Both the position numbers and the translations under genes were made by a program. This document shows positions 1 through 64,000 of a stretch of DNA of 64,000 nucleotides, piece after piece. The first letter of the stretch is position 1, and each line of letters opens with the position of its first letter. Where the stretch lies: positions 1 to 64,000 of the forward strand of contig NIVC01002040.1 in assembly GCA_002269645.1 (NCBI GenBank), in the 5' to 3' direction. Source of the stretch: Macrostomum lignano. Lineage: Eukaryota. Below the pieces are notes generated by a model. It saw nothing but the letters and a program-made list of their open reading frames with translations, was not told where the DNA came from and did no database searches.

Positions 1-3000
1 AATCGCCCCCAAACTCAGTAAGAATCGCGCCCCAAACCTCAGTAAGAATCGCCCCAAACCTCAGTAAGAATCGCCCCAAACCTCAGTAAGAATCGCCCTA
101 AACCTCAAAGAATCGCCCCCAAACCTCAGTAAGAATCGCCCAAACCTCAGTAAGAATCGCCCCAAACCTCAGTAAAGAATCGCCCCAAACCTCAGTAAGA
201 ATCGCCCCAAACCTCAGTAAGAATCGCCCCAAACCTCAGTAAGAATCGCCCCAAACCTCAGTAAGAATCGCCCCCAAACCTCAGTAAGAATCGCCCCAAA
301 CCTCAGTAAGAATCGCCCCAAACCTCAGTAAGAATCGCCCCCAAACCTCAGTAAGAATCGCCCCAAACCTCAGTAAGAATCGCCCCTAAACCTCAGTAAG
401 AATCGCCCCCAAACCTCAGTAAGAATCGCCCCCAAACCTCAGTAAGAATCGCCCCAAACCTCAGTAAGAATCGCCCCCAAACCTCAGTAAGAATCGCCCC
501 AAACCTCAGTAAGAATCGCCCCAAAACCTCAGTAAGAATCGCCCCCAAACCTCAGTAAGAATCGCCCCAAACCTCAGTTAGAATCGCCCCAAACCTCAGT
601 AAGAATCGCCCCCAAACCTCAGTAAGAATCGCCCCCAAACCTCAGTAAGAATCGCCCAAACCTCAGTAAGAATCGCCCCAAACCTCAGTAAGAATCGCCC
701 CCAAACCTCAGTAAGAATCGCCCCCAAACCTCAGTAAGAATCGCCCCAAACCTCAGTAAGAATCGCCCCCAAACCTCAGTAAGAATCGCCCAAACCTCAG
801 TAAGAATCGCCCCCAAACCTCAGTAAGAATCGCCCCCAAACCTCAGTAAGAATCGCCCCAAACCTCAGTAAGAATCGCCCCCAAACCTCAATAAGAATCG
901 CCCCCAAACCTCAGTAAGAATCGCCCCCAAACCTCAGTAAGAATCGCCCCAAACCTCAGTAAGAATCGCCCCAAACCTCAGTAAGAATCGCCCCCAAACC
1001 TCAGTAAGAATCGCCCCCAAATCAGTAAGAATCGCCCCCAAACCTCAGTAAGAATCGCCCCCAAACCTCAGTAAGAATCGCCCCAAACCTCAGTAAGAAT
1101 CGCCCCCAAACCTCAGTAAGAATCGCCCCCAAACCTCAGTAAGAATCGCCCCAAACCTCAGTAAGAATCGCCCCCAAACCTCAGTAAGAATCGCCCCCAA
1201 ACCTCAGTAAGAATCGCCCCAAACCTCAGTAAGAATCGCCCCAAACCTCAGTAAGAATCGCCCCCAAACCTCAGTAAGAATCGCCCCAAACCTCAGTAAG
1301 AATCGCCCCAAACCTCAGTAAGAATCGCCCCCAAACCTCAGTAAGAATCGCCCAAACCTCAGTAAGAATCGCCCCAAACCTCAGTAAGAATCGCCCCAAA
1401 CCTCAGTAAGAATCGCCCCCAAACCTCAGTAAGAATCGCCCCCAAACCTCAGTAAGAATCGCCCCCAAACCTCAGTAAGAATCGCCCCAAACCTCAGTAA
1501 GAATCGCCCCAAACCTCAGTAAGAATCGCCCCCAAACCTCAGTAAGAATCGCCCCCAAACCTCAGTAAGAATCGCCCCCAAACCTCAGTAAGAATCGCCC
1601 CAAACCTCAGTAAGAATCGCCCCAAACCTCAGTAAGAATCGCCCCAAACCTCAGTAAGAATCGCCCCAAACCTCAGTAAGAATCGCCCCCAAACCTCAGT
1701 AAGAATCGCCCCCAAACCTCAGTAAGAATCGCCCCCAAACCTCAGTAAGAATCGCCCCAAACCTCAGTAAGAATCGCCCCCAAACCTCAGTAAGAATCGC
1801 CCCAAACCTCAGTAAGAATCGCCCCAAACCTCAGTAAGAATCGCCCCAAACCTCAGTAAGAATCGCCCCAAACCTCAGTAAGAATCGCCCCCAAACCTCA
1901 GTAAGAATCGCCCCAAACCTCAGTAAGAATCGCCCCAAACCTCAGTAAGAATCGCCCCCAAACCTCAGTAAGAATCGCCCCCAAACCTCAGTAAGAATCG
2001 CCCCCAAACCTCAGTAAGAATCGCCCCCAAACCTCAGTAAGAATCGCCCCAAACCTCAGTAAGAATCGCCCCAAACCTCAGTAAGAATCGCCCCAAACCT
2101 CAGTAAGAATCGCCCCCAAACCTCAGTAAGAATCGCCCCCAAACCTCAGTAAGAATCGCCCCCAAACCTCAGTAAGAATCGCCCCCAAACCTCAGTAAGA
2201 ATCGCCCCCAAACCTCAGTAAGAATCGCCCCCAAACCTCAGTAAGAATCGCCCCAAACCTCAGTAAGAATCGCCCCAAACCTCAGTAAGAATCGCCCCCA
2301 AACCTCAGTAAGAATCGCCCCCAAACCTCAGTAAGAATCGCCCCCAAACCTCAGTAAGAATCGCCCCAAACCTCAGTAAGAATCGCCCCAAACCTCAGTA
2401 AGAATCGCCCCCAAACCTCAGTAAGAATCGCCCCAAACCTCAGTAAGAATCGCCCCCAAACCTCAGTAAGAATCGCCCCCAAACCTCAGTAAGAATCGCC
2501 CCAAACCTCAGTAAGAATCGCCCCAAACCTCAGTAAGAATCGCCCCAAACCTCAGTAAGAATCGCCCCCAAACCTCAGTAAGAATCGCCCCAAACCTCAG
2601 TAAGAATCGCCCCCAAACCTCAGTAAGAATCGCCCCAAACCTCAGTAAGAATCGCCCCCAAACCTCAGTAAGAATCGCCCCAAACCTCAGTAAGAATCGC
2701 CCCCAAACCTCAGTAAGAATCGCCCCAAACCTCAGTAAGAATCGCCCCAAACCTCAGTAAGAATCGCCCCCAAACCTCAGTAAGAATCGCCCCCAAACCT
2801 CAGTAAGAATCGCCCCAAACCTCAGTAAGAATCGCCCCAAACCTCAGTAAGAATCGCCCCCAAACCTCAGTAAGAATCGCCCCCAAACCTCAGTAAGAAT
2901 CGCCCCAAACCTCAGTAAGAATCGCCCCCAAACCTCAGTAAGAATCGCCCCCAAACCTCAGTAAGAATCGCCCCAAACCTCAGTAAGAATCGCCCCCAAA

Positions 3001-6000
3001 CCTCAGTAAGAATCGCCCCCAAACCTCAGTAAGAATCGCCCCCAAACCTCAGTAAGAATCGCCCCAAACCTCAGTAAGAATCGCCCCCAAACCTCAGTAA
3101 GAATCGCCCCCAAACCTCAGTAAGAATCGCCCCCAAACCTCAGTAAGAATCGCCCCCAAACCTCAGTAAGAATCGCCCCAAACCTCAGTAAGAATCGCCC
3201 CAAACCTCAGTAAGAATCGCCCCCAAACCTCAGTAAGAATCGCCCCCAAACCTCAGTAAGAATCGCCCCAAACCTCAGTAAGAATCGCCCCAAACCTCAG
3301 TAAGAATCGCCCCCAAACCTCAGTAAGAATCGCCCCAAACCTCAGTAAGAATCGCCCCAAACCTCAGTAAGAATCGCCCCCAAACCTCAGTAAGAATCGC
3401 CCCCAAACCTCAGTAAGAATCGCCCCCAAACCTCAGTAAGAATCGCCCCCAAACCTCAGTAAGAATCGCCCCAAACCTCAGTAAGAATCGCCCCCAAACC
3501 TCAGTAAGAATCGCCCCAAACCTCAGTAAGAATCGCCCCAAACCTCAGTAAGAATCGCCCCCAAACCTCAGTAAGAATCGCCCCCAAACCTCAGTAAGAA
3601 TCGCCCCCAAACCTCAGTAAGAATCGCCCCCAAACCTCAGTAAGAATCGCCCCCAAACCTCAGTAAGAATCGCCCCCAAACCTCAGTAAGAATCGCCCCA
3701 AACCTCAGTAAGAATCGCCCCCAAACCTCAGTAAGAATCGCCCCCAAACCTCAGTAAGAATCGCCCCCAAACCTCAGTAAGAATCGCCCCAAACCTCAGT
3801 AAGAATCGCCCCCAAACCTCAGTAAGAATCGCCCCCAAACCTCAGTAAGAATCGCCCCCAAACCTCAGTAAGAATCGCCCCAAACCTCAGTAAGAATCGC
3901 CCCAAACCTCAGTAAGAATCGCCCCCAAACCTCAGTAAGAATCGCCCCCAAACCTCAGTAAGAATCGCCCCAAACCTCAGTAAGAATCGCCCCAAACCTC
4001 AGTAAGAATCGCCCCAAACCTCAGTAAGAATCGCCCCCAAACCTCAGTAAGAATCGCCCCAAACCTCAGTAAGAATCGCCCCAAACCTCAGTAAGAATCG
4101 CCCCAAACCTCAGTAAGAATCGCCCCCAAACCTCAGTAAGAATCGCCCCAAACCTCAGTAAGAATCGCCCCCAAACCTCAGTAAGAATCGCCCCAAACCT
4201 CAGTAAGAATCGCCCCAAACCTCAGTAAGAATCGCCCCCAAACCTCAGTAAGAATCGCCCCAAACCTCAGTAAGAATCGCCCCAAACCTCAGTAAGAATC
4301 GCCCCAAACCTCAGTAAGAATCGCCCCAAACCTCAGTAAGAATCGCCCCCAAACCTCAGTAAGAATCGCCCCCAAACCTCAGTAAGAATCGCCCCAAACC
4401 TCAGTAAGAATCGCCCCCAAACCTCAGTAAGAATCGCCCCAAACCTCAGTAAGAATCGCCCCCAAACCTCAGTAAGAATCGCCCCCAAACCTCAGTAAGA
4501 ATCGCCCCCAAACCTCAGTAAGAATCGCCCCCAAACCTCAGTAAGAATCGCCCCCAAACCTCAGTAAGAATCGCCCCCAAACCTCAGTAAGAATCGCCCC
4601 AAACCTCAGTAAGAATCGCCCCAAACCTCAGTAAGAATCGCCCCCAAACCTCAGTAAGAATCGCCCCCAAACCTCAGTAAGAATCGCCCCCAAACCTCAG
4701 TAAGAATCGCCCCCAAACCTCAGTAAGAATCGCCCCCAAACCTCAGTAAGAATCGCCCCCAAACCTCAGTAAGAATCGCCCCAAACCTCAGTAAGAATCG
4801 CCCCAAACCTCAGTAAGAATCGCCCCAAACCTCAGTAAGAATCGCCCCCAAACCTCAGTAAGAATCGCCCCCAAACCTCAGTAAGAATCGCCCCAAACCT
4901 CAGTAAGAATCGCCCCAAACCTCAGTAAGAATCGCCCCAAACCTCAGTAAGAATCGCCCCCAAACCTCAGTAAGAATCGCCCCCAAACCTCAGTAAGAAT
5001 CGCCCCCAAACCTCAGTAAGAATCGCCCCCAAACCTCAGTAAGAATCGCCCCCAAACCTCAGTAAGAATCGCCCCAAACCTCAGTAAGAATCGCCCCCAA
5101 ACCTCAGTAAGAATCGCCCCCAAACCTCAGTAAGAATCGCCCCCAAACCTCAGTAAGAATCGCCCCCAAACCTCAGTAAGAATCGCCCCCAAACCTCAGT
5201 AAGAATCGCCCCCAAACCTCAGTAAGAATCGCCCCAAACCTCAGTAAGAATCGCCCCCAAACCTCAGTAAGAATCGCCCCAAACCTCAGTAAGAATCGCC
5301 CCAAACCTCAGTAAGAATCGCCCCAAACCTCAGTAAGAATCGCCCCAAACCTCAGTAAGAATCGCCCCAAACCTCAGTAAGAATCGCCCCCAAACCTCAG
5401 TAAGAATCGCCCCAAACCTCAGTAAGAATCGCCCCCAAACCTCAGTAAGAATCGCCCCCAAACCTCAGTAAGAATCGCCCCAAACCTCAGTAAGAATCGC
5501 CCCAAACCTCAGTAAGAATCGCCCCAAACCTCAGTAAGAATCGCCCCCAAACCTCAGTAAGAATCGCCCCCAAACCTCAGTAAGAATCGCCCCCAAACCT
5601 CAGTAAGAATCGCCCCAAACCTCAGTAAGAATCGCCCCAAACCTCAGTAAGAATCGCCCCAAACCTCAGTAAGAATCGCCCCCAAACCTCAGTAAGAATC
5701 GCCCCCAAACCTCAGTAAGAATCGCCCCAAACCTCAGTAAGAATCGCCCCCAAACCTCAGTAAGAATCGCCCCCAAACCTCAGTAAGAATCGCCCCAAAC
5801 CTCAGTAAGAATCGCCCCCAAACCTCAGTAAGAATCGCCCCCAAACCTCAGTAAGAATCGCCCCAAACCTCAGTAAGAATCGCCCCCAAACCTCAGTAAG
5901 AATCGCCCCCAAACCTCAGTAAGAATCGCCCCAAACCTCAGTAAGAATCGCCCCAAACCTCAGTAAGAATCGCCCCAAACCTCAGTAAGAATCGCCCCAA

Positions 6001-9000
6001 ACCTCAGTAAGAATCGCCCCCAAACCTCAGTAAGAATCGCCCCAAACCTCAGTAAGAATCGCCCCCAAACCTCAGTAAGAATCGCCCCCAAACCTCAGTA
6101 AGAATCGCCCCAAACCTCAGTAAGAATCGCCCCCAAACCTCAGTAAGAATCGCCCCAAACCTCAGTAAGAATCGCCCCCAAACCTCAGTAAGAATCGCCC
6201 CCAAACCTCAGTAAGAATCGCCCCAAACCTCAGTAAGAATCGCCCCCAAACCTCAGTAAGAATCGCCCCCAAACCTCAGTAAGAATCGCCCCCAAACCTC
6301 AGTAAGAATCGCCCCAAACCTCAGTAAGAATCGCCCCAAACCTCAGTAAGAATCGCCCCCAAACCTCAGTAAGAATCGCCCCCAAACCTCAGTAAGAATC
6401 GCCCCAAACCTCAGTAAGAATCGCCCCAAACCTCAGTAAGAATCGCCCCAAACCTCAGTAAGAATCGCCCCCAAACCTCAGTAAGAATCGCCCCCAAACC
6501 TCAGTAAGAATCGCCCCAAACCTCAGTAAGAATCGCCCCAAACCTCAGTAAGAATCGCCCCCAAACCTCAGTAAGAATCGCCCCCAAACCTCAGTAAGAA
6601 TCGCCCCCAAACCTCAGTAAGAATCGCCCCAAACCTCAGTAAGAATCGCCCCAAACCTCAGTAAGAATCGCCCCAAACCTCAGTAAGAATCGCCCCAAAC
6701 CTCAGTAAGAATCGCCCCCAAACCTCAGTAAGAATCGCCCCCAAACCTCAGTAAGAATCGCCCCCAAACCTCAGTAAGAATCGCCCCAAACCTCAGTAAG
6801 AATCGCCCCCAAACCTCAGTAAGAATCGCCCCAAACCTCAGTAAGAATCGCCCCAAACCTCAGTAAGAATCGCCCCAAACCTCAGTAAGAATCGCCCCCA
6901 AACCTCAGTAAGAATCGCCCCCAAACCTCAGTAAGAATCGCCCCCAAACCTCAGTAAGAATCGCCCCCAAACCTCAGTAAGAATCGCCCCAAACCTCAGT
7001 AAGAATCGCCCCCAAACCTCAGTAAGAATCGCCCCCAAACCTCAGTAAGAATCGCCCCAAACCTCAGTAAGAATCGCCCCCAAACCTCAGTAAGAATCGC
7101 CCCAAACCTCAGTAAGAATCGCCCCCAAACCTCAGTAAGAATCGCCCCCAAACCTCAGTAAGAATCGCCCCCAAACCTCAGTAAGAATCGCCCCCAAACC
7201 TCAGTAAGAATCGCCCCAAACCTCAGTAAGAATCGCCCCAAACCTCAGTAAGAATCGCCCCCAAACCTCAGTAAGAATCGCCCCCAAACCTCAGTAAGAA
7301 TCGCCCCAAACCTCAGTAAGAATCGCCCCAAACCTCAGTAAGAATCGCCCCCAAACCTCAGTAAGAATCGCCCCCAAACCTCAGTAAGAATCGCCCCCAA
7401 ACCTCAGTAAGAATCGCCCCAAACCTCAGTAAGAATCGCCCCCAAACCTCAGTAAGAATCGCCCCCAAACCTCAGTAAGAATCGCCCCAAACCTCAGTAA
7501 GAATCGCCCCCAAACCTCAGTAAGAATCGCCCCCAAACCTCAGTAAGAATCGCCCCCAAACCTCAGTAAGAATCGCCCCAAACCTCAGTAAGAATCGCCC
7601 CAAACCTCAGTAAGAATCGCCCCCAAACCTCAGTAAGAATCGCCCCCAAACCTCAGTAAGAATCGCCCCAAACCTCAGTAAGAATCGCCCCAAACCTCAG
7701 TAAGAATCGCCCCAAACCTCAGTAAGAATCGCCCCCAAACCTCAGTAAGAATCGCCCCAAACCTCAGTAAGAATCGCCCCAAACCTCAGTAAGAATCGCC
7801 CCAAACCTCAGTAAGAATCGCCCCCAAACCTCAGTAAGAATCGCCCCAAACCTCAGTAAGAATCGCCCCCAAACCTCAGTAAGAATCGCCCCCAAACCTC
7901 AGTAAGAATCGCCCCCAAACCTCAGTAAGAATCGCCCCAAACCTCAGTAAGAATCGCCCCAAACCTCAGTAAGAATCGCCCCCAAACCTCAGTAAGAATC
8001 GCCCCAAACCTCAGTAAGAATCGCCCCAAACCTCAGTAAGAATCGCCCCCAAACCTCAGTAAGAATCGCCCCCAAACCTCAGTAAGAATCGCCCCAAACC
8101 TCAGTAAGAATCGCCCCAAACCTCAGTAAGAATCGCCCCCAAACCTCAGTAAGAATCGCCCCCAAACCTCAGTAAGAATCGCCCCCAAACCTCAGTAAGA
8201 ATCGCCCCAAACCTCAGTAAGAATCGCCCCAAACCTCAGTAAGAATCGCCCCAAACCTCAGTAAGAATCGCCCCAAACCTCAGTAAGAATCGCCCCCAAA
8301 CCTCAGTAAGAATCGCCCCAAACCTCAGTAAGAATCGCCCCAAACCTCAGTAAGAATCGCCCCAAACCTCAGTAAGAATCGCCCCCAAACCTCAGTAAGA
8401 ATCGCCCCAAACCTCAGTAAGAATCGCCCCCAAACCTCAGTAAGAATCGCCCCCAAACCTCAGTAAGAATCGCCCCAAACCTCAGTAAGAATCGCCCCAA
8501 ACCTCAGTAAGAATCGCCCCAAACCTCAGTAAGAATCGCCCCCAAACCTCAGTAAGAATCGCCCCAAACCTCAGTAAGAATCGCCCCCAAACCTCAGTAA
8601 GAATCGCCCCAAACCTCAGTAAGAATCGCCCCCAAACCTCAGTAAGAATCGCCCCAAACCTCAGTAAGAATCGCCCCAAACCTCAGTAAGAATCGCCCCC
8701 AAACCTCAGTAAGAATCGCCCCCAAACCTCAGTAAGAATCGCCCCCAAACCTCAGTAAGAATCGCCCCCAAACCTCAGTAAGAATCGCCCCAAACCTCAG
8801 TAAGAATCGCCCCAAACCTCAGTAAGAATCGCCCCAAACCTCAGTAAGAATCGCCCCCAAACCTCAGTAAGAATCGCCCCAAACCTCAGTAAGAATCGCC
8901 CCCAAACCTCAGTAAGAATCGCCCCCAAACCTCAGTAAGAATCGCCCCAAACCTCAGTAAGAATCGCCCCCAAACCTCAGTAAGAATCGCCCCCAAACCT

Positions 9001-12000
9001 CAGTAAGAATCGCCCCCAAACCTCAGTAAGAATCGCCCCCAAACCTCAGTAAGAATCGCCCCCAAACCTCAGTAAGAATCGCCCCAAACCTCAGTAAGAA
9101 TCGCCCCCAAACCTCAGTAAGAATCGCCCCAAACCTCAGTAAGAATCGCCCCAAACCTCAGTAAGAATCGCCCCAAACCTCAGTAAGAATCGCCCCCAAA
9201 CCTCAGTAAGAATCGCCCCCAAACCTCAGTAAGAATCGCCCCCAAACCTCAGTAAGAATCGCCCCCAAACCTCAGTAAGAATCGCCCCAAACCTCAGTAA
9301 GAATCGCCCCCAAACCTCAGTAAGAATCGCCCCAAACCTCAGTAAGAATCGCCCCCAAACCTCAGTAAGAATCGCCCCCAAACCTCAGTAAGAATCGCCC
9401 CCAAACCTCAGTAAGAATCGCCCCAAACCTCAGTAAGAATCGCCCCAAACCTCAGTAAGAATCGCCCCAAACCTCAGTAAGAATCGCCCCCAAACCTCAG
9501 TAAGAATCGCCCCCAAACCTCAGTAAGAATCGCCCCCAAACCTCAGTAAGAATCGCCCCCAAACCTCAGTAAGAATCGCCCCCAAACCTCAGTAAGAATC
9601 GCCCCCAAACCTCAGTAAGAATCGCCCCAAACCTCAGTAAGAATCGCCCCCAAACCTCAGTAAGAATCGCCCCCAAACCTCAGTAAGAATCGCCCCAAAC
9701 CTCAGTAAGAATCGCCCCAAACCTCAGTAAGAATCGCCCCCAAACCTCAGTAAGAATCGCCCCCAAACCTCAGTAAGAATCGCCCCCAAACCTCAGTAAG
9801 AATCGCCCCAAACCTCAGTAAGAATCGCCCCAAACCTCAGTAAGAATCGCCCCCAAACCTCAGTAAGAATCGCCCCAAACCTCAGTAAGAATCGCCCCCA
9901 AACCTCAGTAAGAATCGCCCCCAAACCTCAGTAAGAATCGCCCCCAAACCTCAGTAAGAATCGCCCCAAACCTCAGTAAGAATCGCCCCAAACCTCAGTA
10001 AGAATCGCCCCCAAACCTCAGTAAGAATCGCCCCCAAACCTCAGTAAGAATCGCCCCAAACCTCAGTAAGAATCGCCCCAAACCTCAGTAAGAATCGCCC
10101 CAAACCTCAGTAAGAATCGCCCCCAAACCTCAGTAAGAATCGCCCCAAACCTCAGTAAGAATCGCCCCCAAACCTCAGTAAGAATCGCCCCCAAACCTCA
10201 GTAAGAATCGCCCCCAAACCTCAGTAAGAATCGCCCCAAACCTCAGTAAGAATCGCCCCAAACCTCAGTAAGAATCGCCCCAAACCTCAGTAAGAATCGC
10301 CCCCAAACCTCAGTAAGAATCGCCCCCAAACCTCAGTAAGAATCGCCCCAAACCTCAGTAAGAATCGCCCCCAAACCTCAGTAAGAATCGCCCCAAACCT
10401 CAGTAAGAATCGCCCCAAACCTCAGTAAGAATCGCCCCAAACCTCAGTAAGAATCGCCCCAAACCTCAGTAAGAATCGCCCCAAACCTCAGTAAGAATCG
10501 CCCCAAACCTCAGTAAGAATCGCCCCCAAACCTCAGTAAGAATCGCCCCCAAACCTCAGTAAGAATCGCCCCAAACCTCAGTAAGAATCGCCCCCAAACC
10601 TCAGTAAGAATCGCCCCCAAACCTCAGTAAGAATCGCCCCCAAACCTCAGTAAGAATCGCCCCAAACCTCAGTAAGAATCGCCCCCAAACCTCAGTAAGA
10701 ATCGCCCCCAAACCTCAGTAAGAATCGCCCCCAAACCTCAGTAAGAATCGCCCCCAAACCTCAGTAAGAATCGCCCCCAAACCTCAGTAAGAATCGCCCC
10801 CAAACCTCAGTAAGAATCGCCCCCAAACCTCAGTAAGAATCGCCCCCAAACCTCAGTAAGAATCGCCCCAAACCTCAGTAAGAATCGCCCCAAACCTCAG
10901 TAAGAATCGCCCCAAACCTCAGTAAGAATCGCCCCAAACCTCAGTAAGAATCGCCCCAAACCTCAGTAAGAATCGCCCCCAAACCTCAGTAAGAATCGCC
11001 CCCAAACCTCAGTAAGAATCGCCCCCAAACCTCAGTAAGAATCGCCCCCAAACCTCAGTAAGAATCGCCCCCAAACCTCAGTAAGAATCGCCCCCAAACC
11101 TCAGTAAGAATCGCCCCCAAACCTCAGTAAGAATCGCCCCCAAACCTCAGTAAGAATCGCCCCAAACCTCAGTAAGAATCGCCCCAAACCTCAGTAAGAA
11201 TCGCCCCAAACCTCAGTAAGAATCGCCCCCAAACCTCAGTAAGAATCGCCCCCAAACCTCAGTAAGAATCGCCCCAAACCTCAGTAAGAATCGCCCCAAA
11301 CCTCAGTAAGAATCGCCCCCAAACCTCAGTAAGAATCGCCCCCAAACCTCAGTAAGAATCGCCCCCAAACCTCAGTAAGAATCGCCCCAAACCTCAGTAA
11401 GAATCGCCCCCAAACCTCAGTAAGAATCGCCCCCAAACCTCAGTAAGAATCGCCCCAAACCTCAGTAAGAATCGCCCCAAACCTCAGTAAGAATCGCCCC
11501 CAAACCTCAGTAAGAATCGCCCCCAAACCTCAGTAAGAATCGCCCCAAACCTCAGTAAGAATCGCCCCAAACCTCAGTAAGAATCGCCCCCAAACCTCAG
11601 TAAGAATCGCCCCAAACCTCAGTAAGAATCGCCCCCAAACCTCAGTAAGAATCGCCCCAAACCTCAGTAAGAATCGCCCCCAAACCTCAGTAAGAATCGC
11701 CCCCAAACCTCAGTAAGAATCGCCCCCAAACCTCAGTAAGAATCGCCCCCAAACCTCAGTAAGAATCGCCCCAAACCTCAGTAAGAATCGCCCCAAACCT
11801 CAGTAAGAATCGCCCCAAACCTCAGTAAGAATCGCCCCAAACCTCAGTAAGAATCGCCCCCAAACCTCAGTAAGAATCGCCCCAAACCTCAGTAAGAATC
11901 GCCCCAAACCTCAGTAAGAATCGCCCCAAACCTCAGTAAGAATCGCCCCAAACCTCAGTAAGAATCGCCCCAAACCTCAGTAAGAATCGCCCCAAACCTC

Positions 12001-15000
12001 AGTAAGAATCGCCCCAAACCTCAGTAAGAATCGCCCCCAAACCTCAGTAAGAATCGCCCCAAACCTCAGTAAGAATCGCCCCCAAACCTCAGTAAGAATC
12101 GCCCCCAAACCTCAGTAAGAATCGCCCCCAAACCTCAGTAAGAATCGCCCCAAACCTCAGTAAGAATCGCCCCAAACCTCAGTAAGAATCGCCCCCAAAC
12201 CTCAGTAAGAATCGCCCCAAACCTCAGTAAGAATCGCCCCAAACCTCAGTAAGAATCGCCCCAAACCTCAGTAAGAATCGCCCCCAAACCTCAGTAAGAA
12301 TCGCCCCAAACCTCAGTAAGAATCGCCCCAAACCTCAGTAAGAATCGCCCCAAACCTCAGTAAGAATCGCCCCAAACCTCAGTAAGAATCGCCCCAAACC
12401 TCAGTAAGAATCGCCCCAAACCTCAGTAAGAATCGCCCCAAACCTCAGTAAGAATCGCCCCAAACCTCAGTAAGAATCGCCCCAAACCTCAGTAAGAATC
12501 GCCCCAAACCTCAGTAAGAATCGCCCCCAAACCTCAGTAAGAATCGCCCCCAAACCTCAGTAAGAATCGCCCCCAAACCTCAGTAAGAATCGCCCCAAAC
12601 CTCAGTAAGAATCGCCCCAAACCTCAGTAAGAATCGCCCCAAACCTCAGTAAGAATCGCCCCAAACCTCAGTAAGAATCGCCCCAAACCTCAGTAAGAAT
12701 CGCCCCAAACCTCAGTAAGAATCGCCCCAAACCTCAGTAAGAATCGCCCCCAAACCTCAGTAAGAATCGCCCCCAAACCTCAGTAAGAATCGCCCCCAAA
12801 CCTCAGTAAGAATCGCCCCAAACCTCAGTAAGAATCGCCCCCAAACCTCAGTAAGAATCGCCCCAAACCTCAGTAAGAATCGCCCCAAACCTCAGTAAGA
12901 ATCGCCCCCAAACCTCAGTAAGAATCGCCCCAAACCTCAGTAAGAATCGCCCCAAACCTCAGTAAGAATCGCCCCAAACCTCAGTAAGAATCGCCCCCAA
13001 ACCTCAGTAAGAATCGCCCCCAAACCTCAGTAAGAATCGCCCCCAAACCTCAGTAAGAATCGCCCCCAAACCTCAGTAAGAATCGCCCCAAACCTCAGTA
13101 AGAATCGCCCCAAACCTCAGTAAGAATCGCCCCCAAACCTCAGTAAGAATCGCCCCCAAACCTCAGTAAGAATCGCCCCCAAACCTCAGTAAGAATCGCC
13201 CCCAAACCTCAGTAAGAATCGCCCCCAAACCTCAGTAAGAATCGCCCCCAAACCTCAGTAAGAATCGCCCCCAAACCTCAGTAAGAATCGCCCCCAAACC
13301 TCAGTAAGAATCGCCCCCAAACCTCAGTAAGAATCGCCCCCAAACCTCAGTAAGAATCGCCCCCAAACCTCAGTAAGAATCGCCCCCAAACCTCAGTAAG
13401 AATCGCCCCCAAACCTCAGTAAGAATCGCCCCAAACCTCAGTAAGAATCGCCCCAAACCTCAGTAAGAATCGCCCCCAAACCTCAGTAAGAATCGCCCCA
13501 AACCTCAGTAAGAATCGCCCCAAACCTCAGTAAGAATCGCCCCCAAACCTCAGTAAGAATCGCCCCAAACCTCAGTAAGAATCGCCCCCAAACCTCAGTA
13601 AGAATCGCCCCAAACCTCAGTAAGAATCGCCCCAAACCTCAGTAAGAATCGCCCCAAACCTCAGTAAGAATCGCCCCAAACCTCAGTAAGAATCGCCCCC
13701 AAACCTCAGTAAGAATCGCCCCCAAACCTCAGTAAGAATCGCCCCAAACCTCAGTAAGAATCGCCCCAAACCTCAGTAAGAATCGCCCCAAACCTCAGTA
13801 AGAATCGCCCCCAAACCTCAGTAAGAATCGCCCCCAAACCTCAGTAAGAATCGCCCCAAACCTCAGTAAGAATCGCCCCAAACCTCAGTAAGAATCGCCC
13901 CAAACCTCAGTAAGAATCGCCCCAAACCTCAGTAAGAATCGCCCCAAACCTCAGTAAGAATCGCCCCAAACCTCAGTAAGAATCGCCCCCAAACCTCAGT
14001 AAGAATCGCCCCCAAACCTCAGTAAGAATCGCCCCAAACCTCAGTAAGAATCGCCCCCAAACCTCAGTAAGAATCGCCCCCAAACCTCAGTAAGAATCGC
14101 CCCAAACCTCAGTAAGAATCGCCCCAAACCTCAGTAAGAATCGCCCCAAACCTCAGTAAGAATCGCCCCCAAACCTCAGTAAGAATCGCCCCAAACCTCA
14201 GTAAGAATCGCCCCAAACCTCAGTAAGAATCGCCCCCAAACCTCAGTAAGAATCGCCCCCAAACCTCAGTAAGAATCGCCCCCAAACCTCAGTAAGAATC
14301 GCCCCCAAACCTCAGTAAGAATCGCCCCAAACCTCAGTAAGAATCGCCCCCAAACCTCAGTAAGAATCGCCCCAAACCTCAGTAAGAATCGCCCCAAACC
14401 TCAGTAAGAATCGCCCCAAACCTCAGTAAGAATCGCCCCAAACCTCAGTAAGAATCGCCCCAAACCTCAGTAAGAATCGCCCCCAAACCTCAGTAAGAAT
14501 CGCCCCAAACCTCAGTAAGAATCGCCCCAAACCTCAGTAAGAATCGCCCCAAACCTCAGTAAGAATCGCCCCAAACCTCAGTAAGAATCGCCCCAAACCT
14601 CAGTAAGAATCGCCCCAAACCTCAGTAAGAATCGCCCCAAACCTCAGTAAGAATCGCCCCAAACCTCAGTAAGAATCGCCCCAAACCTCAGTAAGAATCG
14701 CCCCAAACCTCAGTAAGAATCGCCCCAAACCTCAGTAAGAATCGCCCCAAACCTCAGTAAGAATCGCCCCAAACCTCAGTAAGAATCGCCCCAAACCTCA
14801 GTAAGAATCGCCCCAAACCTCAGTAAGAATCGCCCCAAACCTCAGTAAGAATCGCCCCAAACCTCAGTAAGAATCGCCCCCAAACCTCAGTAAGAATCGC
14901 CCCAAACCTCAGTAAGAATCGCCCCAAACCTCAGTAAGAATCGCCCCAAACCTCAGTAAGAATCGCCCCAAACCTCAGTAGAATCGCCCCAAACCTCAGT

Positions 15001-18000
15001 AAGAATCGCCCCCAAACCTCAGTAAGAATCGCCCCAAACCTCAGTAAGAATCGCCCCAAACCTCAGTAAGAATCGCCCCAAACCTCAGTAAGAATCGCCC
15101 CAAACCTCAGTAAGAATCGCCCCAAACCTCAGTAAGAATCGCCCCAAACCTCAGTAAGAATCGCCCCAAACCTCAGTAAGAATCGCCCCAAACCTCAGTA
15201 AGAATCGCCCCAAACCTCAGTAAGAATCGCCCCAAACCTCAGTAAGAATCGCCCCAAACCTCAGTAAGAATCGCCCCAAACCTCAGTAAGAATCGCCCCA
15301 AACCTCAGTAAGAATCGCCCCCAAACCTCAGTAAGAATCGCCCCAAACCTCAGTAAGAATCGCCCCAAACCTCAGTAAGAATCGCCCCAAACCTCAGTAA
15401 GAATCGCCCCAAACCTCAGTAAGAATCGCCCCAAACCTCAGTAAGAATCGCCCCCAAACCTCAGTAAGAATCGCCCCCAAACCTCAGTAAGAATCGCCCC
15501 AAACCTCAGTAAGAATCGCCCCAAACCTCAGTAAGAATCGCCCCAAACCTCAGTAAGAATCGCCCCAAACCTCAGTAAGAATCGCCCCAAACCTCAGTAA
15601 GAATCGCCCCAAACCTCAGTAAGAATCGCCCCAAACCTCAGTAAGAATCGCCCCAAACCTCAGTAAGAATCGCCCCAAACCTCAGTAAGAATCGCCCCAA
15701 ACCTCAGTAAGAATCGCCCCCAAACCTCAGTAAGAATCGCCCCAAACCTCAGTAAGAATCGCCCCCAAACCTCAGTAAGAATCGCCCCCAAACCTCAGTA
15801 AGAATCGCCCCCAAACCTCAGTAAGAATCGCCCCAAACCTCAGTAAGAATCGCCCCCAAACCTCAGTAAGAATCGCCCCAAACCTCAGTAAGAATCGCCC
15901 CAAACCTCAGTAAGAATCGCCCCAAACCTCAGTAAGAATCGCCCCCAAACCTCAGTAAGAATCGCCCCAAACCTCAGTAAGAATCGCCCCAAACCTCAGT
16001 AAGAATCGCCCCAAACCTCAGTAAGAATCGCCCCCAAACCTCAGTAAGAATCGCCCCCAAACCTCAGTAAGAATCGCCCCCAAACCTCAGTAAGAATCGC
16101 CCCAAACCTCAGTAAGAATCGCCCCAAACCTCAGTAAGAATCGCCCCAAACCTCAGTAAGAATCGCCCCCAAACCTCAGTAAGAATCGCCCCCAAACCTC
16201 AGTAAGAATCGCCCCCAAACCTCAGTAAGAATCGCCCCCAAACCTCAGTAAGAATCGCCCAAACCTCAGTAAGAATCGCCCTAACCTCAGTAAGAATCGC
16301 CCCAAACCTCAGTAAGAATCGCCCCAAACCTCAGTAAGAATCGCCCTAAACCTCAGTAAGAATCGCCCTAATCCTCAGTAAGAATCGCCCTAATCCTCAG
16401 TAAGAATCGCCCTAATCCTCAGTAAGAATCGCCCTAATCCTCAGCAAGAATCGCCCTAATCCTCAGTAAGAATCGCCCCAATCCTCAGCAAGAATCGCCC
16501 TAAACCTCAGCAAGAATCGCCCTAAACCTCAGTAAGAATCGCCCCCAAACCTCAGTAAGAATCGCCCAAAACCTCAGTAAGAATCGCCCCAAACCTCAGT
16601 AAGAATCGCCCCAAACCTCAGTAAGAATCGCCCCTAAACCTCAGTAAGAATCGCCCCAAACCTCAGTAAGAATCGCCCTAATCCTCAGCAAGAATCGCCC
16701 TAATCCTCAGTAAGAATCGCCCTAAACCTCAGTAAGAATCGCCCTAATCCTCAGTAAGAATCGCCCCAAACCTCAGTAAGAATCGCCCTAAACCTCAGCA
16801 AGAATCGCCCTAAACCTCAGTAAGAATCGCCCCAAACCTCAGTAAGAATCGCCCCAATCCTCAGCAAGAATCGCCCCAAACCTCAGCAAGAATCGCCCTA
16901 AACCTCAGCAAGAATCGCCCCAAACCTCAGTAAGAATCGCCCCAAACCTCAGCAAGAATCGCCCCAAACCTCAGTAAGAATCGCCCAAACCTCAGTAAGA
17001 ATCGCCCCCAAACCTCAGTAAGAATCTCCCCAAACCTCAGTTAGAATCGCCCCAAACCTCAGTAAGAATCGCCCCAAACCTCAGTTAGAATCGCCCCAAA
17101 CCTCAGTAAGAATCGCCCCCAAACCTCAGTAAGAATCGCCCCCAAACCTCAGTAAGAATCGCCCCAAACCTCAGTAAGAATCGCCCCCAAACCTCAGTAA
17201 GAATCGCCCCCAAACCTCAGTAAGAATCGCCCCCAAACCTCAGTAAGAATCGCCCCCAAACCTCAGTAAGAATCGCCCCAAACCTCAGTAAGAATCGCCC
17301 CAAACCTCAGTTAGAATCGCCCCAAACCTCAGTAAGAATCGCCCCCAAACCTCAGTAAGAATCGCCCCAAACCTCAGTAAGAATCGCCCCAAACCTCAGT
17401 AAGAATCGCCCCAAACCTCAGTAAGAATCGCCCCCAAACCTCAGTAAGAATCGCCCAAACCTCAGTAAGAATCGCCCCCAAACCTCAGTAAGAATCGCCC
17501 CGAAACCTCAGTAAGAATCTGCCCCAAACCTCAGTTAGAATCGCCCCAAACCTCAGTAAGAATCGCCCCAAACCTCAGTAAGAATCGCCCCAAACCTCAG
17601 TAAGAATCGCTCCCCAAACCTCAGTAAGAATCGCCCCCCAAACCTCAGTAAAAATCGCCCCTAAACCTCAGTAAGAATCGCTCCCAATCCTCAGCAAGAA
17701 TCGCCCTAATCCTCAGCAAGAATCGCCCTAATCCTCAGCAAGAATCGCCCTAATCCTCATCAAGAATCGCCCTAATCCTCAGCAAGAATCGCCCTAATCC
17801 TCAGCAAGAATCGCCATAATCCTCAGTAAGAATCGCCCCCAAACCTCAGTAAGAATCTCCCAAGCCTCAGCAAGAATCGCCCTAATCCTCAGTAAGAATC
17901 GCCCCCAAACCTCAGTAAGAATCGCTCCCAATCCTCAGCAAGAATCGCCCTAATCCTCAGCAAGAATCCCCCTAATCCTCAGTAAGAATCTCCCAAGCCT

Positions 18001-18112
18001 CAGTAAGAATCGCCCCAAACCTCAGTAAGAATCGCTCCCAAACCCAGCAAGAATCGCCCCAAACCTCAGTAAGAATCGCTCCCAAACCCAGCAAGAATCG
18101 CCCCAAAACCTC
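1..18112. repeat. Giant tandem satellite, 22/23-bp unit AATCGCCCC(C)AAACCTCAGTAAG, roughly 800 copies, open at the left window edge
   Basis: Direct reading. The core is nearly invariant except for the C4/C5 run length. From about 16260 to 18112 diverged units appear (CCCTAATCCTCAGCAAG, CTCCC, TTAG variants). Confidence 0.99.
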
Positions 18113-18357
18113 GATATTAATCATGCTAGAGAAATGAGCAAGCAGAAAAATAAAAGTGCAGATCAGTCAGACTGACTGAGAAAACTAAGTCGCACAACAG
18201 TGACTAGGTCAGCTGATTAAATAGCTTCGCGAGTCACTAGGGTGTAAAGTACAGTAGTTAACCTTAAATTGGAAACTGAACCGTAAAGTAGACAAAAAAG
18301 TAGATAGGCGAGTAGATGATATAGTAGATACGTAGAAAGTGTAGGTAAAAATTAGAC

Positions 18358-19580
18358 CAGTGAGTAGACAACTGAGTAGATCAGAGATTAGACAACTGAG
18401 TAGATCAGAGAGTAGACAATTGAGTAGATCAGAGAGTAGACAACTGAGTAGATCAGAGAGTAGACAACTGAATAGATCAGAGAGTAGACAATTGAGTAGA
18501 TCAGAGAGTAGACAATTGAGTAGATCAGAGAGTAGACAACTGAGTAAATCAGAGAGTAGACAATTGAGTAGATCAGAGAGTAGACAATTGAGTAGATCAG
18601 AGAGTAGACAACTGAGTAGATCAGAGAGTAGACAACTGAGTAGATCAGAGAGTAGACAACTGAGTAGATCAGAGAGTAGACAACTGAGTAGATCAGAGAG
18701 TAGACAACTGAGTAAATCAGAGAGTAGACAATTGAGTAGATCAGAGAGTAGACAACTGAGTAGATCAGAGAGTAGACAACTGAGTAGATCAGAGAGTAGA
18801 CAATTGAGTAGATCAGAGAGTAGACAATTGAGTAGATCAGAGAGTAGACAACTGAGTAGATCAGAGAGTAGACAACTGAATAGATCAGAGAGTAGACAAC
18901 TGAGTAGATCAGAGAGTAGACAACTGAGTAGATCAGAGAGTAGACAACTGAGTAGATCAGAGAGTAGAAAACTGAGTAGATCAGAGAGTAGACAACTGAG
19001 TAGATCAGAGAGTAGACAACTGAGTAGATCGGAGAGTAGACAACTGAGTAGATCGGAGAGTAGACAACTGAGTAGATCAGAGAGTAGACAACTGAGTAGA
19101 TCAGAGAGTAGACAACTGAGTAGATCAGAGAGTAGACAACTGAGTAGATCAGAGAGTAGACAACTGAGTAGATCAGAGAGTAGACAACTGAGTAGATCAG
19201 AGAGTAGACAACTGAGTAGATCAGAGAGTAGACAACTGAGTAGATCAGAGAGTAGACAACTGAGTAGATCAGAGAGTAGAAAACTGAGTAGATCAGAGAG
19301 TAGACAACTGAGTAGATCAGAGAGTAGACAACTGAGTAGATGAGAGAGTAGACAACTGAATAGATCAGAGAGTAGACAACTGAGTAGATCAGAGAGTAGA
19401 CAACTGAGTAGATCAGAGAGTAGACAACTGAGTAGATCAGAGAGACAAAAACTGAGTAGATCAGATAGTAGGCAACTGAGTAGATGAGAGAGTAGACAAC
19501 TGAGTAGATGAGAGAGTAGACAACTGAGTAGATCCGAGAGTAGACAACTGAGTAGGTCCGAGAGTAGACAACTGAGTAAG
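18358..19580. repeat. 24-bp minisatellite AGAGTAGACAACTGAGTAGATCAG, about 50 copies
   Basis: Direct reading. It explains the spurious SRSESRQL and YSVVYSLI ORFs (8 codons = 24 bp). Confidence 0.97.
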
Positions 19581-20084
19581 TAAGTAGTTCATAGGGTAGA
19601 CAGATAAGTAAGGTGACACACGGGGTCATATAGAGTGCATAATCGTGAGTTGACTCAAAAAGCTACTCAAAAAGTTTCTTGTAGATTGCCAAACCCTGAC
19701 AACTCAGAAGTGAGCAGCAGTTATATTAATAAATAAAATCTGGTTCTACTCATAAGCCAGTGGTGGGTAGGCGTGGGGGTATTACAGAACAATAAACCAC
19801 CTGCTTGAGCGCAAAAACTGGATAAAACAGGGGGTGGTTGCTAGGGTCGGCCATTTTTTTATTCTATATAGTCTCTATAGTATATAGCAGAGGCCAATAC
19901 TCAACCCATTTAACTCAGACCCTACACTTTAAAGCAGATTATTTGCTGTATAATATCTAGCCATGTGAACCCTATTTTCAAAGCCAGAGAATGAGACCAT
20001 AGTTAACTCGACGAGTATGCGAAATTAAACCGCAAACTTTTCCAACTAATGCAAGACAGCGCGTATATAGAAGAGATTGAATAT

Positions 20085-20455
20085 GGCGCCAATATTCAGG
20101 CTAGAAAATGGCGCTAATCTTCAAATTAGAAATGGCGCCATTTTTTTAAGTAGAAAATGGCGCCAGTATTTGGAGTAGAAAATGGCGCCAATACTTCAAG
20201 TAGAAAATGGCGCCAATATTCAGAGTAGAAAATGGCGCCAATATTCAGAGTAGAAAATAGCGCCAATATTCAGAGTAGAAAATGGCGCCAATATTCAGGG
20301 TAAAAAATGGCGCCAATATTCAGAGTAGAAAATGGCGCCAATTTTTGAAGTAGAAAATGGCGCTAGTATTTGGAGTAAAAAATGGCGCCAATATTCAGAG
20401 TAGAAAATAGCGCCAATATTCAGAGTAGAAAATAGCGGCAATTTTGGGCTAAAAA
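20085..20455. repeat. 25-bp minisatellite AAAATGGCGCCAATATTCAGAGTAG, about 15 copies, just downstream of SLC38A10 exon 5
   Basis: Period 25 seen directly, e.g. CAGAGTAGAA at 20221 and 20246. Confidence 0.93.
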
Positions 20456-20486
20456 TGCACAAAGCAGCAGCGCTTGGACAACCCAC

Positions 20487-20907
20487 CTGTAAATAGATGA
20501 AGCTGTAGATGCTGACCCGGCAAGGAAAGGCAATGATAGGAAAGCTGACAGCGACTGACATGACGAAGCCTAGTTTGATGAAATCGCTGGCACCCGAGGT
20601 CGGGTACATCGCCAAGAGGTCGCCGTGAATCGTCGGGCTGTTGACGAAGGCGATGTAGCCTAGGGATCCGATCTGCGCGGTAGGAGGGGCGAGGGTGAAA
20701 GGGGCGTCGCTTGGATGAAACTGGTTTGCTATGGGAGCGGCGAGGGGGGAATGAAGGAGAGGAGAGGGGGAATGGAGGGGAGAGGGGGAATGAAGGAGGG
20801 GAGAAGGGGAATGAAGGGAAGAGGGGCAATGAAGGAGGGGACAGGGGAATGAAGGAGGGGAGGGGGAATGAATGAAGGAGAGGAGATAGACAGACAGACA
20901 GACAGAC

Positions 20908-20992
<85 letters not shown>

Positions 20993-21034
20993 CAGACAGA
21001 CAGACAGACAGAGAGACAGACCGACAGACAGACC

Positions 21035-21070
<36 letters not shown>

Positions 21071-21245
21071 GGCAGGCAGGCAGACAGACAGACAGACAGA
21101 CAGACAGACAGGTGAGACAGACACACAGACAGACAGACACACAGACAGATAGGCAGACGGACAGATAGGCAGACAGACACACAGACAGACAGACACACAG
21201 ACAGATAGGCAGACAGACACACAGACAGACAGGTGAGACAGACAC

Positions 21246-21287
<42 letters not shown>

Positions 21288-21304
21288 GGACAGATAGACA
21301 GACG

Positions 21305-21348
<44 letters not shown>

Positions 21349-21551
21349 GGCATACAGACAGACAGGCAGACAGACAGGTAGGCAGACAGACAGACAGACA
21401 GACAGACCGACATACAGACAGAAAGACAGGCATACAGACAGACAGGCAGACAGACAGGTAGGCAGACAGACAGACAGACAGACAGACAGACAGGCAGGCA
21501 TACACACAGAAAGACAGGCATACAGACAGACAGGCAGACAGACAGGTAGGC

Positions 21552-21583
<32 letters not shown>

Positions 21584-24500
21584 CGACATACAGACAGAAA
21601 GACAGGCATACAGACAGACAGGCAGATTGCTAAGTTAAAAGTGCACGCTGCAAGAAAATAGCAAACTGCAGGATTTGCAGAAATATGTCAAACACGCGGC
21701 AGGGCAGACAGGCGGAGCGAAATTAATTACAGCACTAGGAAAATCTGGCATCTGTAATACAAATGCCACTATCAAGACTTTCACGCACTGCCTAGATTTA
21801 GAATAGATACACAGTATCGCTATGCTGCACAGTGTACTTTTCTTCAGCACAGTTCTAAACCTCGTGGGCACGCAATGCAGACGGGTCAGGCATAGAGAAC
21901 GGGCCTCGGATCTCTTGGAAAAATCCACTAAGGGGAAGAGAGAGATCGGGGAGACAAGGGGGCAACGGTCTAGGAGCAAACCAGAGAGTGTACTACACAA
22001 AAGTTCATGCTCTAGTATAATTAGAACTTTTAGAAATACAGAATGGAATTCAAATAGATGGCATAGCGGCGGAAAGGTTAGCAAACTGCAGCAGCTGCTG
22101 CCTCCTCTCCCCACTCCCAATGTCCCCGTCATGTCCCCGTTCACCCAACCATGTCGATATTCACCCTTTCCCATCCCCATTCACTAAATCTTATTCCCAT
22201 TCACCCATTCCCATCCCCATTCACCCATTCCCATCCCCATTCACCCATTCCCATCCCCATTCACCCATTCCCATCCCTATCCACCCATTCCCATCCCCAT
22301 TCACCCATTCCCATCCCCATTCACCCATTCCCATCCCCATTCACCCATTCCCATCCCCATTCACCCATTCCCATCCCTATCCACCCATTCCCATCCCCAT
22401 TCACCCATTCCCATCCCCATTCACCCATTCCCATCCCCATTCACCCATTCCCATCCCCATTCACCCATTCCCATCCCCATTCACCCATTCCCATCCCTAT
22501 CCACCCATTCCCATCCCCATTCACCCATTCCCATCCCCATTCACCCATTCCCATCCCCATTCACCCATTCCCATCCCCATTCACCCATTCCCATCCCCAT
22601 TCACCCATTCCCATCCCTATCCACCCATTCCCATCCCCATTCACCCATTCCCATCCCCATTCACCCATTCCCATCCCCATTCACCCATTCCCATCCCCAT
22701 TCACCCATTCCCATCCCCATTCACCCATTCCCATCCCCATTCACTAAATCTTATCCCGATTCACCCAATCCTATTTTCATCATCTAATTGTATCCCTATT
22801 CACTTAATTCTTTCCCAATTCACCCAATAAAAGTGTGACGGTCACAAATTATTTGGTGACTGTCAAAAATGTGACACTGTCACAACTGTGATTGTCAAGT
22901 GTGACCGTCAGCTAATAATTTGACCCTGCAATGTGACCGTCAATAAATTTTCACTTGAATAACCGTCAATGTGACCCTCAAATGTGACCGTTAATATGAT
23001 CTCCAAATGTGAGAGGCACGGAACGGTAATTATTTGTGTGCATGAAGCATGAACGAAAATATAGCAAAAGAATGATTACACAAATTTAAAAGGAATTCCA
23101 AAACTGGAAAGACGGCTTTAGTCGACGGTCACATTAGATTGTAACATTAAAGGTCACATTAGATTGTAACATTAAAGGTCACATGAGTGACCGTATAGTT
23201 TACGGTCAAATTGGAAGGTCACATTGTGACTATTTGTTGACGATCGCATTGCAGGGTCGTTTTTGACGGGAACATGGTTGTCCGTTTATTCAACGGTCAG
23301 GTTGAAGGGTGACAAGGGAGGTTCACATGCGATACCGTCGTTTGAGGGTCACAAAACGGTCACATGGTCGAAATATGATCTCCAACTTTTATACGGGTCA
23401 CTTAATCCCATCCCATTGACTCAATTCTATCCCCATTCACCCAATCATATCCCCATTCACTCAATCACATCCCCATTCACTCAATCACATCCCCATTCGC
23501 CCAATCATATATCCTCATTCACCCAATCATATTCCCATTCACCCAATTCTATCCCCATACACCCAATCCCGTATCCATTCACCCAATCACATCCCCAGTC
23601 ACCTAATCCTATCCAAATTCATCCAATCCTATCCAAATTCACCCAATCACATCCCCAGTCACCCAATCACATCCCCAGTCACCCAATCACATCCCCATTC
23701 ACCCAATCCTATCCCTATTCAAACAATCACATGTTCATTCACCCAATCCTATCCCAAATCACCCAATCACATCCCCATTCACCCAATCACATCCCCATTC
23801 ACCTAATCACATCCCCATTCACCCAATCCTATATCCATTCAACCCAATCCTATCCCCATTTACCCAATCATATCCTCATTCACCCAATCCTATCCTCATT
23901 CACCCAATCCTGTCCCCATTCACCCAATCCTATCCCCGTTCACCCAATACTCCCTATTCCCTCAATATCGCATTCACAGTGACGGAAGCGAAGTCTCACC
24001 AGGATGTAGAAAGTGCAGCAGCCAAGCACTGACAAGTTGAGAATTCGCCTCATCACTTTGATGCTGGGATCCCTCAGCGAGTCGCACAGCAGAAACAGCT
24101 GGCTAGATATGGCAATTAAAAAATCAATAGTACAATTACCAGAAGTTCACCGGGGGCAAACGGTTCCGCTAAAATTAGCAAGCCAATTTGCCTAAGGGTG
24201 CTCGCAGTCTTGCACGCGTATGACTAGAAATTTTACAAATTAAAGTACGTAATTATTCTATCGCATGTCACTGCACATCTGCACTCTACTAATTTGACCG
24301 CTTTAATTTCGAATCTGTTGCATAATTCATACGGAAACACGGGTTCCCAATTCGGGGTGCTCATCGACAAAGACAATAAACCTGCATTCACCAAATCTGT
24401 TAGATTCACCTGAATATGCATTTTACTAAACCTGCATTCATCAAATCTGTTTGATTCACCTGAATATGCATTTTACTAAACCTGCATTCACCAAATCTGT

Positions 24501-27500
24501 TTGATTCACCTGAATATGCATTTTACTAAACCTGCATTCACCAAATCTGTTTGATTCACCTGAATATGCATTTTACTAAACCTGCATTCACCAAATCTGT
24601 TTGATTCACCTGAATATGCATTTTACTAAACCTGCATTCATCAAATCTGTTTGATTCACCTGAATATGCATTTTACTAAACCTGCATTCATCAAATCTGT
24701 TTGATTCACCTGAATATGCATTTTACTAAACCTGCATTCACCAAATGTTACTGAGTCACTAAAAGTCTAGCACCCAACCCCAACAGAAATTCGCTGCTCA
24801 CGTCTGGCAGGTGAATGCCAAGCTAAAAATTGGCAGACAGGTGATCAGTCCATCAAAGCGAACCAGCTGGTAAGTTGGGGCTGGCGGTTCTACAGCTGGG
24901 CTGTCATCGACACCAAAAACGGTCAGGCAGATTAACTGGAACATTCAAGAAAAGATATTACAAATCTCACCACAGTGTTCTGATAGTGTCACATGTTGTC
25001 TATGATAATCTCACATGCGGTCTCTGATAATCTCATATGGTGTCTCTGATAATCTCATATGGTGTCTCTGATAATCTCATATGGTGTCTCTGATAATCTC
25101 ATATGGTGTCTCTGATAATCTCATATGGTGTCTCTGATAATCTCATATGGTGTCTCTGATAATCTCATATAGTGTCTCTGATAATCTCATATGGTGTCCC
25201 TGATAATCTCATATGGTGTCTCTGATAATCTCATATGGTGTCTCTGATAATCTCATATGGTGTCTCTGATAATCTCATATGGTGTCTCTGATAATCTCAT
25301 ATGGTGTCTCTGATAATCTCATATGGTGTCTCTGATAATCTCATATGGTGTCTCTGATAATCTCATATGATGTCTCTGATAATCTCATATGGTGTCTCTG
25401 ATAATCTCATATGGTGTCTCTGATAATCTCAAATGGTGTCTCTGATAATCTCATATGGTGTCTTTGAAAATCTCATATGGTGTCTCTGATAATCTCATAT
25501 GGTGTCTCTGATAATCTCATATGGTGTCTCTGATAATCTCATATGATGTCTCTGATAATCTCATATGGTGTCTCTGATTATCTCATATGGTGTCTCTGAT
25601 AATCTCATATGGTGTCTCTGATAATCTCATATGGTGTCTTTGAAAATCTCATATGGTGTCTCTGATAATCTCATATGGTGTCTCTGATAATCTCATATGG
25701 TGTCTCTGATAATCTCATATGATGTCTCTGATAATCTCATATGGTGTCTCTGATAATCTCACATGCGGTCTCTGATAATCTCATGTGGTGTCTCTGATAA
25801 TCTCATATGGTGTCTCTGATAATCTCATATGATGTCTCTGATAATCTCATATGGTGTCTCTGATTATCTCATATGGTGTCTCTGATAATCTCATATGGTG
25901 TCTCTGATAATCTCATATGGTGTCTTTGAAAATCTCATATGGTGTCTCTGATAATCTCATATGGTGTCTCTGATAATCTCATATGATGTCTCTGATAATC
26001 TCATGTGGTGTCTCTGATAATCTCATATGGTGTCTCTGATAATCTCACATGCTGTCTCTGATAATCTACTAATATATACTATTGTTATAATTGTAAATTC
26101 TCACAAACTCGAAAGTAATACTCAACGCTAAGGTACTCGAAAATACTCGCCAACGTCTCATTATCATACAATTAGGCCTACTTTGAGCTATAACAGCTCT
26201 CTCATCATTAATCTCTTTTGAGATAAAAAAGAAAGGGGAATGCAACAGGGTCAAAGCCAACCGCCCTCGCAGCCAGCAGGTGGCAGAGACTCAAAAATGC
26301 TGGATTAATCAGCATCATTTCTAAATACATAACTCAAAAGAGGCAGGGCGCGCATAAATGCGCTTTACACGATTGGGATGACTCATCATGGCACTAATGA
26401 CAGGGAGTTGGTCTATCTAGCAGTCTAACTGTCTAATCTCTCTTTATCTGCTAGTCTACCTCTCCCAATATATTAGTCTACCTCTCCCAATATATTAGTC
26501 TACCTCTCCCAATATATTAGTCTACCTCTCCCAATATATTAGTCTACCTCTCCCAATATCTTAGTCTACCTCTCCCAATATATTAGTCTACCTCTCCCAA
26601 TATATTAGTTTACCTCTCCCCTCTCCCTGTCTACTTAGTCTACCTCTCCCAATATGCTAGTCTACCTCTCCCCCTCTCCCTGTCTACTTAGTCTAACTCT
26701 CCCAATCTACCTCTCCTTATCTACTAGTTCACCTTTTCCAATTTACCAGTCTACCTCTCCAAATCCACTTTAGTCTATCTCTTCCTGCCTACTTAGTCTA
26801 ACTCTCCCTGTCTGCTTAGTCCACCCCTCCCAATCTACTAGCACCTATCCCAACCTATTACTCTACCTCTCCCAATCTACCTCTCTTTGTCTACTAGTTT
26901 ACCTCTTCCAATCTACTAGTCTACCTCAATCTACTAGTCTACCTCTCCCAATCGAGCAGTCTACCTCTCCCTACCTCCCTCCCTACCCCATCCAGTCAGC
27001 TGAAGGCCTGCATGTAGCCCCCCCCCCAACTCACGTGCAGCATGAAGATCGCGTAGAACGCAAGCGAAGCCGCGCTAATCTTAGACAACACAGACGGATC
27101 TCGCATCATCGACAGAGGCATAATAACGCACAGAGCAATGGTTGCCATGACAACGGCTCGCCCAGTTGGCGTCTGAACAATATTAGGCGACAAATTTAAT
27201 AAGGACGCCAACACTTGAGGACACAGGTCGCCAATGATGACGAAAAATGCTACCAGACTTCCGACTGACAGTCCAATCAAGCTGAACTCGACAGCAACTT
27301 TACCAAGCGGACCGTACACGTGGTGAGCCAGAAACTCGTAGCTTCTACGTTTAGTTGCTAGGGCTGATTTCAGCAGCATGCTGCAGGAGTGCACAGTTGC
27401 TAGGCCGGACAGGACCAGCAAAATTGTGGCTAGAATGAAGCCGCACTGTGGGCGGGAATACGAATGAGGCCCTTCTTAGAGTAGCTTATCAGTCACTTTT

Positions 27501-29763
27501 TAGGCTAGCTTATGAGTCACTTCTTAGGCTAGCTTTTGAGTCACTTTTTAGAGTAGCTTATGAGTCATTTTTAGAGTAGCTTATGAGTCATTTTTAGAGT
27601 AGCTTATGAGTCATTTTTAGAGTAGCTTATGAGTCATTTTTAGAGTAGCTTATGAGTCACTTCTTAGACTAGCTTATGAGTCACTCCTTAGACTAGCTTA
27701 TGAGTCACTCCTTAGGGTAGCTTATGAGTCACTCCTTAGGGTAGCTTATGAGTCACTTCTTAGGGTAGTTTATGAGTCACTTCTTGGGGTAGCTTATGAG
27801 TCACTTCTTAGGGTAGTTTATGAGTGTCTTTTAGACCAGCTTTGAGTTGAGTTATGAGCACCATTCACAGTGAATTTGAACCGTATTTCATCAACACTGA
27901 GACTAGTTTTCATAATTAGAATTAGTTCTTAGCCCTTACTCAAGCTGAGTAGCCAGTTAACCGTGATCAACTCGAACGTAAACAAAGCTAGAAAAGCCAT
28001 CGTAAGACGAAAACATGCGGCCAACAGAAGAAGCCATTGACCTGCTGCCCGGCACTGTTTTTGCCCTAAATTAAAAAGAAAAAACAACAGCTTTCTTTCA
28101 CAGCGAAACATATCGAAGAAAAAAGAAGTCAGCCAACGTTATTTTATAGACATTAATCATATATTCGTTTAGCGATGGAACACCGCTCCTTGACGCCAAC
28201 TCTAATCTCAACATCTATCTCTCATTGACTCCCTCTAAGTTCAACATATATCTCTCATTGACTCCCTCTCTAATTCATACATTTATCTTTCCTTGACAAT
28301 CTAAACTCAAAATCAATCTCCTTGATTCTCTCTAATCTCAACATCTATCTCTCCCTGACACTCTAAACTCAACATCTCTCATTGACTCTCTCTAATCCAA
28401 ACATCCATCTTGACTCTCTATTCTCTAATCTATACATCTATCTGTTATTGACTCTCTTCAATCTCAACATCTATCTCTCATTGACTCCCTCTAATAAATA
28501 CATTTATCTCTCATTGACACTCTAAACTCAACATCTCTCACTGACTCTCTCTAATCCAAACATCCATCTTGACTCTCTATTCTCTAATCTATACATCTAT
28601 CTCTTATTTACTCTCTTCAATTTCAACATCTATCTCTCATTGACTCCCTCTAATAAATACATCTATCTCTCATTGACACGCTCTAATCCATACATTTATC
28701 TCTCCTTGACACTCTAAACTCAACATCTCTCATTGACTCTCTCTAATCCAAACATCTATCTTGACTCTCTAATCTATACATCTATCTCTCATGGACTCTC
28801 TCTAATCTCAACATCTATCCCTCATTGACTCTCTCTAATCTCAACATCTAGATCTATCATGGACTCTCTCTAATCTCAACATCTATCCCTCATTGACTCT
28901 CTCTAATCTCAACATCTAGATCTCTCATTGACTCTCTCTAATCTCAACATCTAGATCTCTCATTGACTCTCTCTAATCTCAACATCTAGATCTCTCATTG
29001 ACTCTCTCTAATCTCAACATACGTCTCTCCCTAAAACTCTGCCCATGATTCTAAATGCATTTACACGTTCCTATCACCGAATTAATCGAAAAGATTAAAA
29101 CTGGGCTTGCACTGGCACCTGCTTAGGTTTTATGAAGCAGATTATAAAGAATTTATCATTTGAGAGACACTAGAGAAGGCCCACTCTCCCGGGACACAAA
29201 GGCAGTTGCAACGTTAATCAGCTTTAAAGCTTCTCGGGGATAAAACGAGAGAGGCTGGGGAAACCCTGTTAAGCCCTCCTTCCCCTGTTCACCCTCCACC
29301 TTCATCAGCAGACTGAGCTCGAATTTCGAGTTTCATAATTTTTCAACTCAGAGGCACCAAGCTGCTCACAGCCGGAAAACTAAAAGTGCAAAATGAAGAT
29401 TGCTAACTGCGCAATAAATTGACAAATCAATGCTAGACATTATGTTAAAGATGCAGAGCACTGCGAGTGAAACCAAAATCTGTAACTTTTTAGGTCGTAA
29501 CTTTTAATTAGCGTTTCTAGTGCGTTCATAACGTGATTGCTTACTGGATAACTGGTGCATGGTTATAATGATTGACTATTGACCAGGACTAAGAGGTAGA
29601 CAGGCAGATACGCAGGCAGACGGAAGACAGAAGAAAAAACAGATAGACAGGCAGACAGACAGACACTTAGACAGACAGATATAAATACAGACACATAGAC
29701 AGACAGACAGACAGACAGGCAGACAGACAGACAGACAGGCAGGCAGACAGACAGACAGACAGG

Positions 29764-29794
<31 letters not shown>

Positions 29795-29796
29795 GC

Positions 29797-29831
<35 letters not shown>

Positions 29832-32707
29832 TTTAGCATAAGAAACAGAGGATTCAGCCAGCTTAAACCATGGAAACGATAGGCACTAGAACTAGCTAAC
29901 TACAATACTAAAAACTGGTTAGCACACAGCTTGGCGACCCCTCTTAAAGTATCATCGTTAGTAGTAGAGAAGTATAGAGAACTATACATAATTTCGCAGA
30001 AATAAGATAAACCTTCGGAACTTAAAAAAGTGTCCCAGCTAGATCGTGACAAAACTCGCAATACGAGCTAATTAATTAAGCATTTCTAGTGCTGCATATA
30101 TTAATTTATCGAGTAATTCAACATTTTTATGCTTAAAAACAACTTAATTATTGTTCTAATTTACGAAAGGAAATTGTGCATCCCGGCAGGCTAGAAAATC
30201 ATCTGCTGCGCAATGGTCATATGGGAATAGTCTGCCTCTGCAGCATCCCATAGTGATAAGAGTCTAATTACTCAGTGAATCCTATACTTCTGCAATCCCT
30301 GCATCTTCAATCCCAGTAAACAGCTTTTGTTTATGTAGGTGTTGATTCAGGTTATGAAAATAGTATTTTGAATATGACTTTGCACTTTGATCTACGGAAT
30401 AGATCTACAAGATCTACTGAATAGATCTAGAACTACAAGATCTACTGAATAGATCTAGAACTACAAGATCTACTGAATAGATCTAGAACTACAAGATCTA
30501 CTGATAGATCTAGAACTACAAGATCTACTGAATAGATCTAGAACTACAAGATCTACTGAATACATCTAGAACTACAAGATCTACTGAATAGATCTAGAAC
30601 TACAAGATCTACTGAATAGATCTATAACTACAAGATCTATAACTACAAGATCTACTGAATAGATCTAGAACTACAAGATCTACTGAATACATCTAGAACT
30701 ACAAGATCTACTGAATAGATCTAGAACTACAAGATCTACTGAATAGATCTATAACTACAAGATCTACTGAATAGATCTATAACTACAAGATCTACTGAAT
30801 AGATCTATAACTACAAGATCTACTGAATAGATCTATAACTACAAGATCTACTGAATAGATCTATAACTACAAGATCTACTGAATAGATCTATAACTACAA
30901 GATCTACTGAATAGATCTAGAAGTACAAGATCTACTGAATAGATCTAGAACTACAAGATCTACTGATAGATCTAGAACTACAAGATCTACTGAATAGATC
31001 TAGAACTACAAGATCTACTGAATAGATCTAGAACTACAAGATCTACTGAATACATCTAGAACTACAAGATCTACTGAATAGATCTAGAACTACAAGATCT
31101 ACTGAATAGATCTATAACTACAAGATCTACTGAATAGATCTATAACTACAAGATCTACTGAATAGATCTATAACTACAAGATCTATAACTACAAGATCTA
31201 CTGAATAGATCTATAACTACAAGATCTACTGAATAGATCTAGAACTACAAGATCTACTGAATAGATCTAGAACTACAAGATCTACTGAATACATCTAGAA
31301 CTACAAGATCTATTGAATAGATCTATAACTACAAGATCTACTGAATAGATCTAGAACTACAAGATCTACTGAATAGATCTAGAACTACAAGATCTACTGA
31401 ATAGATCTAGAACTACAAGATCTACTGAATACATCTAGAACTACAAGATCTACTGAATAGATCTATAACTACAAGATCTACTGAATAGATCTAGAACTAC
31501 AAGATCTACTGAATACATCTAGAACTACAAGATCTAGAACTACAAGATCTAGAACTACAAGATCTACTGAATACATCTAGAACTACAAGATCTATTGAAT
31601 AGATCTATAACTACAAGATCTATAACTACAAGATCTAGAACTACAAGATCTACTGAATAGATCTAGAACTACAAGATCTACTGAATAGATCTAGAACTAC
31701 AAGATCTACTGAATACATCTAGAACTACAAGATCTACTGAATACATCTAGAACTACAAGATCTATTGAATAGATCTATAACTACAAGATCTATAACTACA
31801 AGATCTAGAACTACAAGATCTACTGAATACATCTAGAACTACAAGATCTATTGAATAGATCTATAACTACAAGATCTATAACTACAAGATCTATAACTAC
31901 AAGATCTACTGAATAGATCTAGAACTACAAGATCTACTGAATAGATCTAGAACTACAAGATCTACTGAATAGATCTAGAACTACAAGATCTACTGAATAG
32001 ATCTAGAACTACAAGATCTACTGAATAGATCTAGAACTACAAGATCTACTGAATAGATCTAGAACTACAAGATCTACTGAATAGATCTAGAACTACAAGA
32101 TCTACTGAATAGATCTAGAACTACAAGATCTACTGAATAGATCTAGAACTACAAGATCTACTGAATAGATCTAGAACTACAAGATCTACTGAATACATCT
32201 AGAACTAAAAGATCTACTGAATACATCTAGAACTACAAGATCTACTGAATAGATCTAGAACTACAAGATCTACTGAATAGATCTAGAACTACAAGATCTA
32301 CTGAATACATCTAGAACTACAAGATCTACTGAATACATCTAGAACTACAAGATCTACTGAATACATCTAGAACTAATAGATCTAGAACTACAAGATCTAC
32401 TGAATAGATCTAGAACTACAAGATCTACTGAATAAGATCTATAAATAAAAGATCTACTGAATAAGATCTAAAACACGGATTTATGAATAGACGTGAATTA
32501 TTGACAGAATCCATCATCAAGCTCGAACAGAACCAGCTGAAACCCGTCAACTAATGCTAGTTATTAAATACAACGCAAAGTGATTTTCATATGCAAAAGC
32601 ATCATTGGCAACACACACACCTGGGCAAAGCAGTAGGGCATAGCGAGAATTGCCACACCGATAATGCTGTTGCTAAGGGTGATGGCTGCATCGCGAACTT
32701 CTCCCAT
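20487..32707 (-). CDS. SLC38A10: SLC38A10-like sodium-coupled neutral amino acid transporter (Aa_trans family), 3'-incomplete. Exons (minus): 32707-32621, 27445-27035, 24935-24802, 24102-24000, 20672-20487; 307 codons, no stop in window
   Basis: All introns are GT-AG with consistent phases (0,0,2,0,0). Translation: [29 protein letters not shown]|[14 protein letters not shown]...[14 protein letters not shown]...[10 protein letters not shown]...FMLH|LICL...[17 protein letters not shown]|[17 protein letters not shown]...FYIL|IGSLGYIAF...[19 protein letters not shown]...LQ. This matches SLC38A10 motifs as I recall them (NSIVGVSVLTMPFCFKQ, CIPIFGMSFACQSQ, VGFMMSVAVGFP..LPCR). The last TM helices are not found between 18112 and 20486. 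Confidence 0.88.
20735..20880. repeat. Short purine-rich repeat GGGGGAATGAAGGA (pyrimidine-rich on the SLC38A10 sense strand, upstream of the exon 5 acceptor)
   Basis: About 7 degenerate copies seen directly. Confidence 0.75.
20886..21625. repeat. (GACA)n compound microsatellite with higher-order interruptions
   Basis: Direct reading. Source of the CLSV and TDRQ pseudo-ORFs. Confidence 0.97.
22160..22830. repeat. 20-bp minisatellite CACCCATTCCCATCCCCATT, about 30 copies
   Basis: Period 20. The variant CCCTATCCAC recurs near 22276, 22376, 22496 and 22616. Confidence 0.95.
23400..23960. repeat. Degenerate 20-bp minisatellite CACCCAATCCTATCCCCATT, related to the 22160-22830 array
   Basis: Direct reading; shares the TCACCCA...ATCCCCAT frame with that array. 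Confidence 0.85.
24375..24745. repeat. 50-bp minisatellite TTTTACTAAACCTGCATTCACCAAATCTGTTTGATTCACCTGAATATGCA, about 7 copies (SLC38A10 intron 3)
   Basis: TTTTACTAAA recurs at 24421, 24471 and onward. Confidence 0.95.
25005..26066. repeat. 22-bp minisatellite CTCTGATAATCTCATATGGTGT, about 48 copies (SLC38A10 intron 2)
   Basis: Period 22; the variant TTTGAAAA recurs near 25461, 25637 and 25923. Confidence 0.97.
26440..26990. repeat. Degenerate 22-bp minisatellite TAGTCTACCTCTCCCAATATAT
   Basis: Direct reading; homogeneous at 26455-26610 and decaying to the right. Confidence 0.85.
27473..27860. repeat. 23-bp minisatellite GAGTAGCTTATGAGTCATTTTTA, about 16 copies (SLC38A10 intron 1)
   Basis: GAGTAGC at 27551, 27574 and onward. 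Confidence 0.92.
28195..29030. repeat. Degenerate minisatellite of about 31 bp, CTCTCTAATCTCAACATCTATCTCTCATTGA
   Basis: Direct reading; most regular at 28790-29020. Confidence 0.85.
29596..29830. repeat. (GACA)n microsatellite
   Basis: Direct reading. Confidence 0.95.
30400..32470. repeat. 28-bp minisatellite GAATAGATCTAGAACTACAAGATCTACT, about 70 copies, with 14-bp half-unit slippages
   Basis: Period 28 (ATAGATCTAG at 30421 and 30449); two AGATCT palindromes per unit. Confidence 0.97.
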
Positions 32708-32914
32708 TTGAAGATTTCGCATGCAAACAAGGCATATAAAGACATTGCATCCGTATTTGTATTTAATTAGACAGCTCATTTATTCCAATATTTACAACTG
32801 TCAATCCTTGACTATCATATTATTCAGCTAATTAACTTTTATTACTACACTGAACCAGTTAACAACCATATAGATACTACGTTGCCACTACCAGCGAACT
32901 TTGATTAGCTACCC

Positions 32915-33945
32915 AACAAATTCTAATCAGTTAACGAACAAATTCTAATTACCTACTGAACAAATTCTAATTAGCTACCGAACAAATTCTAATTACCAAC
33001 CGAACAAATTCTAATTAGCTACTGAACAAATTCTAATTAGCTACCGAACAAATTCTAATTAGCTATCGAACAAATTCTAATCAGCTACCGAACAATTTCT
33101 AATTAGCTACTGAACAAATTCTAATTAGCTACCGAACAAATTCTAATCAGCTACCGAAAAAATTCTAATTAACTACTGAACAATTTCTAATTAGCTACCG
33201 AACAAATTCTAACTAGCTACCAAACAAATTCTAATTAGCTACCGAAAAATTCTAACAATCTACTGAACAAATTCTAATTAGCTACCGAACAAATTCTAAC
33301 AATCTACCGAACAAATTCTAATTAGAATTTGAATAGATCTAGTAGATCTTGTAGTTCTAGCTAATTAGCATTCTAATTAGCTACCGAACAAATTCTAACA
33401 ATCTACCGAACAAATTCTAACTAGCTACCGAACAAATTCTAATTAGCTACCGAACAAATGCTAATTAGTTACCGAACAAATTCTAATTAGCTACCGAACA
33501 AATGCTAATTAGCTACCGAACAATTTCTAATTAGCTACCCAACAAATTCTAATTAGCTACCGAACAAATTCTAATTAGCTACCGAACAAATTCTAACAAT
33601 CTACCGAACAAATTCTAACTAGCTACCGAACAAATTCTAATTAGCTACCGAACAAATGCTAATTAGTTACCGAACAAATTCTAATTAGCTACCGAACAAA
33701 TGCTAATTAGTTACCGAACAAATTCTAATTAGCTACCGAACAATTTCTAATTAGTTACCGAACAAATTCTAATTAGCTACCGAACAATTTCTAATTAGCT
33801 ACCGAACAAATTCTAATTACCAACCGAACAAATTCTAATTAGCTACCGAACATATTCTAATTAGCTAACGAACAAACTCTAATTAGCTACCGAACAAATT
33901 CTAATTAGCTACCGAACAAATTTTAATTAGCTACCCAGAAAATTA
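32915..33945. repeat. 22-bp minisatellite AATTCTAATTAGCTACCGAACA, about 45 copies, upstream of the SLC38A10 ATG
   Basis: Period 22 (AATTCT at 32941 and 32963); interrupted at 33322-33360 by foreign inverted sequence. Confidence 0.95.
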
Positions 33946-35211
33946 TGGTTATCTACAGAGAAAATGTATTTAGCTCGTCAGTGAAATCTAACTAACTACC
34001 CAGTTAATTATAATCATAATTAATATTATCAACTTGCAGCAGTATTTTCTCAACTGTCCATACTAACTGACAGAGGTGCTGCTTCTACAAGAGCGCCGTA
34101 ATTACCAATTAAATAAATAAAGACAAACCTCTCGAAAATCCATAGCCACATATATAGCCTCATAAAAAGTCTTTTTTTTATAATTTGTCACCGCTGTATT
34201 ATCCAGCGCGATATTCAACATTGATTCGTACATGATCTTATTATGTTAAATATATAGTTTTTGATCGTTAACAATATTACGAGTAGTTACCGATAGTAAC
34301 AGTGCGCAGCAGAGCACACACAATATATATTAATCTACAACAATGCAACAAACGTACTAACCAATGGATGCACACACAGAGTAGAGTTAAAAAAATTATT
34401 TTCATTATTTTTTTTAGAAAAAATATTGAAAACGCATGAAAAGATTCAAAGGAACACAAGATACGAGACATTGAACTCTAAGGGCATGTAACACTAGGTA
34501 TTTTTCCTACTGTTGTTAAAAAATAGGTTTAGCACAATGTTTACACTCGGTACACATTTAGATATACGCGTATTTTAGCACAGGTGCACCAACAGTAACT
34601 AAATAGTGACAGCCTCAGTTTAATAAAACAAATAAACAAACATATCTATATTTTATAGTTGCAGTATGCACATATTTTTAATTAACCATTCCGAGAAAGG
34701 AATCGCGGTCTTCTTGCAACTATAACTGTGAGTAGAAAATAGTCTTGGAACTTTAATATTTGTTAAAACAGATGGATTACAATATTGAATAAAAATCACA
34801 ATAGCAGTAACTAATATTTTATAAATATACCATTTATAAAGTGATGCACATTACATCATTTGAAATATGACATAACAAAACGATTTAAGCCACGGCAGAC
34901 AGCCACAACAATAATAATAATTATTATTAAATACGGACGGTCATTTATTAGTGACAAAGAAAAATTATTGATCAAAAATACAAACATACAAGTGCATAAA
35001 GTTGATTATTGATTACACTACAAACGCAGAATTTTCAAGTTTGCTATTTATATGTATATAATATATATATATATATATGAAATTCGTTTTATATTTATTA
35101 TCATTTGGCAAAATGATAGTTTAGTGAGAACAAAATAGACACACGCATGCATATATAGGTTTTTCCGGTCAAGAAGCCAGGTCAAATGCAAATATTGGTT
35201 TACTCACTTCC

Positions 35212-36112
35212 GAGTGAGCGAGTTCCGAGCACTCTAACCCAGGATTGAGCGAGTACCGAGCAGTCTAACCCAGGAGTGACCGAGTGCCGAGCAGTCTAAC
35301 CCAGGAGTGACCGAGTGCCGAGAGCAGTCCAACCCAGGAGTGACCGAGTGCCGAGAGCAGTCCAACCCAGGAGTGACCGAGTGCCGAGCAGTCTAACCCA
35401 GGAGTGACCGAGTGCCGAGCAGTCTAACCCAGGAGTGACGGAGTACCGAGCACTCTAACCCAGGAGAGACGGAGGACCGAGCACTCTAACCCAGGAGTGA
35501 CGGAGGACCGAGCACTCTAACCCAGGAGAGACGGAGGACCGAGCACTCTAACCCAGGAGTGACGGAGGACCGAGCACTCTAACCCAGGAGAGACGGAGGA
35601 CCGAGCACTCTAACCCAGGAAGACGGAGGACCGAGCACTCTAACCCAGGAGAGACGGAGGACCGAGCACTCTAACCCAGGAGTGACGGAGGACCGAGCAC
35701 TCTAACCCAGGAGAGACGGAGGACCGAGCACTCTAACCCAGGAGTGACGGAGGACCGAGCACTCTAACCCAGGAGAGACGGAGGACCGAGCACTCTAACC
35801 CAGGAGAGACGGAGGACCGAGCACTCTAACCCAGGAGAGACGGAGGACCGAGCACTCTAACCCAGGAGTGACGGAGGACCGAGCACTCTAACCCAGGAGA
35901 GCCGGAGGACCGAGCACTCTAACCCAGGAAAGACGGAGGACCGAGCACTCTAACCCAGGAGAGCCGGAGGACCGAGCACTCTAACCCAGGAAAGACGGAG
36001 GACCGAGCACTCTAACCCAGGAGAGACGGAGGACCGAGCACTCTAACCCAGGAGAGACGGAGGACCGAGCACTCTAACCCAGGAGTGACGGAGGACCGAG
36101 CACTCTAACCCA
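35212..36112. repeat. 31-bp GC-rich minisatellite GGACCGAGCACTCTAACCCAGGAGAGACGGA (shorter variants at the left end), between NCoR and SLC38A10
   Basis: CAGGAG at 35461, 35492 and onward. Confidence 0.95.
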
Positions 36113-36319
36113 GGGGTGCCAAGTCTTGCTTCGGTAATTTCGCAACCTGACCGGGAAAAACGTCTTTAAAGCAAGCAGACAGACAGTGAGTTAAAAAAGG
36201 AAGTTTTAATTTAAAAACAACTGTCTCTTTGGGAGGCAGGCTGAGACAGGTTCTACAGAAAGAAAGCTGCACAAAAGCATGGCTGACATGACGACATGGA
36301 ATGACTGACAACTCATTTT

Positions 36320-36325
36320 TTTATT
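36320..36325 (-). terminator. Candidate polyadenylation signal AATAAA about 45 nt after the NCoR stop codon
   Basis: TTTATT on the plus strand at 36320-36325; position only, no transcript data. Confidence 0.4.
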
Positions 36326-36368
36326 AAATATTTTTCTCTCTTTTGTTTTAATAACGCAATCTAATAGA

Positions 36369-38262
36369 TTAGGCATCACACACTTTGGCTTCTAAATCGA
36401 TCTGCAAGTCTCCCGGACTGGTGGCGGCAGAAGAGGACTGCTGCTGTTGTTGCTGCTCCTGTTTTCCCTCTGCTTCTTGACTGACTGTATAGGAGTTTAG
36501 AGATTCTTGAGCTGTTCGATCAGACGCAGCTGTAGCATTGGTAGGCTGGGCTTCCGGCTGCTCCTCTGCTTTTGACTGGGCAGCAGCAGCAGCAGCAGCA
36601 TCTGCAGCGGAGCTTTGCTGCACAGCTGGAGCACTCGGCGGAGTTGCCTGTCTAGCGGGCGTCGCCTCGTCGACAGTCGGAGCCGACACGGACGAGCCGA
36701 ACATGAATCGTTTTTTTATTGGCCTGCTAGCATCGCCTGAAGCATTATTGCTGCTACTAGAAGAAGCCTGCTGGTCCTGTAAGATTTGCTGTTCGATACT
36801 TTTGTGCAAAGTTTTAGCAACGTCTGACCAGTGCTTGCCTGTTGGCGTGCCCGACTGGCTGCGTGGCGCGGCTGCCGCAGTCGAGCTCGAATCCGAATCG
36901 GCCTTCTCAGCAGCAGCCTGTTGCTGCTCTTCTTTCTTCTTCTGTTGTTGCTGTTGTTTATCTAATTTAAAATCGTCGCAAATTATTTTCTCAATATGAT
37001 CGCCAAATGTGAGCACGCTTAGGCTGCCGGCGGTGCCTGCTGACGAATTGCCAACCGTAGCTGCACTGCTGTTTGCTCTGGGACGGTGTGGCTGTTGTTG
37101 CTGCTGCTGAGATTGTTGCTTCTGCTGCTGTTGCTGCTGCTGCGGAGGCGAATGCAGATTGCTAACAATCTGGTTGTGAATAATAACGTCTATTAATTTG
37201 GCAGCGGTGACAGTTTTCTCAGGCGTAGCGGCTGCTGCTAGCAAAGCTGAGCCACTGCTTGCGGCTGATATCTGTTGTTGCTGCTGCTGCTGTGGCTTCT
37301 CTCTGCTTCTCTCTTGCTCTGTTAAAAATGGGTGCCGTTCAGCGGCAATAGCTGACGAGCTACCAAAACTGGAGCTGCGCCGATGAATACCAGCTGAGTC
37401 GCTAGAGACAAACCCGTTGCCACTGCTGCTGATGCTGCCTGACGCAACAGTAGCTGTTGTATTCGTTTGATAAGATGCCGCTGATGTCTGCTGACGGTGA
37501 TGATGATGATGATGATGATGATGCGGCTGCTGTTGCTGCTGCTGCTGCTGCTGGTGCTGCAGCAATTTAGCGTGTATATCAGCAACAAAATTGATTTGTT
37601 GTTGAACTTGCTGCTGCTGTGACTGACTGTGCTGATGGGAGTGATACGGCTTGAGCTGGCCATGCAGGTGAGGGTGCTTGTGCTGCATAGACTGGGCCAG
37701 AGCGGCCAGCTGCTGCTGCTGCTGTTGTTGCAGCGGCGAAGCAGGCGGCGGCGGAGGCGGCGCCTGAGGCACCAACGGCTTCTTCTGCGGGGCGGCGTGC
37801 GCCGGCGGAGGCATGGCGTCAGGCAGCTGAGGAGGAACCGTTGCGGAAGTAGAGGAAGCTGCAGCAGCAGCGGCCATAGCCTGTCGCTTCTTCATCAGCA
37901 CGTACAACTGGCTGGCCTCCGAGCTCGTGCGAGTCCGCTCGGCGTCGCTAAGCGCTCGATCGCGAAATTTTCGATAGCTTTCAACCTCATCTCGATAAGT
38001 TTGCTCAGCCTTAGCTGCGTAGATGTCAGTCTGGGACATGCCAGCCATGCCCGGGAGCCACGAAGGTGGCGGCTGCGGTGGCGGCGGCAGTGTCGGAGCG
38101 CCATGCTGAGGCAAATGCCTGTGATGAGGCTGAGCCTGTTGCTGTTGCTGCTGCTGCTGCTGCTGCTGAAACTGCTGGGCTTGCAAGAAATTTTCCTGCA
38201 TTATTGCTCTAGTAGATGCGGCAGGCTCCGGATAGACGGGAAGCCTTGGACGATAAAGTTGC

Positions 38263-38305
<43 letters not shown>

Positions 38306-41300
38306 GCTGTTGCTGCCAAGCCGCAGCAGCAGCCGCAGCAGCAAGAAGTTGCTGGTGATGCCGCTGGTCCATAGTAGCCTTGGACAGAGGAGGCGGCAGC
38401 GGCTGCTGCAGATGCTGATGATGCTGCTGAATGACTGGCTCAAATGCGGAATGCCTAATCGAAGGCGATTGAGCCTGCTGATTAATATGAGAATCAAACC
38501 TAGGCTGTTTGGCTAGCGGTTGATGCAGCTGAGGCTGCTGCATTGCAGGATACTCTCGCTTATTAGGCAAATATTCTCTGGACAACTGGTGCTGCTCTTG
38601 CTGTTGTTGCATAATACCCGTCGGCGATGGTATAAAATTCTGTTCAATAGTCATGTGAATCCTGTCGCGAATACACCGCTGAGTCAAAGGCAGCTGCTGC
38701 TTTTGCTGCTGTGTGTGAGACGGCTCCTCCAAAGTGCCAATCGAAGTTCGAACGCGCGGACTGCCGCTAACGCCGCCGCGTGGCAGTTCAATACTACCAT
38801 CGGCCTCGGTCTGCTGATTAGAAGTCTCCTGTTGCTCCTCCTGCTCCTGTCCGTCCATGCTGACATCGTCAAAGTCATCTTCAACTGCAGACTGCTGCTG
38901 CTGCTGCTGAGGCGTTGATTGTTGAGTCTGCTGCTCAGCTTGAGCAGTGCTGCTGCTGCTAGGCCGAACTGGTTGAACACTACCGGCTGCAGATGCTGAT
39001 GATGTTGAAGCTGCAGCAGCAACAGCAGCAGCGGCAGCAGCAGCAGCAGCGGCAGCAGCAGCTCCTTTATTAGCTCTGCGACGAATGTTCTGCTTCTTAA
39101 ACAAAATCTTGTAGCCTTCCTTCTTCTTAGTGAGATAATAGAACTGCACGCATTCGCTAACCGATTTGCCATGCAAATAGGCCGATATAGCGCTAAAGTT
39201 TTTGCCAAACACAAGAAATTTCTCCCGAAATATTTGCCTCTCAGCCTCTGTCCATTTGAATGACAAATCTTGATGACTACTCCAATGCTGGCTGGGGTCA
39301 GTCAGTAGCAAGCCCTGCGTGTTCACGTAGCGCCTAGCGATATCCCACGGTGCTAGAAGCATCGGCGGCAATACCGCCAAGCTTTTCATTCGCTCTTCCT
39401 CTTCTTTCGCCCGTTTAATCAGCTCCATCATATCGGCCACTTCGCCTTCGGTTCTGGCCGTCTGAGCCGGCTGAGCATAGAACCGCTCTATCTTCTCTTT
39501 TTCGTCTCTACTCTTGCGTAGCTCGGGAAAATATCGTTCAAAATAATCGCGCCATTTCGCCTCGCGCTGCTTCTGCTTGCCACTGTTGGCCAGACGCTCC
39601 AGCCGGCGGGTCCAATGCCGCTGCAGATTGTTATAAGAGTCGCGCAGATGACGCTCGCGCCTCTCATTAGCTAACCGGATGCGCCGTAGGTGTCGAATTA
39701 GGCGCGGTTTAAATTCCCGATGCCGAAGCTCCTGATCGCGTATGGCGGCCACATCCGACGGCTGATTATAATAGGGCGGATCCGGCACCGGCTCCGGCCA
39801 CACTTTCCTGTGACTCTGTGCCGCTTTGCGCCGGTTCTCGGCTACGATAGCAGCAAACGGATTCACCAGCCGCTGCTCAAGCTCCTCGTCTTCTCGGCGA
39901 CGGCCCTCTTCGGTTTCGCTTTGACGTACTCGGCTTAATAATTTGTCTCGTTCGGCAGTTTTTGCCAATAGCTGGTCTTGGACACTTTTAATGTCATTTT
40001 CGATGCTGATTAGTCTGTACCCAACCTCGGTTTTCTCTTTCTGGAGACGCTGATCGGCGAGATTCTCCTCAGGTGCTGGGCTGATTGCTTCCACCTGCGG
40101 CAGCAATAGCGGAATGGAGTGGCGGCAACTTTAACTAATACATATAGTGTGCTAGTACTTATGACTTTATCCTCAAAATATAAATAATGTATCGCTAATA
40201 TCATCTACAATTTTATCCCCACATAATTATCCGCTAATATCCATAATTATCCATAGTATCCATAATTATCCATATATATCCATAGTTATCCATAATTATC
40301 CGCTAATATCATCGATAATTTTCCCCCATTGTCATCCAATATTTCATCCCTAATTACGAGTATCATTCAAAATTTATCCCTCAATAACATGCATAATTTA
40401 TCCCAAATATCATCCATAATTTCTCCCGAAATATCATCCATATTGCGAAATATCATCCATAATTTATCCCGAAATATCATCCATAATTTCTCCCGAAATA
40501 TCATCCATAATCTATCCGTGATTATTATGCACAATTCATTTCTTAAAATCCTTGATAATTTAAGTAAAATATATACTCGTATTTCAATTTATCCCAAAAT
40601 TATAATTTATCCTAAATAATACCCATAAGTTATCTTTCAATATGATTCCCATTTTATCGCATTTACCTTGCAAAATTTTATCTAGCAATCAAATTACTTA
40701 ATAACCCTAAAGATTGCAGTCCTCTCTCATGAAATAAAACAATTTGCCAAGCAATCAAGTTTACCTGTGGATGATAAACTTCATTTTTTTGTCTAGCACC
40801 GGCTCCGCTATGCTCGTGCTTCTGCTGTATCAGCTGTATCCTCGGCTTATCTGATTGGCGCCTATCTATTCGATATCGATATGGATCGGGATCGCGATCG
40901 CGACGGCCACTGTTGGAGTCCTGCAGAGTGGCTGCGGCAGCTGCGGTGGGGGCTGTGGCGGCGGCTGCTGTTGCTACTTGGCCAGGTGTTGCTGAAGTTT
41001 TGCATGAAATAAATCAACTAGTCAGCTTGCAACCCAATGATAAACTGCTGGGATGTCAGCTCGAAACCCAATGATAAACTGCTGGGATGTCAGCTCGAAA
41101 CCCAATAATAAACTGCTGGGATGTCAGCTCGCAACCCAATGATAAACTGCTGGGATGTCAGCTTGCAACCCAATGATAAACTGCTGGGATGTCAGCTCGC
41201 AACCCAATGATAAACTGCTGGGATGTCAGCTTGCAACCCAATGATAAACTGCTGGGATGTCAGCTCGCAACCCAATGATAAACTGCTGGGATGTCAGCTT

Positions 41301-42219
41301 GCAACCCAATGATAAACTGCTGGGGTGTCAGCTTGCAACCCAATGATAAACTGCTGGGATGTCAGCTCGCAACCCAATGATAAACTGCTGGGATGTCAGC
41401 TTGCAACCCAATGATAAACTGCTGGGATGTCAGCTTGCAACCCAATGATAAACTGCTGGGATGTCAGCTCGAAACCCAATGATAAACTGCTGGGATGTCA
41501 GCTTGCAACCCAATAATAAACTGCTGGGATGTCAGCTTGCAACCCAATGATAAACTGCTGGGATGTCAGCTCGAAACCCAATGATAAACTGCTGGGATGT
41601 CAGCTCGAAACCACTAAATAAACTTCTAGGCTATCAGAAAAACCCACATACAGACAAAATACTTACCATGCTGATGTGCAGGCAGCCTTTCTGACATTCG
41701 ATGATGCTTAATAAACTGCAAAGTATTATTATTATTTGCCGTACTATTTTCAACATGATGATGAGGCAGTCTTGCTGGAGTATGGTGCTGATGCGGAACT
41801 TGACGAGGTGGAATTTGGGCAGCACCAGCAACTGCTTGCGCCAGCTGGTGTTGATGATGCTGCTGATAATGAGCAGGCGGTGGTCTAGCAAAGTGATGCG
41901 GCAGCGTGCGAGACTGGACAGGGCCAACTGCACCATTGCCACTCATACTAGCCACTGTAGCAGTGGACAGAGCTGCTGCAAAATTACTACTACTACTAGT
42001 AAGCACTGGTTGAGACTGCAGCAACTGAGCTGTCTGCTGCCTACCAGCCTGTCTATGAGTTGAAGACAAGCTCTGCACAAAGTTGTTGCCCATGGGTTCA
42101 CTTATACTATTGGAGGTAGCATTGTTGTTGCTATTGTTGCTGCTAGCAGCATTGGCACTGTTGCTATTCTGCCAATTTTGTCCATCTTGATCATCTGGTC
42201 TGCTCTGATCTGCACCCAT
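36369..42219 (-). CDS. NCOR: Nuclear receptor corepressor NCoR/SMRT (SMRTER-like). Exons (minus): 42219-41667, 40991-40765, 40094-36369; about 1501 aa, Q/A/H-rich
   Basis: GT-AG introns with phases 1 and 0 rebuild YHPQ|VEAISP. Also present: a coiled-coil region and PYYNQPSD (GPS2/TBL1-interacting region), the DAD helix MKSLAVLPPML, SANT1 WTEAERQIFREKFLVFGKNFSAISAYLHGKSVSECVQFYYLTKK, and CoRNR boxes TAAKLIDVIIHNQI and LTFGDHIEKIICDDF. The exon 1 start (MGADQ) is the least certain part. Confidence 0.88.
40200..40560. repeat. Degenerate TATCCATAAT-based repeat in NCoR intron 2
   Basis: Recurring ATATCATCCATAATTT and TTATCC motifs. Confidence 0.7.
41020..41612. repeat. 34-bp minisatellite GTCAGCTTGCAACCCAATGATAAACTGCTGGGAT, about 17 copies, filling NCoR intron 1
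   Basis: TAAACTGC at 41041, 41075 and onward. Confidence 0.97.
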
Positions 42220-42862
42220 TTGGTGCCAAAATGGGCATGAATTTATTATAAATAAGCATTTAAAATCAGTTTTAAGGTAAAAAAATCTGTTTAGATAACC
42301 TATATTATAAATAAAATTTAATAGTAGTAACAATATTCAGATCAAGATTTTGACAAGAAAGTAAAATATATATTCGTATTATTAAATATTGTCAAATATA
42401 AACAAAAGAAAAATCTAATAGTTTATAATAGCCAAATTCAAATAGGCTAGGTTGGCTAATAGGTATGCATATATTACTTTTTTACTATTGATATAAAGTC
42501 ATTAAATGTTTATATTCTCTAAGCCTTAGTAAATCTTATAATTTTTTACCAAATTCCCATATGGCTATGGTTTTAAATATTTGTTTGAATAATGCTCAAT
42601 TTTTTTATTTAAACAAATAAAAAACAATTGACCAAGAAAAGAATTCTAACTTAAGTATTGATTTAACTTTTAAGACCTATTTAAAAGAAGGCATACTTGT
42701 TCAATTTTGTTACTTATAAGTTTCATTTGTGATAAGAACTTTTGGTAAAAAGCACTTTAATAAATAGTTTTAATCTTTTGGTGATAATAATAGGCATGGA
42801 TTTAGAAAATTCAAAATAGGAAAAGAGGCCAAGTTGGACACATTAAGCATTATAACCTAACA

Positions 42863-43156
42863 CATACATGCGCAACAGTTGGCCAAGTTGGCCAATCTGG
42901 CCAACCGATTTGGTGGCCAACCAAGGTAAGTCACAAAAATGCCCACCAAAATAAATACCCAAGTAGTACTAAGTAGATGATGAGGCATTTTGCCTTAATA
43001 ATATAGTCATAGTTACTTCTGCTATTTACTCAAAGTTGTTAATTTGCTTTAGTGTTTCTTTTACATACAAGTCACATTATTGGCCAACAATTATATTGCA
43101 TTTTTGTTAAAACTAAGTCACATGGCCAACCAAATTTTTGAAGTTGCGCATATATG
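42863..43156. mobile_element. 294-bp non-autonomous DNA transposon (MITE), 14-bp TIRs, perfect 8-bp TSD; P-element-like or hAT-like
   Basis: TIR CATACATGCGCAAC (42863-42876) versus GTTGCGCATATATG (43143-43156), 13/14 complementary. ACCTAACA flanks it at 42855-42862 and 43157-43164. TGGCCAA motifs are repeated subterminally. Confidence 0.7.
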
Positions 43157-43828
43157 ACCTAACATTATAAATAGATTTGCTTTCCCCTTTTAGCTATAAG
43201 CTAGTGGCCAAAAATAGGCTATACTTTCTTGGCCATGGCTAAGAAGGGGCATGGCCTCCTTAGCCCTCTCTTCTATCCACTTTGGATCTATCTCTGTTTG
43301 GTATTACATTTGGACCAGAGCCTAGGCCTAGTAGATAATAAGCTTATAAAGAGTAAAATTTGCAAAATTGAAATATTGCATAAATTATATAAATTATAAT
43401 TGATAATAATATTTAGTTACAAGTCAAAGGCCCTATGATTATACTTGTAGGCCTACTCATTATTTACAGTAAAATGTTTTTAACTTTTTTATTTTATTAC
43501 TTATTTTAGTGTTCTAGGTATTGTTTTTTATCTTTATAATCATGTACTAAACATGTAAAATATATAGCTATCGTTTGAAATGAAAGATTTATTTGTCTAT
43601 TTTCAATGAAAAGGCCTATAATATAATACTTTATATAAGATGTTTCCATCTCTTTAATATTGAAAAAATTATAGCCATTCAAAGAAGACCACTTTTTCAC
43701 CATTTTTGTTTATCCACATGCTAAAAATAGGCTTATTGGATATCCTATTGTGATAGACCAGGGGTAAGTCAGAAAAATGCCTAGGCCTAAGCCCCCTATA
43801 TAAAAGAAAATAGATAGTAGGCCTACAA

Positions 43829-44655
43829 GGCTATCCTTCAGTTTTATTTGTTTAATTATTTTCAGAGTCTTTTAGTATTTTTTACCCCTTTTTTAGCATG
43901 GTGGGTTGCCCATCTGCTCCAACGACGATTGTCCCACCGGCTGAGGTCAGGCCAATGACTGACCTATGCAATCTTCTGTTCATGAAGATGCGTGACCTCG
44001 CTATCTTGACTGCTGACACACAATCTGTGATGCACTGGCTGTCGAAGTACCGGCTGCTGCCCAAGGAGCGCCAGTGCCACAACGACAACTGTCTTATGAC
44101 ACCCCAAATGCGGCTTCAATGTTATCAAGCTGGTGATCATTACGTTGATAGCTGGGCCTAGGCCTGCAAGGACTGCCGCACTCAGGAGTCTATCAGGAAA
44201 GGCTCATTCTTTGAGCGTAGCCACTTGCAGCTAAACCAACTAGTAGACTTCCTGTACTAGGTGAGCCACTACTACCCTGCCTAAACACTCTTCGCAGCTA
44301 GTATATATTATATATAATAATTGTGCAGAGCAGGATCTGCATGGATGGATGGAAGAAATGCCCACGCTAATGGAGAGACAGCGGCCTTCTGCTACCAACT
44401 CTTCGTCCCTACCTTCTTGTCGTCAACAAAATTTACTACCTTAACTTAATGGCTAGCCAAAAAGCCAGTGCTCGCACTTCTGCAGACCTGAACGATAAAA
44501 CAGCCCTTTTCAGGGCCACCAAATAATTTGATAGTCTTATTTTGTGTCGTGACAATTGTTGTCGGAGCAGATGGGCGACCTGCCATGCTGAAAAAGGGGT
44601 AAAAAATAATATAAGACTTTGAAAATAATTAAACGAACGAAACTGAAGGATAGCC
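43829..44655 (+). mobile_element. Internally deleted Merlin (IS1016/ISXO2-like) DNA transposon, 827 bp
   Basis: 105-bp ungapped TIRs (43829-43933 and 44551-44655, 91/105 identical by my count) beginning GG. A 9-bp TSD with one mismatch: GGCCTACAA (43820-43828) and GGCCTGCAA (44656-44664). A transposase N-terminal remnant lies inside. Confidence 0.8.
43898..44260 (+). pseudogene. Merlin-type transposase N-terminal fragment with in-frame stops; DDE domain absent
   Basis: Reading through TAG 44159-44161 gives ...WLSKYRLLPKERQCHNDNC...VDSWA*ACKDCRTQESIRKGSFFERSHLQLNQLVDFLY*. The CxxC-x4-SIRKGSFFE.S.L.L motif is the one I associate with Merlin/ISXO2 transposases. Confidence 0.7.
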
Positions 44656-47004
44656 GGCCTGCAATATTAATTTAGATGATAAGGGATTTAGCCTAAATAA
44701 ATAGGACAATTATAGTTACTTTTACCATTTATCTAAAATTGCATTAACTTTTGCTTAACAGTTTCTTTTATAATTAAGTCACACTTTTGATCAAAAGTAA
44801 GTTGCATGGCCAGTGTAAATCAGGGAGTTGCAATTGATTAGGGGCCTTTTATTAGGGGGCCTAACTAATTGATTACCATAGGTTATTATAAATTATTATA
44901 GGTTAAACAAAAGTCTTGTTGATAGTACCTTTAAGTCTAGACAAGCAAACTACCAACTGGTAAAAATCTTCATTTCAGTTTAACTATGAAACATTAATTG
45001 CCTAGCCACCTTAAAGATTAAAAATTAAAATAATGAAAAAAATTATACTTGCGAAGTAAAACTTCTAGAATCTAGGCTCTATCTAAACATCTCCTGTACT
45101 AAAATCTAAATATACTAAATCTTACTTTCTAAATTCCGACGAGGCCTAAGCTAAGTAGATAGGCCTACTGAAATCTTTATAACTAAGACCGAAACTGACA
45201 TTCATATTTGATATTTGATCTGCAGATCCATGTTAAAGGACGATTAAGGTTAAATTAAGTTTTACTTAATGTTAAACTGTTAAACAAATAAGGTAAAAAT
45301 ATCCCTTAACTTGTCTTTTTTAGCCCTAATGTTAAAGTATTACTGACAAAATATATTTTATAAAAAATATCTTGTTTTGATATCAAATAGTAAATGACTG
45401 GATTTAACTTTTGCTTTTTCTTCGAAATGAGGCCAAACGTCAAAGGGGAGCTTTTCACTTTTCACATTACCAATTCCATAACCAGAATCGATTCGGATCT
45501 TCCAAGAAAAAAAGCAGTATAGGCCTAACTTTTTAACTTTGCTCAATGTTTGACTGCCTTACAGCTTCACTTTGCACAATTTTTCATTTTCTTTTTGGCT
45601 ATTGCCATTCAATAATCACAACTTTAAAGCACTTATATGTTATATCCCTCTAGTTTAGGAGACAAAAAGTTATAATTTACAAATTGGATCTGGTTCTAGA
45701 ACCAGAACAAGCAATATGAAAAGGCCTTAAGAGTTCTCTAGCGACGACTGCAGACTGGCTTAGCAACAGCCACTAGTTAGCTAGTTCTAGTTGACAGGTC
45801 CAGTAGCAGTAGCCTAATTGTATGTACTAGGGTCTAGGGCCTACAGTAACCAAAATAATGTCGAATTAGTTTTTATTTAAAAACTTTTACCAAATTGCCA
45901 AGTGCAAGTAGGGGTCACAAAATCCCATATTCTGTCAATATCCTGGGAATGCTGGGATTAGAAAATGTGTGGTCACTGGTCAGATCGTCTGATTCCATTT
46001 CATTGGATTGGATGACAAAGTAACCAAAAGCAAAGTAGCTTTGAAAAATAATATGATGAAAATATTTAGTTATGCTGGACCTGGATACTTTGTCATTGTT
46101 ACCTGGACACTTTGTCATCCTACAACTTCATATAGATGACGATCTATCCAATATCTCAGAGGGTGGATGACAAAGTGACTTAGTGTGGACACTTTGTCAT
46201 CTATAAAACAAGTTTTCAAAGTTAGAACAGAACAACCCCCATCCCACATCACCCCCAACATGCACATGATTTTTTTATTTTAAGACATCATGTTGACACC
46301 TCCATCATGCACACAATTTTGTTATTTTGAGACATTGTGTTGGCATCTAAGTCCTATCTTTCAACTCTTACAATGAAATCAGTTTTGACATCTCTTTTTG
46401 ACAATTTAGAGTGTAGTGTGAAGCGTGTTCACCTCTGCCCTACTACCCTACCCTCACTTTATCTAAACAAAGCAAGCACAAAAGCACCTCTATATCTGAC
46501 ATGCACCCAACAGGCTCAATTGAGACCTTGTGTTGGCACCTGTTCCTTCAATTCATCTTAGCCCACCCTTGAAGTTTTTATACCTCAACCCTACTATCCT
46601 ACCTCAACCATACATCACTCTGATGTGCACAATTTACGGTGGCCAGGTCAGCCAGCAGTTGCGCATGTATGATTGGAAGCATACAATATATCAAATTCAT
46701 AACACCTCACTTTCTATAAGTAATTTACTAATTGAAAAATACAATAAAGTAGACAATAATTAGTACAGATATTAGTTATATATGATGTAAAATGCTGTTA
46801 AAATGCAAACACTCCCAGCATTTTTTCCTAACATTAGTAATGTATATAAATCTAACTATATAAAAATGTTTACAAAGGTTTTTACTTTTAAAAATTTTTA
46901 GCTGATTACAAAAATTATTATTTCAAGTAATTTATTTAAACTATTGATTACTGAACTCAGACACTATATCTGATTTGCCTAATTTGGCACCCAATGTCTC
47001 AACC

Positions 47005-50000
47005 ATGGGAGACATCAATGACAAGGATGTCATCAACAAAAAAATTTGCATCGCCATGGTTTCTGATTTCTTTTTTCCTAATATGGGTGGTGTTGAGACA
47101 CACATCTACCAGCTAGCCCAGTGCTTAATCAGCTTGGGCCACAGGGTTATTGTGATCACCCATGCCTATGGAAAAAATAGTGAAAGGCGAGGAGTGCGAT
47201 GGATGATGAATGGTCTGAAGGTTGGTAACTTTTAGCTGTGCTTAAAATATTTTCGAATCATTTGTTGGTCATTTATATGTGGCTGATTAATTACAATCAG
47301 ATCTACAGTCCCTGTCTCTGGGGATTTTGGTGATTTCCTTTCACTAGTTGCTCATTAGTTTGTCATTGATCATTCCCTTGTGTCATTAGTTGGTCATTAA
47401 TCATTCCCTGTGTCATTAGTTAGTCATTCATCATTCCCTGTGTCATTAGTTGGTCATTAATCATTCCCTGTGTCATTAGTTGGTCATTAATCATTCCCTG
47501 TGTCATTAGTTAGTCATTCATCATTCCCTGTGTCATTAGTTGGTCATTAATCATTCCCTGTGTCATTAGTTGGTCATTAATCATTCCCTGTGTCATTAGT
47601 TAGTCATTCATCATTCCCTGTGTCATTAGTTGGTCATTAATCATTCCCTGTGTCATTAGTTAGTCATTCATCATTCCCTGTGTCATTAGTTAGTCATCAA
47701 TCATTCCCTGTGTCATTAGTTGGTCATTAATCATTCTTAGTCACTCGTTTATCATCAATCACAGGTGTACTATTTGCCATTCCTGCCCTTCTACAACCAG
47801 TGCGTTTTGCCTACGGTTCTGCTAACGCTACCTCTAGTCAGACAGGTGCTCATTCGCGAACGAGTCGGCCTGGTCCACGGCCACTCGGCCTTCAGCGCTC
47901 TGGCCAACCAGACTCTGCTGCACGCCCGCACACTCGGCCTTCCCACCGTCTTCACCGATCATTCGCTGTTCGGCTTTGCCGATGTCAGCTCCATCCTGAC
48001 TAACAAACTGCTCAATGGAATCTTAAGCGATACCTGTCACGTGATTTGCGTATCGCATACCAGGTAAAGATCTTTTTTGATAACTTGTTCAGTTCTGTTC
48101 ACATTTAATCTCTCAAATCATCAGTTGCTGGGCCAGCCTCCCAGATACTCAGTTACTGGGGCAGCCTCTCAGATCCTCAGTTGCTGGGCCAGCCTCCCAG
48201 ATCCCCACTTGCTGGGCCAGCCTCCCAGATCCCCAGTTGCTGGGCCAGCCTCCCAGATCCCCAGTTGCTGGACCAGCCTCCCAGATCCCCAGTTGCTGGG
48301 CCAGCCTCTCAGATCCCCAGTTGCTGGACCAGCCTCCCAGATCCCCAGTTGCTGGGCCAGCCTCTCAGATCCTCAGATGCTGGGCCAGCCTCTCAGATCC
48401 TCAGTTGCTAGGCCAGCCTCTCAGATCCTCAGATGCTGGGCCAGCCTCTCAGATCCTCAGTTGCTGGGCCAGCCTCCCAGATCCCCAGTTGCTGGGCCAG
48501 CCTCCCAGATCCTCAGTTGCTGGGCCAGCCTCCCAGATCCTCAGTTGCTGGGCCAGTCTCCCAGATCCTCAGATGCTGGGCCAGTCTCCCAGATCCTCAG
48601 TTGCTGGGCCAGTCTCCCAGATCCTCAGTTGCTGGGCCAGCCTCCCAGATCCCCAGTTGCTGGGCCAGCCTCCCAGATCCTCAGTTGCTGGGCCAGTCTC
48701 CCAGATCCTCAGTTGCTGGGCCAGTCTCCCAGATCCTCAGATGCTGGGCCAGCTTCCTCTACTACTGGCCTTAAGATATCCTCTCGTCGCTACTGACAAT
48801 TCTTTTACTTCGAGTACGAAATAATTTTTGGGCTCGCATTTGCATTTCTCTTTTACCTTACTTCCAGTAGTATTCTCGGTGAATTCTTCAAAAAATGACC
48901 TATTAAAACAAGTTTGCACTATCATTTCAGCAAAGAAAATACGGCACTACGCGCAATGCTGTGCCCCAGTCGCATCTCTGTCATTCCCAACGCTATCGAT
49001 GCTGATGTGTTCACGCCGGACCCGGATCAGCGAGATACCAATTACAGTGCGTTTATCTTATGTTGGAGTAGATAGATGGACAGACAGACACGGAGGCAGT
49101 AAAATAGACAGACAGACAGACATAGATACATGCAAATCACCCGCAGTAACCATAGTGGTGCTGAGCCGCCTTGTGTACCGCAAAGGCGTGGACCTGCTGT
49201 CCCGGGTCATCCCGATCATTTGCCAGCGTCACTCTGACGTTCGATTTTTAATCGGCGGCGACGGGCCGAAACGGCTGGTGCTGGAGGAGCTGCGGGAGCG
49301 GCTGGGCATTCAGGACCGGGTGCTGCTGCAGGGCCAGGTGCCCCATCATCAGGTGAGGTAGCAAATTGATGCCCGTAAACAGGGGGTATATGGGGAAGGC
49401 ACAGGTGCAGGGGGTATGGGGAAGGCACAGGTGCAGGGGGTATGGGGAAGACACAAATGAGTATGGGTAAGGCACAGGGTATGGGGAAAGCCACAGGGGG
49501 TATGGGGAAGGCACAAGGGTATGGGGAAAGCCACAGGGGGTATGGGGAAGGCACAGGGTGTATGGGGAAGGCCCAAGGGGTATGGGGAAGGCACAAATGG
49601 GTATAGAGAAGGAACAAAAAGTATGGGGAAGGCACAGTGGGTATGGTGAAGGCAAAGGGGTATTGGGAGGGCCCAGGGGGTATGGGGAAGGCACAGGGGG
49701 TATTGTGGGCAACTCAACCTTCCAGTAATTACACTAATTCAAGATGTTCACCAGCTCAGTGACCCGATAATCCCCCAAATTTTTCAGGTGCGAGCCCACC
49801 TGGTCAGAGGCGACATCTTTCTAAATACGTCGCTAACCGAAGCGTTCTGCATGGCCATCCTGGAAGGTGCGAGCTGCGGCCTGTCGGTGGTCAGCACCAA
49901 TGTTGGCGGCATCCCCGAGGTTCTGCCGTCTGACCTGATCCGGCTAGCTGAGCCAGATGCGACCTCATTGGCTGACGGTCTTGAACAGGCCATCGCCGAG

Positions 50001-51143
50001 TGTCGCCAAGGCCCCGACGGTCGCCGGCAGCCCGAGGACTTTCACCGGCTGCACGAGTCGGTTCGCGATATTTACACGTGGCGCAATGTCGCCCTGAGGA
50101 CTGAGTGCGTCTACAGGCGGGTACTCGACGCCGGGGGTCCCGAGCCGACCAGACATAGGCTGGCCAACTATCTCACAGCTTGCGGTCCCGTTGGTGGCAA
50201 AATTTTCCTCATCTTTGCCCTGCTTAATCTGGCGCTTGTCAGGCTGCTGCAGCTGCTGCAACCTGCCGAGGTGGGTCAGGTGTCTGGATAGTTTGTGTCA
50301 GGTGTCTGTACAGTTTGTGTCAGGTGTCTGGATAGTTTGTGTCAGGTTTTTGGATAGTTTGTGTCAGGTATCTGTAAAGTTTGTGTCAGGTGTCCATATA
50401 GTTTGTGTCAGGTATCTGTAAAGTTTGTGTCAGGTGTCTGTATAGTTTGTGTCAGGTATCTGGATAGTTTGCGTCAGGTGTTTGTACAGTTTGTGTCAGG
50501 TGTCCATATAGTTTGTGTCAGGTGTTTGTACAGTTTGTGTCAGGTGTTCATATAGTTTGTGTCAGGTATCTGTAAAGTTTGTGTCAGGTGTCTGTATAGT
50601 TAGTGTCAGGTATCTGGATAGTTTGCGTCAGGTGTTTGTACAGTTTGTGTCAGGTGTTTGTATAGTTTGTGTCAGGTATCTGTAAAGTTTGTGTCAGGTG
50701 TATGTATAGTTTGTGTCAGGTGTCTGTAAAGTTTGTGTCAGGTGTCTGTATAGTTTGTGTCAGGTGTATGTATAGTTTGTGTCAGGTTTCTGTAAAGTTT
50801 GTGTCAGGTGTCCGTATAGTTTGTGTCAGGTGTCTGTAAAGTTTGTGTCAGGTGTCTGTAAAGTTTGTGTCAGGTGTCTGTATAGTTTGTGTCAGGTTTC
50901 TGTATAGTTTGTATCAGGTGTCCATATAGTTTGGGTCAGGTGTCCGTATAGTTTGTATCAGGTGTCCATATAGTTTGGGTCAGGTGTCTGTATAGTTCGT
51001 GTCAGGCGTTCAGTCAGTTGCTTAGGTGTTCTGCATGCAATCACAATTCAATTCCCACGCACCCATTCCAGCGCATTGAGCCGGGCATTGTGCCGGATCG
51101 CAGTAAGCTACGCAACCGGAGCATCCCCTGCGAAGAACAATAA
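47005..51143 (+). CDS. PIGA: Phosphatidylinositol N-acetylglucosaminyltransferase subunit A (GPI anchor biosynthesis, GT4 family). Exons: 47005-47220, 47765-48063, 48931-49046, 49147-49352, 49788-50270, 51072-51143; 463 aa
   Basis: GT-AG introns with phases 0,2,1,0,0. Motifs: [51 protein letters not shown]|[76 protein letters not shown]. The final small exon is less certain. Confidence 0.95.
47355..47740. repeat. 30-bp minisatellite TCATTCCCTGTGTCATTAGTTGGTCATTAA, about 12 copies (PIG-A intron 1)
   Basis: Period 30 seen directly. Confidence 0.95.
48120..48752. repeat. 28-bp minisatellite CAGTTGCTGGGCCAGCCTCCCAGATCCT, about 22 copies (PIG-A intron 2)
   Basis: Period 28; produces the three overlapping pseudo-ORFs at 48077-48824. 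Confidence 0.96.
49378..49710. repeat. G-rich minisatellite of about 20 bp, GGGGTATGGGGAAGGCACAG (PIG-A intron 4)
   Basis: TATGGGGAA at 49501, 49520, 49541 and onward. Confidence 0.92.
50274..51005. repeat. 22-bp minisatellite GTCAGGTGTCTGTATAGTTTGT, about 33 copies, starting 3 nt after the PIG-A exon 5 donor
   Basis: GTCAGG at 50341, 50363 and onward. Confidence 0.96.
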
Positions 51144-51419
51144 CGAAAGTCTTCGGATTGTTCGTCAAGCATTTGCCCCGCACTGCTGCTGTGTCAATTG
51201 CGCTTGCTTATTGTGTACACATTGAATCAGTTAATCGGAAGTCCTATATAAATACACTCTATTGTCTATTGGAATTTGCTTCTGATCATTTCTGTTTATA
51301 TCCTTGCAGTTGCTTTTTACCTACGAGCTAGATTGGTTGTCTCTCTTTCATTGTTTTGTTTCCTGCCGCGGCGACCCTTCTTGTCTTTCTTCTTCTGTAT
51401 GCTCTGTGCCATTCCCACG

Positions 51420-51436
51420 GTCTGTCTGTCTGTCTG

Positions 51437-51507
<71 letters not shown>

Positions 51508-51541
51508 TTTTCTTGTCTGTCTGTCTGTCTGTCTGTCTTTT

Positions 51542-51613
<72 letters not shown>

Positions 51614-51616
51614 TTT

Positions 51617-51660
<44 letters not shown>

Positions 51661-51663
51661 TTT

Positions 51664-51715
<52 letters not shown>

Positions 51716-51870
51716 GCTTGTCTGTCTGTCTGTCTGTCTGTCTTTTTCTTGTCTGTCTGTCTGTCTGTCTGTCTTTTTCTTGTCTGTCTGTCTGTCTGTC
51801 TGCTTGTCTGTCTGTCTCTCTGTCTGCTTGCCTTTTTGTTTGTTTGTTTGTGTATTTCTGTCTTTCTGTC
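51420..51870. repeat. (CTGT)n microsatellite with recurrent TTTTTCTT interruptions, downstream of the PIG-A stop
   Basis: Direct reading. Confidence 0.95.
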
Positions 51871-53723
51871 TTCTCAATTTTTCTTCTGTATTGTGATAGA
51901 GGAGTGCTAGGCCAGAATTAAATATTCTTGTCTTCAGCCGACTGTCTCGCCTGTAAGACTCAAATAAAATAAATTCGCAAAAACTCACTTCTATCTCTCA
52001 AGGGACCGCACATTTTTGTCCGGTGTACGATTTGTGAAAGTTAAAAAATAACTGGCAAGAAAGACCATATGAGGCCTCGCGTTTTATTATCAGACTTAGC
52101 GAAGTTAGCAATCTTCTTTATCTAATAAATTATTTCGTGCTGACTTATCTCATTAGGTATGCAAAGGTAATTGTATATTAGATTTCGTTCGATTAAAAGT
52201 GACTGACCGGTGATACCAGTGCTTGACGAATGTGCAGGGGTGTTAGAGACTGACGGTGAACACTGAACAGAAACCTGATCCAGTGCGTGTCAACCACATG
52301 TAAGCAACCGCCACCCATGCAGGCAGGCAAGCAAGCAGTCCTTGTATTGCCAAGCGTTGCCTTGGCTCCTATCCCCTTTCTAAGGTGTAAATCTCAGCTG
52401 CTACCCTGCTAGTTGCTAGGAGGGCACATTATTAGAATCTGCTTTCATTTACACTATACAAAGAATGGCATTGACGAATTACCATTTAGTCAACTAACAT
52501 CAGCTACATGCACGTCTGCTTAACTACTGCTTGCGTGTTTCTTCAGTTAACATGCTTTTAAATGTGAAGCTGGTTGATTTTTCTGCCAGCCTTAGCCAAG
52601 CACTATGGCATCAGGCAGTTTTGTTGGATGCGTTGGTTGTCTATTTGGTTACATACAATTTACTGGGGTCTGGGACGAAATGTATATTAGAACTGGCATA
52701 TGTATTTGTTTATAATGTACAGAATTAAGAGGGCAAATGTTTCTCTAGAGCAAAATTGGGCGGAGGCCAAGGGAATGAATGAATAGTAGGTCTGCCAGGC
52801 ACGAAATTATTTTAGAATAGCTAAAAGCCAAGGCTACAAATTTGTACAAATAGGCTATGGCATTTGTAGATACAAAGCCATTCGACATATGCGTAGAAGT
52901 TTTATTTATACGCATAGCAATATTATCGTTGTGCAATCAAAACTGAAGCGCGGGGGAGGGAGGTACAATTTCAATGCTATGCTTCCCTTCTTTTTTCTTT
53001 CCTTCTCGTCCCCTTACTTAGGCGCGCGAGGACCTGACGTGACAGACCTTTATCTTATGAATGGAATGTACATTAATTGTACAGTGCCCCGCAAAATGCC
53101 TACCCCAGTATTTCAACGCCGGTCCTCTATCCCCCTCTCTCCGCCTTGTCCTTCTCTCTCTTCACAAACCCCAAACCCACCACCCCCAGTTTGGCAGTGT
53201 ACGCACAGGCTATCATCTATCTACCCCAATACCCTTTCCGTTTCTCATGCCATCCCCCTCCCCAGACCATAATCAGCCCCTGCTACTGGAGTGGGAGGCC
53301 GGCCACGCACAAGTCCGCCCCTCTCTGGCCCTTTCTCAGCGCGCTTGCTGCTACTAAACAGTAAAACGCCCAGCCTTTTAACCAAGCCTGGCCTTCCTCT
53401 TGGCTTGTCTCGATCTGCACTCTCCTTGGAGTCCTCGTTCTCAGTCTCGGTTTCTCTCTCTTTCTTGAGCCAGTCTTCTCTTTTTCCCGGACCTTCTCCA
53501 AATCTCTTAGAAGCGGATACACACATATTGCCCGTTGTTTTGTTTTTATTCCCTTGTCCAGTCGGCATTTTCATTTGTCTTTGGTTGCTATTTTAAAGCA
53601 AACAAGCGCGCATTAAATTATAAAAAATTATATTTATTATCACGGAAAGCCTGAAGCAATTATTATTAAAGCTATAGTGAAGTCAGGCCAGGTGCTGAAA
53701 TAATTATACCAAACAGTGTTGCG

Positions 53724-56700
53724 ATGACAACAGCTCCTAGTGCGAGTACGAGACCAGCTTCTTCAACTTACGGTCTGTCCGACTCTCCCGGAAGCAGCAG
53801 TTCGCTGTTTCTGTCACTCTCCGGAGCGTAAGTTGCAATTCTAAAATTCTTTATTTTAAATGCACTATAGGCTAGGCCTAGTTTTAAGATATTCAACATC
53901 GTTGATTTAGTACCGTGTTAGAATTCTAAAAAATTATATTTCTTGTAGGTTGTAGCTAATCTTTTTTTAAATGATCTTTTAGCTAATAAGTTCCTAATCC
54001 TAAGTTACTTCCTTATTTACATTGTTGAGCTTTGGGTTAGGGTTTACAGCCTCATTGACCCTTTCTACAGATCCCCATTGACACATTTTACAGTAGAGTC
54101 CAGATCCTCATTTACCCATTCAGCAATGAAGTCCAGATCCTCATTGACCCATTCAGCAATGAAGTCCAGATCCTCATTGACTCATTCTACAGCAGAGTCC
54201 AGATCCTCATTGACTCATTCTACAGCAGAGTCCAGATCCTCATTGACTCATTCTACAGCAGAGTCCAGATCATTATTGACTCATTCTACAGCAGAGTCCA
54301 GATCATTATTGACTCATTCTACAGCAGAGTCCAGATCCTCATTGACTCATTCTACAGCAGAGTCCAGATCCTCACTCAGTAAGAGTCGATCCTCAGTGAA
54401 CTGTCGCTCTTGTTGTCTTGCTGTAATAAAACTTAATTCCCAAATCCCCACCCGCTGCAGGGCATCGCCATATTCCTCGAGCGTATCTTGCGGCAATTAC
54501 TCGTTGAGCAATTCAAATTTACCTGAGTCGCCTTGTTATAAGCAGCTAACGCTGTACCACCAGCAGCAGCAACAGCAACAACAATGTCAGCAACAATTTA
54601 ACATTGAGTTGGAAGACTGGCAGTCACATTTCTTGCAGTTTCAGCAGCAGAATCCTAATCAGCATGTTCAGTCATGCTATCAGGCTCCGTCTCAACAGCA
54701 GGTTCTGCAAGTATGCGGCGGTCAGGTAATCATTACTGCTTTATATTTCTTCTGAATCACTTCTTCTGGTTGAACATGTACATGTATCAGATAACATAAT
54801 GCGGCGGAGAGGCGACTGTTGCGTCACAAGCGGTCACGTGACTTGTAGAAATCGTAAGAGTCGTCCAAAAATCCTTGTTTTGACGCTTAACTTTTGCTAG
54901 AGACTACAGTTTACAGCGACTCTAGCGCGCTATTTTACCTCTGTTTTCTGCAACAGCTCTGGGGCGACGCAAGTGAAGTTATTCTTTAACGCCTCTTGGC
55001 CTCTAGGTACCTTTTTCATTGGGATGCTTCAGCCACCCCCACTGATCCTTCAGCTACCCCCACTGTTCATTCAGCTACCCCCACTGATCCTTCAGCTACC
55101 CCACTGATCCTTCAGCTACCCCCACTGATCCTTCAGCTACCCCCACTGATCCTTCAGCCACCCCCACTGATCATTCAGCCACCCCCACTGATCATTCAGC
55201 CACCCCCACTGATCCTTCAGCCACCCCCACTGATCATTCAGCCACCCCCACTGATCATTCAGCCACCCCACTGATCATTCAGCCACCCCCACTGATCATT
55301 CAGCCACCCCCACTGATCATTCAGCCACCCCCACTGATCCTTCAGCTACCCCACTGATCCTTCAGCTACCCCACTGATCCTTCAGCCACCCCCACTGATC
55401 CTTCAGCTACCCCACTGATCCTTCAGCCACCCCCACTGATCCTTCAGCCACCCCCACTGATCCTTCAGCCACCCCCACTGATCCTTCAGCTACTCCACTG
55501 ATCATTCAGCCACCCCCACTGATCCTTCAGCTACCCCACTGATCCTTCAGCTACCCCACTGATCCTTCAGCCACCCCCACTGATCCTTCAGCTACCCCAC
55601 TGATCCTTCAGCCACCCCCACTGATCCTTCAGCCACCCCCACTGATCATTCAGCCACCCCCACTGATCATTCAGCCACCCCCACTGATCATTCAGCCACC
55701 CCACTGATCATTCAGCCACCCCCACTGATCATTCAGCCACCCCCACTGATCATTCAGCCACCCCCACTGATCATTCAGCCACCCCACTGATCATTCAGCT
55801 ACCCCACTGATCCTTCAGCCACCCCCACTGATCATTCAGCCACCCCCACTGATCATTCAGCCACCCCACTGATCATTCAGCCACCCCACTGATCATTCAG
55901 CCACCCCCACTGATCATTCAGCCACCCCCACTGATCATTCAGCCACCCCCACTGATCATTCAGCCACCCCACTGATCATTCAGCCACCCCCACTGATCAT
56001 TCAGCCACCCCACTGATCCTTCAGCTACCCCACTGATCCTTCAGCCACCCCCACTGATCCTTCAGCTACCCCACTGATCCTTCAGCCACCCCCACTGATC
56101 CTTCAGCCACCCCCACTGATCCTTCAGCCACCCCCACTGATCCTTCAGCTACTCCACTGATCATTCAGCCACCCCCACTGATCCTTCAGCTACCCCACTG
56201 ATCCTTCAGCTACCCCACTGATCCTTCAGCCACCCCCACTGATCCTTCAGCTACCCCACTGATCCTTCAGCCACCCCCACTGATCCTTCAGCCACCCCCA
56301 CTGATCATTCAGCCACCCCCACTGATCATTCAGCCACCCCCACTGATCATTCAGCCACCCCACTGATCATTCAGCCACCCCCACTGATCATTCAGCCACC
56401 CCCACTGATCATTCAGCCACCCCCACTGATCATTCAGCCACCCCACTGATCATTCAGCTACCCCACTGATCCTTCAGCCACCCCCACTGATCATTCAGCC
56501 ACCCCCACTGATCATTCAGCCACCCCCACTGATCATTCAGCCACCCCACTGATCATTCAGCCACCCCCACTGATCATTCAGCCACCCCCACTGATCATTC
56601 AGCCACCCCCACTGATCATTCAGCCACCCCACTGATCATTCAGCTACCCCACTGATCCTTCAGCCACCCCCACTGATCATTCAGCCACCCCACTGATCAT

Positions 56701-59700
56701 TCAGCCACCCCACTGATCATTCAGCTACCCCACTGATCCTTCAGCCACCCCCACCGATCCTTCAGCTACCCCACCGATCCTTCAGCTACCCCCACTGATC
56801 CTTCAGCTACCCCACCGATCCTTCAGCTACCCCACCGATCCTTCAGCCACCCGTCAATCACTCACAGACACTTGACAGTCACTATCGAATTACAATGCCC
56901 CCTCTAAGCAACTCTATCAAAATGGAATTGCTACTCAGAACGACCCGACTATCTGGGGCTGCATGGACGAGCTGGCTCAGCCAGAGGACCACCCGGACAG
57001 CCCCGACAAAGAACGACAGCAGCAGCAGCCGCTAGCCTCATTCGAGTCCTACAATGATCTGCCCAATAACTGCGGCTTCACGGTTCGGCCGCAGACTCTG
57101 ACCGAATGCCGCGGTGACAGTCTGCACAATCGAATTTTTGAGCGCGGCGAAAACTACTTTGGCGTGAGTTTAATCCGGATTGAACTTGGTACAGTAGTCT
57201 ATCTTAATGGATCGCCATTATAAACTCGAAATATCATAACTCCGAAAACTAAAATAGCGTTGGGCGTTGCTAGCACTTTCGGGTTTGTAATGCCCCCCGT
57301 TTAAATTAGGGTCTTAGCCTTACCTGAAACTTTACCCTAACATAAACCCCTATTCTAATCCCTAACCCCATCCTAAACCCTAACCTAAACCCCCAACGTA
57401 CCCTAAATCGTTGTGACGTTGTCAGTCAAAAAATTGTCGAACTTCCCATTTCACGAGCTATCTTAACTCAAGCAATACTTTTGTATTAAGAATTAGTTAA
57501 AGAATATTTTTTCCTTAATAAGAGCCTGAATCTTAGAAATCTCATTATTGAGCGCGGTTAATCTTAAAAAAATCCTTAGTGAATGTTATTTTTTAGAAAT
57601 ATCTTTAATTATAAAGCTGGTTCTTAGAAATATCTTTTTAAAAACAGGTTTTTTTAGAAATATCGTTTGTGTAGTGAAATTGCTTTCTTAGAAATGGTTT
57701 CTTAGAAATATCTTTATTGAAAGTGGTTTCTTAGAAATGCCTTTAATAAAAGTAGTTTCCTAGAAATACCCTTGGTGAAAGTGCTTTCTTAGAAATATCC
57801 GCAAATAAAAATTATTGCTTCCAAACTTCCAAACCTTTTAGGATTATTCTTTCTGATAAAAATAGAAAGTGGGATGTTCCTGATAAACACTGTTTGGCGT
57901 CCCTGAAATTAGCGAATAAAAATTGCTTTCTGAGCTATTTCTTAGAATTGCCCTTTTAAACTCTCGCATCTCCCAGTTCAGCGCCGAAGACCGTCAACTG
58001 TTGGAGTCGGCAATCCTGCCCGATACTCAGCCAGCCGGTTCCGACTCTCCCCCCGCCGAGGCCGCCGCCGCCGCTACCGCTTCGCCTAATCCTCTGCTGA
58101 CGCATTTCCCCCGCCGGAAACTGGACGCCGACCTTCGCGTGCCGGCCACCGTCTACCTGGAGGACAAGAGCGGCAAGCGGCATCTAAATCTGGACATCAG
58201 CAGCGAGGTGCCAGTCAGCAAGCTGCTGATTCGTTGCCAGGCCATCGGTTTATTGCCTGGCGACTATCCGCAGCCCTGCTCAACTTGCTCCGTGTCTAAT
58301 GGCCAATTGTTGGTTAGCATCGCCAGTCACAGTTTGGAGGGATTGGTCCACTTGGATCCGGACAGACAGCAGAGCTGCCTGTACTGCACTGGGCTGCCAG
58401 AGGCTGGCAGAATGTGGCTTACGCTGCGCTATAACTGCTGCCAGGTATTTTTGGGGAGGGAGTTGGCGGTGGTTTTTGAGGATTTAGATTATATGCGCGC
58501 CCAGATTTGACTGTATGCACACCCGTTATGTACACCCTGATATGTACACCCTGATATGTACACCCTGATATGTACAACCTGTTATATACACCCGTTATGT
58601 ACATCCTGTTATGTACACCTTGATATGTACATCCTGATATGTACATCCTGATATGTACATCCTGATATGTACAACCTGTTATGTACACCCTGATATGTAC
58701 ATCCTGATATGTACATCCTGATATGTACAACCTGTTATGTACACCCTGATATGTACAACCTGATATGTACACCCTGATATGTACACCCTGATATGTACAA
58801 CCTGTTATATACACCCGTTATGTACATCCTGTTATGTACAACCTGTTATGTACACCCTGATATGTACATCCTGATATGTACATCCTGATATGTACACCCT
58901 GATATGTACACCCTGATATGTACAACCTGATATGTACACCCTGATATGTACACCCTGATATGTACATTCTGATATGTACATCCTAATATGTACACCCTGG
59001 TGTGTACACCTGTTATGAACACCGGCTAAAAACACCCTGATTTACATTCTGATATGTACATCCTAATTTTTGTACACCTGTTATGAACACCGGCTAAAAA
59101 CACCCTGATATGTACATCCTGATATGTACAACGTGATATGTACACTCCGATGCGTGCCAAGCAAAGAGAAAGTAGCAGAAAAATGTAGAGCAGCAAAGCC
59201 ATGAATCGCCATGGATCTCTCTAACCCCACCAGGACCACATGCGCAACAACCAGCGACTCAGCCACCTGGCCCTGGCCAATCTGATCACCGTGATTGAAG
59301 CATTCGACCAGCTCGGCTGTCTGATTGGCCGGGCCAGCTTTCGAGTCCGGGTGGTGGCCTCGCCTGCCCGCGACCTGCTCCGGTTTCTCACCAGCCAGTT
59401 GACCCCAGTCCAGACCGGCTGCACCATCGGCCAATGCACCCACCTGGCTGCCCGCTGGAAGGCCGAACGATTCCGCCAGCTGCCAGCTGCCGATCTTGGC
59501 TGGTGCCTTCGCCAGCTCCGGTTCAAGGAGTCGCTGCGCGCTGAGCTGGAGGCTCAGCTGGAGCAGCCGCAGCCGACTGCAACAAAGCGCCAGCGGCAGG
59601 AGTCCGATCTAAATCCTCTGAGCGAAGACGAGCCACAGCCCAGCAGCCCAGAAGGCTTGCAAATTCTACCCGACGGCAGTATGCTAGTTCGATCGTCTGA

Positions 59701-59905
59701 TGGCGCCAAAATGGCGCGTATTCGCGACGCTATTAACGCCATATTGGCTTCGGAGAGTGGCGCCGAGAAGTCTGTCGCAGTGCGGCCAACTCTTAATTTG
59801 CGCCCGATGCAGCAGGCCGCGCAGCCAGTGCAGCAGGTGATCCATGCTGCGCCCCCGACTTTTCAACCGATTTTGTTAATTCGGCCGTATTGTCAGTTTA
59901 AGTGA
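53724..59905 (+). CDS. Highly divergent p53/p63/p73-family transcription factor. Exons: 53724-53827, 54461-54725, 56879-57163, 57977-58444, 59234-59905; about 597 aa. Symbol left empty because orthology within the family is unresolved
   Basis: GT-AG introns with phases 2,0,0,0. The spliced product contains [13 protein letters not shown] (cf. p63 SNTDYPG..F.V), KLLIRCQAI (cf. TRVRAMAI), QPCSTC (cf. RRCPHH), [17 protein letters not shown]|DHM (cf. [22 protein letters not shown]), and [31 protein letters not shown] (cf. [31 protein letters not shown]). These are followed by an NLS-like KRQRQ and a tetramerisation-like KMARIRDAI. Exons 1-2 are low-complexity and supported only by splice sites and phase. 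Confidence 0.8.
54045..54375. repeat. 33-bp minisatellite CCTCATTGACTCATTCTACAGCAGAGTCCAGAT, about 10 copies (p53-like intron 1)
   Basis: CTCATTC at 54181, 54214 and onward. Confidence 0.93.
55028..56852. repeat. 20/21-bp minisatellite CAGCCACCCC(C)ACTGATC(A/C)TT, about 88 copies (p53-like intron 2)
   Basis: Direct reading; includes a 659-bp higher-order duplication. Confidence 0.97.
57530..57800. repeat. Degenerate repeat built on TTCTTAGAAAT (p53-like intron 3)
   Basis: About 8 recurrences of CTTAGAAAT at irregular spacing. Confidence 0.65.
58513..59145. repeat. 14-bp minisatellite GATATGTACACCCT (p53-like intron 4)
   Basis: Period 14 seen directly. Confidence 0.95.
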
Positions 59906-60584
59906 GCCCGCGATTTTATTGCTGCTTTGGCAAGAGGTTGGGCACGTTCTACTGGAGTTGCTAGCTGGAGCAGTAGTAAGCTGTGTACACCCAGCTATGT
60001 ACATTGAAGAGTGTACATTAAATTTTTTGCATCAGAGTCGTGTACATCAAGATATGTACATTGGAGAGTTCGTATAAAGCCACGTACATACATTGAACAG
60101 TGTAGATGAGGCAATGTTCATTTAAAAGTGTACAAGCTATGTACACTAATCTATGTACGTTTATAAGTGTACATTTAACTACGAGCGTACGTACATTGCA
60201 GAGTGTACATTGGAGAATGTACACTAAGATGATAAATTAAGGCAAATAGATTAGAGGACTTTGACATTAATAAGAAGCTCCTACCGATAAGAGGACGTGC
60301 TGGCAACTAAATTAATATTTTTTTACTTAAAAAAGTCTTAAAAACAGATCATTTAAATTTATTCGGCCTAATGACTGCTTCAGATTGCTTTTCTCTCATA
60401 TTTATTTAAATTTAAAAAAAAAATTAATTTAAGTTTGGTCAAATTTATTATTAATTTTGATTTTCCACCCTTCATTATTTTCTCTAATTTACTAAACTAT
60501 ACCTTTATTTGGTGAATTTCTAGCATTTTTATTCATATTTAGTTTGCCTGCCTGCGGTGGCAAATCCTTGATTGCTGACACACT

Positions 60585-61180
60585 GACCTATTATTGTAGG
60601 TTGGGTCACGAACTGACTCACTATTGTAGGTTGGGTCACGAACTGACTCGCTATTGTGTAATGGGTCACGAACGGACTCGCTATTGTGTAATGGGTCACG
60701 AACGGACTCACTATTGTGGAATGGGTCACGAACTGACTCACTATTGTAGATTGGGTCACGAACTGACTCGCTATTGTAGATTGGGTCACGAACTGACTTG
60801 CTATTGTGGAATGGGTCACGAACTGACTCGCTATTGTAGATTGGGTCACGAACTGACTTGCTATTGTGGAATGGGTCACGAACTGACTTGCTATTGTGGA
60901 ATGGGTCACGAACTGACTTGCTATTGTGGAATGGGTCACGAACTGACTCGCTATTGTGGAATGGGTCACGAACTGACTCGCTATTGTGGAATGGGTCACG
61001 AACGGACTCACTATTGTGGAATGGGTCACGAACTGACTCGCTATTGTGTAATGGGTCACGAACTGACTTGCAATTGTGTAATGGGTCACGAACTGACTCA
61101 CTATTGTGTAATGGGTCACGAACGGACTCACTATTGTGTAATGGGTCACGAACTGACTCACTATTGTGGAATGGGTCACT
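60585..61180. repeat. 30-bp minisatellite ATGGGTCACGAACTGACTCGCTATTGTGGA, about 20 copies
   Basis: Period 30 seen directly; source of the pseudo-ORFs at 60529-61209. Confidence 0.96.
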
Positions 61181-62774
61181 AACCAATTATTGATTAATAT
61201 TAAAGTCACAAAAGATCTTTAGCCACTTGTCAGTCAGTGTGTTATAAACCTAAGAGTCTTGGATCTGTCATATGCAGGCAGACTAATCCAGGTGTATGGG
61301 TGTCACCTATTGATCGGGTTAAATCTATGGTCAATATTTGATCCTGCTATGACTAATAAATAGATAAAACCCAACTGAAGCGGATTTTATGAAAGCGCAT
61401 TTTATTTCATATTTTCTATTTTATTATTAGAAATCCTATAAAGAAGCTTATATTGCTTTGCACCTGCTGGTTTTTAATTAAATGCCATCTTAAAAAGGAA
61501 TTATGATTTTGCCTTTATAATTCTATGTTAGATTCGCTGTGCTAGACTTTTGTTATAAATTAATCAAGCTTGTTACATTATTGTTATTATTAGTAGTGTA
61601 TATGGTGCGCTTCTGTGCATGGTCGGGTTTTTTCAGATTTCATTTTCTACCTGTCGCTCCTTCCCAGCAGCCTCCCCGCCCCATCGATCCGCCTTCTCCA
61701 TCCCCACCCCCCCCCCAATATGCGTTTATAAAGAGTCGGTGCATTTTTGCTCCGGTTGGAAATTTGTTTTGCTCATTTAATCCTTGCATCTTATATATAT
61801 ATGTGTCTACAGATATATAATATTTACTGTAATATTTGTCTATATAATCTTTCTGATTTAAAATCATAATAACCGATCTGTTTTTTCGGGATACCAGGTT
61901 CATACTACTTAGCTAGTAGAATTAGTATACAAGTAGTATGTATGAGTATGAAATCTTTTTTTCTCGTATTTTTCACAAATAAATTATTCAAATTAAAGTT
62001 TGTTCCTTAAGTGCCTAAATTTGACGCTTTTTTCTAAGAATGGAAATTTACTGTTTTTTAGTAGCCACACTTTCATGCAAGCTTCATTTATTAATTTAAC
62101 AATATAGCTTTTAATTTGCTGCTAATCGCGTATCGCCGTAATTAATTGGTTAATCCGTTTTAATATAACTAGAGCCCTTTTAATTGCAGGTTGAATTTAC
62201 TTTGCATTATATTACTACTATACTACTATTCAGTAGCATTTAGAATTTTCACAGTGGTTAGTTTTGTGGTTTTTTGCTGTTTGTTTTCTCCTAGTTTCTT
62301 GCTTTAGTTTGTGGCCGCTCACCAATTAATTTAATTGCCTGCTCTGTACAATATGATGATCAGTACAGCCGGGTCCTACTTGTGAATGTCTGATTCCACT
62401 CTTGGCGCTTTGCATTGCATGCGTTCAATTTATTTATTTATTTATTCGTGTCAGTAAGCTTTTTACAATATTTATTTATTTGCATTAATTTTTGCAGCGT
62501 CAGTGGCCCCCACCCGAGCACCTGTCTTCGTTGCGCCCTCGATTTTTTTAATTCTGTGATAATTTATTTTTCTGTTACTAATTTTTCTCTCTGAACCGCT
62601 ATGATTTGATAAGCATAGCGCATACGCAAACTCTGGTAGTTGCTGTCTGTTATTGAAATTGCTTTTTTGGGGGCTGCATAATTTAATAACTCCTTGAGGA
62701 TAAATACTTTTGTACACACATTTTAGAACGCACTGAGTTTATCACTTTTTATTTTCTAGACTTCTTATCTCCCC

Positions 62775-63560
62775 AGTGAACACTCGCCTCTCGGCAGCCT
62801 TGCCCATCAAACAAAATACACTCGCCTCTCAACCAAACCTTACCCCTCTTACCCCCAATGTACACTCGCCTCTCTCAACCAAACCTTACCCCTCTTACCC
62901 CCCAATGTACACTCGCCTCTCTCAACCAAACCTTACCCCTCTTACCCCCCAATGTACACTCGCCTCTCTCAACCAAACCTTACCCCTCTTACCCCCCAAT
63001 GTACACTCGCCTTTCTCAACCAAACCCCTACCCCTCTTACCCCCCCACAAAGTACACTCGCCTCTCTCAACCAAACCTTACCCCTCTTACCCCCCCCCCC
63101 ACAAAGTACACTCGCCGCTCTCAACCAAACCCCTACCCCTCTTTCCCCCCACAAAGTACACTCGCCTCTCTCAACCAAACCTTACCCCTCTTACCCCCCC
63201 CCCACAAAGTACACTCGCCGCTCTCAACCAAACCCCTACCCCTCTTACCCCCCACAAAGTACACTCACCGCTCTCGACCAAACCCTCTTACCCCCCCCCA
63301 CAAAGTACACTCGCCTCTCTCAACCAAACCCCTACCCCTCTTACCCCCCCCACAAAGTACACTCGCCGCTCTCAACCAAACCCCTACCCCTCTTACCCCC
63401 CCCCCCACAAAGTACACTCGCCGCTCTCAACCAAACCCCTACCCTCTTACCCCCCCACAAAGTACACTCACCGCTCTCAACCAAACCCCTACCCCTCTAC
63501 CTCTCCCCTACCCCTTCATTACCCCTTCACCCCTCAATGTACACCCGCCTCTCCCAACCA
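62775..63560. repeat. C-rich minisatellite of about 44-49 bp, ACAAAGTACACTCGCCTCTCTCAACCAAACC(C)TACCCCTCTTACCCCCCC, with a variable C-run
   Basis: CTCGCC at 62821, 62865 and onward; source of the pseudo-ORFs at 62776-63831. Confidence 0.93.
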
Positions 63561-64000
63561 ACACCCTTACCCAACCACCCCCATGGCACGTTTAGAAAAA
63601 CTTTACAGACAGTTCACTACTTTAAAAGTATATTTATTACCTACACGAGTTGATTTGTGCATTTTCGTGCAGTGCGCAGGGCGTTTTTTAAATATGTGCC
63701 GAAATTTGATTGTCGATTTTGTTAATTATGTACCTACGAAGTTGCTGTGCTTTTTCTTAGAAAAAAAGAAAACTTTGCATCTTAATTTAATCCTGCATTT
63801 TCCTTCGCTTTCCCTCTTGTTTTATTTGTAACAATCCTATTTTGACAGTAGCGGATTTTCTAACTAACTATCTTCTTGCATTGTTAAGTTTGTTCAAAGC
63901 ATTATAACAAAAAAGTGATTGATTTTTTGGTCCCTTTTCAATCGATTGTAAATTTTTATTAGAAAGCTGCCTTTATCGGTCTATTTACGAGCTAATTTGA

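What the first reader, a model, noticed from the sequence alone, without database searches (positions are those of the whole stretch)
58277..59239. Apparent reciprocal swap of zinc ligands in the p53-like domain (His179 to Cys, Cys242 to His)
Known: p53 binds Zn through C176, H179, C238 and C242. Seen: the L2 site reads P-C-S-T-C (58274-58288; C-x2-C instead of C-x2-H). The L3 site, assembled across intron 4, reads YN-C-C-Q|D-H-M (C-x3-H-M instead of C-x3-C-M). Inference: compensatory exchange keeps a Cys3His sphere with the His moved to the other loop. I do not recall this arrangement in any p53-family protein. It also independently supports the splice junction.
Basis: partly seen in the sequence, partly recalled or inferred. 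Interest (0 to 1): 0.75.

Follow-up and report, generated by a model that had tools for sequence, protein, structure and literature searches.

The report
Divergent flatworm p53, non-canonical zinc ligands
A very divergent p53-like gene of the flatworm Macrostomum lignano lacks the family's standard zinc-binding signature and has other cysteines plus one histidine in the two zinc loops, but sequence alone cannot show that this is the tidy ligand swap proposed.

Summary
The sequence observation is correct. P-C-S-T-C lies at 58274-58288. Y-N-C-C-Q|D-H-M spans a GT-AG, phase-0 intron (58445-59233). The same junction is in the RNA-seq-guided GenBank model PAA61369.1 of Macrostomum lignano, annotated only as 'hypothetical protein'.

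The gene is under purifying selection: 17 synonymous against 6-7 non-synonymous differences to two other genomic copies, pN/pS about 0.12.

Similarity to p53 is real but weak. There is no Pfam P53 hit. Only the L3-to-H2 third of the domain aligns: BLASTP 4e-9 pairwise, PDB-wide E about 1e-3, hhalign 1.5-3e-4. The Arg273 and Arg280 equivalents are firmly placed.

The canonical C-x2-H and C-x3-C signature is absent under every alignment. L2 has no histidine, and L3 has only the adjacent C352/C353 followed by H356.

- **Cys242 to His:** supported by motif spacing (C-x3-H-M-x4-R, chance about 1.6e-5) and by a low-confidence maximum-accuracy alignment.
- **His179 to Cys:** not robust. Most alignments put C285 (LLIRC against VVRRC) on Cys176 and Ile288 on His179, leaving PCSTC inside an L2 insertion.

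No orthologues and no usable structure model could be obtained. Verdict: partly supported, and a possible new variant of a known kind.

The parts
53724..59905 (+). Five-exon gene for a 577-aa p53-like protein. Exons: 53724-53827, 54461-54725, 56939-57163, 57977-58444, 59234-59905, including the TGA stop. Equals GenBank PAA61369.1 / BOX15_Mlig020042g1, 'hypothetical protein', Macrostomum lignano.
   Evidence: The spliced translation is identical to P0001. All four introns are GT-AG. The contig is NIVC01002040.1.
57977..58444 (+). Exon 4 (residues 199-354). Contains a low-complexity insertion, the presumed strands S3-S8, loop L2 and the first half of loop L3.
58223..58237 (+). L281-L282-I283-R284-C285 ('LLIRC'). 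This is the rival, and by alignment the better, equivalent of human V172-V173-R174-R175-C176. I288 (58244-58246) then falls on His179.
   Evidence: Posterior for C285 on C176 is 0.40-0.79 against human p53, p63, p73 and fly p53. hhalign per-column confidence is about 0.6. MAFFT G-INS-i agrees.
58274..58288 (+). P298-C299-S300-T301-C302, the C-x2-C knuckle the finding is about. It is either the L2 ligand pair (reader) or part of an 11-residue L2 insertion that could donate one ligand.
   Evidence: Sequence. Alignment partners are unstable: C299 on C176 scores 0.27 only when the alignment is trimmed to start at residue 267 and 0.10 or less otherwise. MAFFT L-INS-i and E-INS-i put C302 on C176. 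hhalign puts C302 on C182.
58430..58444 (+). Y350-N351-C352-C353-Q354: the end of strand S8 and the start of L3. Y350 on human Y234 is well anchored. C352 or C353 is the candidate equivalent of Cys238.
   Evidence: Posterior for Y350 on Y234 is 0.82; for Cys238, C353 scores 0.26, C352 0.21 and R358 0.19. hhalign puts C353 on C238.
58445..59233 (+). Intron 4, phase 0, GTATTT...ACCAG. Positions 58514-59145 are about 45 copies of the 14-bp unit TATGTACACCCTGA.
   Evidence: The same intron is 403 and 404 bp in the two other copies.
59234..59257 (+). D355-H356-M357-R358-N359-N360-Q361-R362, the second half of the L3 motif. H356 is the candidate equivalent of Cys242, M357 of Met243, and R362 of the minor-groove Arg248.
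   Evidence: The motif spacing is identical to human p53, with chance 1.6e-5. The hhalign MAC alignment agrees at low confidence. BLASTP and HMMER instead align R358 and R362 to C238 and C242.
59339..59374 (+). F390-R-V-R393-V-V-A396-S-P398-A-R400-D401, equivalent to human F270-E-V-R273-V-C-A276-C-P278-G-R280-D281 (strand S10 and the start of helix H2). The DNA-backbone and guanine-contact arginines are conserved.
   Evidence: Posterior 0.99 for R393 on R273 and for R400 on R280. This stretch is the core of every BLASTP, HMMER and hhalign match.
58376..58387 (+). C332-L-Y-C335, a second C-x2-C in the presumed strand S7. Not part of the proposed site. It shows that CxxC is not rare in this Cys-rich domain.

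Best explanation
The gene encodes a functional, highly diverged p53-family transcription factor of Macrostomum lignano. Its DNA-reading end (S10/H2, with the Arg273 and Arg280 equivalents) is conserved, but its zinc-binding signature is non-canonical.

The most likely homologies are: R284-C285 on Arg175-Cys176 (retained); I288 on His179 (the histidine is lost); C352 or C353 on Cys238 (retained); H356 on Cys242 (Cys replaced by His); M357 on Met243; R362 on Arg248.

I infer that a structural zinc ion still ties L2 to L3. It would use only cysteines from L2 (C285 and/or one of C299 and C302 from the PCSTC knuckle, which sits in an L2 insertion), together with Cys and His356 from L3. That is again a Cys3His or Cys4-type sphere, with the histidine moved to L3.

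Shown: the gene model, the selective constraint, the local homology to p53, the absence of the canonical signature, and the availability of the alternative residues. Inferred: that zinc is bound at all, and which four residues bind it.
For: - **Gene and junction:**, and the RNA-seq-guided annotation.
- **Purifying selection:** 17 synonymous against 6-7 non-synonymous differences to the two other copies, pN/pS 0.11-0.13, binomial p = 5e-7. In the DBD the count is 10 synonymous against 0-1 non-synonymous. Introns differ far more than exons.
- **Homology to p53:** phmmer against the PDB returned p53 core domains in all 60 hits listed (of 94 reported), best E = 8.7e-4. BLASTP against the human DBD gave 42.7 bits, E = 4e-9, 38% identity over residues 339-401. 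hhalign gave E = 1.5e-4 to 2.9e-4, probability 40-52%.
- **DNA-contact residues:** R393 on R273 and R400 on R280, posterior 0.99.
- **No histidine in L2:** the only histidines in residues 250-410 are 267, 316, 323, 356 and 365, so none lies in L2 (273-308) under any alignment.
- **L3 spacing:** C-x3-H-M-x4-R has human p53's spacing, chance 1.6e-5.
- **C285 on C176:** posterior 0.40-0.79; hhalign confidence about 0.6.
Against: - Pfam P53 (PF00870) does not match even at E <= 10.
- Only about a third of the domain aligns significantly.
- The L3 columns have posteriors of 0.1-0.26, and the default BLASTP, HMMER and hhalign alignments put arginines on C238 and C242.
- With I288 on His179, only three homologous ligand positions remain. 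The fourth ligand is a guess.
- No structure model is available (pLDDT 36 and 34).
- No orthologues are available to test co-conservation.
- There is no biochemical evidence of zinc binding.
Confidence: 0.5

Rival explanations
1. PCSTC is the positional equivalent of C176-x2-H179 and C352-x3-H356 of C238-x3-C242, so His179->Cys and Cys242->His are a reciprocal, compensating exchange, and the site is C299, C302, C352, H356. 'LLIRCQAI' is then strand S4 (human RVRAMAIY), and L2 is about 11 residues shorter than in human p53.
For: This ligand set reproduces p53's two-plus-two architecture with the same spacers (x2 and x3). The chance of both patterns occurring in the two loops is 0.0014. 'LLIRCQAIG' aligns acceptably with 'RVRAMAIY', and MAFFT L-INS-i and E-INS-i choose that pairing. 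C299 on C176 is the top partner (0.27) when the alignment starts at residue 267. The L3 half is backed by the motif spacing and the hhalign MAC alignment.
Against: With more N-terminal sequence included, C299 on C176 falls to 0.10 or less, and C302 on H179 to 0.07 or less (0.012). hhalign puts PCSTC in an insertion. The MAFFT modes that choose 'LLIRCQAIG' as S4 align C302, not C299, with C176. No Arg precedes C299, whereas the family has [RK]-C176 and the window has R284-C285. Only 6 residues would link C302 to strand S5, against 15 in human p53. CxxC occurs elsewhere in the domain (C332/C335).
Confidence: 0.22
2. The zinc site has been lost. The domain holds L2 and L3 together by other means, for example hydrophobic packing of I288, L290 and L291, and the scattered Cys and His residues reflect a Cys-rich composition rather than a metal site.
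For: The canonical signature is absent. A hydrophobic residue sits on His179 in the best-supported L2 alignment. The default alignments put Arg on both L3 cysteines. The domain is 3.9% Cys, so C-x2-[CH] or C-x3-[CH] each arise by chance at about 4% per loop. The Pfam model fails, as expected if its most heavily weighted columns are missing.
Against: R284-C285 retains the Arg175-Cys176 dipeptide. C-x3-H-M-x4-R keeps the exact L3 spacing (p = 1.6e-5). Five Cys and one His are concentrated in the two loops that form the site in every solved family member. The DBD is under strong purifying selection. The literature describes the zinc ligands as strictly conserved and needed for L2/L3 integrity (PMC8901663).
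Confidence: 0.23
3. The resemblance to p53 is coincidental. The protein is an unrelated, lineage-specific protein, so any talk of zinc-ligand homology is moot.
For: There is no Pfam hit. The exhaustive phmmer search of 1.84 billion representatives found no relative at E <= 1e-3. hhalign probability is only 40-52%. The N-terminal two-thirds of the putative DBD show no significant similarity.
Against: In the PDB-wide search all 60 listed hits (of 94 reported) are p53 core domains, best E = 8.7e-4. There is 38% identity over 63 residues, covering the family's most diagnostic stretch (G-x-L-[LI]-G-R-x-S-F-x-V-R-V-x-A-x-P-x-R-D), with both DNA-contact arginines in register. Weaker matches are collinear across S3-S8.
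Confidence: 0.05

Closest known systems
Human p53/p63/p73 DNA-binding domains (Pfam PF00870; e.g. PDB 2XWR, 7Z71, 5KBD)
   Same: L3-S9-S10-H2 is collinear at 38% identity. The equivalents of G262, L264-G266-R267, S269, F270, V272, R273, V274, A276, P278, R280 and D281 are conserved. A hydrophobic-hydrophobic-R-C motif matches V-V-[RK]-R-C176. The L3 spacing C-x3-X-M-x4-R is the same. The domain order is also similar: a Q-rich/acidic N-terminus, the DBD, then a basic KRQRQ patch.
   Different: There is no Pfam match. There is no His at or near position 179. The L3 C-x3-C is replaced by CC-x2-H. L3 is 4 residues longer. A low-complexity insertion of about 55-60 residues lies between S2' and S3. 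Arg249 and Arg282 are not conserved. No tetramerisation or SAM domain is detectable.
Drosophila melanogaster p53 (Q9N6D8)
   Same: A divergent invertebrate member. 'VVRCQ' against 'LIRCQ' is the best local L2 match, with posterior 0.79 for C285 on its Cys176 equivalent. L3 length varies in the fly protein too.
   Different: The fly protein keeps C-x2-H and C-x3-C (VVRCQNH; CQNSC) and is recognisable as p53, with 27% identity to human in alignment A2. The M. lignano protein keeps neither signature.
Flatworm p53 homologues: Smed-p53, and Schistosoma mansoni p53-1 (Smp_139530) and p53-2 (Smp_136160)
   Same: Same phylum. These also lack recognisable TAD, tetramerisation and SAM domains (PMC9478680). 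A p53-type motif marks epidermal-lineage chromatin in three flatworms (PMC11398382), so a p53-type DNA binder is expected in this clade.
   Different: Those proteins carry a Pfam PF00870 domain; this one does not. Their sequences could not be retrieved here, so orthology and their own zinc ligands are untested. It is unknown whether M. lignano has a second, canonical p53.
Caenorhabditis elegans CEP-1
   Same: The classic example of a p53 DBD so diverged that sequence alignment misplaces the L2 zinc ligands. A ClustalW table shows Asn and Leu at positions 176 and 179 (PMC4323202).
   Different: From my own memory of the crystal structure (Huyen et al. 2004), which I did not check here, CEP-1 keeps a Cys-His-Cys-Cys site. 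It serves as a warning about alignment-based ligand calls, not as a precedent for a swap.

Membership tests
p53 family DNA-binding domain (Pfam PF00870) | Match to the Pfam P53 profile at or above the gathering score | tested here: not met
   No P53 hit even at E <= 10 for the whole protein or for the isolated core. The precomputed Pfam field is also empty.
p53 family DNA-binding domain (Pfam PF00870) | Significant sequence similarity to solved p53-family core domains | tested here: met
   phmmer against the PDB: all 60 listed hits (of 94 reported) are p53 core domains, best E = 8.7e-4 at 21.6 bits. BLASTP against the human DBD: 42.7 bits, E = 4e-9 pairwise. hhalign against a p53/p63/p73/Dmp53 profile: E = 1.5e-4 to 2.9e-4, probability 40-52%. 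The match is marginal and limited to the L3-to-H2 third.
p53 family DNA-binding domain (Pfam PF00870) | Zinc ligand signature: C-x2-H in L2 and C-x3-C in L3 (Cys176, His179, Cys238, Cys242), described as strictly conserved (PMC8901663) | tested here: not met
   There is no His between residues 268 and 315, and the only L3 cysteines are the adjacent C352 and C353. Alternatives present: R-C285, C299-x2-C302, and C352-x3-H356 or C353-x2-H356.
p53 family DNA-binding domain (Pfam PF00870) | DNA-contact residues of S10/H2 (Arg273, Ala276, Arg280) in register | tested here: met
   R393, A396 and R400 (with P398 and D401). Posterior 0.99 for both arginines. Cys277 is Ser here.
p53 family DNA-binding domain (Pfam PF00870) | Minor-groove Arg248 and structural Arg249 in L3 | tested here: inconclusive
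   R362 falls on Arg248 in the motif-based and hhalign MAC registers, but L368 does in the BLASTP and HMMER register. Posteriors are 0.17 or less. The residue on Arg249 is Leu or Ala in either register.
p53 family DNA-binding domain (Pfam PF00870) | Immunoglobulin-like beta-sandwich with L2 and L3 bridged by zinc (three-dimensional fold) | tested here: inconclusive
   Two AlphaFold2 single-sequence runs gave mean pLDDT 36.2 and 33.7. Foldseek on such a model gave only noise. A deep alignment could not be built.
p53 family (whole protein) | C-terminal oligomerisation domain | tested here: not met
   phmmer of residues 409-577 against the PDB finds no p53, p63, p73 or CEP-1 oligomerisation domain, and there is no Pfam hit. 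Known flatworm p53s also lack a recognisable one, so this weighs little.
p53 family (whole protein) | Orthologues or intermediate sequences linking it to canonical members, with conserved ligand residues | not testable with these tools
   Only three 99%-identical M. lignano copies were found. The exhaustive phmmer search found no other relative and the metagenome scan found none.

The most novel reading that the evidence does not exclude
Macrostomum lignano carries a constrained p53-family transcription factor that Pfam does not detect, and its structural zinc site has been rebuilt. This would be the first p53-family member with a non-canonical zinc sphere. It would show that the four residues described as 'strictly conserved' can be changed without loss of function.
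Probability: 0.3. Interest if true: 0.55.

Novelty: new variant of a known kind. Interest (0 to 1): 0.4.

Why it matters
The four zinc ligands are among the most conserved residues of the p53 family, and the literature describes them as strictly conserved (PMC8901663). Zinc loss or mis-ligation is a main route to p53 misfolding in cancer.

A natural, selectively maintained family member with a different ligand set would be a useful comparison for three questions:
- how much the L2/L3 metal site can be changed;
- which intermediate states (Cys4, Cys2His2) are viable;
- how metallochaperone or stabiliser strategies depend on site geometry.

It would also add a p53-like gene to a regeneration and stem-cell model in which no p53 has been described (no papers found). 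Flatworm p53s are reported to control stem-cell and epidermal lineages rather than genotoxic stress (PMC9478680).

Its weight is limited because it is a single lineage, no structure or biochemistry exists, and the key alignment is uncertain.

Tried and rejected
1. **Pfam on the whole protein, on three fragments and on the older model P0004.** No P53 hit. The only hits were noise: HTH_51 at E 0.19 and DUF2357 at E 0.2.
2. **Homologue search of 5.8 billion proteins.** It returned only the protein's own 90% cluster.
3. **Exhaustive phmmer of 1.84 billion representatives.** It found only the protein itself plus P0005. P0005 is a 7871-aa repeat protein whose repeat unit weakly resembles the Ala/Pro-rich insertion. 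I rejected it as a chance match multiplied by 12 repeat copies.
4. **Metagenome scan with six peptide patterns.** No relative.
5. **AlphaFold2 on residues 154-465 and 250-410 without an alignment.** pLDDT 36.2 and 33.7, unusable. Foldseek on the second model gave only noise, with the best E at 0.46.
6. **C-terminal 169 residues against the PDB.** No oligomerisation domain.
7. **Using the three genomic copies for co-conservation.** They are 99% identical and invariant at every candidate ligand, so they carry no information on that point. They were useful only for the selection test.
8. **Intron position as independent support.** Intron 4 (between Q354 and D355) does not correspond to a human TP53 intron. 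This rests on my memory of the human exon boundaries at codons 224/225 and 261/262 and was not tested here, so it neither helps nor hurts.
9. **Generic alignment scoring of the L3 registers.** Without gap costs the scores are 37 and 40. Generic scoring cannot decide the register.
10. **Literature.** No paper mentions this locus or an M. lignano p53.
Full report
**What the window is.** The window is the first 64 kb of contig NIVC01002040.1 of the Macrostomum lignano (free-living flatworm) assembly Mlig_3_7. It is dense with satellite and minisatellite arrays. On the + strand lies a five-exon gene: 53724-53827, 54461-54725, 56939-57163, 57977-58444 and 59234-59905. All introns are GT-AG. The spliced translation is identical, residue for residue, to GenBank PAA61369.1 (BOX15_Mlig020042g1, 577 aa, 'hypothetical protein'). 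That annotation was made from an RNA-seq-guided transcriptome assembly (PMC5730564). No paper in the library mentions the locus or an M. lignano p53.

**The observation.** It is correct to the base. P298-C299-S300-T301-C302 is encoded at 58274-58288. Y350-N351-C352-C353-Q354 ends exon 4 at 58444, and D355-H356-M357 opens exon 5 at 59234. Intron 4 (58445-59233) is phase 0 and mostly a 14-bp tandem array. The same junction and flanking residues are found in two other genomic copies, where the intron is only 403-404 bp. The junction therefore stands on its own evidence.

**Is the gene functional?** Yes, as far as sequence can show. Against the two other copies, the window copy has 17 synonymous and 6-7 non-synonymous differences. 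That gives pS 0.041, pN about 0.005, pN/pS 0.11-0.13, and a binomial p of 5e-7 against neutrality. Inside the DNA-binding region the count is 10 synonymous against 0-1 non-synonymous. Introns are far more diverged than exons.

**Is it a p53-type domain?** Yes, but only just detectable.
- Pfam's P53 model does not match even at E <= 10.
- An exhaustive phmmer search of 1.84 billion representative proteins finds no relative at E <= 1e-3 apart from a spurious repeat protein.
- Against all PDB sequences, all 60 hits listed (of 94 reported) are p53 core domains, best E = 8.7e-4.
- BLASTP against the human DBD gives 42.7 bits, E = 4e-9 for the pair, with 38% identity over residues 339-401 against human 222-281.
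- hhalign against a profile of human p53, p63, p73 and fly p53 gives E = 1.5e-4 to 2.9e-4 and probability 40-52%.

The matched stretch is the family's most diagnostic one...[21 protein letters not shown] against ...[21 protein letters not shown]. In a pair-HMM posterior, R393 falls on Arg273 and R400 on Arg280 with probability 0.99. I rate homology at about 0.95. This is a diverged relative of the family, not a Pfam-defined member.

**The zinc ligands: what holds under every alignment.** The only histidines in residues 250-410 are 267, 316, 323, 356 and 365. None lies in the L2 region (about 273-308), whichever alignment is used. The only cysteines in L3 are the adjacent C352 and C353, so C-x3-C cannot exist there; H356 lies at +4 from C352 and +3 from C353. 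The canonical Cys-His-Cys-Cys signature, which the literature describes as strictly conserved (PMC8901663), is therefore absent. Five Cys and one His (C285, C299, C302, C352, C353, H356) are concentrated in the two loops that build the site in all solved relatives.

**The L3 half of the claim.**
- BLASTP, HMMER and default hhalign all open one 4-residue gap after Y350-N351. This puts R358 and R362 on Cys238 and Cys242.
It scores 10 against 22 under BLOSUM62 with gap costs 11/1, but 40 against 37 on substitutions alone.
- Posteriors are flat. For Cys238: C353 0.26, C352 0.21, R358 0.19. For Cys242: R362 0.17, C353 0.15, H356 0.14.
C352-x3-H356-M357-x4-R362 reproduces the human spacing C238-x3-C242-M243-x4-R248 exactly, which arises by chance in a loop of this length and composition with p = 1.6e-5. 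The pattern was chosen after seeing the data, which costs perhaps a factor of ten.
- In addition, hhalign's maximum-accuracy alignment puts H356 on C242, M357 on M243 and R362 on R248. It uses C353 rather than C352 for C238, at per-column confidence of only 0.1-0.2.

I accept Cys242 to His as the more likely reading, at about 0.6.

**The L2 half of the claim.** This part is not robust.
- When the alignment is forced to begin at residue 267, C299 is the best partner of Cys176, at 0.27.
- When the upstream strand-like segment 250-266 is included, C285 takes over. Its posterior is 0.40, 0.46, 0.54 and 0.79 against human p53, p63, p73 and fly p53, with C299 at 0.10 or less and C302 on His179 at 0.07 or less.
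- The local match is L-L-I-R-C-Q against V-V-R-R-C-P (human) and V-V-R-C-Q (fly), so the Arg175-Cys176 dipeptide is kept.
- hhalign MAC agrees at confidence about 0.6. It places I288 on His179 and treats L290-S300 as an 11-residue insertion, with C302 opposite human Cys182.
- MAFFT gives C302 on C176 with L-INS-i and E-INS-i, and C285 on C176 with G-INS-i.

That makes three different answers from standard methods. A published ClustalW table that misplaces the L2 ligands of C. elegans CEP-1 shows how unreliable such calls are in diverged members (PMC4323202).

**Most likely mechanism.** This section is inference. The protein is a sequence-specific DNA binder of the p53 type, with the backbone and guanine contacts of S10/H2 intact. 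L2 and L3 are probably still clamped by one structural zinc ion. Its ligands would be cysteines only from L2 (C285, with or without C299 or C302 from the inserted knuckle), plus C352 or C353 and H356 from L3. Either version gives a Cys3His or Cys4-like sphere with the histidine moved to L3. An evolutionary path through a Cys4 or Cys2His2 intermediate never needs a zinc-free state. The rival that zinc binding has been lost, with I288, L290 and L291 packing in place of the metal, cannot be excluded; I put it at about 0.23.

**What could not be done.** The two tests that would settle the question were out of reach. Orthologues: the only relatives retrievable were three 99%-identical copies from the same genome, which are invariant at all candidate ligands. 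Further searches timed out and exhausted the cap, and a metagenome scan found nothing. Structure: without an alignment, AlphaFold2 gave pLDDT 36 and 34, and Foldseek on such a model gave noise.

**Comparison and novelty.** The closest known relatives are the p53/p63/p73 core domains. Within flatworms they are Smed-p53 and schistosome p53-1 and p53-2, which, unlike this protein, carry a Pfam P53 domain (PMC9478680). A preprint on three flatworms reports a p53-type motif as a marker of epidermal-lineage chromatin (PMC11398382), so a p53-type binder is expected in the clade. Whether this gene is that factor, and whether M. lignano has a second, canonical p53, is unknown. If zinc binding with the altered ligand set is confirmed, this is a new variant of a known kind. 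I found no report of a p53-family member with a non-canonical zinc sphere.

**Verdict.** The loss of the canonical signature is solid and the L3 Cys-to-His change is plausible. The L2 His-to-Cys change 'at the same position' is doubtful.

Noticed in passing
window 1-18112: One uninterrupted 18.1-kb satellite at the contig start: 22-bp unit AATCGCCCCAAACCTCAGTAAG, about 807 copies, 97% matches. Its base composition is strongly strand-asymmetric (GC skew about -0.48, AT skew +0.45).
   Followed up: no
window 54068-54374, 55028-56852, 57676-57797, 58514-59145; L002 6590-6992; L003 7425-7828: Every intron of the p53-like gene carries its own minisatellite (33-bp, 21-bp, 29-bp and 14-bp units). The intron 4 array differs in copy number between gene copies: the intron is 789 bp here and 403-404 bp in the two other copies. 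The exon borders are unchanged.
   Followed up: partly
window 36372-40130, minus strand: A 1253-aa uninterrupted open frame that is very Gln/Ala-rich and has one Myb/SANT domain (PF00249, E = 1.1e-6). It looks like an NCoR/SMRTER-type co-repressor exon.
   Followed up: partly
window 46948-50288, plus strand (array at 48110-48757): A PIG-A (GPI N-acetylglucosaminyltransferase) gene lies upstream of the p53-like gene. One of its introns holds a 28-bp x 23 array that is open in all three forward frames, which could mislead ORF-based gene callers.
   Followed up: partly
window 58376-58387 and 59420-59443: The same protein has further Cys clusters: C332-x2-C335 in the presumed strand S7, and C417-x4-C422-x-H424 just after the H2-like helix. 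They might form a second metal site. They also show that CxxC is over-represented in this protein (2 seen against about 0.4 expected).
   Followed up: no
L002 (NIVC01002972.1) and L003 (NIVC01001843.1) against window 53724-59905: The window copy is the outlier of the three genomic copies. Its pS is 0.041 to each of the other two, which differ from each other by pS 0.005. This fits the known duplicated karyotype of the DV1 line: one older duplicate plus a recent one or an allele.
   Followed up: partly
protein P0004 (UniRef A0A1I8I2E8), equivalent to window exons 2-5: An older, truncated and locally frameshifted model of this gene is named 'Rep-A_N domain-containing protein' in UniRef. A Pfam scan finds no such domain, so the name looks spurious.
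   Followed up: yes
window 54600-54650 (exon 2, residues about 81-95): An acidic-hydrophobic stretch, [15 protein letters not shown], follows a poly-Q run in the N-terminal region. It could be a transactivation motif. It does not have the p53 F-x3-W-x2-L spacing.
   Followed up: no
window 20884-21626, 29598-29831, 51420-51826: Long (AGAC)n / (GTCT)n microsatellites, 59-186 copies each, recur in both orientations across the window.
   Followed up: no
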